Shown here one piece after another: positions 1 through 64,000 of a stretch of 64,000 bases of DNA (the first letter of the stretch is position 1; every line of letters begins with the position of its first letter). This stretch comes from a virus, in the IMG/VR virus record IMGVR_UViG_3300035698_004199, positions 10,292-74,291 of that record; one strand, given 5' to 3'. Position numbers and translations under genes: made by a program. Below the pieces are notes generated by a model. That model was given only the letters and a program-made list of their open reading frames with translations, was not told the DNA's origin and made no database searches.

Positions 1-576
1 AACAGTTGCAGCCGCAACTCCGCTTACAAAAGCTATAACAGGGTTTGGATAGGTGCTTCCAAGCAGATCCCCCCCAGCAGCTCCTACAGGAGCCCTGCCA
101 TTTGTCATTCTTGTGTCCGAGGAAGTTACATATGGATTTATTGCGCTCGGGGCACCGGAAGTTCCTGCTAAAGCAGCTTTTTGTACAGTAGACGGGATGT
201 CTACATGTAGGTAGGCCACTTCGTGTGCTGCTCTTTGCCCTGCAACGGTTGCAGCAGCAACACCACCTACAAGGGCTACTGTTGGGGTGGGGTAATGCCC
301 ACTTAAGTCACCAGCAGCAGCCCCAGTCGTGGGCCTGCTGTCTGTCATACGAGCATCGCTGTTTGTAACATACTTGTTAGCAGCACTGGGAGCACCATCA
401 GTGCCAACCAGTGCACCCTTTTCGTTTGCACTTGGAAGTGTGGCATGGGCAAAGGCAGCTTCATGTGCTGTACGTTGTCCTGCAACAGCAGCAGTACCAT
501 CTATAAGATCTACCGTAGGGTCTGGGTAAGCACCGCCCAAATCACCACCAGCGGGGCCTGCAGGGTCAGCCCCCTT
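1..576 (-). CDS. Partial repeat protein (virion fibre/decoration-like, 'GGDLxGxYPxPTV' repeats); runs off the window start; start codon uncertain
   Basis: Not in the ORF track. Hand translation of the minus strand is open from 585 to 1: GADPAGPAGGDLGGAYPDPTV...GAAAGDLSGHYPTPTV...GAAGGDLLGSTYPNPVI, with units of 78-80 aa. The first canonical starts are TTG 540 and ATG 348, both inside the repeat region. Confidence 0.7.
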
Positions 577-629
577 AAGAAACCCTTACCTAATAGCTAG
601 ATAAATATAAACAATATAAACAGCCGAGT

Positions 630-645
630 CGGTTGATTAGTTATA
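630..645 (+). promoter_or_regulatory. Putative phage late promoter (CGGT-N7-TTATA)
   Basis: Lies in the divergent intergenic region upstream of the + strand operon. The same spaced motif recurs in other intergenic gaps. Confidence 0.5.
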
Positions 646-718
646 GGAAAGCCTTTGTTGAGGTCCTATGGTTTCGCCTCTTTTTCCCATAGGGCCTCAC
701 TTTAAGAGGAGCTATTCT

Positions 719-937
719 ATGGGATACAGACAATTATCAGACATACGGGTGTACGAGTATGTGCTAGAAGACGGCACAGTAGTCTGGTCTTTTACCAAAT
801 CACCGAATCTAGTAACACCGCCACAACGTATGTCCCTGCAAAACAAACACGGACTTCTTCTATCCTCCTTTATTGGAGGTCTTAGAAAAGAAGGCATGGC
901 ACTTTTACGCGGTGCTGAAGAAGATGATGTTGGGTAA
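719..937 (+). CDS. Hypothetical protein (72 aa)
   Basis: The RBS AAGAGGAG precedes ATG 719, which is in frame with the 668 ORF call. No recognisable motif. Confidence 0.7.
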   Translation: MGYRQLSDIRVYEYVLEDGTVVWSFTKSPNLVTPPQRMSLQNKHGLLLSSFIGGLRKEGMALLRGAEEDDVG

Positions 938-984
938 TATAGAGTAGATTCTATTGTGGAATAAATTTAAAAAGGAGAACACAG

Positions 985-1323
985 ATGACTGACAAGATGC
1001 CCGAAGTAGCAGGTGAGACACCCCAGGATCCCAACATTGTGGGGACACTGAACGAAGAAGAAATGCAGACCTTGTTTGGTTTGCGGCAGCAGGGAAGCCA
1101 GATCACTATGGAGATTGGTTCCTTGGAGCTTCGCAAGGCAAAGTTTTTGGGGGACATGGCCCGAGTGGAACAGAAGGGACAGGAACTTCTGCAATCCGTA
1201 GGAAAACGCTTGAATTTGGATGACCAGTCTTGGCAGGTATTGCCTGACGGTTGTATCCGAATGGTAGTTTTGGATACAGCTCCTGAAGCGGAGACTGCTA
1301 AGGAGACTGCGAAGGAAGGCTAG
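985..1323 (+). CDS. Small acidic coiled-coil hypothetical protein
   Basis: RBS AAGGAG; central helical heptad-like segment; abuts the next gene. Confidence 0.8.
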   Translation: MTDKMPEVAGETPQDPNIVGTLNEEEMQTLFGLRQQGSQITMEIGSLELRKAKFLGDMARVEQKGQELLQSVGKRLNLDDQSWQVLPDGCIRMVVLDTAPEAETAKETAKEG

Positions 1324-2736
1324 ATGACGCAAGGATGGGACCCCACTCCCGGACAGGTAATTTACCCACCTCAGAATGGTCAAGTGACTTCACCCTTTCA
1401 ACAGGGTGTCCACGACATACACTGGGACAACCCGGCATTATTGGGGGGTAACTCTCAATTTGTCGTGGTTGGGGTGAATATCTATAGATCTGATGTTTCA
1501 GATCGGGGTCCCTTTTTTCGTATTAACTCAGTTCCTCTAGGTGGCAACTTTTTCCGCGATGCCACTACTAATGAATACATTTACAAAGAGTCTGTACGGT
1601 GGGATACTGCTTGGGTTGCCAAGGGGGATGCTGCTAATAGTCGTAAGTGGGTTTTTAGAACTACAAGGCCCATAGTCAAACAAATCCCGGAAGGCCCCTT
1701 TCAGGTGGTTACGAATGCCAACCAACCTTCGGACATAACATTATATATAGATGGTGTGCAGGTTCCTGTGGATAGTTTGTTTGGCCCCACGGGTGATGTG
1801 ACTTTGATAAATGTGCCAACCTTTAATGGTGTTACTGAGAAAAACGATCCCGCAGCAATTCCAACAGCAGCCAGTGTAGTAGAAGTTTCTTACTGGACAA
1901 ATAGGAATCAAGTACGGTCTGGCTTAGGCAGCAACTTATTTTATAGGTTGACTACTGTAGTCCTAGACAGTACAACACCCAGTGGTTATCGTGAGTCTGA
2001 ACTTCAGAACACCCCGGTATTGACTCTGGGGGACGTGGAGAAAATAGATTACATTTGGCGGGAAGCTATTAGAAGGAATCACTGGATTCTGCAACAGGGT
2101 GGCGAACGTGTGAATGTGTTTATTAGGCGTCTATCAGGAATACCTTGTTATTGTGGTAAAGACGCTGAAACATATGAATACAATAAGCAGCCCTCAAATA
2201 GATGTACAATCTGTTTTGGAACTGGTTTCATTGGCGGGTATGAGGGCCCCTATACAGTTATAATAGGTCCCGACGATTCTGAACGTCGCATCTCACAAGG
2301 CCCTAATGGGCGTAGACAGGAACACACTTATGAAGTTTGGACCGGACCATCCCCTGTGATTACCCAGCGTGACTTTATAGTTAAACTGACTAATGAGCGT
2401 TACAGCGTAGGCCCTGTGCGAAGACCCTCTAATAGAGGCAATAGGCTGCAGCAACACTTTAACATAGCCTATCTGGATGAGCAAGATGTTCGGTATTCAG
2501 TGCCTATTGACGGAACAGTAAATTATACTTGGCCTGAGACTCGGTATGGCCTCCGTCATTACCCCCCCACACCTGTTGATGGACAGCCAGCAACAACTCA
2601 GTGGGCTGTACCAGAAGTTCCTCTCTATCCTGTAGGGGCTTCTGCTGAGATCCCTATGGAAACACAGAAGGCGGGCACGCCGGATGAAAAAGAACAAAGA
2701 GGCCGTACACCGGCTTGGGAAAACCAAAACACATAA
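1324..2736 (+). CDS. Putative neck / head-completion protein with CxC...CxxCxGTG zinc motif
   Basis: GERVNVFIRRLSGIPCYC...RCTICFGTGFIGGY resembles the Cys-rich neck proteins of large myophages. The gene sits upstream of the tail genes and has an N-terminal beta-rich insertion. Confidence 0.6.
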   Translation: MTQGWDPTPGQVIYPPQNGQVTSPFQQGVHDIHWDNPALLGGNSQFVVVGVNIYRSDVSDRGPFFRINSVPLGGNFFRDATTNEYIYKESVRWDTAWVAKGDAANSRKWVFRTTRPIVKQIPEGPFQVVTNANQPSDITLYIDGVQVPVDSLFGPTGDVTLINVPTFNGVTEKNDPAAIPTAASVVEVSYWTNRNQVRSGLGSNLFYRLTTVVLDSTTPSGYRESELQNTPVLTLGDVEKIDYIWREAIRRNHWILQQGGERVNVFIRRLSGIPCYCGKDAETYEYNKQPSNRCTICFGTGFIGGYEGPYTVIIGPDDSERRISQGPNGRRQEHTYEVWTGPSPVITQRDFIVKLTNERYSVGPVRRPSNRGNRLQQHFNIAYLDEQDVRYSVPIDGTVNYTWPETRYGLRHYPPTPVDGQPATTQWAVPEVPLYPVGASAEIPMETQKAGTPDEKEQRGRTPAWENQNT

Positions 2737-2747
2737 GGAGGTTTTCA

Positions 2748-3011
2748 ATGGCAACTTTTTTTGTTTCAGATCGTGTTAGGCTGTCTACTGGTGTAGAGGC
2801 TGTGGTTGTTTTGTCAACTTCAGGACTTGTTGCTATGGATAAGCAAGGGGCTATCTATCCTGAATCGGATCTCCTTGATGCACAGCTTGCTCCTGCACCA
2901 AGATGCGTAACAAATCCTTTCGGTCCTCCAAGAGGGCTTTCCAAGGTGACTGGATTTTCTGATTTTGATATTGCCGATGACGTAGATGCTTTGTCCGGCC
3001 CTTTACCTTAA
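2748..3011 (+). CDS. Hypothetical protein (87 aa)
   Basis: Strong RBS TAAGGAGG before ATG 2748. Confidence 0.7.
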   Translation: MATFFVSDRVRLSTGVEAVVVLSTSGLVAMDKQGAIYPESDLLDAQLAPAPRCVTNPFGPPRGLSKVTGFSDFDIADDVDALSGPLP

Positions 3012-3018
3012 TAATGTT

Positions 3019-3624
3019 ATGATTATCGCCCCACGCATAAGAGCAGTTTTTGGAGGCCCGCTAAGTAGAAAAACCGAAGTGACCTTTACACCAGAGATGC
3101 TGGAAAAAGTGGGTGCTTGTTTAGTAGAGGCTTTGTCAAATGAGTCAAAGAAGTACTTTGCTAAGCGGGGGTGGGTTGGACACGACCCTATGGGAGGACC
3201 GCCAATTTGGGAGTCTTTCTCTTATAGGATACGAGGTAAGAGCACCCTGGAATTAACTTCTACTTTTTATGGTATGAAGGAACTTGCAGCAGGGGGTATC
3301 CCGGAACGCAAGATGACGTGGCTTACTCAGGAAGCAAAGGACAGGAATCCTTCTGAATACCCGTTAACAAAACAGGAACAAAAACTAGGTATGAAAAGAA
3401 CGGGTAGAGTATCACAAGGTGATCGGATGCCCTTAATTGTGCCCATGAAAGGGACTGGTGGTATCGTGGTATTTAGGCAGGCCCCTTTAACAACGGGATC
3501 CGCTTGGGTTCATCCAGGTATTGCTAAGTTTACTTTTTTTGAGACTGCTTTAAGAAAGTGGCGGGGTGTTTGTGCTGAATTGATAGTCCAAGAAATGTTT
3601 GCCCAACTTTCAAGCGGCAAGTGA
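3019..3624 (+). CDS. Putative neck / virion morphogenesis protein
   Basis: Basic protein with a C-terminal AWVHPG...FFETAL motif reminiscent of HK97 gp10-like neck proteins, in the neck-gene neighbourhood. Start uncertain (2986 or 3019). Confidence 0.5.
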   Translation: MIIAPRIRAVFGGPLSRKTEVTFTPEMLEKVGACLVEALSNESKKYFAKRGWVGHDPMGGPPIWESFSYRIRGKSTLELTSTFYGMKELAAGGIPERKMTWLTQEAKDRNPSEYPLTKQEQKLGMKRTGRVSQGDRMPLIVPMKGTGGIVVFRQAPLTTGSAWVHPGIAKFTFFETALRKWRGVCAELIVQEMFAQLSSGK

Positions 3625-3634
3625 GGTAGTGAAT

Positions 3635-4195
3635 ATGAAAGAAGCAATTGTTAAGTGTCTCTGTGCTTTTCTAAAGTTAGCAGATCTAAACCTGGAACTA
3701 AAGCAAGGGGATGAAGTATCCTTGACTATGGGTGAGGTTATGAGTTCAAAAGACTTGAAGCGGGCTATTCGTTTCAGGGCTGTAACCATTACATATAGAA
3801 ATGTATGTAAAGAACAGAGGCTCCCTTCTGAAGAAGTGAAGGCCCCTAAAGTGGTGCCACCCGTAATGAAGCCCCATCCCGTGGCAGCCCCTGTAAAAGC
3901 ACCGGCAGTACAACCACAGCCTTCAGTTATCCCAAACCTGGTACAGGAATTGAAAAAAGAAATGATGTCCGGGTTAAAGCAATTGTTACAAGAGCTGGCA
4001 CCCCAAGTGATTGCAGGCAAAACGACACAAGTTTCACAGGTTTCTCAGGATACTCCAATGTTTATTCCTAAAGGGATGGTGTCTAAGGACACTGCTTCTG
4101 TGAAAGTGAAAACAGAACAGTCTGATGGGGGCTCTTTGGATAATGCAGCTGCGGTTTTGAAGAAAGCCCGCAAGGGAGGTAAGAAAAATGACTAA
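3635..4195 (+). CDS. Hypothetical protein with Pro-rich linker; possible partner of the actin-like protein
   Basis: RBS GAGGT before ATG 3635. Small N-terminal domain, Pro/Val/Lys-rich linker and basic C-terminal helix. Overlaps the next start by 8 nt. Confidence 0.75.
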   Translation: MKEAIVKCLCAFLKLADLNLELKQGDEVSLTMGEVMSSKDLKRAIRFRAVTITYRNVCKEQRLPSEEVKAPKVVPPVMKPHPVAAPVKAPAVQPQPSVIPNLVQELKKEMMSGLKQLLQELAPQVIAGKTTQVSQVSQDTPMFIPKGMVSKDTASVKVKTEQSDGGSLDNAAAVLKKARKGGKKND

Positions 4196-5201
4196 GGAAA
4201 AAACTTTGACAGGATGCTCTATAGATGTGGGCACCATGAATTTTGTTTCTGCTCGTAGGACAGCCAATGGGATTGAGACTAAACGTATGCGGGACGTGTT
4301 TTTGGATCTCCCGGCTAATGCAAAGAAGATGCTCAAACTTTCAGGGACCTCTTTTGTAGACCGTGGTGATGAGGTGTTAATCCTTGGGGATGCTGCTATG
4401 GAGATGGCTAATGTTTTTGGTAGGGAGCCCAGACGGCCTCTGTCAGCAGGTATTATTTCAGCTTCAGAAGCAGACAGTCTTGAAGTGCTTGGACTGTTGG
4501 TCAAAAGTGTGTTGGGTGAGCCAAAGAAGAAAGGCGAGGTTTGTTACTTTTCTGTACCGGCTGCTCCTATAGACGATCCAGGAAAAGATATTGTTTATCA
4601 CAAGGGTGTGTTTGAACGCATTATAAAGGAATGTGGGTACACACCGTTTGCAGGAAATGAGGCTATGGCACTCATCTATTCAGAGGCTGCAGCGGAAGGT
4701 TTCTCTGGATTATCGTTGAGCTACGGGTGCGGAATGACCAACGCTGCACTTGCAATAAATACTATTGAGGGCTTGACTTTTGCAGTAGGACGGGGCGGTG
4801 ACTTTATAGATCGTGGGGCAGCCCAGTCTGTAGGGTCTACACAGGCTAGAGTATGTGCAATCAAAGAAGCGGGGTTTGATCTGAATAACCCAGATGGCCG
4901 TGTCCAGGAGGCCCTAGCTTTCTATTACAAGGCTCTTATAGAGTATACACTAGATAACATAGTAGCTCGCTTCAAGTCCATTGAAGGCCAGTTTGCGCTG
5001 TCTAAGCCCATACCACTAATAATTTCAGGAGGTACGAGTTTGGCAGGTGGTTTTATGGAGTTCTTCGGTAAGGTGTTTGAGGAGCGTAGAAAGAAGTTTC
5101 CTATTGACATATCTGAAATCAGGCAGGCTAACGAGCCACTAAATGCCGTGGCTTATGGGCTACTGGTTCAAGCAATGCAAGAAGGAGAAGATGATGACTG
5201 A
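4188..5201 (+). CDS. Actin-like ATPase (ASKHA fold; MreB/ParM/MamK/Alp superfamily)
   Basis: All five actin-fold motifs occur in order within 337 aa: phosphate-1 IDVGT, connect-1 NEAMA, phosphate-2 SYGCGMTN (followed by GRGGDFID), adenosine ISGGTSLAGGF and connect-2 PLNAVAYG. Confidence 0.9.
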   Translation: MTKEKTLTGCSIDVGTMNFVSARRTANGIETKRMRDVFLDLPANAKKMLKLSGTSFVDRGDEVLILGDAAMEMANVFGREPRRPLSAGIISASEADSLEVLGLLVKSVLGEPKKKGEVCYFSVPAAPIDDPGKDIVYHKGVFERIIKECGYTPFAGNEAMALIYSEAAAEGFSGLSLSYGCGMTNAALAINTIEGLTFAVGRGGDFIDRGAAQSVGSTQARVCAIKEAGFDLNNPDGRVQEALAFYYKALIEYTLDNIVARFKSIEGQFALSKPIPLIISGGTSLAGGFMEFFGKVFEERRKKFPIDISEIRQANEPLNAVAYGLLVQAMQEGEDDD

Positions 5202-5343
5202 AGAAATTAGAGACATTGAATTTGTAGCGCTTCCTAAAGGTCTGTGGGCTTTTGTTGAGAGAGAAGGGGTAGAAGCGTTCGAAATTGAGAAAAGAGACAT
5301 ACCCGTAAAAATTAGGTTTGTCAAACCTGCTGACACAGAATAA
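5194..5343 (+). CDS. Small hypothetical protein (~49 aa)
   Basis: RBS AAGGAG; ATG at 5191/5194 overlaps the end of the actin-like gene. Confidence 0.6.
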   Translation: MTEEIRDIEFVALPKGLWAFVEREGVEAFEIEKRDIPVKIRFVKPADTE

Positions 5344-5363
5344 GACTAATAGGGAGGTGTCCC

Positions 5364-6563
5364 ATTTATTTCCGTTTAACAAGCGCATTGAAAAGAAGAT
5401 TCATCCAAGAGCTGCGGAAGTACTGGATGTACCATCCGCAGTATCCAGACTTGGCAAATAACATCCAAGGGAAGTATTCTTTTCAAGAGAGGCCCTCTTA
5501 TGGGATTATTGTTAAAACGGGCAGCGGAACTAAAGTAGACCTATCTGCAGACAATTATGTGGGCACTGTAATTAGCCACACCTATCTGGCAAAAGTACAA
5601 AACTTCCCAGGGCAAGCTATAGAGTGGGTACGGGAAGATGCTATTGCAATTCAAAACAACAATAGTAACTTTCCATCCCCTCCAGGTATTTACTACATAA
5701 CACTTACACAAGACAGAGAGTTTTATGTAGACCGAATGTTGGATGCCCGTGGGGAGCAAGTAGTCATGTCTGATTCCACACACGGTGTTCTACTTAGTCC
5801 ACCTATAGCGGGATCTATTCGATTGTATCAGGCTCCCTCTAACTATCAGTTAGTAGAAGGAACTGAGTACACACTAACCTTAGACGCAGCAGGGGATCCC
5901 ACTGGTGAGATTGCTTTGACAACACCCATACCTACCGGCTGGGTGTTAGTAGCGGACTATAGGCTAAATGGGGGGCAGGGCGGCCCTTATACAATCAACC
6001 CCAACTATGCTGATACAAAAGCTATCCCCGGTGTGGTTTTGGCTTTTGGGCGACGTAACCAGAAGGACGACCGGATGGCAGTGGTAGTAGAGCCTTATAG
6101 GCGGCCTACAGCCCTTGAATACGGTGGCCAATGGGAAATGACTCTGGACTTTGATGTCACTTCTAGAGACTTAGACGCTCAGCAAGAGATAGCAGATTTT
6201 TCGGTTATGTATCTTTGGGGTGTTTTGCGATCTCAGTTGGCTTCTGAAGGTTTGGTTATTACAGATGTTTCACTGGGTGGCGAGTCTGAAGAAGTTTATG
6301 ATGAGAATGGTGATGATTATTTTTACAATTCCAATTTTTCTGTTACTGTAACCACAGACTGGTCTATCCATGTACCGCTTGCAGTATTTGTCAGGGCGGT
6401 TTCACCTTTGCCACAAGACCAGCTGCGTTTACTCAGCATGCTACCGGATGACCAACTAGGGGCCGTCCAGAATAATATTACGATGCTGGAAAGCTTGGGA
6501 CTACAAAGTATGTCGGATCCTTATTTCAGCAACAGAACAGAAACTTTTGAAGCACTTAAATAA
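5364..6563 (+). CDS. Putative tail terminator / tail completion protein (probable ATT start)
   Basis: The C-terminal MTLDFDVTSRDLDAQQEIADF...FSVTVTTDW pattern fits the tail-terminator fold, and the gene lies shortly before the sheath. GGGAGGT precedes an in-frame ATT at 5364; the ORF track start is TTG 5388. Confidence 0.55.
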   Translation: MYFRLTSALKRRFIQELRKYWMYHPQYPDLANNIQGKYSFQERPSYGIIVKTGSGTKVDLSADNYVGTVISHTYLAKVQNFPGQAIEWVREDAIAIQNNNSNFPSPPGIYYITLTQDREFYVDRMLDARGEQVVMSDSTHGVLLSPPIAGSIRLYQAPSNYQLVEGTEYTLTLDAAGDPTGEIALTTPIPTGWVLVADYRLNGGQGGPYTINPNYADTKAIPGVVLAFGRRNQKDDRMAVVVEPYRRPTALEYGGQWEMTLDFDVTSRDLDAQQEIADFSVMYLWGVLRSQLASEGLVITDVSLGGESEEVYDENGDDYFYNSNFSVTVTTDWSIHVPLAVFVRAVSPLPQDQLRLLSMLPDDQLGAVQNNITMLESLGLQSMSDPYFSNRTETFEALK

Positions 6564-6577
6564 AGGAGGCTGAATTT

Positions 6578-7018
6578 ATGCCACGGTATCAATATCAATG
6601 TAATTGCGGGGTGCTTTTTGAAGCAACAGCCTCTATGAAGGATCACAGTCAAACAAAGCCTTGTCCTGATTGTGGTGAGCAATCATCTAGAAAAATGCCT
6701 ACAGATATTAACAGCACATTCAATCAGAGTATGGAAGGGATAGGCCCACAGAATACAGGGGTGTCACAGTTGGATGCTCATATAGATAGAGTGATAGGGC
6801 AGTCTGCACAACAGAGCTGGTCTGAGATAGAAAAACGTGAGCGTGTCAAAAAAGAAATACTGGCTAAGAATCCTAATATTCCTGTATCACAACTATCAAG
6901 AAATCCAGACGGATCTTATAGAATACTAAAGCCAGAAGAAAAGGCTGTGCAGGAAAGAGCCTTGAAAATTGACGCCCTAGCAGTTGAAAATCAGAAAAAT
7001 AACCCCCCTCCTAATTAG
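6578..7018 (+). CDS. FmdB-family zinc-ribbon protein
   Basis: MPRYQYQCNCG..FE...CPDCG matches the FmdB N-terminal signature; RBS AAGGAGG. Confidence 0.85.
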   Translation: MPRYQYQCNCGVLFEATASMKDHSQTKPCPDCGEQSSRKMPTDINSTFNQSMEGIGPQNTGVSQLDAHIDRVIGQSAQQSWSEIEKRERVKKEILAKNPNIPVSQLSRNPDGSYRILKPEEKAVQERALKIDALAVENQKNNPPPN

Positions 7019-7025
7019 CATCCTT

Positions 7026-7041
7026 CGTTTTTCCCTTGATA
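7026..7041 (+). promoter_or_regulatory. Putative late promoter for the sheath gene (CGTT-N7-TGATA)
   Basis: Instance of the recurrent spaced motif in the gap before the sheath gene. Confidence 0.45.
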
Positions 7042-7130
7042 CTTTTGTTTTAATAGTGTGGCAGGTCTATCCGGTCACTATGAAAATGTGAAGATTTTTT
7101 GGGCTTTAACCTATGTATGCGAGGTACTCA

Positions 7131-10100
7131 ATGGCCTTTTCTGGAAGAAACTATGCTCCTCCTGGTATTTATACCCAGACAAATTTTGAAAACCCTTTGG
7201 GCTCTGCTTTAGAAAGCCTCAAAATCCCTGTGATTATCGGGGAAGGAAATGAGGACCTTTTCCAACAGGATTTGGAAGTGGTTAGAGGTTCCTCTGCTTC
7301 AGTAGATCAGCAAGTCGTTCAGGAGGATCAGACCGGAAGGGCTGTTTTCTCTATAAGTGCTGCTGGGGTTGTAACTAGGACAGCGTTTGATGGTGTCTTG
7401 GACAAATTCCAAGTAGTGAACCGCCCTATAGTTACAGGTGATGGCACCGGAACAACCACACTTAGCAGAAATGATATTGTGGTGACTGTAAATGATGAGC
7501 CTGTTGTGGTTCGTGCTATTACAGGCAGTACCGGTATAATTCAGCTGGCACAGGCACCTGTAGCGGGTGACCTTGTTCGTTGTACCTATTTCTTTAACAG
7601 AACAGACACTCTTGTGCTTGATGATGTTTCAGAACAGGTGCCGAACAGAATGGCAACAGTTCGGGCCGTACAGGGCTTGGCTGATGTGGATAGCCATCTT
7701 GCAGGGACAAGCACCTTGGACCTTCATGGTGATATCCTAAACCCAACTACAGGGGCAGTGGTTACTCCTGCTAACAACGTCTTGAATCTGGTTGTAGACG
7801 GTACTGCTAGGTCTATCACACTGTCGGCTAAAACCGATTATACAATGGCTCAGGTAGCTGCTGCGATAATTGCTGCTCAGGCAGGAACTTTGCTGGCCAG
7901 TACCTTTAATAACAACTATGGCATGTCTGCTTTGATGCTGACAGCAACTAACAGTCTTATTGTTAAGGCTGGTAGTGCAAATGGTGACATAGGTCTTGCA
8001 GATAATTCTGCTGACAATCGTACCAGTACCTTTTATGTGTTTAATGGACCAATTGTGGACGGAACCGGTGGCGGCGTTATTACTACCGATCCTTCCCATG
8101 TAACCGTAAGGGTTGCAGGTCGCCAGGTAATACCTACTGCTGTTGATGGTAGTACAAGAGCTGTTACTTTGGCTCAAGCCCCCGCTGCGGGTGTTACTGT
8201 TACTATTCAGTACTACTGGAATACTTGGCAAGACACTTTTGATTACCTTGCTCACATAGGGGTAACAAGTGTAAGTCGCTGTGGGACAGTTCCTGGAAGT
8301 ACAGACTACACTGAGGATGCTGATTTTATTCTACAGAATGACAGAATCATGTGGGGTACAGCGGCAACTACAGAAGCAGGACTGAATACTGTAGGTGCGA
8401 CAACCTTTGATACTGCCCAGATCTCAATGACCTTGGTAGACAACAGGGTGTTTATGTCTCCTTGCACGTCACTTTCAGGTTTGACATTCCAACTTCCGCT
8501 AAACCCAACTTTGGGCAATGGGCGTGACACACCTCTGGGCTCTAGCCTTTTCCAGACTCTCAGCAATGGAAGGATTGACCTTCCTGTTAACCGCCCTGAT
8601 GTGATTTGGGCTTACTGGGGATATAGTGTTCAGGATGCTCTTAACAGAGGCAAGGTTGAAGTTATTAAAGTTGAGGGTATTGTCATCACCCTGAGCGAAA
8701 CGGTCCCTACAGGGGCCACAGTTTATGCTACTGCATATTACAATCAATTGACAGACAGTACTTATACACTGGCTTGCATAACAGAAGGCCCTATGGGCAC
8801 CGGACAGTATGGCATAACAGATGCCAATGCTGATGATGTCTATGCTCCTTATATGGTAGCAGGCAGCAAGGGTGCTGGACTGACAGGTATTACAGTTGAG
8901 TTCCCCAGTGGATCTGAGCTGCTTCCTGACTTCAGGTTTGAAGCTGGTTCGGGCAGTCTGTTTGTAGGCCCCAAAGAAGAGATTGTAACTGTTCAATTGG
9001 AAGAACGGGATGCAACTTTGGCTAAGTATGTTCTTCCGGGAACTGCACCCTATGTGTTTATCCCCAGTGAGTCAGATCACCTGAGGCTTACATTACGTGC
9101 TGCTGACGTGTTTACAGCCACAGGCTTGGACCTTGGGTCTCCTTCAGCAGTGGCAGCTCACTCGGAGGGCTTTTTCTCTACTCTAGTAGGGTCTGAAATT
9201 TCTTATACAGGTACTCTGGCTGGAACTGTAGGTCAGACATTCACTACTACAGCAACAGAAAACCTTACTCTTAAAATAGATGGTGTGACTGTTCCAGTAG
9301 TGATACCGCCTACTACAGGGTTTGACGCATCTGATATGGTGGAACGTATCAACGATAGTGCGAGTGGTCATCATGGTGTGCCTGTTGGGTTGGGTGGTGC
9401 AAGCACTATTCTGTTGGCATCTATAGCGTCAACTGCAGATGATTATTATGTGGGTTGGAAAGTTGTAATAGGAAATGGAGGGGCTGTAGGTGTGGCAACC
9501 CAGGAGACCCGTACTATAACAGCTTATGCTGGTGGTGTTACTCAGATAGCAACGGTTGACGTTCCTTGGACGGGAACACCACCTACAACCGCTGACACTT
9601 ACTACATTTACAATCCTGAAACTGTAGCTGTTATGACAGGGGCCACTAAGTTTAATAGTTCTGTAGAGATTGACGCAAACGATTTCAATCTTTTGAACTT
9701 TATCTATACAGGAGATACCAACACTACTACTGGACCACTGGTTGCTACAATCTCATCTGCTACTTATGGGTCAGCCGCTCTATTAGCAGCACAAGTTGAA
9801 ACCCAACTTGTAACCGCTGTCTCTACTATTTTGGGAGCAAGCCCCGAATTTACAGGCCTGACGATTTTCTGTGCTGCAAACTCAGAAGGTCAACTTGAAT
9901 TTTCCATGCAGTTGCCTGGTGATGATAGTGCTGGTATGCTTGAATTTGTGGAAGATGCAACTCCTGCCAAGGACTTTGCTATTCTGGCAGGTTTGAGTAC
10001 CGGTGCAGCAACTAATAGCAGTCAGACCGCTCTAATACAGGGGCCTGTGGCTTGGGCTTATGAATGCCCCGATTCTACCCATCTCAAGATTTATGACCGT

Positions 10101-12347
10101 TTGATTATCCGTGGCAGACTTCTACCCGGTGCTAGTACAGCTTCTATGGCTGCTGATGACACAGTATCTAATTGTGGTATTACAGTCACAGTGGGTAATG
10201 CTGCTTTGACAGGCTTGGAAACTGGAGACTACGGTGTGGCAGGTTCCGGTGCAGTAGTACACGCAGCTACTATGGCAGGTGCTGTTGGTTTTGCGGGTGG
10301 GCAAGATCCCACCACTATGCAACCCCTAATAACTTTCTATGATGGCACAGGAACACAGGCTGCAAACAACGTGTTTGACTTTGAAATTGACGGGACTCCT
10401 GTATCTGTTACTTTTACTGCAGGAGCAAAGCTGTTTGGACCGCAGACTGATGGAGCATCAGTTCTGGGCCTGATAGAGACAGCATTGACAGTTGCAGGCA
10501 CTTCTATTAGGCAAGAGGGTGCTGGTTGGCGTCTGCTTTCAGGCAAAACAGATGCTCTTTCAAAGATTGTTATTGGATCTGGTTCTGCTAATAATGTCCT
10601 TGGGGTTTCTTCTGGTGCAACAGCACTTAGAAGTCTTGTATCAGTTCGGACACTTGCTTCAGCACTTATGGCAAACAAGGACACTTCTTTTGCAGATTGG
10701 GTTTTTGATTTTACAAATATACCCGCAGGTGACACCTTTGTAAAATGGGGTCTGGCTTCTGTGATACAGGATGCTGCAGGTGCTGACTATGTAATGATTC
10801 AGGACGCTCCTATTTTAATAGCATCCTTGGGGCCTGCTTCTATAGTAACCCTAACAGCCCCAACCGCACAAAGCGTGTTGCTCTATAATACAGGCATAAC
10901 AGGCCTAGCTGGTGACGGTGCTGTAGGCGATCCTGCTCTAAATGGATACTTTATAACTTCAAGCGATACCACTGGATCAGGTTCTTCCGGCACATCAATT
11001 CTGAATGCTGGTACAGGTCAGGACGGAATTGTAGGCCAAACTTACCACGACGATGTTACTGGTCTAACCTTTACTATTCTGCCTAGAGGCTGGAGTACAG
11101 ATCAGCAAGGCCCCTGGGTTTCATACCCAACGGGTGCTACCGCAACTTTCAACATTCGCTGCTCTACAACCTTTACTACAGGGAATACCCCGCTCAACGC
11201 CATTCCAGGCCTTGAGCTGAAGGTTGCTAACACTTACGGTGTTGCTGTAGATGATACTGCTATAGTGACTACCTTTGAAAGATCCGGTGAAGAGCCTGGT
11301 ATTGGTGATCTCTACTATGTGTCTTATGTTTACAGCAAACAGGATTACGGTACACAGCTTTACACTAAGTTTGCTTCCATTGAGGCTGCTTATGGTACAG
11401 CCACTCCTGATAGCCCTGTAACACTGGCCTCTTGGATGGCACAATCTAACGGTGCTGTTCTGGTTGGTATCAAACAGGTTGAACGGGAAGAAGGCTATGC
11501 ACAGGCAAGCCTGACAACTTATCGAGATGCTGTAACTGAACTGGAAGGGATGCTTCCTGGTTTTGTATCTGCGGATATCTTGGTACCCCTTAGAGGAGAC
11601 AGCATTGATCTTTACAAGTTCATAAAAGCCTCTTGTGCTAAAATGTCTAGCTACAGGTACAAAGCAGAACGTACTGCAATTTTAGGTCTGCCTATGGGAT
11701 CTCTTCCCCAGACTGTAATTACTACAGCCCGGACTTTGGCTGACACTCGTATGCGCTTGGTTTATCCTGACATGGGTGTTATTAACACTCAGGATAATGT
11801 GGGAGTAACCAAGGAATACATCATTGATGGTACTTATATAGCTGCTGCCCTTACAGGTTCTATTGTGAGCCCTAATGTAGACGTTGCGACACCTTGGACA
11901 GGCCGTAGGCTGGTAGGCTTCACACAGCTTGCTAGGACTCTTGATTCAGTAGAGATGAATCAGATTGCACAGAACGGTGTTATCATCCTTGAAGATAAGC
12001 CTCCTTATCTCAGGGTACGTCACGGTTTGACTACAGACATGACAAATACGCTTACCAAGTTGCCTACTATCATTATGATTGCAGACGAAGTACAGCGTCA
12101 GTCCCGTAACACTCTGGATTCCTTTATCGGCGTCAAGTTTATTCCGGGTATTGCAAGTCAGGTAGAAGGCCGTTTGTCAATGCTGCTTAAATCACTGGTA
12201 GCTGCTCAGATTATCTCTGCTTATACCGGCGTTACAACCACTACTTCGCCCGACGATCCCACACAGCTTGATATCTCAGCTTACTGGGTTCCGATCTTCC
12301 CGCTGCTCTACATACAAATCACCTTCGGTGTCCGTTCCGCTATCTAA
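7131..12347 (+). CDS. Giant contractile tail sheath protein (~1738 aa) with many inserted domains
   Basis: N-terminal YAPPGIYTQT...PVIIGEG and a C-terminal sheath core (EMNQIAQNGVIILE...VRHGLTT...PIFPLLYIQITF). RBS GAGGT before ATG 7131. Confidence 0.9.
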   Translation: MAFSGRNYAPPGIYTQTNFENPLGSALESLKIPVIIGEGNEDLFQQDLEVVRGSSASVDQQVVQEDQTGRAVFSISAAGVVTRTAFDGVLDKFQVVNRPIVTGDGTGTTTLSRNDIVVTVNDEPVVVRAITGSTGIIQLAQAPVAGDLVRCTYFFNRTDTLVLDDVSEQVPNRMATVRAVQGLADVDSHLAGTSTLDLHGDILNPTTGAVVTPANNVLNLVVDGTARSITLSAKTDYTMAQVAAAIIAAQAGTLLASTFNNNYGMSALMLTATNSLIVKAGSANGDIGLADNSADNRTSTFYVFNGPIVDGTGGGVITTDPSHVTVRVAGRQVIPTAVDGSTRAVTLAQAPAAGVTVTIQYYWNTWQDTFDYLAHIGVTSVSRCGTVPGSTDYTEDADFILQNDRIMWGTAATTEAGLNTVGATTFDTAQISMTLVDNRVFMSPCTSLSGLTFQLPLNPTLGNGRDTPLGSSLFQTLSNGRIDLPVNRPDVIWAYWGYSVQDALNRGKVEVIKVEGIVITLSETVPTGATVYATAYYNQLTDSTYTLACITEGPMGTGQYGITDANADDVYAPYMVAGSKGAGLTGITVEFPSGSELLPDFRFEAGSGSLFVGPKEEIVTVQLEERDATLAKYVLPGTAPYVFIPSESDHLRLTLRAADVFTATGLDLGSPSAVAAHSEGFFSTLVGSEISYTGTLAGTVGQTFTTTATENLTLKIDGVTVPVVIPPTTGFDASDMVERINDSASGHHGVPVGLGGASTILLASIASTADDYYVGWKVVIGNGGAVGVATQETRTITAYAGGVTQIATVDVPWTGTPPTTADTYYIYNPETVAVMTGATKFNSSVEIDANDFNLLNFIYTGDTNTTTGPLVATISSATYGSAALLAAQVETQLVTAVSTILGASPEFTGLTIFCAANSEGQLEFSMQLPGDDSAGMLEFVEDATPAKDFAILAGLSTGAATNSSQTALIQGPVAWAYECPDSTHLKIYDRLIIRGRLLPGASTASMAADDTVSNCGITVTVGNAALTGLETGDYGVAGSGAVVHAATMAGAVGFAGGQDPTTMQPLITFYDGTGTQAANNVFDFEIDGTPVSVTFTAGAKLFGPQTDGASVLGLIETALTVAGTSIRQEGAGWRLLSGKTDALSKIVIGSGSANNVLGVSSGATALRSLVSVRTLASALMANKDTSFADWVFDFTNIPAGDTFVKWGLASVIQDAAGADYVMIQDAPILIASLGPASIVTLTAPTAQSVLLYNTGITGLAGDGAVGDPALNGYFITSSDTTGSGSSGTSILNAGTGQDGIVGQTYHDDVTGLTFTILPRGWSTDQQGPWVSYPTGATATFNIRCSTTFTTGNTPLNAIPGLELKVANTYGVAVDDTAIVTTFERSGEEPGIGDLYYVSYVYSKQDYGTQLYTKFASIEAAYGTATPDSPVTLASWMAQSNGAVLVGIKQVEREEGYAQASLTTYRDAVTELEGMLPGFVSADILVPLRGDSIDLYKFIKASCAKMSSYRYKAERTAILGLPMGSLPQTVITTARTLADTRMRLVYPDMGVINTQDNVGVTKEYIIDGTYIAAALTGSIVSPNVDVATPWTGRRLVGFTQLARTLDSVEMNQIAQNGVIILEDKPPYLRVRHGLTTDMTNTLTKLPTIIMIADEVQRQSRNTLDSFIGVKFIPGIASQVEGRLSMLLKSLVAAQIISAYTGVTTTTSPDDPTQLDISAYWVPIFPLLYIQITFGVRSAI

Positions 12348-12365
12348 GCCTTTCACACATAACTT

Positions 12366-12397
12366 AAGAAATCCTCCTTTACAGGGGATTTCTTTGT
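12366..12397 (+). terminator. Putative intrinsic terminator after the sheath gene
   Basis: Stem AAGAAATCCT(C)/(G)GGGATTTCTT with a T-rich 3' side. Confidence 0.65.
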
Positions 12398-12416
12398 AAA
12401 AAGATTAAGACACCTC

Positions 12417-12444
12417 TTGACAGTGGCGGTTTCATGGGTATATT
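12417..12444 (+). promoter_or_regulatory. Host sigma70-type promoter for the MerR-VIT/vWA cassette
   Basis: Perfect -35 TTGACA (12417-22), 16-nt spacer and -10 TATATT (12439-44), followed by RBS AGGAGG and ATG 12470. Confidence 0.75.
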
Positions 12445-12469
12445 AGATTGAGGTTAGGAGGACCGAATT

Positions 12470-12856
12470 ATGCAATACACAATGCAAGAGTTATCAGAGG
12501 CCGCGGGAGTTCCAGGCCGCACAATCCGTTATTACATTTCTGAAGGTTTGCTTCAGGGGCCCACTATGCTAGGGTCAAAAGCCAACTATACGGAAGAGCA
12601 CCGGCAGAAATTAGAAAAGATCAAAAAGCAAAAAGAGCAAGGCCAATCTTTACAAGAGATTCAATTTGCTCAGCTACAAGACTTTGGAATAGTTTTACCT
12701 GAACCAGTTTGTGGTTGCGTTTGGGAAGAATACCTTGTGGCAAACAATATGTGGTTTAGATTGAAGGTGGGTTGTTTACCCCCGCATAAGAAACGTCAGG
12801 TTTTGAAAATCTTGGCTAAATTCATTAAGTCTATCAAAGAGGAGATTGACAAATGA
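12470..12856 (+). CDS. MerR-family HTH DNA-binding protein
   Basis: YTMQELSEAAGVPGRTIRYYISEGLL...YTEEHRQKLEKIK...GQSLQEI is a canonical MerR HTH. Confidence 0.92.
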   Translation: MQYTMQELSEAAGVPGRTIRYYISEGLLQGPTMLGSKANYTEEHRQKLEKIKKQKEQGQSLQEIQFAQLQDFGIVLPEPVCGCVWEEYLVANNMWFRLKVGCLPPHKKRQVLKILAKFIKSIKEEIDK

Positions 12857-15240
12857 AAACAGAAAGAACAGGGTTGTTTAATTCTAATGGTGGGGCTGTC
12901 CGTTTGGCAATGGAACGTGTGGAACTGACAGGTCAAGTAGGACCTACAGGTGGCGTCCTAACCTTGTTGCACAGCTTCAAGTGTGCGGAAAAATCACCAA
13001 TGGAAGCTGTTTATGTGTTCCAACTGCCCAGAGGTGGAGTGATTAGGCGTTTCAAAGTAAAGGGGGAAGACTTTGAAGTTGAATCCGAACTGAAACCCAA
13101 AGTAGAAGCACGTGAAACATATGAGGCGGGCATTGAAGCAGGACACCAGTCTACATTGCTAGAGACAGGACCAGATGGTTTGATCTCTTTAATGGTGGGG
13201 CAAGTGCAGCCGGATGAATCTATTGTTGTAGCAGTAGAGCTTGTTTGTGGTGTTGAACTGCGGGATTCAGAATACAGGTTCCGGTTCCCATTGACTCTAG
13301 CACCCAACTACCATTCAAATTCGACCAGTTACAATAGTTCCCAGGGCTTGAAGATAGAAATGCCAGCAAAGATTTTTGGGGATCTGTTGCTTCCTACTTG
13401 GGTTGACACTAATAGTGAAACACATGAGATCCGTTGTAATCTTCGGGTGGCTGCTTTGGGCCAAATGGGGAAAGTTTCTTCCATCTCTCACAATATAGGT
13501 GTAACACCAAACTCAGACGGATCCGCAGATATTAGTTTGATGGTTGGAAGTCAAAAGGATTGTGATAGAGACTTTGTTCTGGACGTACAGACAAAGACAT
13601 TAGCACCCTGCTTATTTGCAGATGAATCCTTGCTGGCCTTTAAAGAGCAAGAGCCCGGTAAGCCCCGGTGGCTTGTAAGCATCCCTGCTGAAACAATTCC
13701 TGCTCAAGAAGCGGCTAGTAGGGATGTCGTGTTTTTACTGGATCAATCCTACTCTATGAAAGGTTCTAGACTTAACCAAGCCAAAGCAGCTTTGAAGGCT
13801 TGTCTTTCTGCTCTGAATCCAACAGATAGGTTTGGGCTGCTCAGCTTTAATAATGTGGTAAAACAGTTTCATGACACTATGGCTAAAGCAACAGATACAA
13901 ACAGAAAAAGGGCTGACAAGTTTCTAGAGGGGCTTATTGCGGATTCCGGTACAGGATTGTTAGAAGCTCTAGGTCAGGCAGTAGCATTGGCAGGGCATGA
14001 TGGCGATATCTTTTTGCTTACAGATGGGGAGGTTTACGAAACGGGTTCTATTATTCAAAACACAGCCCAAGCGGGATGTAAGGTACATGTTCTTGGGGTT
14101 GGAGACGCCTCTCAGGATCGTTTTCTAGCACAACTAGCTGCTAAAACAGGCGGTCTTCAGAAGATGGCAAACAGTAATGAAAACGTAGCAGAATCCGCTT
14201 TGGAATTGTTTTCTGCTGTTAAAAGCCCAAAGCAACAGAATGTAGTGGCAAAGGTTTTCGGTTCAGGAAAGCCTTTGTCTATCAAGGTAGGGCATGTATG
14301 GAGTGGTAGACCTATATTGCTTAGAGATGAAAGCAATCAGGCATCCTTTATCCCTACTAAGGTAGAACTATCCTGGGGTGCAAAAGAAAAGACACAGGTC
14401 CTTTTGACAGAACAGAAGATCATGCCTGATGATGTGTTGGCTTTAGCATGGGCAGGGAAGCAGGTTGAAGATATGGAAGCAGCTTTAGACAGTGCAGCAC
14501 AAGGCCCTGCATATGTAGCTCTCAATCGGAAACTGAAAGACTTGTCTATAAAGTATGGCTTGGCTTCCCGTGTCATGTCGCTGTGTGCTGTGATGAAACG
14601 TGTGGGTGACATTGCAGGGGAAACTTCAAAGCAAGTGATTTGCCCTGTAAAAATGCCTTGGGATCGCAGTAAGACAGAGCTTATTTGTTGTGCTTGCAAT
14701 TCTAGTATGGATTTCGCCCCAACGGTTACTTATCATCGGATTTGCAGCGGGGGTGATGCCTTGACAAATAGAGGCCTTCTCCCTATAGCACAGAATAGTA
14801 GTCGTTTCTGTGATATAGGGGGCGGTGGTAGCTGGGGCGGTGGCTGGGGCGGTGATGTTTCAGCAGCGAGTCTTCCAATGCTTGTAGAAGACTGTGATAG
14901 TTGCACACTTGAAGAGGACTGTTATAGTTCTTTGATTGACTATGTGGGATGTCTGCAGGCAGATGGTAGTGTACCTAATACAAATAGAGAAACCTCTGTA
15001 CTCAAAACTTTGTTGCTGGCAATTCTGATCAAACAATCAAACCAAGCATTTATTTTTGCATCTCATATGAAAAAAATGCTGGTCTTTCTGAAAGCCAATC
15101 AAGATTTTACTTGGGTTCCGGGAGTTGTATCCTTTTTGGAAAGCGATAAAAACCCGCACAGCCTTATAGATTGGGATGTTGAATATAAGACGGCACAAGT
15201 CATGACACCCGCATTAGAAAGCTACCTGCAACAGCTTTAG
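12853..15240 (+). CDS. VIT + vWA domain protein (VWA5A/PARP4/ITIH-like architecture)
   Basis: VIT domain (EAVYVFQLP...EARETYEAGIEAG) and vWA with intact MIDAS (DQSYS, T in SGTGL, LLTDG). Post-vWA KYGLASRVMSLCAV and LQADGS motifs. ATGA overlap with the MerR gene. Confidence 0.9.
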   Translation: MKTERTGLFNSNGGAVRLAMERVELTGQVGPTGGVLTLLHSFKCAEKSPMEAVYVFQLPRGGVIRRFKVKGEDFEVESELKPKVEARETYEAGIEAGHQSTLLETGPDGLISLMVGQVQPDESIVVAVELVCGVELRDSEYRFRFPLTLAPNYHSNSTSYNSSQGLKIEMPAKIFGDLLLPTWVDTNSETHEIRCNLRVAALGQMGKVSSISHNIGVTPNSDGSADISLMVGSQKDCDRDFVLDVQTKTLAPCLFADESLLAFKEQEPGKPRWLVSIPAETIPAQEAASRDVVFLLDQSYSMKGSRLNQAKAALKACLSALNPTDRFGLLSFNNVVKQFHDTMAKATDTNRKRADKFLEGLIADSGTGLLEALGQAVALAGHDGDIFLLTDGEVYETGSIIQNTAQAGCKVHVLGVGDASQDRFLAQLAAKTGGLQKMANSNENVAESALELFSAVKSPKQQNVVAKVFGSGKPLSIKVGHVWSGRPILLRDESNQASFIPTKVELSWGAKEKTQVLLTEQKIMPDDVLALAWAGKQVEDMEAALDSAAQGPAYVALNRKLKDLSIKYGLASRVMSLCAVMKRVGDIAGETSKQVICPVKMPWDRSKTELICCACNSSMDFAPTVTYHRICSGGDALTNRGLLPIAQNSSRFCDIGGGGSWGGGWGGDVSAASLPMLVEDCDSCTLEEDCYSSLIDYVGCLQADGSVPNTNRETSVLKTLLLAILIKQSNQAFIFASHMKKMLVFLKANQDFTWVPGVVSFLESDKNPHSLIDWDVEYKTAQVMTPALESYLQQL

Positions 15241-15242
15241 TC

Positions 15243-15258
15243 CGTTAATTCCTTTATG
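15243..15258 (+). promoter_or_regulatory. Putative late promoter (CGTT-N7-TTATG) for the tail tube; second copy at 15340-15355
   Basis: Two copies of the spaced motif lie between the cassette stop and the tube gene. Confidence 0.5.
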
Positions 15259-15304
15259 CCCTCGCAATTTATGTAGTGGTTTTTTGAAATAAATTGCGAG
15301 GGCA
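15257..15304. repeat. Perfect 16-bp inverted repeat
   Basis: TGCCCTCGCAATTTAT (15257-72), a 16-nt loop, then ATAAATTGCGAGGGCA (15289-304). Confidence 0.95.
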
Positions 15305-15402
15305 CACACCCACCATGAAAAATCAGAAACCCGTAAAGTCGTTTGTGAGCCTATAAGATACGGAAAGTGTGTGGTCTATAAACGACCTTGATGGAGGACA
15401 GT

Positions 15403-16209
15403 ATGCCAAACCAAGACCTTAATAGTTCAACAACGGGTGTAGGGGGTTCATCTTACATTTATAACATGGGCACATCACCTGAGACCCGTGTAGCTGTGTC
15501 AACGAAAGTACGCATTCTCACACCTCATTATGGGAACAATGAAGCCATGTCCCAAATGGGTGTTGTTTCACAGTTTTCTCCTAGTATGAGTAAAAGTGTG
15601 GAGCCTGTTCGTGGGGTGGGTTTTGGTGATACCATTGCAGAGAATGTACCATCAGTAACCGACCCTGTAAATGGAAGCTTTGAAAGAGCACTGCTCTATC
15701 TATGCAACCTATGGCAGGCTACTGGCTATGCTTCTGGTATTGATGGCCCTGTGCGTAGTTTAGCACACCACAGATGGCCCTTTGATATTGAACAGCAAAT
15801 TGTCTTTTCAACTTTGGCTGATGCTGATCTTGGAGCAGAGAGTACTGGGGCTTCCGGTATTGGTGTACAAGGCGGTATGAAAGCAGTTTCCTTCCCACCG
15901 GTAACAGGCGTTACCAATAGCTTGGGTCACACTGCAGTTATTACTATTTACGAAGCATGCTGGTTTACGGATTGGAATACTTCTTTCGCACGTGATTCAG
16001 GAATGATTCTTGAAAGCGGGCAGATTATTGGAACTTCTGTACATGACTTTTCTTCTGTTTATGGAGAGTTCATGGCTTCAGGTAATGATCCCACAATCGG
16101 CCAGCTTGGATCTTTAAGGTTCCTGAGTGATTCTATCCAGAATCCTGTAGGACAGGCTGGTGGCGGTGTTGGCGGCGGTGGTCAGAAACAGTCTTATGTG
16201 ACTGTGTAA
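15403..16209 (+). CDS. Tail tube protein
   Basis: Tube-like pattern (VEPVRGVGFG...ERALLY...FDIEQQ...ITIYEACWFTDWNTSF...ILES), after the sheath and before the chaperones and tape measure. RBS GGAGGA. Confidence 0.8.
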   Translation: MPNQDLNSSTTGVGGSSYIYNMGTSPETRVAVSTKVRILTPHYGNNEAMSQMGVVSQFSPSMSKSVEPVRGVGFGDTIAENVPSVTDPVNGSFERALLYLCNLWQATGYASGIDGPVRSLAHHRWPFDIEQQIVFSTLADADLGAESTGASGIGVQGGMKAVSFPPVTGVTNSLGHTAVITIYEACWFTDWNTSFARDSGMILESGQIIGTSVHDFSSVYGEFMASGNDPTIGQLGSLRFLSDSIQNPVGQAGGGVGGGGQKQSYVTV

Positions 16210-16399
16210 ACGGTGGACGGCCCCAGAGGCTTGTTAAAATATAGATTTAGCTTAATGTAATTCAGAAATTTCTTGTTGCGCTTCGTGTCCCCCTTTTGGG
16301 TGGTAAGATAAACATGTAAATGGGAAGATACGCACAGATCCTTTGTCCTACCTTTTAGTACTCTGCGGCTTCCCCATAATTATTATAGAGGAAGCAAAC

Positions 16400-17599
16400 A
16401 TGCAAATCACACTTAGTTCATTACAACAGGCTTTGGCTCCGATGGAAGAACTTGGTCAGGGAGAAGTCACATTCCCTTGTAACAAGCTTAACATCACCCT
16501 TCGAATCACTACTCCAGAACAGGAAGTGGAGATCAAAAGGTTTTCTGGGGGGGCTCTTTCAGGGGGTGAAGAAGAAGAGTCTGTTACTTCTACTTCAGAT
16601 TATCTTGAGAGGTTTAAGCTGGCAACCCTATCCTATGCCATTGTTGCTATTGATGCTTTAGATCTTAGGCATGTTGAGTGGGTAGAGACAGATGAGAAAC
16701 TTTCAAACGGTAACAATATAAAAATTGCTAAGGCTGCTGCCATACAAAGCATTATCACAAAATGGACGGGGACAGCCCGTTCAGCAGTATTCCGTAAGTA
16801 CGGAGAACTTACAGCTAAGGTTGAACGAGAAGCTGAAAATGCTATTGAGTTTGAACCTTCTGATTTAGCAACTGAGATTGAACGTCTGGAAAATAGACTG
16901 GTGCTTCTAAAAGAAGAACAGAAAAAACTGACTCCTGCTTTGGGGACGGATGTTTCCCGGCTAACAGTAGCAATGGTATCAGAGGAAAAACAAAGTCAGC
17001 AGGCCCTCCACAAACAAATGGATCAGTTAGTAGACATGCGTTTGGGAGGCCAAGAGGAAGTGCAAGAGGAAGCATTAGAGCAGGTACAGCCCCCAATAAG
17101 TAACTTCCCTAAGATGGTCCCTCCAGTAGCTCAAACAGCACCCCCAATAGTTCAGACTCCTGTGCAAGCGGTTACACAGCCTACACAAACCGCCCAGAAG
17201 CCACAACAGCCTGTGTATGAGTCCTTTGTAGACACTTCAGACAGAGACTCTATGGAAGCATCAATGGAAGCTGAGAACAAGCGGTTATGGAAGGCTCGTC
17301 AAGATGCGGGAATTGGTTTAGCACCGGCACCCCAACCTACTACACGTAGAGCACCTCATTTGGACGCCCTTGAAACTGCTCAGGGAGTAGCGTCTGATTT
17401 ATCAGAAGAGGAGCTGGCCTTTACAGCGGCCCGTGCAGTGAGAAAAGAAACTGCAGATGGTGTGGAAGTCTATCAGATGCCTACTGAAAAAATTGGGGCA
17501 GACAACCCTCCAGTAATTAAAACAGGAACACCAAAAGTTAATCCTGTCAATCAAAGTAGTAATAACCCAAGATTTCGCAACCCCAACAATATGAAGTAG
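16400..17599 (+). CDS. Putative tail assembly chaperone with coiled coil and disordered Pro/Gln-rich C-terminus
   Basis: Lies between tube and tape measure; N-terminal ITLR...LSYAIVAID...VFRKYGEL domain; RBS GAGG before ATG 16400. Confidence 0.6.
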   Translation: MQITLSSLQQALAPMEELGQGEVTFPCNKLNITLRITTPEQEVEIKRFSGGALSGGEEEESVTSTSDYLERFKLATLSYAIVAIDALDLRHVEWVETDEKLSNGNNIKIAKAAAIQSIITKWTGTARSAVFRKYGELTAKVEREAENAIEFEPSDLATEIERLENRLVLLKEEQKKLTPALGTDVSRLTVAMVSEEKQSQQALHKQMDQLVDMRLGGQEEVQEEALEQVQPPISNFPKMVPPVAQTAPPIVQTPVQAVTQPTQTAQKPQQPVYESFVDTSDRDSMEASMEAENKRLWKARQDAGIGLAPAPQPTTRRAPHLDALETAQGVASDLSEEELAFTAARAVRKETADGVEVYQMPTEKIGADNPPVIKTGTPKVNPVNQSSNNPRFRNPNNMK

Positions 17600-17611
17600 G
17601 GGGGCCACCCC

Positions 17612-18823
17612 TTGACGGACACCACACTACCTATAACTACACCAGAACAAAGGGCACCCTATTATTCTGATGTAGAGGCCCTTATTAACCCAGGGTTTCT
17701 AACACATTCAGTGGTGGTGGGCGGCGTTCAAATGTCCTTCAGGTCTTTGGGGCCCGGTGACATCTTTCTTCTACAAGCTCGTGTAGGCCAAAACAAAGAT
17801 GATAGTACTTGGAAGCTGTGGACCATAGCATCTTCTATATGGCTTCTGGATGGCTTTGTGCTGTTAGGTGATGCCCATGCAACTCCCTATATCAAAAAGA
17901 GTCTGGAGAGGCTTCCTAAAACGGTTAAAGACACATTGTTTAGTTTGGTGTTGGGGCTTTTTAGTCGCCAACAAGTTGCCGCTACTTCAGTGGAATCTTT
18001 CAGCTATGAAAACAGCTCCCGTTATCTATGGAAAACTTTTGCAGAACATGTGCCTACGGCACACGCAGGTTTGGTGGGTACTGAAACTTTAGGGACTAAC
18101 CACGCCCAGCGTATGTGGACTTTCTATAATGAGATGGAAGACCGGAGGATCAAGGATGAGACTGCTTGGGAGGGGTTCAAACTTGTAGCATCTGCCACTG
18201 CTGGTAAGGGTATCCAAAAGATTGATCAGCGAGATAGGGAGCAACGTGAAAAGGAAAAAGAACGCAGGCAAGTAGTTCAGGATAAGTTTTACTATACGAA
18301 GCTGGGTTATGATATTCCTGATGAGGCCCCGCTAGAAAGTAAACTAACAGGCCGCCATGCTAAAACGGTAGAGGATCTATCTTCTGAAATGCGTAACTGG
18401 GTGTCTGGCCAAGAGGACTTCCATGATCAGATTGTTCGTGAATACAAAGAACGGGTGACAGCACAGTATGAAGCAGAGCAAAAAGCCCGTGTTGACCGAG
18501 CTGAAGCATTCCATAAGAAAATTGCTGAATCCGAATTAGGTTTACAGCCTACAACAAACATGGTGGGTTATTCCAGTACACAGCTACAAGAATTACTAGG
18601 CACCCGTAAGCATGGTGCTGGTGGTCGTTTCCTACCTTCTGAAGTGCCCATAGTTCAAGATAGCCTCTATAATAAGTTCTTAAAGAGAGCCCCAAGTTCG
18701 GGGTTGCTACAAGTTTCAGGGGATAAGATGGAAGTGGTAGGCGGCCCTACAGGTCCTGTAAAGGATTTAACAGCTTTGATTTCAGAACGTAAGGTTCCGT
18801 TTAGCTCTGAAGAGGATAGTTAA
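17612..18823 (+). CDS. Second putative tail assembly chaperone (TTG start, or read-through extension of the previous ORF)
   Basis: Same frame as the upstream ORF; related N-terminal domain; its stop overlaps the tape measure start (TAATG). Confidence 0.6.
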   Translation: MTDTTLPITTPEQRAPYYSDVEALINPGFLTHSVVVGGVQMSFRSLGPGDIFLLQARVGQNKDDSTWKLWTIASSIWLLDGFVLLGDAHATPYIKKSLERLPKTVKDTLFSLVLGLFSRQQVAATSVESFSYENSSRYLWKTFAEHVPTAHAGLVGTETLGTNHAQRMWTFYNEMEDRRIKDETAWEGFKLVASATAGKGIQKIDQRDREQREKEKERRQVVQDKFYYTKLGYDIPDEAPLESKLTGRHAKTVEDLSSEMRNWVSGQEDFHDQIVREYKERVTAQYEAEQKARVDRAEAFHKKIAESELGLQPTTNMVGYSSTQLQELLGTRKHGAGGRFLPSEVPIVQDSLYNKFLKRAPSSGLLQVSGDKMEVVGGPTGPVKDLTALISERKVPFSSEEDS

Positions 18824-21800
18824 TGGCTACGAATAACACAGTATTAGATGTATTGCTCAGAGCGGATACAGGAGAGTTTAAGAAAGACATAGCTAGTGTA
18901 GCTACAGACTATATCACAACTATGTCGCGGGGGTTAGCACAGGCAAACCTTAAGATACTGAAGGATCGGTCTAGTCAATTAGAGAGAGATACGCAGAAAA
19001 TAAAGGCTTTGGAGAGTCGGCTGACTGGTACAAGTTTATCCTCAGAATTACGTGCTAGGCTGGAGAATGAAAAGAAGGTTGCTCTAGCCGCTAAAAAACT
19101 ATCAGAAGAAGATTTTAAGAAACATATAGCACAAGAGAAAAAGCTTACCTCAATCCGTAAAAAAGATTTTCAGAAGGTTGCGGGGGCTAAAGAAACAAGT
19201 CAGTATCATGCAGCAGCAGGTGCTGCTATTGGAGCAGGGATCGGAGAGGCTTTTTCAGACATTACTTCAAAAGACCTAACCCGTATGATCCAGGGGCCGA
19301 TTAATAAAATGGGTTCCTTGTTGGAAAAAGCCGGAGAGGGGTTAATGAAAAAAGCCCCTGAAGGAAGTGTTGGCGGGCTCATGTCAGGTACAGGAAAGAT
19401 GCTTGCTACTTTAGGCCCCGCTATTGCTGCAATAGGTGCTATAGCAGGAGCTTTCACGGTATTATTGGGCATTGTTTTCATGGCTGACTCTAAAACCAAA
19501 GAGTACAACAAAACCTTGCTGGACTCTGGAATTGCTGGGGCTGATGTTGCAAGGAAGACCTCGCAAGTAACAGCTTCTTTTACAGAGATGCACAAGGCAT
19601 TTAGCAACACAGATCTCACAAAAAACTGGAGTATTCTAGTTAAAGACCAGATACAACTATTAGGGGCATTTGCGGATGCGGGTGTGCCCATAGCAGAATT
19701 TCAACGTGGTGTTAGTGGTGCTGCAGCCCAGATGAAAACCTTAACGGAAGCTACAAAGGTTGCTGTAGTCTATTCTAAGCTGCTGGGATTGTCTTCACAG
19801 GAGATTGCAACCACCACAGCAATTTATATGTCTGAATTAGGTATGTCACTGCAAGGGGTGCAAGAAAGGTTCTCTGCTATCGCACAGGCCGCCGAATCTT
19901 CTGGCTTTAGTACCAAGCGGTTCATGTCCATGTTAATCCAGGCAACTTCTTCAATGAGTATGTATAACGTGCGGCTGGAAGAGGCTGCTGGGCTTTTGAC
20001 CGACTTAGGGCAGATCTTGGGACAGCGTATGGGGGCCGATGCTTTGGGCAAGATGCTTCAAGGCATGAAGGGTGCTTCTACACAGGATTTGATCAAGCGT
20101 ATCAAAGTTACGGGTAAAGGCAGGTTCGCTGAAAACGCTCAGATAGGTGCGACGGCTCAAACTGGTGAGTTTATGCGGAAAGCTCAAGATCAAAAGGGTG
20201 CTGTAGGGATGCTAAGGGCCGCTGGTATTGATACAGAAGGGACTGATACTGATATTGCAAAACAGTTTGCAAAACTAAGTAATAAGGAGAGGGGGTCATT
20301 AGTAGCTGAAATCCGTAGTTTGAAGCCCGGCTTAGCCACAGCTTTACTGACAGCTATTGATTCTTCCCAGGCATTCAATGGGACAGTGGGGAGTTTGGCT
20401 ACAGCTGCAAGAGCTTTAGGCCCAGCAGCAAACATGCTTTTAGATTACGCTCAAATTGAAGGTGCCCCAGGCGGTGGCCCATTAGAAAAGTTAAATCTAA
20501 ACAACGAAAGAACTATGATGGCTTTGGAAAACATTACAGGTAAGTCGGCAGAGGACATTCATGTAATGCGACGGATTTGGGATGAGTTTTCTGCTAGGGA
20601 TCGTGAGATTGCAGCATATCAGGAGAAGATCAAGGGGGGGGTTTCTTCAGGGGACACCGCCGCTTTTAAAGCCCTTTCTCATGCTTGGGGTATTGAGGTA
20701 GATGAAATCTCAGGACAGCTCTATAAGGTTGTGGGTGATAACAGGGTGGCTATTGAAAATGGTATAAAAACTCTTATCACATCTACAGGGGACGCTATAG
20801 TGAAGGGTGCCTTACCTGAAAAGGTGTCTGAAGATTTGGAACGTGCCCGAGAAATTTCAGATAATACCCGTGATATCAGTCAGTTCCTAGAATCTACTGT
20901 AGAGCAACTGTTAACGGATATTTCTTTAACTGTTCGGGATATTTTGGGGTACTTGCCCGGGGGCCAAGAAAAAGCAGTTGCTAGGGAACTCCAAAAAAAA
21001 GAGGTTGCTATTGCAACTTCTAAAATTAAAGAAAAAACCGCTTTTGTAAGCCAAGCAAGACAATCTGTCTTAGGATCTAATACTTATGATTTAGAAAAGG
21101 AGAATGCCTTGACAAAGGCTCAAAAGGAATTGGAGGGAGCTAAGCGGGAACTTCAAACAGCTAAAGAAACTTATACAGAGTTGATTAGCTCAAGTAAAGG
21201 CGTGCTTCCGAAAGGTGGTGCAAACGCAGCTGAGATTGTAGCCAATGCTAAAGCAAATATTGCTCACAGGAATCTGTCTCCTGAAGGCCAACAGGCAGTC
21301 TCAACTGCTGTGACAGCAAAGACTACACACTTACGTCGCAACTACCCACATGGTGTACACGGTTCTTATTTTCCTGAAGGTATGGAGTCCGATAATTTTG
21401 CTGACATCCCAAAAGCAACTAGGCAAGCTATTGATGAACAAACTAAAATAGAAACAGGAGTGAGTCAATCAATTTTTGAAAAAGAAAAGCAAGATGATAA
21501 AACAGCTGCTGATAAAGCTAGTAAGGCTCAACTTGAGAATTTTAAAACAGCCCTAGAGTTTCAGAGCCGAAAAGAAAAAGAAGCAGCTCTCAGGGCCATT
21601 CTTGCTGGCAGCGGCATCTCAGAAAAAGGCGTTAATACTCCTGGACTTTTAGATATGATCACTTCAGGTGCTCCGTTATCTGCTGAAATGCAAAAGGTAC
21701 TCCCCGAGATTTTGCCCACACTAGAGAACGCTGGTATTCATCGTGGTGCCCCCATGGCCAATGACTTAGTAATGCAAGTAGGGGCCAACGGCGTAAAATT

Positions 21801-21972
21801 TGCACAGCGAGTAGACCCCGGTGATGTGGGTGTGTTCTCAAAACCAGGGGGTGCGATAGCACAAGCGGGAAGGGGTTCCTCAAGCGGGGGCGTAACAAAC
21901 TTCCATCTTTATGGTGAAGGCATCAGCAATATGAAAATGATTGAACGTGCTTCAGAGGCAGGGCTGATCTAA
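18823..21972 (+). CDS. Tape measure protein (1049 aa)
   Basis: Long Ala/Gly/Lys-rich helical protein with a hydrophobic segment (LGPAIAAIGAIAGAFTVLLGIVF), in the canonical position. Confidence 0.85.
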   Translation: MATNNTVLDVLLRADTGEFKKDIASVATDYITTMSRGLAQANLKILKDRSSQLERDTQKIKALESRLTGTSLSSELRARLENEKKVALAAKKLSEEDFKKHIAQEKKLTSIRKKDFQKVAGAKETSQYHAAAGAAIGAGIGEAFSDITSKDLTRMIQGPINKMGSLLEKAGEGLMKKAPEGSVGGLMSGTGKMLATLGPAIAAIGAIAGAFTVLLGIVFMADSKTKEYNKTLLDSGIAGADVARKTSQVTASFTEMHKAFSNTDLTKNWSILVKDQIQLLGAFADAGVPIAEFQRGVSGAAAQMKTLTEATKVAVVYSKLLGLSSQEIATTTAIYMSELGMSLQGVQERFSAIAQAAESSGFSTKRFMSMLIQATSSMSMYNVRLEEAAGLLTDLGQILGQRMGADALGKMLQGMKGASTQDLIKRIKVTGKGRFAENAQIGATAQTGEFMRKAQDQKGAVGMLRAAGIDTEGTDTDIAKQFAKLSNKERGSLVAEIRSLKPGLATALLTAIDSSQAFNGTVGSLATAARALGPAANMLLDYAQIEGAPGGGPLEKLNLNNERTMMALENITGKSAEDIHVMRRIWDEFSARDREIAAYQEKIKGGVSSGDTAAFKALSHAWGIEVDEISGQLYKVVGDNRVAIENGIKTLITSTGDAIVKGALPEKVSEDLERAREISDNTRDISQFLESTVEQLLTDISLTVRDILGYLPGGQEKAVARELQKKEVAIATSKIKEKTAFVSQARQSVLGSNTYDLEKENALTKAQKELEGAKRELQTAKETYTELISSSKGVLPKGGANAAEIVANAKANIAHRNLSPEGQQAVSTAVTAKTTHLRRNYPHGVHGSYFPEGMESDNFADIPKATRQAIDEQTKIETGVSQSIFEKEKQDDKTAADKASKAQLENFKTALEFQSRKEKEAALRAILAGSGISEKGVNTPGLLDMITSGAPLSAEMQKVLPEILPTLENAGIHRGAPMANDLVMQVGANGVKFAQRVDPGDVGVFSKPGGAIAQAGRGSSSGGVTNFHLYGEGISNMKMIERASEAGLI

Positions 21973-22676
21973 TGGCATTAGGCACAGCAAGAACTAGAAC
22001 CCCCATCTTTAAGTCGGCTTTTAAGTCCGCTCAGGATGAGTTTGATCCTAATCTTGCAAAACGCCCCTTTGTGTTTGATATCTTGGGGCCCGACATGGAG
22101 ACCAGCATTCTACCTGAATCCTTGAAGATGGTTTTGCATGTACCGCCACAGTCTATCTCTTTCAATTATGCCAAGCAGATTGAAAGGATACAAACTAGAG
22201 GTGGCTTTGTAGAACAGCACTGGGGAGAAGGAGTCCGTAGTTTTGATCTCAGTATGGTTACAGGTGGCTTTATGCGGCTCTATTCTGGAATGTCTAACAT
22301 TACAGGTGGTACAGGGGCCTTTGATGCGGGCGGTTCCCGTAGGGAGACAATCGCTTATGATAAGTACCTAGACCTTCTAGCCCTGTTCCATAACAATGGC
22401 AGCATTTATGATAACACAGGGAAGATTGTATTCCAGGGTGCTATCAAAGTAACTTTTGATGGTGGTATCTATCTAGGGTGGTTTGACTCTTTTGGTGTGC
22501 TGGAAGATGCTACACGTCCTTATTTATTTACACTTACAACAAAGTTTACTGTAAGTCAAGAACTACTGAGATTCAGGTCTACACCAACTCGGACTACTGG
22601 TACTACTGGAACAACAGCAAAAGACTTTGGATCTACTATTGAAGGTTTCTTAGATCAGACTGGAGGCAATGGCTAA
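21972..22676 (+). CDS. Tail tube initiator-like baseplate protein (T4 gp48/gp54-like role)
   Basis: LHVPPQSISFNYAK...QTRGGFVEQHWGE...YLGWFDSF pattern; directly after the tape measure. Confidence 0.7.
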   Translation: MALGTARTRTPIFKSAFKSAQDEFDPNLAKRPFVFDILGPDMETSILPESLKMVLHVPPQSISFNYAKQIERIQTRGGFVEQHWGEGVRSFDLSMVTGGFMRLYSGMSNITGGTGAFDAGGSRRETIAYDKYLDLLALFHNNGSIYDNTGKIVFQGAIKVTFDGGIYLGWFDSFGVLEDATRPYLFTLTTKFTVSQELLRFRSTPTRTTGTTGTTAKDFGSTIEGFLDQTGGNG

Positions 22677-24373
22677 TGGGTGTGTCTGGTGGAATTATTA
22701 AAATAGGTCCCTTAAAGCTTGGTTACCAAGTCAATACGGGTTCTGGAGAATCCTCTGGAATCAGTTTTGGCCCTACAGATGGTGGTGTGTTTGCAAAGGT
22801 CACTATGCCACAGCAATCTCAAGTGGACACTTTTGGTGGTTTAGATGCCACACCTATTATCTCAGACCCTACAACGACTACTTATCAATTTGCTGCACAG
22901 TGGGACTCGCCACCAGAAGTACCTGTAGCTACCCTACCTGAAGTCTTACCACCTCCCCAAGTACAAGCACCTAAAACCCGTAAAACTCCAGTGAGTCCAA
23001 AACCAGTTACAGGAAGTGGTTCAGAAAGCACTCCTGACACAGTACCAGGACCCGCTATCCCTGCATTCGTTGCAGCACCCCCTGTAACTTCCAACACAGG
23101 CTCCCTAACAGACTTACAGCAGACATTCCAGGGAACGCCTTTGTCAAAGCTTGAAGGGGCTGACAAGGCAGCACGTCGTGCTGCAAATTACAATGAGAAT
23201 CGTGGGCAGCAAATAGAACAAGCAGTTTCAAACCCCCCGGTACCCAGAGACTTCATAGCCTTGCAGACAGGCCCTGAATTTAGTGCCGAGCATGAGGCCC
23301 CAACTGCCCGTGCAATATCAATGGCAGACCCTCTACTACGTAAGTTATCACCGTTCTTAATTCAGCTAGAGCCACCTTTGGTTTTTGGTGATGATGGTGG
23401 GTTTTTAAACAAGGATAATAATTCAATCCCAGTAGATACTTATGGACGTGCTGCTGGTGGTTTCCGTGGTTATGACACAGCAAGAGCTTCTGTTGCTCAG
23501 TCTGTATTGGCTACTGGGGTCAATGGCCAAGTTAGTTCAATGCAGGAGTTTATCAATGTGAACGGGGGGAAGGCTGCAAAATCCAAAACTAGTTCAGCTC
23601 CTTCTACAAATGGATCCCGCTTAGGAGAACCTGCTGTTGCAGATCTGTTGGCAGCGGTAGACGTGGCTTGGCAGCTTTCTGCTATTATGCAGGCCCCGCC
23701 GCTAGTACTGTTGATCAACCCTGCAAGTTTACAGTTGTCTTTTAACAAAGTACAGCAGTTTCAGGAACGTACACGCTATGGGTATCTCTTCCATGCTTGG
23801 GGAGAGGAACAGCCTCGGCTACAAGTCACAGCTAATTGTGGTGCTTTCATGTCTGCGGGGCGTGGTGTTCAGTATGCCAGTAAGCGGGACTCAGCGTCAT
23901 GGCAGAACTTGATGACGGCTTTCCAGTTCTACAAGAATAACGGTTACATATATGATACTATTGGGAAGTCTAATGCTCATCATTTTGTAGGTGCTTTATC
24001 TATCCATTATGATCATTGGATTTATTATGGGCATTTTGATAGTTTTAGCTGGTCACATGACTCAACTAATGAGTTGGGTGGGGTAGGGTTTGAAACGAGC
24101 TTTGTGGTATCTGCTATGGTAGACACGGCACCACAACCTTTTGTGGTTACTCCGATGAAGTCTCCAACACCTAGTGCTAGTGACCCCCGGTATCAAGGTA
24201 TGAGAAACAGGGCGCAAAATGTTCCGGGTGAGATATCTGTGGGGTCTTTATTTACTCCTGTGGGTTCCTCTCAGGCCCCCTCGGGTTTTCAGAATTTCGC
24301 TTCGGTAATTGGTCCGGGGGAAAGATCAGTAAATGTAGCTCCAGCTGGTAAGGCTGGAGCATTTAGATTGTAG
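22676..24373 (+). CDS. Second tube-initiator-like protein with long Pro/Thr-rich N-terminal extension
   Basis: The C-terminal domain aligns by eye with the previous gene (LLINPASLQLSFNK...TRYGYLFHAWGE...NNGYIYD...YYGHFDSF). Confidence 0.7.
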   Translation: MGVSGGIIKIGPLKLGYQVNTGSGESSGISFGPTDGGVFAKVTMPQQSQVDTFGGLDATPIISDPTTTTYQFAAQWDSPPEVPVATLPEVLPPPQVQAPKTRKTPVSPKPVTGSGSESTPDTVPGPAIPAFVAAPPVTSNTGSLTDLQQTFQGTPLSKLEGADKAARRAANYNENRGQQIEQAVSNPPVPRDFIALQTGPEFSAEHEAPTARAISMADPLLRKLSPFLIQLEPPLVFGDDGGFLNKDNNSIPVDTYGRAAGGFRGYDTARASVAQSVLATGVNGQVSSMQEFINVNGGKAAKSKTSSAPSTNGSRLGEPAVADLLAAVDVAWQLSAIMQAPPLVLLINPASLQLSFNKVQQFQERTRYGYLFHAWGEEQPRLQVTANCGAFMSAGRGVQYASKRDSASWQNLMTAFQFYKNNGYIYDTIGKSNAHHFVGALSIHYDHWIYYGHFDSFSWSHDSTNELGGVGFETSFVVSAMVDTAPQPFVVTPMKSPTPSASDPRYQGMRNRAQNVPGEISVGSLFTPVGSSQAPSGFQNFASVIGPGERSVNVAPAGKAGAFRL

Positions 24374-24380
24374 GTTTGTA

Positions 24381-27300
24381 ATGGGACTAACACAACGGCC
24401 ATATATAGGTACTTGGAGTATGGGGCAGAGAAAAGTTCTGCAACAGACCCCTGATGCTTTAGTTTACATAAACGGGGATATCTCAATCCCAGGCTGTGCC
24501 CGTTGTAACAGTCGTATCAACATCCAGAACTTTGTAACATCTGTTTCAGTGGATGCTGGGACAACAGCCACTTCAGCTTCAGCCAGTATATCACTTTCAG
24601 TTCCAGTACATCATTTAGATTCCTTTGTTCGGGATGCTCAGTTTATCTTGCACCCAGGGCTTGAAATCCATATTTATCAGCGCGGCTATTTTGCCGTTAA
24701 AGGTTTGTACGACAACCTGCCTGTAAGTACAACAAAGGAAGCTACCCAGGAGACTTCTTTTGCTACAGTAACTTCACAGAAGGCACCTCCCAGTAGTAAT
24801 TCAGAGTACACACCTGAAAAACTGTTTGGGCGACATTATACTAATGCATCCCCTGACATTCAGGCTAATATGAAGACATTGATTCCAAATATTCAAACAA
24901 TGGACCAGTACTTTCAATCTGTATATGGTGGCGGGGCGCATGTAGTAGTCACCAGTTCCTATAGGACTCCCGAGACAAATGAAACTACTGGGGGTGCGGA
25001 TAAGAGCAAGCATCTGCAGGGGAAGGCCATAGACTTTAATGTGGAGTTTGAAAACGGTAGTGCTTTACGCAGGGAAGAAGTTTGGGCGGGATTGCAGAAG
25101 CTTCGTGCTGAAAGCTATATTCAAAAGGGTGGGATCGGTTTTTATGGCCCCCAACAGGATGGTGTGTTAGTTGGAGAACAGATTTATCGTGATGGTACGT
25201 CAACAGATAATATACATTATGATAATGCGGATGGTGGGGACAGAGATTGGTTGTGGTTTACTTCAGATAGAGAAGGCGTGCCCGCTCAAAGAACCAGTCC
25301 AAATAGTACTAATGCACCGATATTGCAGAAAACTTTAGATAGAGTAAACGCAGAAGACATGCCCTCTTCTGTACTATCCTACAACCAGCAGACCGGTACC
25401 CAAGAGGTTTATGCTGAAGTTACAACAACGGATGGAGTTGTACAAGCACAAGTAGGCAGTAACATATTGACTGAAATGGGTCTTACAGACATGGACCTAG
25501 AGAACATGCTGGCCTATCCTTACTATCAAACTTTTCACGGGGTAGTGACTGCTGTAGCAACAACTTGGTCTGCAGGTAATCAGAATATTACATTGTCTTG
25601 CAGCTCTATACTGCATTTCTGGCAATACCATAAAATGTCTACCAATGCAGCATTGTACGGTGTTAAGCCCACTAATTCTAAAGTTAAGTCCTCTGCTGTA
25701 GGGCATAACTTTACGGGCATGCACCCTTACGAAATTATGTATGCCTTACATACAGACACAGCAGGTGCTGCTGGTGGTATTGCTTGGCACCTTTCACAAA
25801 AGACAAATCAACAGGCTCGTTATCAAGGGCAAGACCTTTGGGGCATTAACCTGAAGTACTGGGAGCGTCGTTTTGGACAACGTGAGATCAAGCTCCGATT
25901 ACATGGAGCTACCGGAGAGATTTTCAATGCAGCACAAGCAGCATTTTTATCACGGTTATCGGGAAATGAACTGACTACTCTTTTGAGGCATCGTTTTAAC
26001 ACACCTGAAAACAAAAGAAGGGCTGTGAGCATTCTGTCCCAAGCAAGACTGTTGGGCTTGACAGGGGAAAAGAAAGACGTTTTTGCGGGTGTTGGAGCAC
26101 TGACTTCGGGTCTCTCAAGACCTGATGCTAACAACGAAATCAACTTGGCTGAAATGCAGGCTTTTGTTACTAATATAGCACAGTGGGGGCAATACCAACT
26201 TTTTGAATCCACGTATGCTTCTAAACTGGACATAGCAGAACAAGTCTGTCAAGTAACTGGTTTTGAATTCTATCAAGATGTAGATGGGGACTTTGTGTTT
26301 AAGCCTCCTATGTACAACCTCGACACCTCAGGCAGTAGGGTTTACCGAATAGAAGACATTGACATCATCTCTATTAACTTTGATGAAAAAGAACCTCTGT
26401 ATACTTACTGCACCGTAAAGGGTTCTCAAATTAAGAACACCCAAGGGACAGGTCTGGAAAGCGAATGGGGTGTGCAAGGACAGTACATAGACTACAGGTT
26501 AGTAGCTCAGTATGGGTGGCGTCCTTTAGATTTTTCGTGTGCTTATTTTAATGACCCCAAGAGTATGTTTTTCGCGGCTATTAACAGACTAGACATTATG
26601 AATGCACCTGTGAAAACGGCAACCGTAACTATTCCTGAGCGGCCTGAGATTCGTCCAGGGTATCCTGTCTACATTCCTTACCTGGACTGCTTTTACTATT
26701 GCAATAGTTTTGCACATAGTCATCAGGTGGGCGGTCAATGTACGACAGTACTACAGTTGATTGCTAAGCGTGCAAAATTCTTTGCTCCCGGAGATCCTAA
26801 TAAAGTCAACGAGGGTGTGGGTGCTATAAACCTAGCATACACAGCTTTACCGGCTACCCCTTTACAGGTTCAAGACTTGGATGGGCGTAGCAGGCTTTCA
26901 GGGTTCCCAAATGTAGTCATGGCTCTGGATCCTAATTTGATTAGCCCGAGTTTTTTCTTGATCGGGGCTGATGTTGAAAGTATGGATACGGAAGAATCTT
27001 GGCGTGGTCTTTTCCAGATGGCAGTAGATATGAAGGTCCTAACGAAACATGAAGAGGAACCTGGTAAGTATACAATGTCGCAAGATGCAACTTCAGATGT
27101 AGTTTTTTGGTTTCCTGAGGACGCCCGTTCTGCGGCCCCCGCCGGTGCCAAAGATGTAAACAAACTAATGGCTGAGTATTCTGAACAGCAGACAGATTAT
27201 GAAGAGGGTTTGAAAAAAACTCAGGCGAAAATAAACAAGGCTGCTACAAAGATTTTTAGTAATGCTGCACAGCTAAATGCAATTAAAGGGTCTAAAGCTG

Positions 27301-29324
27301 AAGCCAGTGCAAAAACTCTCGCTAAGCTGCAAGCAGATGTGAATGCAGGAAAGGCTGACTTGGTTAATCTGCAAGAACAGTTGCGTAGAGAGCAGGCTAC
27401 TTTATCTACTAGGCAGGAAACCGGAGATGCCGGGGCCCTCTACAAACTAATTCGTATTGTTGGGGAACGTTTTTTTGTGGATCCTAAAATGAGTTCCACA
27501 TACAAGGATTTGAATTCTACGTCCTCTTTGTTAGAGATACTAGGCGATAAAAAAGCGATCATGACTAATGGGAGTCTTCCTGGTTCTTATAGATATTACT
27601 CTGCTTCTCATCCTAATAAAGAACAACAAGGGCAGCCTGTTTTGAAAATCACAAAGACTCGCAGCCAGCGAACCCGTGATAAGATCCCACCACTACTAGA
27701 TCCGCAAACTACATCTAAAGTGCTGACATATTCTGAGATTCAGAATACTTCAACTAAGTCAGGTGGGAAGCCGCCTCAATCTGAACTGGTTAAAAAGAGG
27801 CCTATATGGGGCATGAAGATTTTAACAGCAAGAGAACCTAAGGGGGAGATTGTTCCCACAAGCGATATTAGGCAAATGTCTTTTTCTGTGTGTCAAATTA
27901 CAATGACTCGGGGTAGGTCCTCCTCAATAAAGGGTTCCCATTCCAAGAGTGGTATTGGTTTACAGAGTGCTTTGTTCAAGACTCTAAAGAAGAAAGTCCA
28001 GAATGCTGGGCTTACAGACGTACCTGCAACCTTCCTTAAATCAGTGACGGACACACTAAACACCAATATTACAACTGCGGTGGCTGCAGCTGCTGAAGTG
28101 TTACAAACAAACTACCCCTTTGGATCTGTCACACCCCCAACGGCAATAGCTTTGAAGGGCGGTTCCTGGGATGCTACTAAACCGCTATCTGGCTATAAGT
28201 TAGCAGACAACACAAATGCTACAGTAGTACTGTTTCAGGGTTCCGACACTGTTAATTCAAGGACTGTTTGGCAACAGGCCATGCGAGATGCCAGTAAACA
28301 GATTGCGTCCTCTGTAGGTGCTTTACAGACCGCTTGGGTAGGCAGCCTTCCACCGGGAGACTCTGGTAAAGCCTTAAATGTTTTTTTGAAAACATTTAAT
28401 AGCTTACAAGGTGTCTCTGATAAAGCCACTTCGAAAACTGTAAGAGGGGAACAAGCCGGTAAAACAGAGTTCATCTATCCTCCAGTCCTGCCTGTATCAG
28501 ATGCTCTGGGGTATGAAGTTGTGGGTTCTTATGCTTATGGCAGAGGTATTTCAATAGATAGTGATGGTGTCTTTGATGTTTTGCACAAGCTAGACCCTTT
28601 GAGCATGCTTACTCGAAAAGAAGTTGAGGAGATTGTTGATGTGTTGGTTGGTGGGAAGGGTTTGTGGGTTGACTTACCTGTAGCGGACGGCCCTAAGTCC
28701 TCAAATGGTGTGGCTTCTACAGTGCGTGTGCAGTTAGACAATACAGCAGCTAAAACGTATCTTGAAGGAAACCTACTCAAAACACTAAGAGGCCAAGCAA
28801 CAGACTCACAACTTATAGATTTAGGCTGGGCTAAAAAAGATGGTGACATACTGTCTTTGAATCTGCAAAATATTTGGGTGGACAAGAAAACTGATGGTAT
28901 TCAAAAAATCCCCATTAACAACGCAGGATACTCAATAGCTGATATCAGTGCAGGTTTGAGCACTCAAATATGTACTTGTAAAGCAGCCGAAGCTGATGTT
29001 ACTTTAGAGTTAGCGGGGCAGCTTGAATACGTAAATGTTTCAGGAACACCCTATTCAAGTGGTGGGACCCTTCCAGCAGCATTAGGAGAGCCGGGCACGG
29101 ATGAGATCACAGACCTTTTAATGAACAGGTCAATGTCAACATCCCTAAATTGGCAGATGTCTCAAGAGGCTTTGAGAGGGACAGCCCCAGACAGTGACAG
29201 CACCTCCTTGATAACTGCAATAACGGGGACCGCACAGGCTTTTGATAATTGGAAAAAACAACTTGAATCTGGAAAAAAGACTATTTCAACTCAGGCTAAA
29301 AAACTGAAGAACCCTTTGTGGTAA
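24381..29324 (+). CDS. Baseplate hub protein (gp27/VgrG-like) with inserted peptidase M15 domain
   Basis: Hub motifs (FHGVVTAV...LSCSS; FEFYQDVDGDFVFKPPMY; TVTIPERPEIRPGYPVYI...YCNSFAHSH). M15 motif TSSYRT...SKHLQGKAID...GIGFY...IHYD at about 24940-25225. Confidence 0.8.
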   Translation: MGLTQRPYIGTWSMGQRKVLQQTPDALVYINGDISIPGCARCNSRINIQNFVTSVSVDAGTTATSASASISLSVPVHHLDSFVRDAQFILHPGLEIHIYQRGYFAVKGLYDNLPVSTTKEATQETSFATVTSQKAPPSSNSEYTPEKLFGRHYTNASPDIQANMKTLIPNIQTMDQYFQSVYGGGAHVVVTSSYRTPETNETTGGADKSKHLQGKAIDFNVEFENGSALRREEVWAGLQKLRAESYIQKGGIGFYGPQQDGVLVGEQIYRDGTSTDNIHYDNADGGDRDWLWFTSDREGVPAQRTSPNSTNAPILQKTLDRVNAEDMPSSVLSYNQQTGTQEVYAEVTTTDGVVQAQVGSNILTEMGLTDMDLENMLAYPYYQTFHGVVTAVATTWSAGNQNITLSCSSILHFWQYHKMSTNAALYGVKPTNSKVKSSAVGHNFTGMHPYEIMYALHTDTAGAAGGIAWHLSQKTNQQARYQGQDLWGINLKYWERRFGQREIKLRLHGATGEIFNAAQAAFLSRLSGNELTTLLRHRFNTPENKRRAVSILSQARLLGLTGEKKDVFAGVGALTSGLSRPDANNEINLAEMQAFVTNIAQWGQYQLFESTYASKLDIAEQVCQVTGFEFYQDVDGDFVFKPPMYNLDTSGSRVYRIEDIDIISINFDEKEPLYTYCTVKGSQIKNTQGTGLESEWGVQGQYIDYRLVAQYGWRPLDFSCAYFNDPKSMFFAAINRLDIMNAPVKTATVTIPERPEIRPGYPVYIPYLDCFYYCNSFAHSHQVGGQCTTVLQLIAKRAKFFAPGDPNKVNEGVGAINLAYTALPATPLQVQDLDGRSRLSGFPNVVMALDPNLISPSFFLIGADVESMDTEESWRGLFQMAVDMKVLTKHEEEPGKYTMSQDATSDVVFWFPEDARSAAPAGAKDVNKLMAEYSEQQTDYEEGLKKTQAKINKAATKIFSNAAQLNAIKGSKAEASAKTLAKLQADVNAGKADLVNLQEQLRREQATLSTRQETGDAGALYKLIRIVGERFFVDPKMSSTYKDLNSTSSLLEILGDKKAIMTNGSLPGSYRYYSASHPNKEQQGQPVLKITKTRSQRTRDKIPPLLDPQTTSKVLTYSEIQNTSTKSGGKPPQSELVKKRPIWGMKILTAREPKGEIVPTSDIRQMSFSVCQITMTRGRSSSIKGSHSKSGIGLQSALFKTLKKKVQNAGLTDVPATFLKSVTDTLNTNITTAVAAAAEVLQTNYPFGSVTPPTAIALKGGSWDATKPLSGYKLADNTNATVVLFQGSDTVNSRTVWQQAMRDASKQIASSVGALQTAWVGSLPPGDSGKALNVFLKTFNSLQGVSDKATSKTVRGEQAGKTEFIYPPVLPVSDALGYEVVGSYAYGRGISIDSDGVFDVLHKLDPLSMLTRKEVEEIVDVLVGGKGLWVDLPVADGPKSSNGVASTVRVQLDNTAAKTYLEGNLLKTLRGQATDSQLIDLGWAKKDGDILSLNLQNIWVDKKTDGIQKIPINNAGYSIADISAGLSTQICTCKAAEADVTLELAGQLEYVNVSGTPYSSGGTLPAALGEPGTDEITDLLMNRSMSTSLNWQMSQEALRGTAPDSDSTSLITAITGTAQAFDNWKKQLESGKKTISTQAKKLKNPLW

Positions 29325-29332
29325 GGTGAAAT

Positions 29333-31744
29333 ATGAACGCAAGAAGACCAGGAGGCACACCCATTGTTACCCGGGGCATGTTAATGTCCTCGACCTTAAA
29401 AGCCAAAAAAACAGGTGAACGTCTCAATATAGACGCAGGTACAACTCTGGGCATAGCAAAAGTTCTCAATGTAGACTATGAAGGACACTTAGTTACACTT
29501 CAAACAGTAATGGGTGCACAACGCTATAACAGAGTGCCTGTTCCTATGACATTCCCAGGGGCCGGTGCACGTTATTTTTTAGGTGCTATGCCTCAAATTG
29601 GAGATATTTGTGTTATCGGCTGGATGGCACAGGATGTTAGCCCCACTGATCCAAATGGCGGTGCGAAGACACCCATTATTTTATCGTGGCTTCTTCCAGG
29701 GGTTTGGCCGGGAAGAGAATGGCTTACAACTTCTGAAACAGAAGAGTCTGAGTATGACCCTACACCAGGAGATCAAAAGTTTTTTGAGGGCGACTTTGAA
29801 AAGATTCGACATAAACTAAGGCATATCCAACCCGGGAACATTGTAGCATCATCTGCACAAGGATCTGATCTAGTACTTGATGAGGGGGTTACCTTAGCTA
29901 ACCGTAGGGGCAATGAGTTTCGCTTAAGGGATCAGGACCAAGCGGCCCTACTTCGCTCACTACAGTTTTTCCAAGCTCTTGCAGGGGTTCGTGGCTACTC
30001 AGGCATGGTACAACGAGATGCTACCTTCCTGCCAACCACAATGGTTTCAGATGGCCTAAAGTGGGATAGCGGCTGGCAAGCACTTCAGGGCGTACCTTTT
30101 CCAGAAAGCCTGCAGTTCGAAGACCCAAAAGCCCCAGACGGCTATTTAACACCCAACGCTAACCTAGCCAAAGATATTACAAGTGACGGTAGTGGTAGAA
30201 GCTTTCTAGCAGAAGACGCATACTTAGATCCCTACAAGTTTCTTCAGTATGGCGGCTTCCTGACAGATGAAGGCTTTGTGGTTGATGAGAAACATCAATC
30301 GGATGCTGTTTATGGCGGCAAGAACCTTTACAGGATAGCTTCTCAGTCTACTGACAATGCTGTTATAGATTCAAACGCAAAGACCCTCACAGAAATACGC
30401 TGGGAAGTGAGCCATACTTCAGATGGGTGCTTGCCAGTAACAGAACAAACAGATATGCTGGATGCGGATAGAATACCAGAAGCGGATCCCAACACAGCCA
30501 CGGGCGTGCTGCCTCCTAACATGCCCTTTATAGAATGGGTGTTAGGCAGCGTAGTGGGAAACAATCCTTTTACAGCTGCGGGTAGACAACAGTATGCACT
30601 TCCTCTAAAAGCTGTTATCTTTGACGGTGACGTGCCTAACCCCCGAATGGAGTCAGTCCAAGTATCTTATTTAGGATCTGGAGTATCTCCTACACCTCTT
30701 TACGATCATGCAGCAACTTTATTCAGACTCACCCCCCCAAATGGTGGTGTACCCGGATCTTTTTGGTCACTGAACAAACAAGGACAGATGCGGGCTTTCT
30801 TGGGCGGCGATGCTAAAGGTAACTCTTTAGAGGCTTATCTAGCGGGTGGTTTGAAATTAGGTGTGGGTGGACGCTTCCAACTTCTTTTAGATGGGCATAT
30901 AGAATTAGGGACTACAAGTAAAGCCAGTATGGATTTGACTTCTGCGGAAGGCTGTGTGAAAATTTATGGCGGCGGTCCTGCACAAGATCACGAAGCACAG
31001 GTATCTGCAACTCTTGGGACAGGGCGTGGCTCCGGGGACTTGCCTGCTGTAGACATAGGGGCCAAAACAAACATTCGTATCAAGGCTGAGAAGCAAGTCC
31101 TGGTTAAAGGCAGCGAGGTTGAACTTAATGCAACTTCCGTGCATCTATTAGGACATGAGGAGTTGACATTAGATGGCGTTAAGAAAACAGCTATCACCAC
31201 AGAGAAGTATCAGTTAGCAGTAAACGGGCAGGCCCAAGAGTCTTATAGTGGCCCTAAGTATTTACTGCCTACAAACTTCCCGTTGCATGAAAGAACATAC
31301 GCTCCTATTATGCCAGGCTTTGTATCTGAAAAGGTTACTTATGTTATGGGCGATAGAGAAGAACAGTTCTGGCTTGGCAATCACAAGACGACAGTGCTAA
31401 TAGGTAACTTGAGCTATGAAACGCTGCTAGGCTTCTGGAAAGCCCGTGCCATGACTTCGCAGATTAGTATGGGTGTCTCAGGCATAGCAGCAACAGCAGC
31501 CATAGGGACAGTAACCTTGACTGCTACAGCGGGGGCTGCAACAATGAGTGGTTTGGCATCAGCCAGTTTGATAGCAACTGGGGGTGTAGCTACTGTTAGA
31601 GGATCCGCAGGCGTTTATCTCGGAGGGCCTATCTTTGGACCTGATATGGGCCCTATCGTTACTTCCGGTTCCCTTGAGCCCCTCACAGGGCTGCCTTTCG
31701 GGACGTGGGCCATTGGAGCTAAAGGACATATAGTAGGAGCTTAG
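29333..31744 (+). CDS. Baseplate central spike (gp5/gpV-like)
   Basis: N-terminal OB-fold-like region (IAKVLNVDYE...GAMPQIGDICVIGW) and C-terminal short beta-strand repeats; follows the hub. Confidence 0.7.
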   Translation: MNARRPGGTPIVTRGMLMSSTLKAKKTGERLNIDAGTTLGIAKVLNVDYEGHLVTLQTVMGAQRYNRVPVPMTFPGAGARYFLGAMPQIGDICVIGWMAQDVSPTDPNGGAKTPIILSWLLPGVWPGREWLTTSETEESEYDPTPGDQKFFEGDFEKIRHKLRHIQPGNIVASSAQGSDLVLDEGVTLANRRGNEFRLRDQDQAALLRSLQFFQALAGVRGYSGMVQRDATFLPTTMVSDGLKWDSGWQALQGVPFPESLQFEDPKAPDGYLTPNANLAKDITSDGSGRSFLAEDAYLDPYKFLQYGGFLTDEGFVVDEKHQSDAVYGGKNLYRIASQSTDNAVIDSNAKTLTEIRWEVSHTSDGCLPVTEQTDMLDADRIPEADPNTATGVLPPNMPFIEWVLGSVVGNNPFTAAGRQQYALPLKAVIFDGDVPNPRMESVQVSYLGSGVSPTPLYDHAATLFRLTPPNGGVPGSFWSLNKQGQMRAFLGGDAKGNSLEAYLAGGLKLGVGGRFQLLLDGHIELGTTSKASMDLTSAEGCVKIYGGGPAQDHEAQVSATLGTGRGSGDLPAVDIGAKTNIRIKAEKQVLVKGSEVELNATSVHLLGHEELTLDGVKKTAITTEKYQLAVNGQAQESYSGPKYLLPTNFPLHERTYAPIMPGFVSEKVTYVMGDREEQFWLGNHKTTVLIGNLSYETLLGFWKARAMTSQISMGVSGIAATAAIGTVTLTATAGAATMSGLASASLIATGGVATVRGSAGVYLGGPIFGPDMGPIVTSGSLEPLTGLPFGTWAIGAKGHIVGA

Positions 31745-31747
31745 TTT

Positions 31748-32356
31748 ATGGCATTAACACCAGCAACTTTATATCAGGCGTTGTCACAGAATCGGATGGC
31801 AGGTACACATCCTTTTTTAGGCGTCACGTTTGATTCTCTTGCTTGGGGTATTGCTAATGGTGTCAGCCAGTGGGGTTTAGCACAACCTAATAACTTAGGG
31901 CTACTTGGTGTGTCCTCCGGCCTGTCAGGGGCGGGGGCAGTTAATCCTGCTACAAGTAAACTAATAGTGCCTCCAGCGGCCTCAGTTTTAATAGCGGCCC
32001 TATCAGGAGCGGGTTTAGTAGGGCCTTTAATGCCGTCTTTAGCGACAACAATTGCTTTGGGGCTCTCACAAGGTTTTAGTTTATCGGGGTGGTACACTGG
32101 TACTTCCGCTGGAGTAGGTATAGGGACAGATATTTCTAAGGTGGTTGTGGCAAACCCGGCTACTTTGATTGGTATGTTAAATATAACTTTAGCAGCATCC
32201 ATGGGAAAGGGGCCCTCGCAGCCCATGTTGTCGGTAGGGTTAGGTAATGGAATTGCAGCATTGCTGCTTTTAGGTACCGGAGTTGCAACAGTGACCGGCT
32301 CTACAACGGCTCCTGTGATTACAACGGTCGGGGTTACAACTTCAATGGTGGTGTGA
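31748..32356 (+). CDS. Gly/Ala/Leu-rich hydrophobic virion protein with three internal repeats
   Basis: RBS AGGAG; only 6 charged (D/K/R) residues in 202 aa; follows the spike. Confidence 0.75.
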   Translation: MALTPATLYQALSQNRMAGTHPFLGVTFDSLAWGIANGVSQWGLAQPNNLGLLGVSSGLSGAGAVNPATSKLIVPPAASVLIAALSGAGLVGPLMPSLATTIALGLSQGFSLSGWYTGTSAGVGIGTDISKVVVANPATLIGMLNITLAASMGKGPSQPMLSVGLGNGIAALLLLGTGVATVTGSTTAPVITTVGVTTSMVV

Positions 32357-35300
32357 ATGGGCTTTGATTTTCCAGGATATGTGCTCCGCAGTATTAATAT
32401 TGCTTCCAGTAATGCAACTGATTCTGGGGAGCCTGATACAGGAGTGGTGAGAGATCCTCGTCCTGTGCCACCCTCTTACACTTTAGATTCAAAAAGTGTA
32501 CCCCCTTTAGGAGCACCTCCTGCTTTCGTTGATCCTTTTGCAGATCAATATAGAGCTGCAGTGTTGGATGCTCCCGGTACAACCCCGCAAGAATATCTTG
32601 TATGGGCACAGAATACAGGAAGCTTAGCTCTGATAGAGGATCCTGATTGGTGGCTTGAATGTGGCACAGGAAAGTTTTCGGAGGGCACACTTACAGTCAT
32701 TGATGCCTTAGCACAACCGGAAGACCCCGCTATTGAGGACGGTGCTGATAGAGTTATTGTATCTGATGATGGCAATAGGTCCCTGGGTAGAATTACACAT
32801 CTTGTAGTTGCTCGGGGGGATGTGGCTTATGATGATGGGGGGTGGGTAAACCAGAACATTCCTTCATTTGGGCGAAAGGGGGGTGAGCCCTATCTTGTGT
32901 TGGATATAGCAATTGAGGACCAGAACCCCGTGTCAGGTGTTGTAGCTTTAACAGATGCACAATTAACATCTTTGGGCGGAGGCCTTTCTCATTTGCGTGG
33001 TGACAGGATTATTACAGTTCGGTATACAATAGCGTCTATAAGATTCTGGTGGACCCGAAATGATCGTTATGAAACACGCTTTGGCTGGAATCAAAGTACC
33101 AGACGATGGGAGCCTTACAAGGGATCTACTGTAAAGAATCTGGGCACTATTTTATTTGACCAGACATACCAGCTAGAGCCTAAGATCCGAAACTTACCTT
33201 GGGGGGCTTACCTGCCAGGAGACTCCCTAGTACCCGATTCTTATTCAATGGTACGTGTGGGAACAACCCCCGGTGCAGGCAGCACTCCATTAGACAACAT
33301 ACAGGTACGTTTGGATTCAGAGATCGCGGACTTTGATTTTTCATCGCACACAACTCTTAATGGGGTGTTAGGCCAAACAACAGGCATCCTCAAGCTGAGC
33401 CCAACTTTTGTAAAACTAAATGCAGGCAGTTCTATATGGTATGCCCCCAAGTCATTTACACAGAAGGCAGATGGGATAGTTGGCGGCATGCGCTTAGCAG
33501 ATGCAAGTCCGCTTTACATAGCACCTATTCCGGGGCCTACAGACAGGCCAATTATTCAATTTGGAAACAGAGCGCCCTTGACAGTAATCCTTATGGATAC
33601 CGATGCCTTAGTAACTTTAGCAGCCCCTGCCTCAGGAACAGTTTTGGTTTCTTTGTCCACAGGCCGTCTACGTTTCTGCCCTACAGATTTAGATGTGGCA
33701 GTTCCCACGTCAACACTTTTCAGTAAACATTATTTAGGTGAACAGGTGTTCTATAATGGGGTGTCTTTGAATCAAGAGCCCCAGCCAACAAAACTACCTG
33801 CATACTTATTGAATAGTATGGGTGGTCAAGGCACTGCTTCCATAGATACTATTCTTTATATCCCAGATGCTGTGGGTTTGCCACTAGATCTTGCTCAAGA
33901 CAGAAAAGGTCTGGGCATATCAGGCATTATAGACGCCCCTGATGGCACCGGAGCCTTACCGGCACGGGAAGGTGTGGATGCGTGTATAAGGCCCGGAGGG
34001 GATACTGTAGGGGCTTTGGCAACGGGACGTGTAAGGCAGATCCCTGATGATGTGGGGGACACCATCTTATTCTCACGTGCGGGTGCCATAGAGACAATTC
34101 AAGAAGTAGACTTAGCTAGTGACATTGCTACTGTTATAGGAAAACGTAAGAGCCCTGCAAAGGGTACTGCCATAGTGGCCAGAGAAAAAAGTACTTATGG
34201 TTCGGCTGTGCTTCTAAGTAAAAAAGACAGGCAACAGATTGGGGATGAGTCTGTTTATTTCGTACAGGCAACACTAACCCCAGCGGTCTATACAGAAGAA
34301 GCAAAAATCTATTCACGGAACAGAGATATTTTCCGTTTTGATGGTACTGAAACCATTTACTTTGCGATTGATGGGGATGCGTTTACATGGAACCCTGCAG
34401 CACTTTTGATAGCACTCCCAAGCCAGGATTATTACACTGCTGAAGAGGTTGCACTATCTATTCAAAACGATACAACACCACCACTACCAGCAAGCTCTTG
34501 TGTAGCTCAAAGTGGCAGGATTGTTTTGATAGGTGCTGCTGATGTTGAAATAGGTTTTGGTACAAACCAGATGAAGGATTTATCTGGTTGTGCGGTTTTG
34601 GGATTTCTTCCAGGTTGGCAGGCCCATGTAGGATCTGGTAACTGGCTTCCCGATTCGGGGGCTGCTGTAGGTTTGTATAGAAGCCCCTTAAATGTGAATA
34701 GGGAAAACAGCACTCCAGATTATGCAGCAACAGCAAGAATAGAGGATCTGTTGTTGGATAGTGACATTCAAGCTAACCCCTATTATTTCCTAAGTCAAAA
34801 GCCTTTGCAAGATATTGCTGGGTTTGATGAGAACATCTTTTTTGCATTGCAGGCTATCGTGACGGATGGGGATACTACAACCATCATTAATAGGCCCTTG
34901 CAGCACTTTGAAGATATTGTACATCGGTTTGGGCAAGGTAAGTTTGATTGGATTGCGGGACAAGCAGTTGCAGAAGCACTAGACAAGACAACTACAACAT
35001 TGAACTTCGGCGTGCCGAGTTTAGTAGAGGAGTCTTTTCTGGGTGTTTCAAGTATTGCTGCGGGTCTCTATATATCATCAGATGGTGGTGCTTTTAGTTT
35101 CCAAGATCCGGATAGTGATTTTATAATGCCCAACTCAGGGCTTTCAGGTACCGCTACTTTAATAGAAAGATTTGGACAACTGCTTGGGTCCGGTGCCCAG
35201 GGGTTTGTCGCAGAAGGTCTTAACACCCTACTAGATGCCACTGCTCATTTTCAGTCAGGTGCTCATTTTCAACAAACGCTGAAAGAGGGCTGTAGGGTGA

Positions 35301-38300
35301 AAATCCTCTCAGGAGACAATGCTGGATCTTACCTGGTGACTGCTATTCTATCTGAGACTACATTAACAGTGGACATCCCGTTCCAAACCAGTAACTTCTT
35401 ACCCCTTCAGTGGGAGATTTATGAGGGCTACCCGGACAGTGCATATGACCCTGCTTTGATTGCGGACGTTTCTTTTAAGGAGTTCAATCATATTCAAGAT
35501 GAACCCTTTAAGATTCGGATGCTTCAAGATACAGGGATTGTACCAGTATCCGTATCAGCTCAGTCGGCAGATCGTTTGATAGCAGATGTAACTGAAGCAC
35601 AAAACAGACCTGTAGGGCTACGTTTTGGTTTAGTAGCACCCACAGCGGCAGTAACAGCCACTTTGAGTTACTTAACCAAGGTAAAGCTGGGATTGCTTGC
35701 AAACGGGACACTAATTGTACCAGACACCAGTTCTCTGCGTTTTGCAGGCGGCTTCTTCTCTATTCAGATAGGAACACAGAACTTTGTGCCTGTTGGGGTG
35801 ACTTCTTTTAGTTCTAACCCTGTAACTGTCGAATACTTGACACAAGACGACCCTTCAGCGGCTTCTTTCACCCCAAAGGGCAGTTTGAAGTTCAGTTCAA
35901 CGCTTCTCAGCACACAAGCAGCTTCCCAGGTCTATTATGTGGAGGATTTCCTTGATCCTGCATTATTGGCAGCTAACACAGCAGAATACAGAGATAACGG
36001 GCAGATAAACCTATCTTCTGCTGATATAGCTCTGTTTGCAGGGACTAAACTGTATTTTGTGCAGCAAATGGTAACTGAAGGCAAAAAAGACGTTGCGATC
36101 AGCCCTATGCTCGGAGCTTTTTCCTTTAATGGTCCTGTACCCAAGAATTCTGTCATTGAAGCAGAATATTGGCGGGCAGACATGGAAGGCCGCAAAACAG
36201 GTGACATGGTTACAGAGACATTACCTGTATTTATCAGAAGAGAGGTTACAACCCTTGACTCACCCCGTGTTTACAAGTTTAACACTATTGGCTACAATAT
36301 AGACCAAAGAATCATACCTTCTGTTTGGATCGGGGCTACACTTCAAAACTTTGGGTCGGAAGATTGTGTTGTAGACTATCCAGCATCTTGGAATGGGTCT
36401 GGGCGTATTACTTTTCTTAAAACTGTGGATGCTACTGTAGTCCAGGTAAACTATGCGGTGTTTGAAGCACAAGGTGGAGAGCGTGCTTTTGAAGCCAGCC
36501 AGAAGAACATATACCGCCCCCCATTCTTTATCAAAGCTAATCAGAGTCAGTTTGGTCTTCGCGGAGACCGGACTGGTGAGTTCCAGGTAGGACAGATGCT
36601 TCGATTCGGGGAGGACTGCTTTTACATAAAGAGTTTGTTGTATTATCCTGCAACTGCTACCGGAGGGGACATAACTGCTGTAGGTATCTACCCCCCTACA
36701 ATAACAGAAGAGGGCAGTAGGTCCCCAGGTAATGACGTGCTGGCACTTATTACAGATAGGCCTGTCACTCCCATTATTGATCCAGATGGCACTAGTCCGA
36801 TAGCAACAACAGCAGCTACAGGGTTCTTTTCAACTATAGATTTAGACACCTTTCCTTTTGAATCTGTTTCCAGGGGACAGAAAGTTATTGTGTTCCAAGG
36901 GAACCTTCTGTCTTTTGCGGTAGCAGGACATCTATTAGAATTAGGTGGGTGCCCTTATACGATAGCAAGTGCTGAGTTGACCACTGATGGTGCTAAAACA
37001 AAGGTGACAGTTACAGGCGGCTTCCTCAAGGGTTTTGCTGTTGGGGACAACCCAACAGTATTGATGTCCTATAGACCTGTATACCCACCTGAGACACGTG
37101 ACTTTTTGGGTGTAGGCCCAGTATTGGATTCTGAACCTGTAGAGGTTGTGCTTTTCGGTGAGACAGATGTTACAGGCACAGCGTTGCCTGGACGTACCTT
37201 GATCCCTGAAGTAGAGTACAAGCTGGATTATGACTCGGGAGTTGTGCAGTTATTAGCACCTGTTCAAGAGCCTTTTGATGTAGATCAGAAGTTGTTGCTG
37301 TCTTTTACAAGGTTACGCAGTCTGCAGCCTTATATGCAAAATCAAGTGTTAGTGACCCCTCGTTATTGGGCAGACTTTTATTATGCAAAAGCACCTGATG
37401 TTGAAAATGGTATTTTGGGGGGATCCTTAGTTGGCACCTATACATATTATTCCCCGGACTCCTTCTATTTTAGGGCTGTCAAACTAACTCAGTATATGGG
37501 AGAGGTTGCACAGGATGCAATCAAAGAGATTCAGTCTAAGCAAGTTGCTGGTGGTGCATCTCTAATTTCAGCTGGTGGTACAGCAAACTGGGAACAGGGG
37601 CGTATGGGCCTAAGGGCAGTAGGTAAGAATCTTTTAGATATTGATAGGGCGGCAAGGTCTTTCCTTGAGTTCTACAATCAATCTGTGGAATCCTTTGAGC
37701 AGATTCTTGAAACCATTTCAGGCGGCTTTATAGGTGATACAGATGGCAAGTTCCGTTTTTGGATAGGACACGATAGAGAGTATCCAACACCTGGATATGA
37801 TGATGCTATCGCAGGGATTCTACAACACCGTTTAGTGTGGAATGATGTTTTTAATGCCGATTTAGAAGATCCTATTTTCTGTCAAACAGGTGATTGGCTT
37901 GTTAAACCCAAGTCCGCAGATATCACAGATGCTCAAATTTCTGGAGTGTTCATACCAGTTGACCAGCTGGAAACTCTAAAAACACAACAAAGAGGTTTGA
38001 TCTGGAATGATATTGATGACACGGTACTTACTCAAATGGGGAAACCTGTAATTAAGCGGCTGCCCTATGGTCTGTATATAGCACTTAAAGCCAAGGGTGT
38101 TTATAAACAAATGGGTGAAAGCCACGATTTGTCAAGGCTTTTCCCCACTCAATCAGAAGCCTTCTTGCGGCTATACCCCGGAGCGGGGGCTGATATAGAT
38201 ACGGGCACAAACACAGGGACTTATACATATGGTCGGGTGGTTGACAATGCTTGGGCAAAGACTACTAATCAGCAGATAGGTCAGCTCGGCAATCCTGTCT

Positions 38301-41300
38301 TGGGGGACATCACAACCGTTAAGTCTGCTGAAATGAAGCAGCGGCGAGCAAGAGCGCGTGTGTGGGGTTACTTCCCTAATGGTATTCCTGCGGGGATCTT
38401 CTCCAGCCCTGTGACAGCACCATGTGTGGTTGCAACACCTCTATTATTAAGAGACTTGCCTATAGACCCAGAGACAGGTTATCCAGACGCTACATTCTTT
38501 TTATCAGAAGGTGGTGACCTTGCGGATCTGGTAGCAGGGGATCCTGAGCTAGCGGTCCCTGGGTTTGCAGTAGGAGACCAGATTAGTTGGGGTAAACCAA
38601 GCGGTACGATTGTAGGTGCTGTTTCTCCAGTTGCAGCTACTTTTTGGGGCCTTCCGAGTTATTTAGGGGTGTTTGTAAAAGCCATTCTAGACGGATGCGT
38701 TTTAACTTTTGAGGACAGTGACGGTAATGCGATAACAACACCTGAGAACTTATTAATGGGGGTGGTTCCCGCACATGATTATCCTCTGGAAGAAGGTGAC
38801 TCTGTATTTGTGATACCTTCTATGGGATCAGCAGGGCTTTCGTCAACCACTTTGGCAGCTAACCCTACCTTTGAAGATCTTTCTGCGATGGCAGCACAGC
38901 TAGACTCATTCAGATCTGGTTTTGATCTTAATGTGAAAGAGGATGGCCGCTTACTTGATATGACATTCCCATCAAGATACGATCCTTTTCCTTTTGCGAT
39001 CAAAGAATTTATGGGCCAAAACCCACCGGCACCTATGTCAGCACTTGAAGGGCTTGTTGAGTTCCGCAACGATGACCAGAACCCATTATTGATACCTGCA
39101 TTGATAGGTGCTTGGACAAATGACTCAGGGGACTATACAGTTCCTTATTTAAGAACAGGGAACACTGAGATAGAACGTTTTGGTGAGATTATGCTTGGGG
39201 TGTCAGAAGCCTTCAATGCACAATCAGTTGGTCCAGCACCCATTCTTGCAGTTTATCCCGATGAGATCTTAGCTGAAGATGGCGTAGTGCTTGCTTCTAC
39301 AGTAGTACCTTCTGTAACAACTGATCCTGCAGCATTGTTGACAGCAGTAGACATGCTTCCGGTCCCTGATCTGGGGGTGGGTCCGATACGTTCTTATGAC
39401 ATGCTTCTTGTTCAGACGCCTCTATCAGGAACTTCCAAGTTTACTGAGGAGCCTGCTGGCACAGAGACTCTTGGACCCCATGGTATTTTATCTGTAGGTT
39501 CTGTAGAAGAACTTTCCCCTACAGAATGGAAAGTTGAACCGCCCCGGTTTGTAACAGCCACTAATATTAGTAGTGCTGATGCCATTAGATATAAGCTTGA
39601 TAACGCCATGGTTTTTGTAGACGGTATATACCCTCCTGACCCACAAGTAGTGCCACCACCCGGTGTGGTTATATCTGAGGGTGCTGGTTTTGGGGGTACC
39701 ATATTAGACTTTATTTCTATTACAGGCCCCTCTATAACCCTAAATGATGGTTCTTTATTCGATGTTGGTGGCCTAAATACTTTAATTGCTAATGGCGTGC
39801 CTATCACAATTAGAATGTTCTGTAGGCCAGACCCCAACATTCTTTATGGGCCTCCTGGAGGAGTGCCAGATCCACCACCTAAGGTCGGCGGAGAAGAAGT
39901 TTTTAGGCTACGTATCACAGGGACTACGGTTGAAACCTGGACGTACCAAGGCTTATATAATACTGTTGTTGTAGGTCCACCATGTGTGTTTCGGGCTACC
40001 CATCAGTTGTTCATCCCTGCTTTTGGGTTACTTCCTTGGGGGCCTGGTGTTGGGGCCAAAAATGAATGGTTCCTGCCTTATTCGTCAGTGGGTGCAGACC
40101 ACACTATGCTTTATGGCTTAGAGTTTGCTTTTGATATTGATGCTACTGCAACAGAATCAAATAGTGCTTGGATTGATGATGACCGTTTGACTTTCCATGA
40201 AGTCTGTGATTTGAGCTGGGCTCAAGCACGCGGAACAGTTCATAGTCTCCCTCCGAATTTAAGTCTGGAGACCCAGCTAACTGTTACGGAAGTAGAAGCA
40301 GGTAGAGAAGGTGTGACTACTTACTGGTCATCAATCAATGAAGGCATAAACGGTTACAGCGGGGCTGCTCCAATACCTTTGACTTTCATACCAGCAGCCC
40401 CCGGCGGCCCTGTAGGTGTGTTTACTCCTGTAGCTGGTGTTGTCCTAGAGCATGGTGACCTCAAGGCGGCTGCCTTTGAGGGGTACGACAACATGCCTTT
40501 GGCAGCAACAGATGTTATTTTCTCAGGTGTACCTTCTTGTGATTATCCTACTGGGGGATCTGATAAAATTTGTGAAGGCTACGGGTTTACAGGTAGTCAG
40601 TACAACGCTTTATTAAGTACTTCGGACACTGAAAGCCTAGACAATAGACTGGCATATCCTGTTATTGCCTTAGGTGCAGGTGCAGTAAGTAGTATTGTAA
40701 AAGGTGACGTTCTTGCAATCACAGCTTCTAATGATTCAGATCATATAGCTACAGTACACGCAGGCACATATCTTGTCAGGCATGCTGTAGAAGCCACTCC
40801 AGCTACGGATTTTTACAGGGAAGTCAGCCCACAAGCTACATTGGGACAAACTTCGGATTGGGTAAAAACGACATTCCCCGAAGTGGTAAGCTATGATCCT
40901 ATCACAGATATAATGATAATCTCACATTTAGCACCTGCACCACAGGGGCCCTTAGTTGGAACTGTCAACTCAGGCTTTATGCCTGATACTGCGGGTGTTT
41001 CACGTCTTTACTTTCTCAGGTCAATTCCAGACTTGAATTCTGCTGATGCAGCTACTTACCGGCGATCTATTTTAAGTGCTGAATACACAGCTATTTCAGA
41101 AGTGAGTGGCCAAGGCGTTTTCACACTAACAGACTATCAGTATGCAGATGGGACAGCGCTACCTACTACAGCAGACTTCGCTGCTTTGATAGCTGCTGGG
41201 GTGTCTGTGTCAGGGATGTCATACCTAGCAGTACAGGTTGGCGGCGATGTATATGGGCTTCCTAATAATAATTGTGTTGGCTACGATCACCCTGTTTCAC

Positions 41301-44300
41301 CAGGCTTGGATGAAACAGTGTATGGTTTTAGAAGATTGACGTTAGCACCGCAGATAGGACTGTCTACAGCAACAGCTTTGGTTTTTAGTGTGGGTGGTGC
41401 TTTTGATGGTGCCATAGCAAGAGTGGCTGCCCCGGATGTTATCATCCCAATGGCTGCTACCCCAGCTTCTGCTTATCAGTTTGTAACAGATGAGGACACT
41501 GAAGTTTATCACTGGGTTACAAATACCTTAGACACTATAAACGTAACTCCTGATCTTTGGCGTACTTTGAACATCCCATCAGGATCTTACGGTGCTACAG
41601 TAATTTATACTCCAGGTGTTTTTGAAGGGCCGTCATGTTTGCTTCCTGGAACACAATCAAGTCTATTGGGCCCTAGCGATATTGAATTCTTAATGGTAGC
41701 TGGCGGCGGTGGTGGTGGTGGTCGTTTAGCCGGTGGTGGCGGAGCTGGTGGTGTTCTAACAGGAAGATATGAAGTGGCACCTAGTGCATCCTATCCTATT
41801 GTAATTGGTGCTGGTGGTGCAGGTGGTGTGTCAAAGTGGAATGCTGTTCCTCTCTCAGATAAAATGGGGCATACAGGCGGTAATTCAACTGCCTTTGGTT
41901 TGACTGCTTTTGGTGGTGGTGGTGGTGCTGAGAGTCTAACTCCGGCAAACCGCGATGGCCTTGCTGGCGGCTCAGGTGGTGGCTCAGCCAACTTTGGACT
42001 TGTTGGTGTTGGTGTGGTGGGTCAAGGCTACGATGGGGGCGGCGGCGTCGTTAACTATGGTGGTGGCGGTGGTGGTGCTAGTGAAGTTGGTGGTGATTCG
42101 GGAGCAGTCTGGCATACCGCCGGAGCTGGTGGGGATGGCATAGAATCATCTATATCAGGCACTGCCACTTATTATGCAGGTGGTGGCGGTGGTGGTGTGT
42201 ATGAGGGTGCTGGTAGACTTGTAGGATCCGGTGGTGCAGGTGGTGGTGGTGCAGGTGGTGAACACTATACACTCGCCACAAAAGATGCGGCGTCTGGAAC
42301 AGCCAACACAGGCGGCGGCGGTGGTGGTGCAGGGTATAACAACCCTTTTCAAGCTAGTGAGAATAATGAAGTTGGTGGTGCTGGTGGTTCGGGAATTGTT
42401 ATAGTCCGCTATCTGGGTGTCCCGCGTGCAACTGGTGGCCTTATCGTAACTGCTGGTGGCTATACTACACATACTTTTCTAGCGAATGGTACTTTTGCTG
42501 TAGATCCCATTGCTGCTGCAGTGGAAAATGGTTTTTGGGCACAGTCTGGTGTTTTCCTAGAGCCTTCATATCCAAGGACGCCTCTGAATCTAACCCCAGC
42601 AGTCAGTCATGAAAGAGTGGTAGACGCAGACCATGACCTTACAGACCCTACAGGGGTTTCAGACTTAGAACGTGAGACAGGAATGCGAGACAGTGACACT
42701 TACAGAGTGAGCGGCTCCGTAGCTGATGTGCCTGAAGAAGCACAGTTCTCTGTAAGGCGCATTCGTCGGTTCCATGATGTTGGGCTGCCAAGTGATAACT
42801 TAATGCCCCTAAGGTACGCCTATGAAATCCGAAGAGGTATTATCACAGATCTGACAGTACTACCTAGTTCTGGGAATAAAATAGAAGCCAGAAGTTTCAC
42901 CATGAACTGGGAGGCTATTAAACCAGCCTTGGCCCCCAAAGCCAATGATGTTTGGAATGATGGCATCACTTATCAAGGCACTAATTTAGGAGACTTCTTA
43001 GATGTTGATGTAAATGTCCACCCTGGAGATCTTTTCCGGTTGCTGGACTCTAATGGCAACTGTTTGGAAGAAGTTCCTATCCAGGCAGTAGCAGGCCGTG
43101 ATACTTTAATTCTAGCAGCCCCGGGTCTCCAGTGGTATAACACAGCCTTGGGAGACATCCGTTTTGAAATCTGGTTGCGTAGAGCCCCAGTGCCACATGA
43201 ACAGTCTAATGAGCAGCTTCTATCCTTAGTAATGGATAGAGAAGTGCTCCGCACAGATGCAACTTGGGGTGCTGCCACAGAAAGTGGGGGTTATGCTTCA
43301 GTAGTTAATCAACTCTCAGACGACACGCTTACAGAATCTTTTGCTGTTTCGGGTGTTAGGGTGGGCGATATTGTTATTGTAGATCCCATAGGAGATATCC
43401 CACAAGATATAGCAGGCTTGCCTACTGCTTTGGAACACAGTTCCAGACCTTTGGGGGATGATGCTGTAGTGGAAAGAAACGTTGCGGGGGTTTATGTTGC
43501 GGGTGGCCCAAGTTCTCTTGATGACAACAGAGGCTTCTATAGAGTAACAGGACTTAATGATGCTGCTCCCACACCTTATATAGAGGTTGATCCTGTAAAC
43601 ACTTATGCAGGTGACACAACCTCGCCCGTAGTTTTTGCTCAAACAGATCCAGATCGTGCTTATGCTGTTTACCCAACTATTCATGGTTCCGCTCTTACTA
43701 CAGGTGAGGAAGGACAGATGGACCTAAGGCCTACAGAAGCCCGCAACCCTGCAGACGGCAGTTTTAAGACCAACTCCTTAGGTGTAAGTGTTAAGTCCAT
43801 TGGACCTTTTTCCTATAAGGTTTATAGGCCTTCTGCGGTATTCTCAGATGAGACTATTGATCTTATTTTGATGACTCGGGAACGCACACTATCTCTTATA
43901 GACTTGATTCGGAATACAGAACGGAACAAGAGCGGCAGCTACTTTGTTTTCCAGCGGGATACCCATCTTTATGAACTGGGTGATTCAACAAATCCAGATG
44001 TGGGTTTGGGTTTTGCTTCAAATGCTTTCCTGAGAAGCATAGTAGGCAGGGTAGACATTATGCCCTATGCAAATACATCAAGCTGCTTGTCCTTATTGGA
44101 TCGTCGTTTTTGGATTCTGGACACACAATTAGATTCTCTTACTTTTGATTCAGGTTTGAAAATGAAACGCTTGGGGCCAGGTGAAACTCCTTATACAGAG
44201 TACAGCACTGCAATTGGTGGTGTGGTTAGACCGGTGCTGCCTGATTTAGTAGACGAAGTTCTTGATCAGACAGAAAGACTTCGTGCGGTAAGATATGTAT

Positions 44301-44431
44301 GGCTAGCCTATAGAACACATACAGTGTTAGGTACATTAGCTGCTTTGAATACTTATGACCAGGAACTGCCCAAAAGGATAAAAGATCAAAAGGATTTTTT
44401 ATTGAAACAGGCAGTCTTGGAAGGAGTCTAA
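32357..44431 (+). CDS. Giant (4024 aa) baseplate / receptor-binding structural protein with glycine-rich domain
   Basis: Uninterrupted 12-kb ORF, acidic and beta-rich, inside the baseplate cluster. Polyglycine domain at about 41680-42500. Confidence 0.75.
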   Translation: MGFDFPGYVLRSINIASSNATDSGEPDTGVVRDPRPVPPSYTLDSKSVPPLGAPPAFVDPFADQYRAAVLDAPGTTPQEYLVWAQNTGSLALIEDPDWWLECGTGKFSEGTLTVIDALAQPEDPAIEDGADRVIVSDDGNRSLGRITHLVVARGDVAYDDGGWVNQNIPSFGRKGGEPYLVLDIAIEDQNPVSGVVALTDAQLTSLGGGLSHLRGDRIITVRYTIASIRFWWTRNDRYETRFGWNQSTRRWEPYKGSTVKNLGTILFDQTYQLEPKIRNLPWGAYLPGDSLVPDSYSMVRVGTTPGAGSTPLDNIQVRLDSEIADFDFSSHTTLNGVLGQTTGILKLSPTFVKLNAGSSIWYAPKSFTQKADGIVGGMRLADASPLYIAPIPGPTDRPIIQFGNRAPLTVILMDTDALVTLAAPASGTVLVSLSTGRLRFCPTDLDVAVPTSTLFSKHYLGEQVFYNGVSLNQEPQPTKLPAYLLNSMGGQGTASIDTILYIPDAVGLPLDLAQDRKGLGISGIIDAPDGTGALPAREGVDACIRPGGDTVGALATGRVRQIPDDVGDTILFSRAGAIETIQEVDLASDIATVIGKRKSPAKGTAIVAREKSTYGSAVLLSKKDRQQIGDESVYFVQATLTPAVYTEEAKIYSRNRDIFRFDGTETIYFAIDGDAFTWNPAALLIALPSQDYYTAEEVALSIQNDTTPPLPASSCVAQSGRIVLIGAADVEIGFGTNQMKDLSGCAVLGFLPGWQAHVGSGNWLPDSGAAVGLYRSPLNVNRENSTPDYAATARIEDLLLDSDIQANPYYFLSQKPLQDIAGFDENIFFALQAIVTDGDTTTIINRPLQHFEDIVHRFGQGKFDWIAGQAVAEALDKTTTTLNFGVPSLVEESFLGVSSIAAGLYISSDGGAFSFQDPDSDFIMPNSGLSGTATLIERFGQLLGSGAQGFVAEGLNTLLDATAHFQSGAHFQQTLKEGCRVKILSGDNAGSYLVTAILSETTLTVDIPFQTSNFLPLQWEIYEGYPDSAYDPALIADVSFKEFNHIQDEPFKIRMLQDTGIVPVSVSAQSADRLIADVTEAQNRPVGLRFGLVAPTAAVTATLSYLTKVKLGLLANGTLIVPDTSSLRFAGGFFSIQIGTQNFVPVGVTSFSSNPVTVEYLTQDDPSAASFTPKGSLKFSSTLLSTQAASQVYYVEDFLDPALLAANTAEYRDNGQINLSSADIALFAGTKLYFVQQMVTEGKKDVAISPMLGAFSFNGPVPKNSVIEAEYWRADMEGRKTGDMVTETLPVFIRREVTTLDSPRVYKFNTIGYNIDQRIIPSVWIGATLQNFGSEDCVVDYPASWNGSGRITFLKTVDATVVQVNYAVFEAQGGERAFEASQKNIYRPPFFIKANQSQFGLRGDRTGEFQVGQMLRFGEDCFYIKSLLYYPATATGGDITAVGIYPPTITEEGSRSPGNDVLALITDRPVTPIIDPDGTSPIATTAATGFFSTIDLDTFPFESVSRGQKVIVFQGNLLSFAVAGHLLELGGCPYTIASAELTTDGAKTKVTVTGGFLKGFAVGDNPTVLMSYRPVYPPETRDFLGVGPVLDSEPVEVVLFGETDVTGTALPGRTLIPEVEYKLDYDSGVVQLLAPVQEPFDVDQKLLLSFTRLRSLQPYMQNQVLVTPRYWADFYYAKAPDVENGILGGSLVGTYTYYSPDSFYFRAVKLTQYMGEVAQDAIKEIQSKQVAGGASLISAGGTANWEQGRMGLRAVGKNLLDIDRAARSFLEFYNQSVESFEQILETISGGFIGDTDGKFRFWIGHDREYPTPGYDDAIAGILQHRLVWNDVFNADLEDPIFCQTGDWLVKPKSADITDAQISGVFIPVDQLETLKTQQRGLIWNDIDDTVLTQMGKPVIKRLPYGLYIALKAKGVYKQMGESHDLSRLFPTQSEAFLRLYPGAGADIDTGTNTGTYTYGRVVDNAWAKTTNQQIGQLGNPVLGDITTVKSAEMKQRRARARVWGYFPNGIPAGIFSSPVTAPCVVATPLLLRDLPIDPETGYPDATFFLSEGGDLADLVAGDPELAVPGFAVGDQISWGKPSGTIVGAVSPVAATFWGLPSYLGVFVKAILDGCVLTFEDSDGNAITTPENLLMGVVPAHDYPLEEGDSVFVIPSMGSAGLSSTTLAANPTFEDLSAMAAQLDSFRSGFDLNVKEDGRLLDMTFPSRYDPFPFAIKEFMGQNPPAPMSALEGLVEFRNDDQNPLLIPALIGAWTNDSGDYTVPYLRTGNTEIERFGEIMLGVSEAFNAQSVGPAPILAVYPDEILAEDGVVLASTVVPSVTTDPAALLTAVDMLPVPDLGVGPIRSYDMLLVQTPLSGTSKFTEEPAGTETLGPHGILSVGSVEELSPTEWKVEPPRFVTATNISSADAIRYKLDNAMVFVDGIYPPDPQVVPPPGVVISEGAGFGGTILDFISITGPSITLNDGSLFDVGGLNTLIANGVPITIRMFCRPDPNILYGPPGGVPDPPPKVGGEEVFRLRITGTTVETWTYQGLYNTVVVGPPCVFRATHQLFIPAFGLLPWGPGVGAKNEWFLPYSSVGADHTMLYGLEFAFDIDATATESNSAWIDDDRLTFHEVCDLSWAQARGTVHSLPPNLSLETQLTVTEVEAGREGVTTYWSSINEGINGYSGAAPIPLTFIPAAPGGPVGVFTPVAGVVLEHGDLKAAAFEGYDNMPLAATDVIFSGVPSCDYPTGGSDKICEGYGFTGSQYNALLSTSDTESLDNRLAYPVIALGAGAVSSIVKGDVLAITASNDSDHIATVHAGTYLVRHAVEATPATDFYREVSPQATLGQTSDWVKTTFPEVVSYDPITDIMIISHLAPAPQGPLVGTVNSGFMPDTAGVSRLYFLRSIPDLNSADAATYRRSILSAEYTAISEVSGQGVFTLTDYQYADGTALPTTADFAALIAAGVSVSGMSYLAVQVGGDVYGLPNNNCVGYDHPVSPGLDETVYGFRRLTLAPQIGLSTATALVFSVGGAFDGAIARVAAPDVIIPMAATPASAYQFVTDEDTEVYHWVTNTLDTINVTPDLWRTLNIPSGSYGATVIYTPGVFEGPSCLLPGTQSSLLGPSDIEFLMVAGGGGGGGRLAGGGGAGGVLTGRYEVAPSASYPIVIGAGGAGGVSKWNAVPLSDKMGHTGGNSTAFGLTAFGGGGGAESLTPANRDGLAGGSGGGSANFGLVGVGVVGQGYDGGGGVVNYGGGGGGASEVGGDSGAVWHTAGAGGDGIESSISGTATYYAGGGGGGVYEGAGRLVGSGGAGGGGAGGEHYTLATKDAASGTANTGGGGGGAGYNNPFQASENNEVGGAGGSGIVIVRYLGVPRATGGLIVTAGGYTTHTFLANGTFAVDPIAAAVENGFWAQSGVFLEPSYPRTPLNLTPAVSHERVVDADHDLTDPTGVSDLERETGMRDSDTYRVSGSVADVPEEAQFSVRRIRRFHDVGLPSDNLMPLRYAYEIRRGIITDLTVLPSSGNKIEARSFTMNWEAIKPALAPKANDVWNDGITYQGTNLGDFLDVDVNVHPGDLFRLLDSNGNCLEEVPIQAVAGRDTLILAAPGLQWYNTALGDIRFEIWLRRAPVPHEQSNEQLLSLVMDREVLRTDATWGAATESGGYASVVNQLSDDTLTESFAVSGVRVGDIVIVDPIGDIPQDIAGLPTALEHSSRPLGDDAVVERNVAGVYVAGGPSSLDDNRGFYRVTGLNDAAPTPYIEVDPVNTYAGDTTSPVVFAQTDPDRAYAVYPTIHGSALTTGEEGQMDLRPTEARNPADGSFKTNSLGVSVKSIGPFSYKVYRPSAVFSDETIDLILMTRERTLSLIDLIRNTERNKSGSYFVFQRDTHLYELGDSTNPDVGLGFASNAFLRSIVGRVDIMPYANTSSCLSLLDRRFWILDTQLDSLTFDSGLKMKRLGPGETPYTEYSTAIGGVVRPVLPDLVDEVLDQTERLRAVRYVWLAYRTHTVLGTLAALNTYDQELPKRIKDQKDFLLKQAVLEGV

Positions 44432-44432
44432 A

Positions 44433-44651
44433 ATGAAAACAGTAGAAGAATTGATAGCTGAAGCGGGCTTGCAAATTAATACTTGGGGTGAGATCCCTGA
44501 ACACACAGCATCTTTGGAGCCTATGGCAGACTATCAGTCTTCGTTAAATAAGCTAAAGGACTTGTTAGAGGGCTTGATAGCACAAGATCAGGTGGCAGTA
44601 GCAAGGTTGCAAGAACAGATGGCTAAACTCAAATATGGTGGGGGGTCATAA
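44433..44651 (+). CDS. Small coiled-coil hypothetical protein
   Basis: RBS AAGGAG; heptad-like C-terminal half; coupled to the next gene. Confidence 0.75.
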   Translation: MKTVEELIAEAGLQINTWGEIPEHTASLEPMADYQSSLNKLKDLLEGLIAQDQVAVARLQEQMAKLKYGGGS

Positions 44652-47515
44652 TGGCTGATTCTTGGGGCACAATCACATTTGAGATTCCAGACTTTCTGGA
44701 ATCTGCCAGGGATAAGATCAATAACATTGCTGAGTTCCTAGTGGCTGTGTTAGACATTGCTTTGCTAGCTCTTAATTTTGTAAAGACTTTTCTTACAGGG
44801 TTCCTGGATCCTATTGCAGGGTTAGTAGCAGCACTAGTGGAAGAACTTAACAAGCTGTTGCGGGACTTGCGGCAACTGGGTATGTATTTAGCGGGTGACT
44901 GGAAGCTATTATCAGAGCCTAAAAATCTGGTAGGAGGCTTTCCTGCTTACGAAAAAAGGATGATTGCAAGATTAACAGACCGAACAGATCCAAGTAGGCC
45001 GGATGTATCAGCAGCAACTTCTGTGTACAGCTTGTTCCTCTATACCTCAGTAGACCTTTCAGAGTATAGAAGGCTGGTTGAGGCCATTCGACAGATACTA
45101 GCCTTCCTTAAACAGGTTCCTAATTTGAGTAGCGGTTTTCAGACCCCGTATATTACTGAGGTGTCTTACGGGGCTTCTGCTGCAAGTGTAGCAGACTTTG
45201 ATCAGCTGGGAAAGTTCTTTGACAGCAGCCCACAAGCCCCTGCAGTAGCTTTAGTAAAATGGAAAATTGACTCAGGGCGTCAAGACGAGCCTTTCTTTCC
45301 AGGCTTTGCAGTACCTCCGGGTGGTTTTGTAGTAACAGTATCAACAATTTCAGATGGGATCCCAATTGTTTATGATAGGCCTAGAGAGGGAGACACACTA
45401 CAAGCAAAAGGTTCGTCTGATGTAGTAGCACAACCCAGGGAGTACGGACCTGTTAGATTGAGTACCGGCCAGCCCTTCATACTGCATGGTGGGGACTCAA
45501 TGTTAGACACCATCCCTACAGAGTTTACATACAACAATGGCATAGATGATGGAGTCTTGAAAGACGGAATCTCCAGGATTTACGGGACTGTAGGCCGTGT
45601 CTCAAGGCAGGTTCCTATAGAACAACTTAAAGCTGGTGACACCTATTTGTTGCAGCGTGCCTTTTATGTTTCTCCAGAAGCCGTGGGTATGGCTTTTATG
45701 ACAGGGGAATACTCAATACTGTTAGATGGTACAGACATGCCACACGATGCTCATGTAGACGTACAAGCAGACGGCACCTTGAAAATAATTGATGACGGGC
45801 CTGCTGCAAATCTATATGTTCGGGTGGCATCCTGTAAAAAACTTGTATCCGAAAAAGAAGCCTTTAAGTATAAACTTTCCAAAGCCACTTTGAAGGTTAC
45901 GGGGCAGCCAGTTGAAGTAGGTACACTAGACCCAACTGTTAATGGTGCAATTACAGATATCGGTGCTTTTTCTGTACCCCAGCAGGTGGTTTTCCCGAAT
46001 GCTAACACAAAAAAGTACATGGAGGCTCTTAAGATAGCTCTGCTGGTGTTAGTGCTGAGTCGCCCTGACCTAAAACCTTTGGACTCACTACAGAGCACTC
46101 TTTCTGAAGATATTTATGAAAAAATACAGAGTAACAAACTTATTGTTGAAGGTGTAGCTTTAGAGCGTTGCGGTTTGGAAGATTTGCAGCACTTGACTGG
46201 GATAGTTTATGACCAGAAGGTTACTTATCAAAAAGCAATGGCTTTGTTTGAAACTTCTCCGTTGGACTTCAGAACTGATTTGTTGCAACGCATTGAGATA
46301 GCAGCTCACGATATTTACACGAAAACAGGACCAAGACCAGAAATTGAGGCTTTTGTTGTGCAGAGTACCGAGAGGCTTAGGAATGCCACTTGGTTAAATG
46401 TTTTAGATGCTACCCATATCACTTATGGGATTGGTTATGAAGAAGCTGATCAGTTAGATCAAACACTATGGGAATCCTTGTCCGTTAATAATATTTTAGT
46501 AGGTGTTGCCAGGAATCCCTTGTGTGCTGTGGGACAAGAGGAACAGGGGCGTGCTGTTATGTGGAATGCCCGTATTACTGAGGACCGCCTTCCGCAGATG
46601 CAATCAGGTCTATTGGACGCTACAGATCCTGCTTGGACTGCTGCTACTGCGACATGGTTGGTTCCTGCTGATGAGGCAGAGGCTTTTCTAAGCGAGTGCC
46701 CTACAGGGTTAAAACCTATTTTTGAGAAAAGTCGCCAATTGGATGGAAGCATTCAAGTCAGTCCCGAGCTTCAAAACACTTTGGGTAGGTATTCTATACA
46801 AAATAAAGTTATAGGGTCAGCAGACATGTCTCCGGTTTTGTTTTTCGGGCCTAGACTTGATTTATCTCCCCAAAAGATCCTTTACTGTAGGTCCCTGTTT
46901 GCAAACTTTGAAGATGGTATTCTATTCCAGGAAGCAGCTATCGCTTTGCAGATTGCAGGGGCCGCTATTCGTAGATCCCTGAAGGACGGTGAATGGCTCT
47001 ATGTTAGGTTTTTTGATTCCTTTTCCAACATAGAAGACTTCCTAGCTATGATAGCTAACTGGGTAGAGGCCCTACAGAAGTCACTTCAATCTATTGTAGA
47101 CACCATAAAAAAGTATATTGAGTTTCTACAGGCCCGTATTGTGGAACTACAGCAGCTTATCAGACGTATCAATGCGTTATTACAAAACATGCTGGGCTTT
47201 GCTTTTCAGATCCCAAAGATGTCTGCCTTGGTGCTTCTAAACTCACATGGTACTGACGGTGTGCTTCGGGATTTGATCTCTGCCCAGAACAAACCTATGG
47301 ACTCACCGCTTGCTTATGGTGGAGGGGTTACTATGGTAGTGCCACTAATGCCTGCCATTATCCCGGCTGCCTTGCCTTTTCTACAGGCTTTAATAGTACC
47401 TCAATCTGGATCTCCACTTCCAGGTGAAACGATGGCAGCAGACTCATCTCAATTAGTGGGTATTACGGGGGTGCCTGTTGTACCTCCTGTCTCACCTGAA
47501 CCGGATGTTTTGTAA
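44651..47515 (+). CDS. Baseplate-associated protein with amphipathic helical termini
   Basis: Long amphipathic helices at both ends; located in the baseplate cluster. Confidence 0.6.
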   Translation: MADSWGTITFEIPDFLESARDKINNIAEFLVAVLDIALLALNFVKTFLTGFLDPIAGLVAALVEELNKLLRDLRQLGMYLAGDWKLLSEPKNLVGGFPAYEKRMIARLTDRTDPSRPDVSAATSVYSLFLYTSVDLSEYRRLVEAIRQILAFLKQVPNLSSGFQTPYITEVSYGASAASVADFDQLGKFFDSSPQAPAVALVKWKIDSGRQDEPFFPGFAVPPGGFVVTVSTISDGIPIVYDRPREGDTLQAKGSSDVVAQPREYGPVRLSTGQPFILHGGDSMLDTIPTEFTYNNGIDDGVLKDGISRIYGTVGRVSRQVPIEQLKAGDTYLLQRAFYVSPEAVGMAFMTGEYSILLDGTDMPHDAHVDVQADGTLKIIDDGPAANLYVRVASCKKLVSEKEAFKYKLSKATLKVTGQPVEVGTLDPTVNGAITDIGAFSVPQQVVFPNANTKKYMEALKIALLVLVLSRPDLKPLDSLQSTLSEDIYEKIQSNKLIVEGVALERCGLEDLQHLTGIVYDQKVTYQKAMALFETSPLDFRTDLLQRIEIAAHDIYTKTGPRPEIEAFVVQSTERLRNATWLNVLDATHITYGIGYEEADQLDQTLWESLSVNNILVGVARNPLCAVGQEEQGRAVMWNARITEDRLPQMQSGLLDATDPAWTAATATWLVPADEAEAFLSECPTGLKPIFEKSRQLDGSIQVSPELQNTLGRYSIQNKVIGSADMSPVLFFGPRLDLSPQKILYCRSLFANFEDGILFQEAAIALQIAGAAIRRSLKDGEWLYVRFFDSFSNIEDFLAMIANWVEALQKSLQSIVDTIKKYIEFLQARIVELQQLIRRINALLQNMLGFAFQIPKMSALVLLNSHGTDGVLRDLISAQNKPMDSPLAYGGGVTMVVPLMPAIIPAALPFLQALIVPQSGSPLPGETMAADSSQLVGITGVPVVPPVSPEPDVL

Positions 47516-47527
47516 CGGAGAATTACT

Positions 47528-48406
47528 ATGGCTACTTTTGCAAAACTAGGTGTTTGGCCTATAGGTTACTTCAGAGCCTTCTCAAGTTGGCTCCTTAAAA
47601 ACCGTAGGGACGTTGCCCGAAGGATCGCAGTACTCAATGCTGAGATTGAAAGAATAGGTTTTATTCGTGTGGAGTATGCCACATCTGAAGATGGTACTAA
47701 AAGAACAGAACAGCGAGTGGGTCTATCTGTAACACACAGCTCATCACTAGGCAAGTTATTGCGTGCTTACATAGCGAATGGTGGGGACCCTCTGGCCATT
47801 TCACCCTTTATGTATCCTGAAACAACTGAGTTGTTTGGGGGTAGCACAGAAACAGATGCAGAATCAATTGAAGACTATCCTCATGGGGGCATAATAGCAC
47901 CTATCACAGCGGCCCCTAATGAACCTCTGTCCTCTGATGTGGCTACTGGGTATGAAGGGCACCCCGGGGGCTTTGTTCGCTCAGACGGCTATTACCCAGC
48001 CCGTCAAGGGGGGCGTATCAGTCCAGGAGCTTATGACCATGATGCTATTGTAAAAACCATGCACCAGATGCGTAGCTGGGCAAACCAAGATATGAAGGAA
48101 CGCCTACAAGATTTAGAATGGCGTATCATCAAACTATGTGATCTGCGTGAGCAGTTGACCAAGGAACGGGATGAAACTTTAGTACAAGCGTTTGGGGATG
48201 CTCTAGATGGTGTGGCACCTTTTGATGAAACACGCTTTGACAGAGATTATATGATACAGAACTTAATACAGGAAATGTATATCTTATTGTACGACACGGA
48301 TGCTTCAGGCGCAACAACCTTTGCTGTCCGCCCAGAAGCAGCACTGCTTGAATTCACCTTCCCGGACAGACCCTCTGAAGTGGGCAGGGATATGCTTGGT
48401 GGTTAG
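47528..48406 (+). CDS. Hypothetical virion-associated protein (292 aa)
   Basis: RBS GGAG; coiled-coil segment; inside the baseplate cluster. Confidence 0.7.
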   Translation: MATFAKLGVWPIGYFRAFSSWLLKNRRDVARRIAVLNAEIERIGFIRVEYATSEDGTKRTEQRVGLSVTHSSSLGKLLRAYIANGGDPLAISPFMYPETTELFGGSTETDAESIEDYPHGGIIAPITAAPNEPLSSDVATGYEGHPGGFVRSDGYYPARQGGRISPGAYDHDAIVKTMHQMRSWANQDMKERLQDLEWRIIKLCDLREQLTKERDETLVQAFGDALDGVAPFDETRFDRDYMIQNLIQEMYILLYDTDASGATTFAVRPEAALLEFTFPDRPSEVGRDMLGG

Positions 48407-48447
48407 CTGGCCTATAATAAGGCCTTCTTTAGAGGGTGGAGGCAGAA

Positions 48448-49557
48448 GTGGCTGTAGATTTTCAACTAGGTTGGTCGTGTCCGCATTTAACTATTGGGGA
48501 AGTGGTTCCTCTTGCAACAGATCGCCGCACTTTAACTACTAAACAACCAATTGCGGGGCAGGGTGCAGTACAGCTTTTAGTTAATGATGATGCTTATATC
48601 CCACAAGGCGGTCTTTACTCTTCTGCTGTTTTGACAAGTCGTTTGTCTGGTCCTTATGATTTAGGGCCGGGGGCAGACTCTTTTACAATCACAACGTCAA
48701 GAGGCACCCAAACCTATAATTTCAATCTAGACAGGGCCACTCGGTACACTGCAGAACAAGTAGTGAAGCTTTTTACCAAGGCTAATATGGCAGTAGTTTA
48801 TTCTAGTAATAATAATGGTCACTTAATACTTACAGACTCAAATGCGATAGGTTCTGATTCTTTTGTAAGTGTCTCAGGGACAGCAGCTGCAGTTCTAGGG
48901 TTTGGCGATTCAGATACCAATGAATACCAAAGAAGGGCACAAGGCGCACAGTTGTATCCCGGATGGGTTTTATTTACACCCCTTAATCAGCTTGACACAA
49001 TACCAAACCACAGAGTTTTACGTTTCGTATCCCCTGTGCGAGGAAACCCTATATTCAAATTGACATATACAGTAACACCTCAAAGGTGTCTACGCTGTGG
49101 TGGAAGCAATATAGAAAATGACATACGGTTTGCAAGCAATGGCCAAAGCTTGATGATTCAGGATGAGGATCTGCTCTATCAAGCAGCCCTCAAGATTTTG
49201 CTTACGGATAAAGGTTCAAACCCTTATCATCCTTGGTATGGATCTGAGATCAAGTCTCGTATTGGCGCAAAGGCTATTTCTGGTGTGACTACACTACTAA
49301 ATGAGGATGTCCGTAGGTCCCTGTTAAGACTACAAGATCTACAAACATCACAGGCTAAGTATCAAGAAGTTACATACAAAGAACGGCTATATGCAATCTT
49401 AAATGTGGAGGTCAAACAGCACGAACAAGATCCTACTGTATTTTTGGTAGAAGTGACTGTTCAGAACGCTTCCTCTGAGCCTATTAACATTTCTATTGTC
49501 TATGCAGTCCCCTCGACGGTAGCTTTAATGGGATCAAATGGCCTTTTTTTGGCCTGA
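48448..49557 (+). CDS. Baseplate wedge / sheath initiator (T4 gp25 / P2 gpW-like C-terminal domain)
   Basis: QDEDLLYQAALKILLTDKGSNPYHPWYGSEI...IG is the gp25-family pattern; RBS GGAGG before GTG 48448. Confidence 0.85.
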   Translation: MAVDFQLGWSCPHLTIGEVVPLATDRRTLTTKQPIAGQGAVQLLVNDDAYIPQGGLYSSAVLTSRLSGPYDLGPGADSFTITTSRGTQTYNFNLDRATRYTAEQVVKLFTKANMAVVYSSNNNGHLILTDSNAIGSDSFVSVSGTAAAVLGFGDSDTNEYQRRAQGAQLYPGWVLFTPLNQLDTIPNHRVLRFVSPVRGNPIFKLTYTVTPQRCLRCGGSNIENDIRFASNGQSLMIQDEDLLYQAALKILLTDKGSNPYHPWYGSEIKSRIGAKAISGVTTLLNEDVRRSLLRLQDLQTSQAKYQEVTYKERLYAILNVEVKQHEQDPTVFLVEVTVQNASSEPINISIVYAVPSTVALMGSNGLFLA

Positions 49558-49579
49558 GAGTGATTGATAAGGAGTGGCT

Positions 49580-52500
49580 ATGGCGATAACCCCTAAATTT
49601 CTTGGCCCCGACGGTCTTTACCGGGAGCGATATATATTTACTACAGACTCCCCCTATAGGTTTTTCCATGGGCAGATGGATTCAGATACTATTGACATGC
49701 AAGTATCTATTCGTGGTGGCGGCCAGACTTCTAATCCTGACTACATTCTTTTTGAAGGAACAACTTTTACTGTCCCAAACCCGTCTGCTTTTCCAGATGG
49801 ACTTCAATTATTACAAGGCTCTAATAATATTCAGGTTCGTTCTGTTCTATCTAATGGCCAAACAACAGATTTTGGAACTATTGATGCCAACCTGTCTTTG
49901 GAACGTAACACTAAGGCATTGACAGCACCACCTTCTGGATTCTTTATTGAACGGAAGGATCAGACTGTCCGTCTAGTAATTACAGGGTTAGAGGATACAG
50001 ATGTTCAAGGCTACAATGTTTATGCGTCTACTTCACCCGGCGGTGGCTTGGTAGGCTACAAGAGAATAAATCTTGCGTTGCTGACAACATCTTTAGCAGA
50101 AGAGATAACATCACAGTTGGGAACACTAACTGTGGATTCTGCTGTACCCCTAGATGGGGATGGTTCTCCTGTTACAGACCCTCTACTATTCAAAGTTGTG
50201 GGTGTGCAGATGGATGTTGCGGGAAATGTGCTGCAACAAGACTTTGATGAAAACCTACAGATACCGGAAACAGTCACACAGTTCAGAACTACAATGCTTA
50301 TATCCTCTGTGTCTTCAACGCAACGCTACGAGTTTATTCATAATAGACAAGCACTGCCTACAGACACAGAATACCCAGCAATTCCGTATAGCGAGTTTTT
50401 GGCAATTCCTGAAACAGATCCGCTGTACTACACGGTGACGGCTGTATACTATATAGATGGTGTTGAGTACGAGTCTGCTTTGTCGCAAGAGGTTTCAGGA
50501 TCTCCACTGATAGTTACTCCAAGTATTGCAGATCTGCCTACTGTATCCAGACAACAGATTGTTAGGGACACTTCTTTAACAATCTTCAGGTCACACCCGG
50601 AAGCGGATACAAAACCAGGTTCTTACCTCAGGGATACCTTTGTAGATCCTTTTGCTACAGAAGCAGAGCGTGTTCGCTTCGTGATTAGCTTTTTGCAATC
50701 GGCACAGAGTTTTACAACACTACTGGCAATAGACGACCCCAGTAGTTCAAGGTCTTCTCTACCAGTTACGCAATCGGCTTACAAGCTGGCTCTAAAACAA
50801 GCGTTCTTTCTTCAGGACAATCAATCTGTTCAAAACTTGATAGACAATGCTTTTGATCAGCTGGCCTCCCGCCGTGGGGTTGTGCGACTTACAGGGCAGC
50901 GTGCTAGAGGCGAAGCAACTTTTTTCCTGACAACACGCCCAACTTCAACTTATGTGGTACCTATTGGCACAACTATTTCTGGTGGCGGCATAGAGTTTAG
51001 GACAACTTCTGCAGCCAGAATCTCTGCTTCAGGGGTTGGTGTAAATTATGACCCCTCAACAGGGCGTTGGTCTACTAATGCTTATATAGAAGCCTCAGAT
51101 GCAGGCACAGGCGGTAATCTGTCAGCTAATCAGATCAGATCCCTGGGTGTTAATTTAGCAGGGCTTCAAGTTACAAATACGAGTGCGACCTTTGGGGGCA
51201 AGTCTTCCGAGTCAAACTATGACCTTGCAGTTAGATCGGATGGTTTACTTGCAGGGGTAGACTCAGGTACTTATCGTGGCTGCATGACAAAAGCTGCTAG
51301 TGTAGGCGGTGTGGAACAAGTTAATGTAGTGGACGCAGGACACCCCTTAATGATGCGTGATCTGGATGCTGATACTGGTAAGCACTGGGGCGGCAAAGTG
51401 GATGTGTGGGTGCGTGGGGACAGCCCAGCAACACTAACAGACACCTTCGCATTCTCTTTTGAAACTGTGATAGCAGGACAGTTTGAGCCGGTGGGTGCAA
51501 TTACAGACTTGTTGTTCAGAACTACCGACAGCAGAGTGTCAGCAGAAAACCCAATAATAGAAATGCTTGAGCTTCCTGATTGGGGTTATGAGTTCACAGT
51601 AGATTCAAATGATGGTTCTGGTCCACGTCCAATGAGCCTTACAGGAGCAACTCTAGTTGGTTATGACGGCGTGCAGCTATCCACTTTGTATAATGACCCC
51701 ACACTTCTACGGATTACAGACCAGTTCTCAGGAACCTTCCGTTTCCGTACAAGTAATAAACATGTCTTTGATAGACAGCCTGTTGACCAGATCAATTCCT
51801 TTTATCAGGTATCCAGTACAGGAGTTCAGGTTATTGTGCCTGAAGAAGGCTACAAGCTTTTCCACCCAAACGATCCACTAGACTTAGGCATGTCTACTTT
51901 AGCAGGTGATTATATCCAGGTAGTAGAGCCCACTGACGGAACTATTATCCCAGACATCCCTTCTGGAGTGCCTATTGTTATAACAGGGGAAGAACACGTT
52001 ATTTTATCTGGTCCTGAATATCTATTGGCATTGGGTATTAACAAGTATACAGTCCACATCTATAACAGAGACCGTACCGTTGAATACAGGGGCCCCTACC
52101 ATCCTGGAACTGCAGCCCGTGACTACACCTTTGTAAATGAGGACGGGGAGATCCCGCTGGCATTTAGTTTGGTAACAGGTTCCAGTATCACAAGTGGTAT
52201 GACTATAGTAGTAGACTATCAGCACGATGAAAACTATTTTGTAGAATATCAGACAAACGGTATTGTGCAAGCAGTTCAAACAGTTGTGGATGATACAAGG
52301 CATGCAACGGCTGATGTTTTGGCTAAGGAAGCTTTGGCAGTAGGTGTGGATATCAAAGGCACTATTGTTATGCTCAGGAACCAAGATGTTGGAGTGCTAG
52401 ACGGACGTATCCGAACCGCTTTGGGCAGAACCTTCGGGGCATTGTCTTTAGGGCAGCCTGCTCGGCAAAGTGATGTCATCCAAACTATTGAAGCAGTACA

Positions 52501-53083
52501 AGGTGTCTCTTATGTGGTAGTGCCACTAAACCGTTTGGCAAGACAAAATGACTCTACAGTAGTGCGGGAAACTGTTTTTACTACTGAGTCAGGAACAGAC
52601 TGGGAACAGCTCCCGGATGCCACAGGCTGGAACACTTCAGCAGTTAAAGTATTTATCCTGAAAAACGCTCTTGTAAATCTCACTAAAGATGGTGGTGGTG
52701 ATTACAATGATTTTAGAGGTGTCTTCTTAAATGACGTACCACTTACTATTGTAGATAACCCTCCAGCAGCCAGCGGCACACCACTTAAAGGAAACGCAAG
52801 CACAGCATTCATTATTGGTAGTGACGGTATGAGTATACCTAACTACACAGGGGCTACAGCAAACAGAGTTTTGGTAGCCTTGTCTAACACAGCAGATGTT
52901 CCAATTCCTTCGGACGGTACCTTTACAGTAACCTATTTGAGTTATGAAGACCCCGAGGACCTATCCCAAACGGTTCTTAACATTGAGCCGGGGCCCACTG
53001 AATATCTGGTGTTAGGTGACCTTGAGTTCACTTATGATGAAGATTTAGACTTTACAGCTTTGGTTTCTGGCAGAAGGACCTAA
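49580..53083 (+). CDS. Baseplate J-like wedge protein (T4 gp6 / P2 gpJ family)
   Basis: DTKPGSYLRD..., GVVRLTGQRARGEATF...VPIGT...FRTT...GTGGN...TFGGKSSESN...; C-terminal SDVIQTIEAVQGVSYV. RBS AAGGAG before ATG 49580. Confidence 0.88.
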   Translation: MAITPKFLGPDGLYRERYIFTTDSPYRFFHGQMDSDTIDMQVSIRGGGQTSNPDYILFEGTTFTVPNPSAFPDGLQLLQGSNNIQVRSVLSNGQTTDFGTIDANLSLERNTKALTAPPSGFFIERKDQTVRLVITGLEDTDVQGYNVYASTSPGGGLVGYKRINLALLTTSLAEEITSQLGTLTVDSAVPLDGDGSPVTDPLLFKVVGVQMDVAGNVLQQDFDENLQIPETVTQFRTTMLISSVSSTQRYEFIHNRQALPTDTEYPAIPYSEFLAIPETDPLYYTVTAVYYIDGVEYESALSQEVSGSPLIVTPSIADLPTVSRQQIVRDTSLTIFRSHPEADTKPGSYLRDTFVDPFATEAERVRFVISFLQSAQSFTTLLAIDDPSSSRSSLPVTQSAYKLALKQAFFLQDNQSVQNLIDNAFDQLASRRGVVRLTGQRARGEATFFLTTRPTSTYVVPIGTTISGGGIEFRTTSAARISASGVGVNYDPSTGRWSTNAYIEASDAGTGGNLSANQIRSLGVNLAGLQVTNTSATFGGKSSESNYDLAVRSDGLLAGVDSGTYRGCMTKAASVGGVEQVNVVDAGHPLMMRDLDADTGKHWGGKVDVWVRGDSPATLTDTFAFSFETVIAGQFEPVGAITDLLFRTTDSRVSAENPIIEMLELPDWGYEFTVDSNDGSGPRPMSLTGATLVGYDGVQLSTLYNDPTLLRITDQFSGTFRFRTSNKHVFDRQPVDQINSFYQVSSTGVQVIVPEEGYKLFHPNDPLDLGMSTLAGDYIQVVEPTDGTIIPDIPSGVPIVITGEEHVILSGPEYLLALGINKYTVHIYNRDRTVEYRGPYHPGTAARDYTFVNEDGEIPLAFSLVTGSSITSGMTIVVDYQHDENYFVEYQTNGIVQAVQTVVDDTRHATADVLAKEALAVGVDIKGTIVMLRNQDVGVLDGRIRTALGRTFGALSLGQPARQSDVIQTIEAVQGVSYVVVPLNRLARQNDSTVVRETVFTTESGTDWEQLPDATGWNTSAVKVFILKNALVNLTKDGGGDYNDFRGVFLNDVPLTIVDNPPAASGTPLKGNASTAFIIGSDGMSIPNYTGATANRVLVALSNTADVPIPSDGTFTVTYLSYEDPEDLSQTVLNIEPGPTEYLVLGDLEFTYDEDLDFTALVSGRRT

Positions 53084-53084
53084 C

Positions 53085-56000
53085 ATGACAGATACTCCCA
53101 AAAGTAAAAACTTACTGCCTAACCTGTTGACTCAGAATCCATCTGCTTGGGAACAGGACAGTCAAGACAGAAAAACCAAGGTACAGGCCCAAGTTGATAC
53201 TATCATGGGAGTTTTTAAGCAGTTACTTCCCAGTAACTATATCAGTCAGACCAAAGGCCCTTTCTATTTAACACAGTTTGAATCTGCTGCAGAGCAGATT
53301 GCAGAATTCCAAATCACAGCTCAGGAAGTCTTTGCAGATTCCTTTTACGATTACACGAGACCAGAAGTACTTTATCAGATTCTGGGTGATTTGGTATTTC
53401 CAGATGCTTCAGAATATGGCTACCCTGAGATTGAAGGCGATCTGACATACAGAACCTTCCTACAGCGAATGGTATTTCTTCTGCTTCAAGGGGCTACTAC
53501 ACCCGCACAAAAAGCTGGTGTGGAACTTCTAACCACAGCTACCGTTGAGGTAATGGAGCGTGGTATTGAGGCAAGGAATTTAATAGTCAAAGATCCAGCG
53601 ACAGGGAAGTACAAAACAACTTCAGCTTGGGGCCTAGAGGATGTATTTACTTTTGAGATCAATGTCAGTCAGGCAAACGGCACGGTGACGATTGGGGGTG
53701 TAGACATTCCTCTCTATAAGTTCCCAGACGATCCAATGACGTTACAGCGTAATGTTCAGATTGTTTTGCGGGCACTTAAACCGGCACATGTACTATATGA
53801 ATATAGGCACCTTTTTCTGGATTCCTTTGGAACGCTTTTTACAGACAGCTTTACTGCTGATATTGAGACTCATTATTACCAAGACTTACGGCGTTATTGG
53901 TACGGGGCAACTCGTATAGCAAGTACAGCAGGTGTAACCCGAACGGATAGAAGTTTGTTTAGTGATAGCACCAGGGACTTTTCATCAATTAAAGAAGGTT
54001 CCCTGCTTACTGTTTTGACAGGTGCTAATGCTATAGATACAGGTGGGGCTACGGCTGACATAGAAGAGCGGCGTGTAGGCCGCTACCGTGTACAGTCGGT
54101 TTCCGCTTTTGTACAAGACGATCCTGTAAACAGGCAATACACTACTTCACCTACAGGCCTCACAGGGGCAGCTACAGTTTCAGGGGACGATGTTCTAGAT
54201 GCTAGTCAGATATTGTGGAATACAGTAGAAGACGGTGAGATATTTACTTTTCTCACAGGCCCTAATGCAGGTGACTATAGAATTAAGACGGTGCTTGGGC
54301 CGGATGGCGGACCAGCCGGTTCCATTTTAGTCCTAGCAGGCACAGATGCTACGGGTGTCCGTATGGCCCCCAGCATACTACACCTTCAAAGACGAATGGG
54401 TACTGCCACTACAGGACAGTCTTATGAAGTTCAAGTAGATCGTCTTGGAATGCAGATTCCGCATGAAGTGACAACGGAAGATGTGTCAAATCAGTTTTAC
54501 TCTGATGCTTTGGGCACAGTAGGATCTTCAGATTATCTTTACACGAAACGTGGACCCCTAGTTAAAACTTGGGGTGATATGACCCCTGCAACAATTGAAG
54601 ATGTCACTGTACTTTTGAACAGCGCTTCTGTGCTTGTAGCAGACATAGACCCCTTTCTAGGGAAGATCACATTGGCAGCACCCATAAGTTACAGTCCTCC
54701 AGGAACGGATACCGTTGAGGTTTCCTATACTTGGATGGCATCGCCCATTTTACCTATGACGGGACTTAATGTTCCTGGGGCGGTACTAAACCAGTGGGCA
54801 CTTCCTGTAGGGTGCCACTCACCTTCACCCGGACCCACGGGTATTTTGGGTGTTGTTAATACTGCTCGTTTTCCTATGGGCATTGTTTTAGGTCCGGTAA
54901 CTACACCGGCACCCTTGCTAATAAGCCACAGATACATAGGTTTTGAAAAGCTGACTTCTGCTTTGCTTAATAGTCCTACCACACTGTTGCTAAATCAAAA
55001 CCCCAGGGCAGCACAGATCGCAGCTTTTGAGTATGCAACCTCCGGTTCTGTTGTGGCTTTCGATGGCCAGCAGGTTCCTACAGCAAATGCAGTTCCTTGG
55101 ACACTATCAGGGCATGACACTGGATCTGTTATTGGTGGTGAGGTTTATTCTGTAGTAGACGCATTGTCTGGACCTTTTGATCCTACTGATCCTGATATAT
55201 CAATGTATTGGAGAGAAGCAGATCTGTCCTTCCCAGCAGCCTTGTATGTAGTGGGTCGTTTTCAAATAGTCTCTACAACACCTCAGGGTGTCTTTACAGG
55301 GGTTGGCATGGGTGTTCATGACAACCATAACCTTTATCTAGCAGGTGCCCTAGAGGTGCCTTCTGTTAATCCTCTTGAAGCATCCATGAAACATGTGGCT
55401 TTGGCTGTAGACCCAACTAAGCTACATACAGAAGAAGGTTGGGAGATCGGGCCTTCAGTAGCAGTTGCTATTCAGAGCAGTACAGCAGTACAGACAATAT
55501 CTTCGGATCTTCCTGTAGGTTTTATTGTGGGTTCTCGTTTCCGTATTGCTTCTGGATCTCAGGCAGGCTTCTATACAGCCACAGCAGTTACACGGAACAC
55601 AGCTAATACAGACATTGTAGTCATCCCTGCCTTCCCGGAAGATCCGAGTGCCTGGGGCAATAAGTACTACAATATACTTTTGGAAACTACTTGGGATTTA
55701 GAGCCTTCAACTTTCCGCATGGTGATAAACCTGGAAAGCAAAGATGCTACTTTGGATGTGTCGGGACGTATCTCAGGGCGTGTGGCAGCATTAACAGAAA
55801 CAACAGTACCGATACCAGCGGATACATTCTTATTGTTAGACACTACAGGCCGTGGACAAGTCTTTTGGGGCTCCTTAGATTCACAAGCACTCTCCACCAG
55901 CAACTGGTCCTTTATGCGTTATGGGATACAGCCAGATCAATCAAGACTTCGTGGTTTTGAGCAGATGGCTTCTGCTGAAATGGTGGTAGTGCCTGAAGAA

Positions 56001-58232
56001 GATCCTACTTATGAATGGTTTAGAACAGAATCTTTTGGGTACTCAACAGTTCTTTCCGGCGGTGGCTTGCGTCTAAAAAGCACGTCAGGAACAGATACAT
56101 ATAGTTCTACTTTTGGCTATGAGCGTATTGAGCCCTTCATGGAAGAAACCGCTTATGTGGATCTGAGAGCTGAGTTCAAAGTAGACACAGCAGTTCTAGG
56201 GGCTGGGGATGCGGAACTTGTAATAGAAGATGGGAAGACTATTGTTTGTCTTGCTACTCTTCAGTACTGGGAAAGTGCAACAGACCGACAGCTAATAGAC
56301 ATGCCTTATGCTAGTGTGGCTGGGTTTATGGATCCTACAACACAAGGCTGGACAGCAACACTGGGAACAGCAACCACTGGTGCAACAGAAGGCCCTGATT
56401 TTATCTTAACTACTCCAGAATCAGCAGAGAGTACTTATGGGGCTATTGTAGACACTACAAGTTTAGCTTGCGGTGATTCAGGAGATCGTGTTGGTGATGT
56501 CCGGGTGGCTTCTGATGCTGCAGGCTACTTGTTTGAGATGACTTCCCCAGATGGGTATACAGTTCAAGTTTGGCTTTTGGGTGGTGCAACACCCAAAGTT
56601 GAGCTGAGAACTGCTGCTGGTGGTTTGGTCCGAAATTACAATTTTGATTGGACGGACGAAGAGCTGCATAGTTATCGTGTAGTAGGATCTACGGGTTCTA
56701 TAGCACTGTTTGCAGATGAAGTTGCTATGGTGCCTACAGAAGCCACAGGGAACTTTCCAACTGCGGGTGCAAGTACCTTCAGCTTTGGGGCAAAACCCGC
56801 TGCAGGCGTAACCTCTATTACCAGGTGGCGGTCTGCTTCTTATTCAGTCCTGCCCCCTGCAACAGTAGTTCGGACTTTAGGTGTGTGGCTTGGTGATGAT
56901 AAAACTGATATAGATAACTGGCAGATTCCAAGAACTGACACAACAACGGCTGCCAACTCCGAATTAGTGGGGCCAGTTATTGAGCCTATGGACTGGACAA
57001 GTCTATTAGAAGTCAAAGTACTTAAAAACCCGGGGTGGGGCGTAACAGTATTCAGCCCTACTTTTGGAGTACCCCCCTATTACCAACCTGAAGTATTTAC
57101 TCCAGGTACAGGTTACACTCCTGGTCTTGGTTATTTCGATTCAGTAACAGAACCTTCTGCTGGCTGGATCAATGTAGAAAACCCAGACATACCCAAAAAG
57201 GCTTCTGTGTTTGGACAGATTTCTTTTGGTGCTTTAGAGTCTCAATCAGTTACACAGCAACAGTGGGATTGGGTCCGCTATGGGATTTACAGAGTTCCAA
57301 TAGCAGACTACAAATCCTTAGAACACATGGTACTAAACCAAGCTACTGTAGTGACTAGCGGTGAATGGTCACGGGATGTGACCCTAGAGACAGCCTTGCT
57401 GGATGTTTTGAACAGCACCACTTTGTTGCTGACTTCCACACACGTCTATGCTGCCTCTGTCTATAAGATTGTGGATGGGACTACTATCTTTGATTCTTCA
57501 CATTGGACTTTTGACACCGTAACACAAACCGTGGTTCTTAAAGCAGGTAATGTTTTCTCAGGGGCACTAGTCACGGTGCTGTTTAAGCCGGGGCCACCCA
57601 TTACAAATACATACCTGTCAAAGCAGCCTGTACTAGACGGTGTGACCCTTTTGAATTATGGCACACCACCTATAGTCAAGAGTCAGGAAACGATTCCTGC
57701 AAGGGTAGCCGTACCCGGATTGGGTGCTGGCGTACCTCTTTATGATATTTCAGTCTTTGAGGATGACCCTACAACTTTGTATGAAGGTGTTGAACACATT
57801 GAAGTTACAAACAGCGGTGACCTTGGGCTAATAGCTAGTATGGATGACAGCTTGTTGTCTCCTGCCTTTGAGGGGCTCTCAACGGGCGAAGGGGAACATG
57901 TCTACGCTCTAACAGGCGGGGGGTCCTCATTAGGCGGTGTTGGGTGCTGTGCAGGGCTTAATAAAGTTGTGGGTTTATATGTAGGAACTGTTGTAGGGGA
58001 CCATGTATTAACACTTTCAGGTGCCACATTTGGAGAAAAAATGCGGCAGCCCACTGAAACTTTTATGACAGGACTTCCTGCTCCGCACGGCGCAATTTTA
58101 TACGCCAGTGGCGGTCCAACCTTTGTAATTAGTCAGGTAGATTCCCTTGAGAACACTGTTCCAGGGTATAGATCACAGGGTGGTGTGATAGGAGCGGACG
58201 GTGCTATTCTCGCGCCACCTTATTCTATATAG
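53085..58232 (+). CDS. Large baseplate wedge protein (P2 gpI / T4 gp7-like N-terminal core)
   Basis: LLPSNY...YRTFLQRM...LRALKPAHVLY ('KPAH' motif), directly after the J-like gene. Confidence 0.7.
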   Translation: MTDTPKSKNLLPNLLTQNPSAWEQDSQDRKTKVQAQVDTIMGVFKQLLPSNYISQTKGPFYLTQFESAAEQIAEFQITAQEVFADSFYDYTRPEVLYQILGDLVFPDASEYGYPEIEGDLTYRTFLQRMVFLLLQGATTPAQKAGVELLTTATVEVMERGIEARNLIVKDPATGKYKTTSAWGLEDVFTFEINVSQANGTVTIGGVDIPLYKFPDDPMTLQRNVQIVLRALKPAHVLYEYRHLFLDSFGTLFTDSFTADIETHYYQDLRRYWYGATRIASTAGVTRTDRSLFSDSTRDFSSIKEGSLLTVLTGANAIDTGGATADIEERRVGRYRVQSVSAFVQDDPVNRQYTTSPTGLTGAATVSGDDVLDASQILWNTVEDGEIFTFLTGPNAGDYRIKTVLGPDGGPAGSILVLAGTDATGVRMAPSILHLQRRMGTATTGQSYEVQVDRLGMQIPHEVTTEDVSNQFYSDALGTVGSSDYLYTKRGPLVKTWGDMTPATIEDVTVLLNSASVLVADIDPFLGKITLAAPISYSPPGTDTVEVSYTWMASPILPMTGLNVPGAVLNQWALPVGCHSPSPGPTGILGVVNTARFPMGIVLGPVTTPAPLLISHRYIGFEKLTSALLNSPTTLLLNQNPRAAQIAAFEYATSGSVVAFDGQQVPTANAVPWTLSGHDTGSVIGGEVYSVVDALSGPFDPTDPDISMYWREADLSFPAALYVVGRFQIVSTTPQGVFTGVGMGVHDNHNLYLAGALEVPSVNPLEASMKHVALAVDPTKLHTEEGWEIGPSVAVAIQSSTAVQTISSDLPVGFIVGSRFRIASGSQAGFYTATAVTRNTANTDIVVIPAFPEDPSAWGNKYYNILLETTWDLEPSTFRMVINLESKDATLDVSGRISGRVAALTETTVPIPADTFLLLDTTGRGQVFWGSLDSQALSTSNWSFMRYGIQPDQSRLRGFEQMASAEMVVVPEEDPTYEWFRTESFGYSTVLSGGGLRLKSTSGTDTYSSTFGYERIEPFMEETAYVDLRAEFKVDTAVLGAGDAELVIEDGKTIVCLATLQYWESATDRQLIDMPYASVAGFMDPTTQGWTATLGTATTGATEGPDFILTTPESAESTYGAIVDTTSLACGDSGDRVGDVRVASDAAGYLFEMTSPDGYTVQVWLLGGATPKVELRTAAGGLVRNYNFDWTDEELHSYRVVGSTGSIALFADEVAMVPTEATGNFPTAGASTFSFGAKPAAGVTSITRWRSASYSVLPPATVVRTLGVWLGDDKTDIDNWQIPRTDTTTAANSELVGPVIEPMDWTSLLEVKVLKNPGWGVTVFSPTFGVPPYYQPEVFTPGTGYTPGLGYFDSVTEPSAGWINVENPDIPKKASVFGQISFGALESQSVTQQQWDWVRYGIYRVPIADYKSLEHMVLNQATVVTSGEWSRDVTLETALLDVLNSTTLLLTSTHVYAASVYKIVDGTTIFDSSHWTFDTVTQTVVLKAGNVFSGALVTVLFKPGPPITNTYLSKQPVLDGVTLLNYGTPPIVKSQETIPARVAVPGLGAGVPLYDISVFEDDPTTLYEGVEHIEVTNSGDLGLIASMDDSLLSPAFEGLSTGEGEHVYALTGGGSSLGGVGCCAGLNKVVGLYVGTVVGDHVLTLSGATFGEKMRQPTETFMTGLPAPHGAILYASGGPTFVISQVDSLENTVPGYRSQGGVIGADGAILAPPYSI

Positions 58233-58251
58233 TTCCAGTAGTGTGTTTTAG

Positions 58252-58267
58252 CGGTAAAGTTGTTATG
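58252..58267 (+). promoter_or_regulatory. Putative late promoter (CGGT-N7-TTATG)
   Basis: Instance of the spaced motif in a 62-nt gap, ahead of RBS AGGAGG and ATG 58295. Confidence 0.5.
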
Positions 58268-58294
58268 CCAAGACTTGAATAGGAGGTCTTTATT

Positions 58295-58954
58295 ATGAGA
58301 GTCTACCGAGAAAAAATGAATCAAGGACCGCAGGGGGTAAGAATGGGTTTGGACTTTGGTATTTTACAGGAACAGTATCCAACCCCTAAAAAGGGTGTTT
58401 TTATATTTGAAGTTCGGGATGCTGAGACAGGAGAGCTTATAAACACCTGGGAAAAAGAGAATATCATTATTCTTGATGCCGGGATTCTTTCAGCTCGGCT
58501 TTTCCGTAACAGCCTTGACCCATCTGCAATTCAAAGCAATGGTTTGACAATGCTAGGTATTGGAACAGGGGCCACTGGAAATGTTTTGAATCCAGATGCA
58601 CCTCAAAATACACAGCGGGCATTAAATACCGAGATTGGTCGTAAAGCCTTCTCCTCTGCCCAGTTTAGGAATGCTGCTGGTGTAGCGGTAGCCTACCCAA
58701 CTAACATTGTAGATTTTACTACTGTGTTTGCTGCTGGGGAGGCTAACGGTGCTTGGAATGAAATGGGCTTGATGTGCACGGCTAGCTTGACTCCCGCTGT
58801 GACTAATCCTATTGTGGATCCTACTAGTCCAGCCAGTTACGATTCTACAATAGATGTTACTGGCTTTGACATTATGATAAACTACACTACTTTTGGAGTA
58901 GTTACAAAGACAGCAGGTATGACTATTGGAATAACCTGGCGGATTACATTTTAA
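58295..58954 (+). CDS. Tail collar / fibre-attachment baseplate protein
   Basis: NIIILDAG...GIGTG...LNTEIGRK...FTTVFAAGEANGAWNEMGL...VTKT...ITWRITF is typical of the collar-fibre N-domain family. Confidence 0.75.
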   Translation: MRVYREKMNQGPQGVRMGLDFGILQEQYPTPKKGVFIFEVRDAETGELINTWEKENIIILDAGILSARLFRNSLDPSAIQSNGLTMLGIGTGATGNVLNPDAPQNTQRALNTEIGRKAFSSAQFRNAAGVAVAYPTNIVDFTTVFAAGEANGAWNEMGLMCTASLTPAVTNPIVDPTSPASYDSTIDVTGFDIMINYTTFGVVTKTAGMTIGITWRITF

Positions 58955-58994
58955 TGATATATAGCACACAGACTAACAGTTTGAAGGAATAGCA

Positions 58995-61900
58995 ATGGCC
59001 ACAAAAGATTATACAAAACATTATGATGGTCTTGATGATTTAGCTTGTGTTATAACCACACCTAACGATGTGACTCGAAACAATATGGTGGGTGACCGAG
59101 CCTTTCAAACAGTTGTTTCTGAGTCTGGAAAACCTGTTATAGATGCGGATTTGCAATTAGGACAGGATCTTATCCAGTGGAATAACGCCATGCTTCATAA
59201 ATGGCAGGTCCCGTCTGGCTGGTTACGCGGCACAACACACTATTCCGTTTTAGATGACTACACTCTAGGGACTGCCCCTGGAGCAGTAACAGATGATTCC
59301 CCTACTGGGGGTTATATCGATCCTGCCTTCAACAAGCTCCTTAATGCAATAATACTACCACGTCTTGAAGCAGTTGTAGCGGGTAGACCTTTGGTTTTAG
59401 AGTACACTAATACAGCTACTGATGGCTACAACCTTATCACGTTGGAGCCACCTCAAGTTTCAGTCGGTGCTGTTACTGCTCAACGTACTGACTTTGTGTT
59501 TTTAGAGGCTTGGCTGGCTCTTGTAGCACCGAGTCCTAAGGCTTTTGGCACAGTACAGGTTGACAGTTTTGCTGATATCACAGTGGGTGACACCATTGTA
59601 GTTACCTCTTTGGGGCCTGTCTTAACCCTAACCGCAGTTGCAGGTGGTCCTGGTGTGGACGATTTCTTAATAGGTGGGGATAATGCCACAACAGCGGCTA
59701 ATATTGCGTCAGCCATTAATAATATTGCAAACTCATTTGTAGGCATTGTTTCGGCAACCTCTTGGGATACAATTGTATCCATTGAAAGTGTTGATCCAGG
59801 AGTGGCTAGTAATGCTATTGGTTTGACGATTGTAGTTGTAGTTCCTGGTGCTATGGTAGTAACTTCAGGTGCTACTTTTATAGATGGTGATGACAGACCT
59901 AGCAAGCCGATTGACCAGAACTACATATACAGACATGGGAACACACAGTCTCCAGCAGCTACTTGGCTGTTAGACCAGATGACTGATGCCACTCTTAATG
60001 CGGAAACCTCTCAAAGGGTGCAACTCCAGTATCGTGTAAGATCAACTGGTGTGGCGGCTGGTGTCAACTATAAAACAAACCCAGATGGTTTTTCAACTCC
60101 GATAGCAGCAGGCCCTCCAGTAACAACTACAATTTTGGCCCAAGGGGGAGGGCCTTCTCCGGTGGCAACTTACAATTTTTTACCAGCAGACAACACTTCT
60201 ACATCGGCGGGCTCTTCTGCGGTTGCTTATGGAATGGAAGACACTGGGCTATGGGTAGCTGGGAGCGGTACTAAAACGGATGCAGAAGCTTTGGGCACTT
60301 TGGATGGTTTTGTGTATGCAATACCTCTTTGTTTTGTACATAGACATAATGACTCATCTGATGCCACAGTAGTAGGAGCTAAGGGGTTCCTATCAAGCCT
60401 TAATGCAAATGCGGCACCCACCTATAACCATGCTGCTTATACAGGTGACTTAGGTGTTCTTGTCCCTACAACGGTTTCAGATCGTCCAGACGGTCATTTC
60501 AGCGATGTGGTAGATATTACAAATGTTTTGGATTTGAGGCGTCATGTTTCAATGTCTGGACTGGACACAGCAAGAGAATTGCAGTATCAGATTCAGTCTC
60601 TATTAGATGGCACTAATCACACATGGTCAGTAAACACTGAGGATAAGCAGGCATTGGGCGTTTCGGGTGATGTTTCAACACAGTATCTTATTTGTAATGA
60701 GATAGGCAGGGACACTGCTCATGGTGGGGATAACATTGTCTCAGGGACAACAGGACGTGGAGAGTGTATTAGGAACTTTGACCATATTGCACGCCGATTT
60801 GGAGATCAAGGTGTTGTGGAACGTGTTGTCTTTGCTTTCTATCCAGGAGACAGATCAGCGGGTGCTGTAGTAGCACCGGGACTTGTAAACTTAGGTAAGT
60901 ATGTTACCAAAGTAGGATCAACAACCAATTGGTCTGAGGGGGATGAGTTACACCTTGACCTTACAGAATTTGATGCTACTACTTTAGGTGGTATTTTCCA
61001 AGGGCTTGATGGTGGCGGTGCTTCTTATGCACCTGGATTCACGCCCTCTGTCGATTATTTTATGCCTGATGGTGCAGTGATAACAGATGTGCTTTCTATG
61101 TACCATGATGATGGGCAGACTGCAGCCAGTGTAGACCAACAAGTACAAGCTTCTCAGATATTTGGTCTTGGAACAAGACATCTGCAAGTTATACTAGACT
61201 ATAACGACATACTAGTAAATGGTGGTATTGTTGGTGACCCAGACTATACTCTAGTTGAAGATTTGGCCGTGACAGCAGGGTCTCCCCGCCGTATCTTTTT
61301 AGAGGTTGAGATCACATATCCTATTGGTGTAGGTGCTACAGACACCCCTGATTTAGAAGTGACTCCTGACCCCACTTTTTATGATGGGGCATGGGCTACA
61401 GGGGAATCGGCTGGCCCCGGAGCTTCTATTACAAATGAAGCATGGCTGCGACCCACAGATTATGAGCTTTTAACAGCACCTGCTTTTAGAGAAGGCTTCC
61501 GTGAGATATACATGGATTATGTAGCTAATGATACTATAGATCAACTTCTACCTCTCCCGGCTGACCGTGTAGGGGCTGTTACATTTGAATATATTGTCAG
61601 TAGAAACTCAACGGAACTATACTATCCCCGTAGGGTTTATGAAGATGGTGTGGTACAACCTGTTATTGTCCAAGATATGGCAGGAGGCGGTATTGGCGTA
61701 CCAGCTCCTGTGCTTGTAGCTTCAACAGAGTATGGAAGCTCATCAAGAAAAGTTGTTCTTCAGGCACCGATGGCAGCTCTAGGCCAGTCTTTATGTAAAA
61801 TTGAGTACTTCGCACAAGACCCCATACCTAATTTTGAAGACCCCGGTTATCAGATTAGTGTTTACTACAGGTCTAATGCACCTCAAACAGCTGGAACCCA

Positions 61901-62561
61901 AAGTGGAGGGATAACCTTACCTACTAATGGGGTTCTTCCAGTTACCTTGAATGTGGAACCTCTTTATATGAACCCTTCTGTTTGGACTAACCAAATAGGT
62001 TCGGGGTCTCAGGACAGAGCTTTCCCCTATGGACAGCCTGGAGATCAGATCCCAATTTTTGAAGGACTACCAGCACCATCGCCTTTACTAAAGGAATGGT
62101 TTTACTGTGCGACTGCAAATGTAGCAGTTGCAGACTTTAATGCTGATACTGGTATGCTGAAGCTGACACCTTTTGTGGATGCTGATACTCAAACTGTATT
62201 GCAGTTTGGAGGTGCCGGTGCAGGAGAGGTGCCTAGAGTAGACGGAGAACTTCGTGCCTTATATCCGTTTGCAAAAGATGATGTTTATAGGCCCACAGTT
62301 ATGGCCCAGCCCCTTTACGGAGCTGTAAGACATAAGGTTATATATCCTTTCTTGGCCCGTATTGTAGAAGAGACTGCTAATCCTATAGATGGATTGCTCT
62401 TCCGTAAAAATGAGGTTGTCCTCGTAGTTCTAAGCCGTCATGCTGCTTTGGATGATGAAAACAATGTCCTTTTCACAGATGCTGGAAACACAACTTGTGC
62501 GGCTGTTTACCGTACACGGAATTTGCTGATGGTGGTTGGTGATAAATCCACTAACCCATAA
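58995..62561 (+). CDS. Baseplate / tail-fibre-associated protein (DUF4815/DUF6519-like N-terminus)
   Basis: FQTVVSESGKPVIDADLQLGQD; RTDFVFLEAW; YAIPLCFVHR; RPDGHFSD..DLRR motifs of large-myophage fibre-attachment proteins. Confidence 0.6.
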   Translation: MATKDYTKHYDGLDDLACVITTPNDVTRNNMVGDRAFQTVVSESGKPVIDADLQLGQDLIQWNNAMLHKWQVPSGWLRGTTHYSVLDDYTLGTAPGAVTDDSPTGGYIDPAFNKLLNAIILPRLEAVVAGRPLVLEYTNTATDGYNLITLEPPQVSVGAVTAQRTDFVFLEAWLALVAPSPKAFGTVQVDSFADITVGDTIVVTSLGPVLTLTAVAGGPGVDDFLIGGDNATTAANIASAINNIANSFVGIVSATSWDTIVSIESVDPGVASNAIGLTIVVVVPGAMVVTSGATFIDGDDRPSKPIDQNYIYRHGNTQSPAATWLLDQMTDATLNAETSQRVQLQYRVRSTGVAAGVNYKTNPDGFSTPIAAGPPVTTTILAQGGGPSPVATYNFLPADNTSTSAGSSAVAYGMEDTGLWVAGSGTKTDAEALGTLDGFVYAIPLCFVHRHNDSSDATVVGAKGFLSSLNANAAPTYNHAAYTGDLGVLVPTTVSDRPDGHFSDVVDITNVLDLRRHVSMSGLDTARELQYQIQSLLDGTNHTWSVNTEDKQALGVSGDVSTQYLICNEIGRDTAHGGDNIVSGTTGRGECIRNFDHIARRFGDQGVVERVVFAFYPGDRSAGAVVAPGLVNLGKYVTKVGSTTNWSEGDELHLDLTEFDATTLGGIFQGLDGGGASYAPGFTPSVDYFMPDGAVITDVLSMYHDDGQTAASVDQQVQASQIFGLGTRHLQVILDYNDILVNGGIVGDPDYTLVEDLAVTAGSPRRIFLEVEITYPIGVGATDTPDLEVTPDPTFYDGAWATGESAGPGASITNEAWLRPTDYELLTAPAFREGFREIYMDYVANDTIDQLLPLPADRVGAVTFEYIVSRNSTELYYPRRVYEDGVVQPVIVQDMAGGGIGVPAPVLVASTEYGSSSRKVVLQAPMAALGQSLCKIEYFAQDPIPNFEDPGYQISVYYRSNAPQTAGTQSGGITLPTNGVLPVTLNVEPLYMNPSVWTNQIGSGSQDRAFPYGQPGDQIPIFEGLPAPSPLLKEWFYCATANVAVADFNADTGMLKLTPFVDADTQTVLQFGGAGAGEVPRVDGELRALYPFAKDDVYRPTVMAQPLYGAVRHKVIYPFLARIVEETANPIDGLLFRKNEVVLVVLSRHAALDDENNVLFTDAGNTTCAAVYRTRNLLMVVGDKSTNP

Positions 62562-62573
62562 GGGAGCTTTGCA

Positions 62574-64000
62574 ATGCCCACAACGAAAAATCCTGGTCTT
62601 ATTGTTTCTGGTCCTGGTAAAACAGTTCTAGGACAAACAGATAGTTTATCACTACTTGGACTTGTAGCACCCTTACTAATGGGCACAGGGGCCTATACAC
62701 CCCCTGGAGGCTCACCTGTTGCAGGCATACCCACATTACCTGCGGATACTGCAGTAGCGAGTGCGGAACTGCTGGCCTCACATATTAACAGTACAATAGA
62801 TGCTCATGCTGCTGTGGCTATTAATGTAGACGGATACCCAACTTTGATTCTCTCAGGGAATGTAGAAGGTGCTATAAATGAGTTAATGGGTACCATAGCA
62901 TCAGAACCCCCCAAGATAGGACAGCACTTTGCACACATGCCAAATATGTCAGGAATCCCTGACTGGGGGCAGCTTAGACTAGTAAACACACCCTACCCTG
63001 ATAAACTGGCTCCTCCAAACAGTACTGAAACAGGTGCTAATGTCTATCCTTATTATTGGGCTCAGCCTACTCCAACAGAAGATCCCGAGTTTACATTACT
63101 GGGTGAAGATCCTGCTACTGATACCATTTGGAACCATGTGATAACTATGCCTGTAGGAGAACAGCCTATTACTCAGGGTGTTCAGGCAGGTGCTTTTACA
63201 GCGACATCCGCTAATGTAATAAGAACTCGTTTGTGGCTAGAACCTGCGGCGGGTCCTGACTCAGCTTTCTGTTTGTCTGGGATTGTCTATCCAGCAGATA
63301 GAGGTGTGCTGGCTTTATTACACTGGCCTGATTTTGATGCAGGTGGGACCTTTCTAGGCCAAACACTTGAAAACCGTTGCTGGGCAGCCTTGTTATTAGG
63401 TCAGGGGATTTATAAGGACCCAACTGATTTATTATGTTCTGGTGTTTGTGATGGTGACCCAGGTGGGATCTTCTCAGTGGGTACTGACGTTAGTGGAGAA
63501 TATGACCCCCTAGCCTTCCCAGGACGAGCTACAGGGCAGTACAACTTAGACGAATTACATACAGGTCTTTCTGTTATTGATGGCACTGTGGTTTCTCCTT
63601 TGGGCACACAACGGGCGGTGTCTGATGTGGTTCCTGGTAGTGGCCAGGTACGTTTGGGAACTGTTGTTAGTGCTGGTGAGGCGGACCCAACAACTTATGG
63701 CATCCCAATTTTAGGGGCTACTAGCAACGCTTACAATCCTGTACCACCGACAGATGGTGTCTTGTTGCAAATGTTACTGGGAAATGCAGCAGTAGCTCTT
63801 CCTGCAGGGCCCACTGAGTATAACTTCTTCCAGTACCGGCTTCCTTATTTGGATGACTACTCAATAGCTACAGGGCTTAAACACACTCCCCGAGGAACAA
63901 GTGTCGCTGACTCAAGAGAGACAGGCAGGTTCTTTCAAATAGTAGCACCTTATACGGTTGATGCAACTCGTATGACTGATGAAGGAGGTGGGTGGTGGAT
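62574..64000 (+). CDS. Partial tail-fibre-like structural protein (runs off the window end)
   Basis: Not in the ORF track. RBS AAGGGAG, ATG 62574. No stop in the parts I translated (first ~250 codons and the final stretch). HINSTIDAH...NVEGAINEL is a motif common in trimeric phage fibres. Confidence 0.75.
   Translation, partial: MPTTKNPGLIVSGPGKTVLGQTDSLSLLGLVAPLLMGTGAYTPPGGSPVAGIPTLPADTAVASAELLASHINSTIDAHAAVAINVDGYPTLILSGNVEGAINELMGTIASEPPKIGQHFAHMPNMSGIPDWGQLRLVNTPYPDKLAPPNSTETGANVYPYYWAQPTPTEDPEFTLLGEDPATDTIWNHVITMPVGEQPITQGVQAGAFTATSANVIRTRLWLEPAAGPDSAFCLSGIVYPADRGVLALLHWPDFDAGGTFLGQTLENRCWAALLLGQGIYKDPTDLLCSGVCDGDPGGIFSVGTDVSGEYDPLAFPGRATGQYNLDELHTGLSVIDGTVVSPLGTQRAVSDVVPGSGQVRLGTVVSAGEADPTTYGIPILGATSNAYNPVPPTDGVLLQMLLGNAAVALPAGPTEYNFFQYRLPYLDDYSIATGLKHTPRGTSVADSRETGRFFQIVAPYTVDATRMTDEGGGWW

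Follow-up and report, generated by a model that had tools for sequence, protein, structure and literature searches.

Introduction

The cytoskeletons that phages are so far known to build comprise the tubulins PhuZ and TubZ, together with a few DNA-handling actin-like proteins of prophages and plasmid-prophages. The volactin family of actins has, to our knowledge, otherwise been studied only in haloarchaea. Volactin (VolA, HVO_2015) forms dynamic filaments in vivo in Haloferax volcanii, the only setting in which filament formation by the family has been demonstrated; the protein behaves like a dynamically unstable ParM and acts in cell-shape transitions, and the tips of its filaments touch the membrane (PMC10869688). 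The volactin gene is adjoined by HVO_2016, which encodes a CdpA-like protein with four transmembrane segments (PMC12126565). The closest phage case in the literature is AlpAC of prophage CGP3, a product of early genes that tethers phage DNA (PMC4446434). Full-text literature searches for volactin in phages, phage-encoded actin and actin homologues of jumbo or huge phages returned no description of the system reported here.

In this system a large clade of huge phages conserves, under very strong constraint, an actin gene of a different family, accompanied by a candidate adaptor and located among neck and tail genes. The IMG/VR record is a single linear virus contig of 74,291 nt, and the window analysed here is the stretch of 64,000 nt formed by its bases 10292-74291; all coordinates below refer to the window. 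The completeness of the contig, estimated by CheckV at ~14%, indicates that it is a piece of a phage genome several hundred kb long. Nearly all long open reading frames in the window lie on the + strand. Further along, they include a Baseplate_J protein, a weak match to a sheath initiator and a protein of 1647 aa that contains an M15 peptidase domain, which together mark the window as the structural region of a contractile-tailed phage. Among huge uncultured phages, the actin has tblastn matches in LR745208.1 (485 kb, 66% identity) and LR756511.1 (595 kb, 30% identity).

Results

Actin-fold protein and its nucleotide site

The gene at 4188-5201 (+ strand) encodes a Volactin-family actin-fold ATPase of 337 aa, recognised by its Pfam match, fold matches and motifs. 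The match to Pfam Volactin (PF25216) has an E-value of 1.2e-67 and 229.1 bits against a cut-off of 35, and extends over profile positions 4-321 of 321. Volactin is the only family found in the Pfam scan at E 0.01, with no match to MreB, HSP70 or ParM (StbA), and a phmmer search of the PDB gives no match. The AF2 model (pLDDT 68, pTM 0.70) predicts subdomain IB poorly, and Foldseek relates it to MreB and MamK with a probability of 1.0. The best structural alignment by VIA-align is with the MamK filament (Z 17.5, 258 residues, rmsd 4.5), followed by FtsA (Z 16.9), BeeR (Z 16.6), MreB (Z 16.3) and DnaK (~15.4). The best matches in BFVD are viral Hsp70 homologues, and no close viral relative is present there (identity of 18% or less). 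Judged from the model, the assignment of an actin/ASKHA fold (two RNase-H-like domains with a nucleotide cleft) to the 4188-5201 product is secure, and the initial annotation was right to describe a complete actin-fold protein of 337 aa. By itself, the predicted fold does not tell filament formers from Hsp70-type domains, as the Z of 15.4 for DnaK illustrates.

The nucleotide-site motifs are all there: DVGT (phosphate-1), NEA with E158, S178-Y-G-C-G, GGDFID and GGTS. Among 27 close and 45 diverse relatives and the haloarchaeal homologues (named proteins of Haloarcula, Halogeometricum and Natrinema), D13/G15/T16, E158, S178-x-G-x-G, GGDWID and GGTS vary little if at all, and the Volactin motif set DxGT, NE(A/G), S-x-G-x-G, GGDWID and GGT/S is invariant or at least 90% conserved across three alignments. 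The phosphate-2 motif reads LSLSYGCGMTN. Its Ser178, which the initial annotation had singled out for replacing the usual Asp, is present, but it is no peculiarity of this protein: near-invariance across Volactin relatives, haloarchaeal homologues included, makes it a family trait. Since the filaments of H. volcanii volactin assemble and disassemble in vivo, the serine is no mark of a dead enzyme. Inteins in the actins of relatives are inserted at the ATP-site motifs, which marks these motifs as the most constrained sites. One family member, P0146, is fused to a ParB HTH; no relatives of P0144 were found among viral contigs.

Gene block around the actin

Between 668 and 7018, genes of the same strand are packed with gaps of at most 94 nt. 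Promoter and terminator scans of the region stay at chance level, and co-transcription of the array is plausible from gene packing alone. The first large gene of the block (1324-2736, + strand) encodes a 470-aa virus-only protein with a conserved Cys4 motif, characterised by Atlas clusters and synteny: the clusters nearest to it are 97-100% viral, the gene is syntenic in most loci, and the protein has no Pfam, PHROG or PDB match. The 212-aa product of 2986-3624 (+ strand), whose gene is invariably upstream of the partner gene across loci, is a candidate neck or tail-completion protein. It finds no PDB sequence match, and the Atlas structure search relates it to HK97-gp10-like (TM 0.46/0.71) and P2 gpS Phage_tail_S (TM 0.52/0.58) clusters, to be read as leads only.

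On the other side of the actin, a 50-aa open reading frame (5191-5343, + strand) overlaps the actin stop at ATGATGACTGA, preceded by GGAG. It has no homologue in related loci, where this variable slot holds other small open reading frames or homing-endonuclease-like genes. The product of 5364-6563 (+ strand) displays a tail-terminator fold with an Ig-like domain inserted at about residues 118-196. Its AF2 model (pLDDT 76) is matched by Foldseek and VIA-align to neck and terminator proteins with Z of 9-14.4, among them the neck of phage 812 (Z 14.4), neck chains of E217 and Pa193 (Z 13), the collar of pyocin R2 (Z 11.5), lambda gpU (3fz2_C; Z 11.3, 120 residues, rmsd 3.1) and the gp7 terminator of cyanophage A-1(L) (Z 9.0). 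These matches support the label of tail terminator. The probable start codon of the gene is ATT 5364, which GGAGG precedes by 6 nt, and the product read from this ATT begins with IYFRLTSALKRRF, matching MYFRLTSALKRRF (MYFRLT...) of relatives. A 146-aa Zn-ribbon protein (6578-7018, + strand; Pfam Zn_ribbon_8, E 1.8e-9), likewise syntenic, closes the tight array. Profiles of the 470-aa, 212-aa, terminator-like, 1744-aa C-terminal and 273-aa proteins yield nothing below E 0.07 in the PDB, and PHROG scans of 18 open reading frames give no structural assignment. The 1744-aa and 273-aa proteins bear the labels sheath and tube elsewhere in the initial annotation, which are to be read as putative.

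The actin had initially been placed between neck genes and the tail terminator, with overlaps on both sides. The terminator is borne out by its fold (Z 11-14), whereas the neck label applies, through the Atlas leads, to the 212-aa gene only. The overlap with the partner gene (8 nt) is real, but the one at the 3' end involves the non-conserved 50-aa open reading frame, and the terminator-like gene itself starts at 5364. As the same annotation had it, there is no mreC/mreD, ftsZ or iteron array nearby: the open reading frames scanned contain no match to the MreC/D and FtsZ families, and window positions 1-7200 contain only chance-level two-copy 12-nt matches in place of an iteron array. The motif CGKT-N7-YKATR was considered and discarded, as its six occurrences against 3.4 expected are not above chance.

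Synteny, conservation and repeated loss

The order of genes for the 470-aa, 212-aa, partner, actin, terminator-like, Zn-ribbon and 1744-aa proteins recurs in more than 100 viral loci, so the operon position claimed for the actin is conserved in related phages. The 38 IMG/VR loci found with the actin display this order or a close variant, with the variable slot between actin and terminator-like gene, and LR745208.1 has the same gene order as the window. Four contigs filed under MAGs of unrelated phyla carry the same block order, which identifies them as mis-binned phage DNA; a cellular origin of these four matches was discarded.

We used the terminator-like gene as an anchor for loci with and without the actin. 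Of the 235 viral stretches found, we retained 80; the informative, non-identical loci number 68. The actin is found in 59 of the 68 and missing in nine; a tenth row flagged as actin-less is an artefact of the 9-kb limit and was left out. The closest relatives of actin-less loci carry the actin, and its presence and absence on the terminator tree require eight changes, at least six of which are forced by well-supported branches. No Volactin match was found elsewhere in five actin-less records (7-49% complete). Where present, the actin is more conserved than any other gene of the block, in 59 of 59 loci. Its median identity to the window is 63.5%; the 470-aa and terminator-like genes reach 54%, the 212-aa gene 42% and the partner 29%. 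The repeated loss of the actin shows that the system is accessory and not a required assembly factor.

Partner protein

Immediately upstream of the actin, 3635-4195 (+ strand) encodes a partner of 186 aa, a candidate adaptor recognised by alignment, by an HMM of its tail and by co-occurrence with the actin. Its ATG is preceded at ~10 nt by GAGG, and its 3' end overlaps the actin start by 8 nt. The alignment of relatives reveals a conserved architecture and a less conserved sequence. An N-terminal domain of ~60 aa is followed by a variable Pro-rich and helical linker; next come the motif P-x-[FY]-[IV]-P-[ST] (FIP motif; P-x-F-I-P), an acidic, Ser-rich stretch and, at the C-terminus, a helix DAAxALKxxRK (in the form DAAxALKAxRK) with a basic end. 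No transmembrane segment is seen in the alignment of phage partners. A Pfam scan of 20 partners gave no meaningful match, the partner profile has no PDB match below E 0.07, and neither search relates the N-terminal domain to a DNA-binding family. The initial annotation had seen no ParR-like gene in the vicinity; there is indeed no ParR homologue, but this adaptor-like partner lies within the very region that it had delimited.

The tail of the partner follows the actin closely. Among 8,491 open reading frames of all loci, an HMM of the 15-residue helix matches partner genes only, and it also matches partners that are separated from the actin by inserted genes. Partner tails were counted by the FIP motif among non-identical partners: the motif is present in 67 of 68 partners beside an actin, and the sole exception reads FFP. 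Five actin-less loci keep a gene for the N-terminal domain; they are dispersed over the terminator tree, and each of them lacks both the FIP motif and the helix (0/5). The absence of motif and helix wherever the actin is missing ties the C-terminal module to the actin. The persistence of the gene in actin-less loci suggests a separate role for the N-terminal domain within the neck block.

Phylogeny and sister clade

With sequences clustered at 50%, HMMER searches with the actin gave 1,021 representatives, and 312 of these have E-values below 1e-30. On a FastTree phylogeny built from 123 sequences, the haloarchaeal proteins group as a separate clade, the sequences with phage synteny fall inside a supported group of 62 rows, and the actin of LR756511 falls in a neighbouring group, most other rows being unlabelled. 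Relatives more than 50% identical to the actin are found on viral or phage-type contigs only. A recent capture of host MreB was discarded in view of Volactin membership and of these phage-type close relatives.

A sister clade (L050-L057, on contigs of up to 277 kb) encodes an actin 38% identical to that of the window. The open reading frame upstream of this actin ends with the FIP motif, and a DAAEKLRKLKGG-type helix is present in two of the three loci examined, while L053 has the motif without the helix. By hhalign, the sister-clade partner is related to the window partner with E 4e-4 over 43 columns. The pair is flanked in this clade by a NUDIX hydrolase, glycosyltransferases and a PAAR protein, and hhalign of these neighbours against the 470-aa, 212-aa and terminator profiles reveals no detectable relationship. 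The retention of the pair in this other setting identifies the partner-actin pair as the conserved unit; its neck position, as read from gene order, is a property that holds within one large clade.

Neighbour of cellular volactin

Labelled haloarchaeal homologues are 37-38% identical to the phage actin, the closest of them belonging to the Haloferacaceae, the family of H. volcanii. The gene upstream of three haloarchaeal homologues encodes a protein of ~300 aa. Its N-terminal half is hydrophobic and would be compatible with four transmembrane segments; an acidic linker and a VDAAVNGLRGLRGG-type motif (VDAAVxGLRGLRGG) follow. The HMM of the phage tail does not reach these archaeal neighbour proteins. 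A loose pattern spanning the phage and archaeal helix motifs, written post hoc, has no other match in about one million residues of open reading frames. The correspondence between the phage partner helix and the archaeal motif is suggestive only; a shared motif would fit the reported anchoring of volactin filament tips to the membrane.

Discussion

We favour the explanation that a volactin-type phage actin and a dedicated adaptor, made late, organise something in the infected cell, and consider it rather likely as a whole. It starts from what is observed, namely the family membership, the fold, the ATP-site motifs, the gene pair, its position, its repeated loss and the joint loss of adaptor tail and actin; polymerisation, docking, late co-expression and a cargo are what we infer from there. 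A huge tailed phage would encode its own volactin-type actin and an adaptor dedicated to it. The actin would bind ATP and probably form dynamic filaments, as volactin does in H. volcanii. Docking on the actin is probably the task of the adaptor's C-terminal module, in which the FIP motif is joined by an amphipathic basic helix, and the small N-terminal domain would hold a cargo or an anchor. Synthesis of the pair probably coincides with that of the neck and tail proteins, at a late stage of infection. What it would organise in the infected cell is most plausibly virion parts or the place where they are assembled. The pair would raise fitness, yet the virion could be built without it. The high conservation, the intact ATP site, the inteins found at this site in relatives and the joint loss of tail and actin agree with a polymer that has its own tether, and the survival of the N-domain gene in the neck block tilts the cargo, weakly, towards a virion part.

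The initial annotation had proposed a role in morphogenesis, such as trafficking or head-tail joining. The part that stands is the setting, a tight same-strand array with terminator-fold and neck-like genes, from which a role in morphogenesis or trafficking may be conjectured. A necessary role in head-tail joining is unlikely, because the pair is missing from 9/68 loci and in the sister clade has NUDIX and glycosyltransferase genes as neighbours. The pair may serve in virion assembly. In the most specific form of this idea, filled heads (at a neck or portal-proximal part) or finished tails would be bound by the N-terminal domain, and the dynamic filament would gather or align them for joining; we regard this form as tentative and rather improbable. 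The further idea of a counterpart of PhuZ may hold, as Pfam Tubulin has no match in five related actin-bearing genomes (275-485 kb, two judged complete).

Other explanations give the pair different tasks. In DNA positioning or segregation resembling ParMRC or AlpAC, the N-terminal domain would bind phage DNA, the filament would move genomes, and the location among neck genes would be incidental. The order of adaptor then actin and their probable co-transcription match alpAC of prophage CGP3 (PMC4446434), the ParM-like dynamic instability of volactin (PMC10869688) and the fusion of P0146 to a ParB HTH point in the same direction, and the pair of the sister clade does lie outside neck genes. The locus itself, however, has no iteron or centromere-like array within 7 kb and no intergenic region ahead of the pair to hold a site, and the N-terminal domain matches no DNA-binding family. 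Its persistence in the neck block of actin-less relatives fits a virion-linked role better, and we consider DNA positioning unlikely.

The actin might alternatively be a non-polymerising ATPase with a chaperone function in the assembly of neck or tail parts, comparable to the nucleotide-binding domain of Hsp70, with the partner as co-factor. This is quite unlikely in our estimation: the protein ends at residue 337 with no substrate-binding domain and has no Pfam HSP70 match at E 0.01, even though DnaK/Hsp70 domains score nearly as high as MreB and MamK and the best BFVD matches are viral Hsp70 homologues. The location of the gene among neck and tail genes would suit a chaperone, but the characterised family member, volactin, forms filaments (PMC10869688), and conservation above that of virion proteins fits a polymer with many interfaces. 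A take-over of the host envelope or cell shape, in which the filament would reshape or enlarge the cell or organise its membrane under regulation by the partner, appears very unlikely. MreC/D- or RodZ-like genes are not seen among the scanned open reading frames and the phage partner has no transmembrane segment; what recommends the idea comes from the cellular system, where volactin takes part in cell-shape transitions with filament tips at the membrane (PMC10869688) and is neighboured by a membrane anchor with a similar motif (PMC12126565).

Under the favoured explanation of a late-made actin with its adaptor, huge phages of this clade probably build their own actin filaments. If the phage actin polymerises, large phages would have a second way, independent of the first, of organising the cell that they infect; if heads or tails are gathered for joining as outlined above, the system would be an actin-based virion assembly line, the counterpart of the PhuZ spindle in phages without tubulin. 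Natural actin-less variants and variants with a truncated adaptor provide ready-made controls, and a common docking motif could hint at how cellular volactin is anchored.

Comparison with known systems

Volactin of haloarchaea belongs to the same Pfam family (PF25216), its homologues share the motifs of the phage actin, including the phosphate-2 serine and GGDWID, and the adjacent gene has a similar helix motif behind a disordered linker. The phage clade is nevertheless separate on the tree, the cellular neighbour is a four-transmembrane CdpA-like anchor whereas the phage partner has a small soluble N-terminal domain, and the cellular genes reside on a chromosome or megaplasmid, not in a phage neck and tail block. 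AlpC and AlpA of the C. glutamicum prophage CGP3 resemble the pair in layout, as a phage actin-like protein with a co-transcribed adaptor upstream (PMC4446434), but the pair described here has late structural genes around it and lacks a DNA site in its vicinity. ParM/ParR/parC would share with the pair the logic of an actin filament with an adaptor, the C-terminal peptide of which binds the filament in ParMRC. It differs in gene order, which is reversed here, and in its centromere repeat; the phage locus has no such repeat, no ParM (StbA) match in Pfam and no evidence of a ParR-like fold. MreB and MamK are among the best structural matches of the phage actin (Z 16-17.5) and have the GGDxxD motif in common with it, whereas the phage actin has no Pfam MreB match at E 0.01, Ser for Asp at phosphate-2 and no MreC/D partners. 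The PhuZ tubulin spindle of nucleus-forming jumbo phages is likewise the product of a cytoskeletal polymer gene in a very large phage, with the polymer being a candidate in the present case, but PhuZ belongs to another protein superfamily and its gene is not located in a neck operon.

Insertions within and around the phage actin

The gap 3' of the actin gene (window 5201-5364) and the equivalent slot in the actin-bearing loci L005-L046 form an insertion hot spot, ranging in size from 14 nt to about 9 kb and occupied by small ORFs without mutual relation and by homing-endonuclease-like genes. Such an endonuclease-like gene also separates the actin from its partner, the candidate adaptor, in some loci (L009, L018 and L037). 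In many members of the Volactin family, including the relatives P0121, P0123, P0126 and P0127, the actin itself is interrupted by inteins that contain HNH or LAGLIDADG endonucleases; these inteins are located at no fewer than four sites within the phosphate-2 and GGDW motifs.

On the far side of the slot, the terminator-like gene of the window probably starts at ATT 5364 (window 5364-5390), with GGAGG located 6 nt 5' of this codon. The terminator-like gene of the relatives starts with ATG, and its N-terminus, MYFRLTSALKRRF, is shared with the window version.

Other genes and motifs of the phage genome

A two-gene cassette (window 12470-15240) lies between the 1744-aa and 273-aa genes, one of its genes encoding a MerR regulator and the other a VIT/vWA protein; the cassette is not present at the corresponding place in LR745208.1, a huge uncultured phage with the same gene order in the actin block. 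An ORF of 4024 aa that includes a Gly_rich_2 domain occupies window 32357-44431, and several further window ORFs of 1100-1750 aa have no family match. Ahead of the window, a TnpB/IS605 OrfB gene is encoded on the minus strand (L001:7604-8863, in bases of the phage genome); a GIY-YIG gene and two proteins with DUF5710 repeats are found near it. The motif CGKT-N7-YKATR occurs six times against 3.4 expected, overall not above chance, with copies at window 630, 7026, 15243, 15340 and 58252; plus-strand gaps hold five of the six.

Occurrence of the actin block on other contigs

Short contigs with the phage actin were found in four GTDB MAGs (L043-L046), labelled Thermoplasmata, Actinomycetota, Legionellales and 'uncultured bacterium'. 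The block is complete on three of these contigs, and the remaining one, L044, starts at the actin; the assignment of all four to these MAGs looks like mis-binning. The 297-kb viral contig IMGVR_UViG_3300025141_000016 bears two blocks of the 470-aa, 212-aa, partner and actin genes (L016 and L023); one block lies at the end of the contig, on the opposite strand. Duplication, chimerism or an artefact of assembly could each account for the doubled block.

The Volactin domain also appears in fusion proteins, being joined to a Wzz/GNVR/P-loop tyrosine-kinase-like module in the relative P0158 and to a ParB HTH in P0146.
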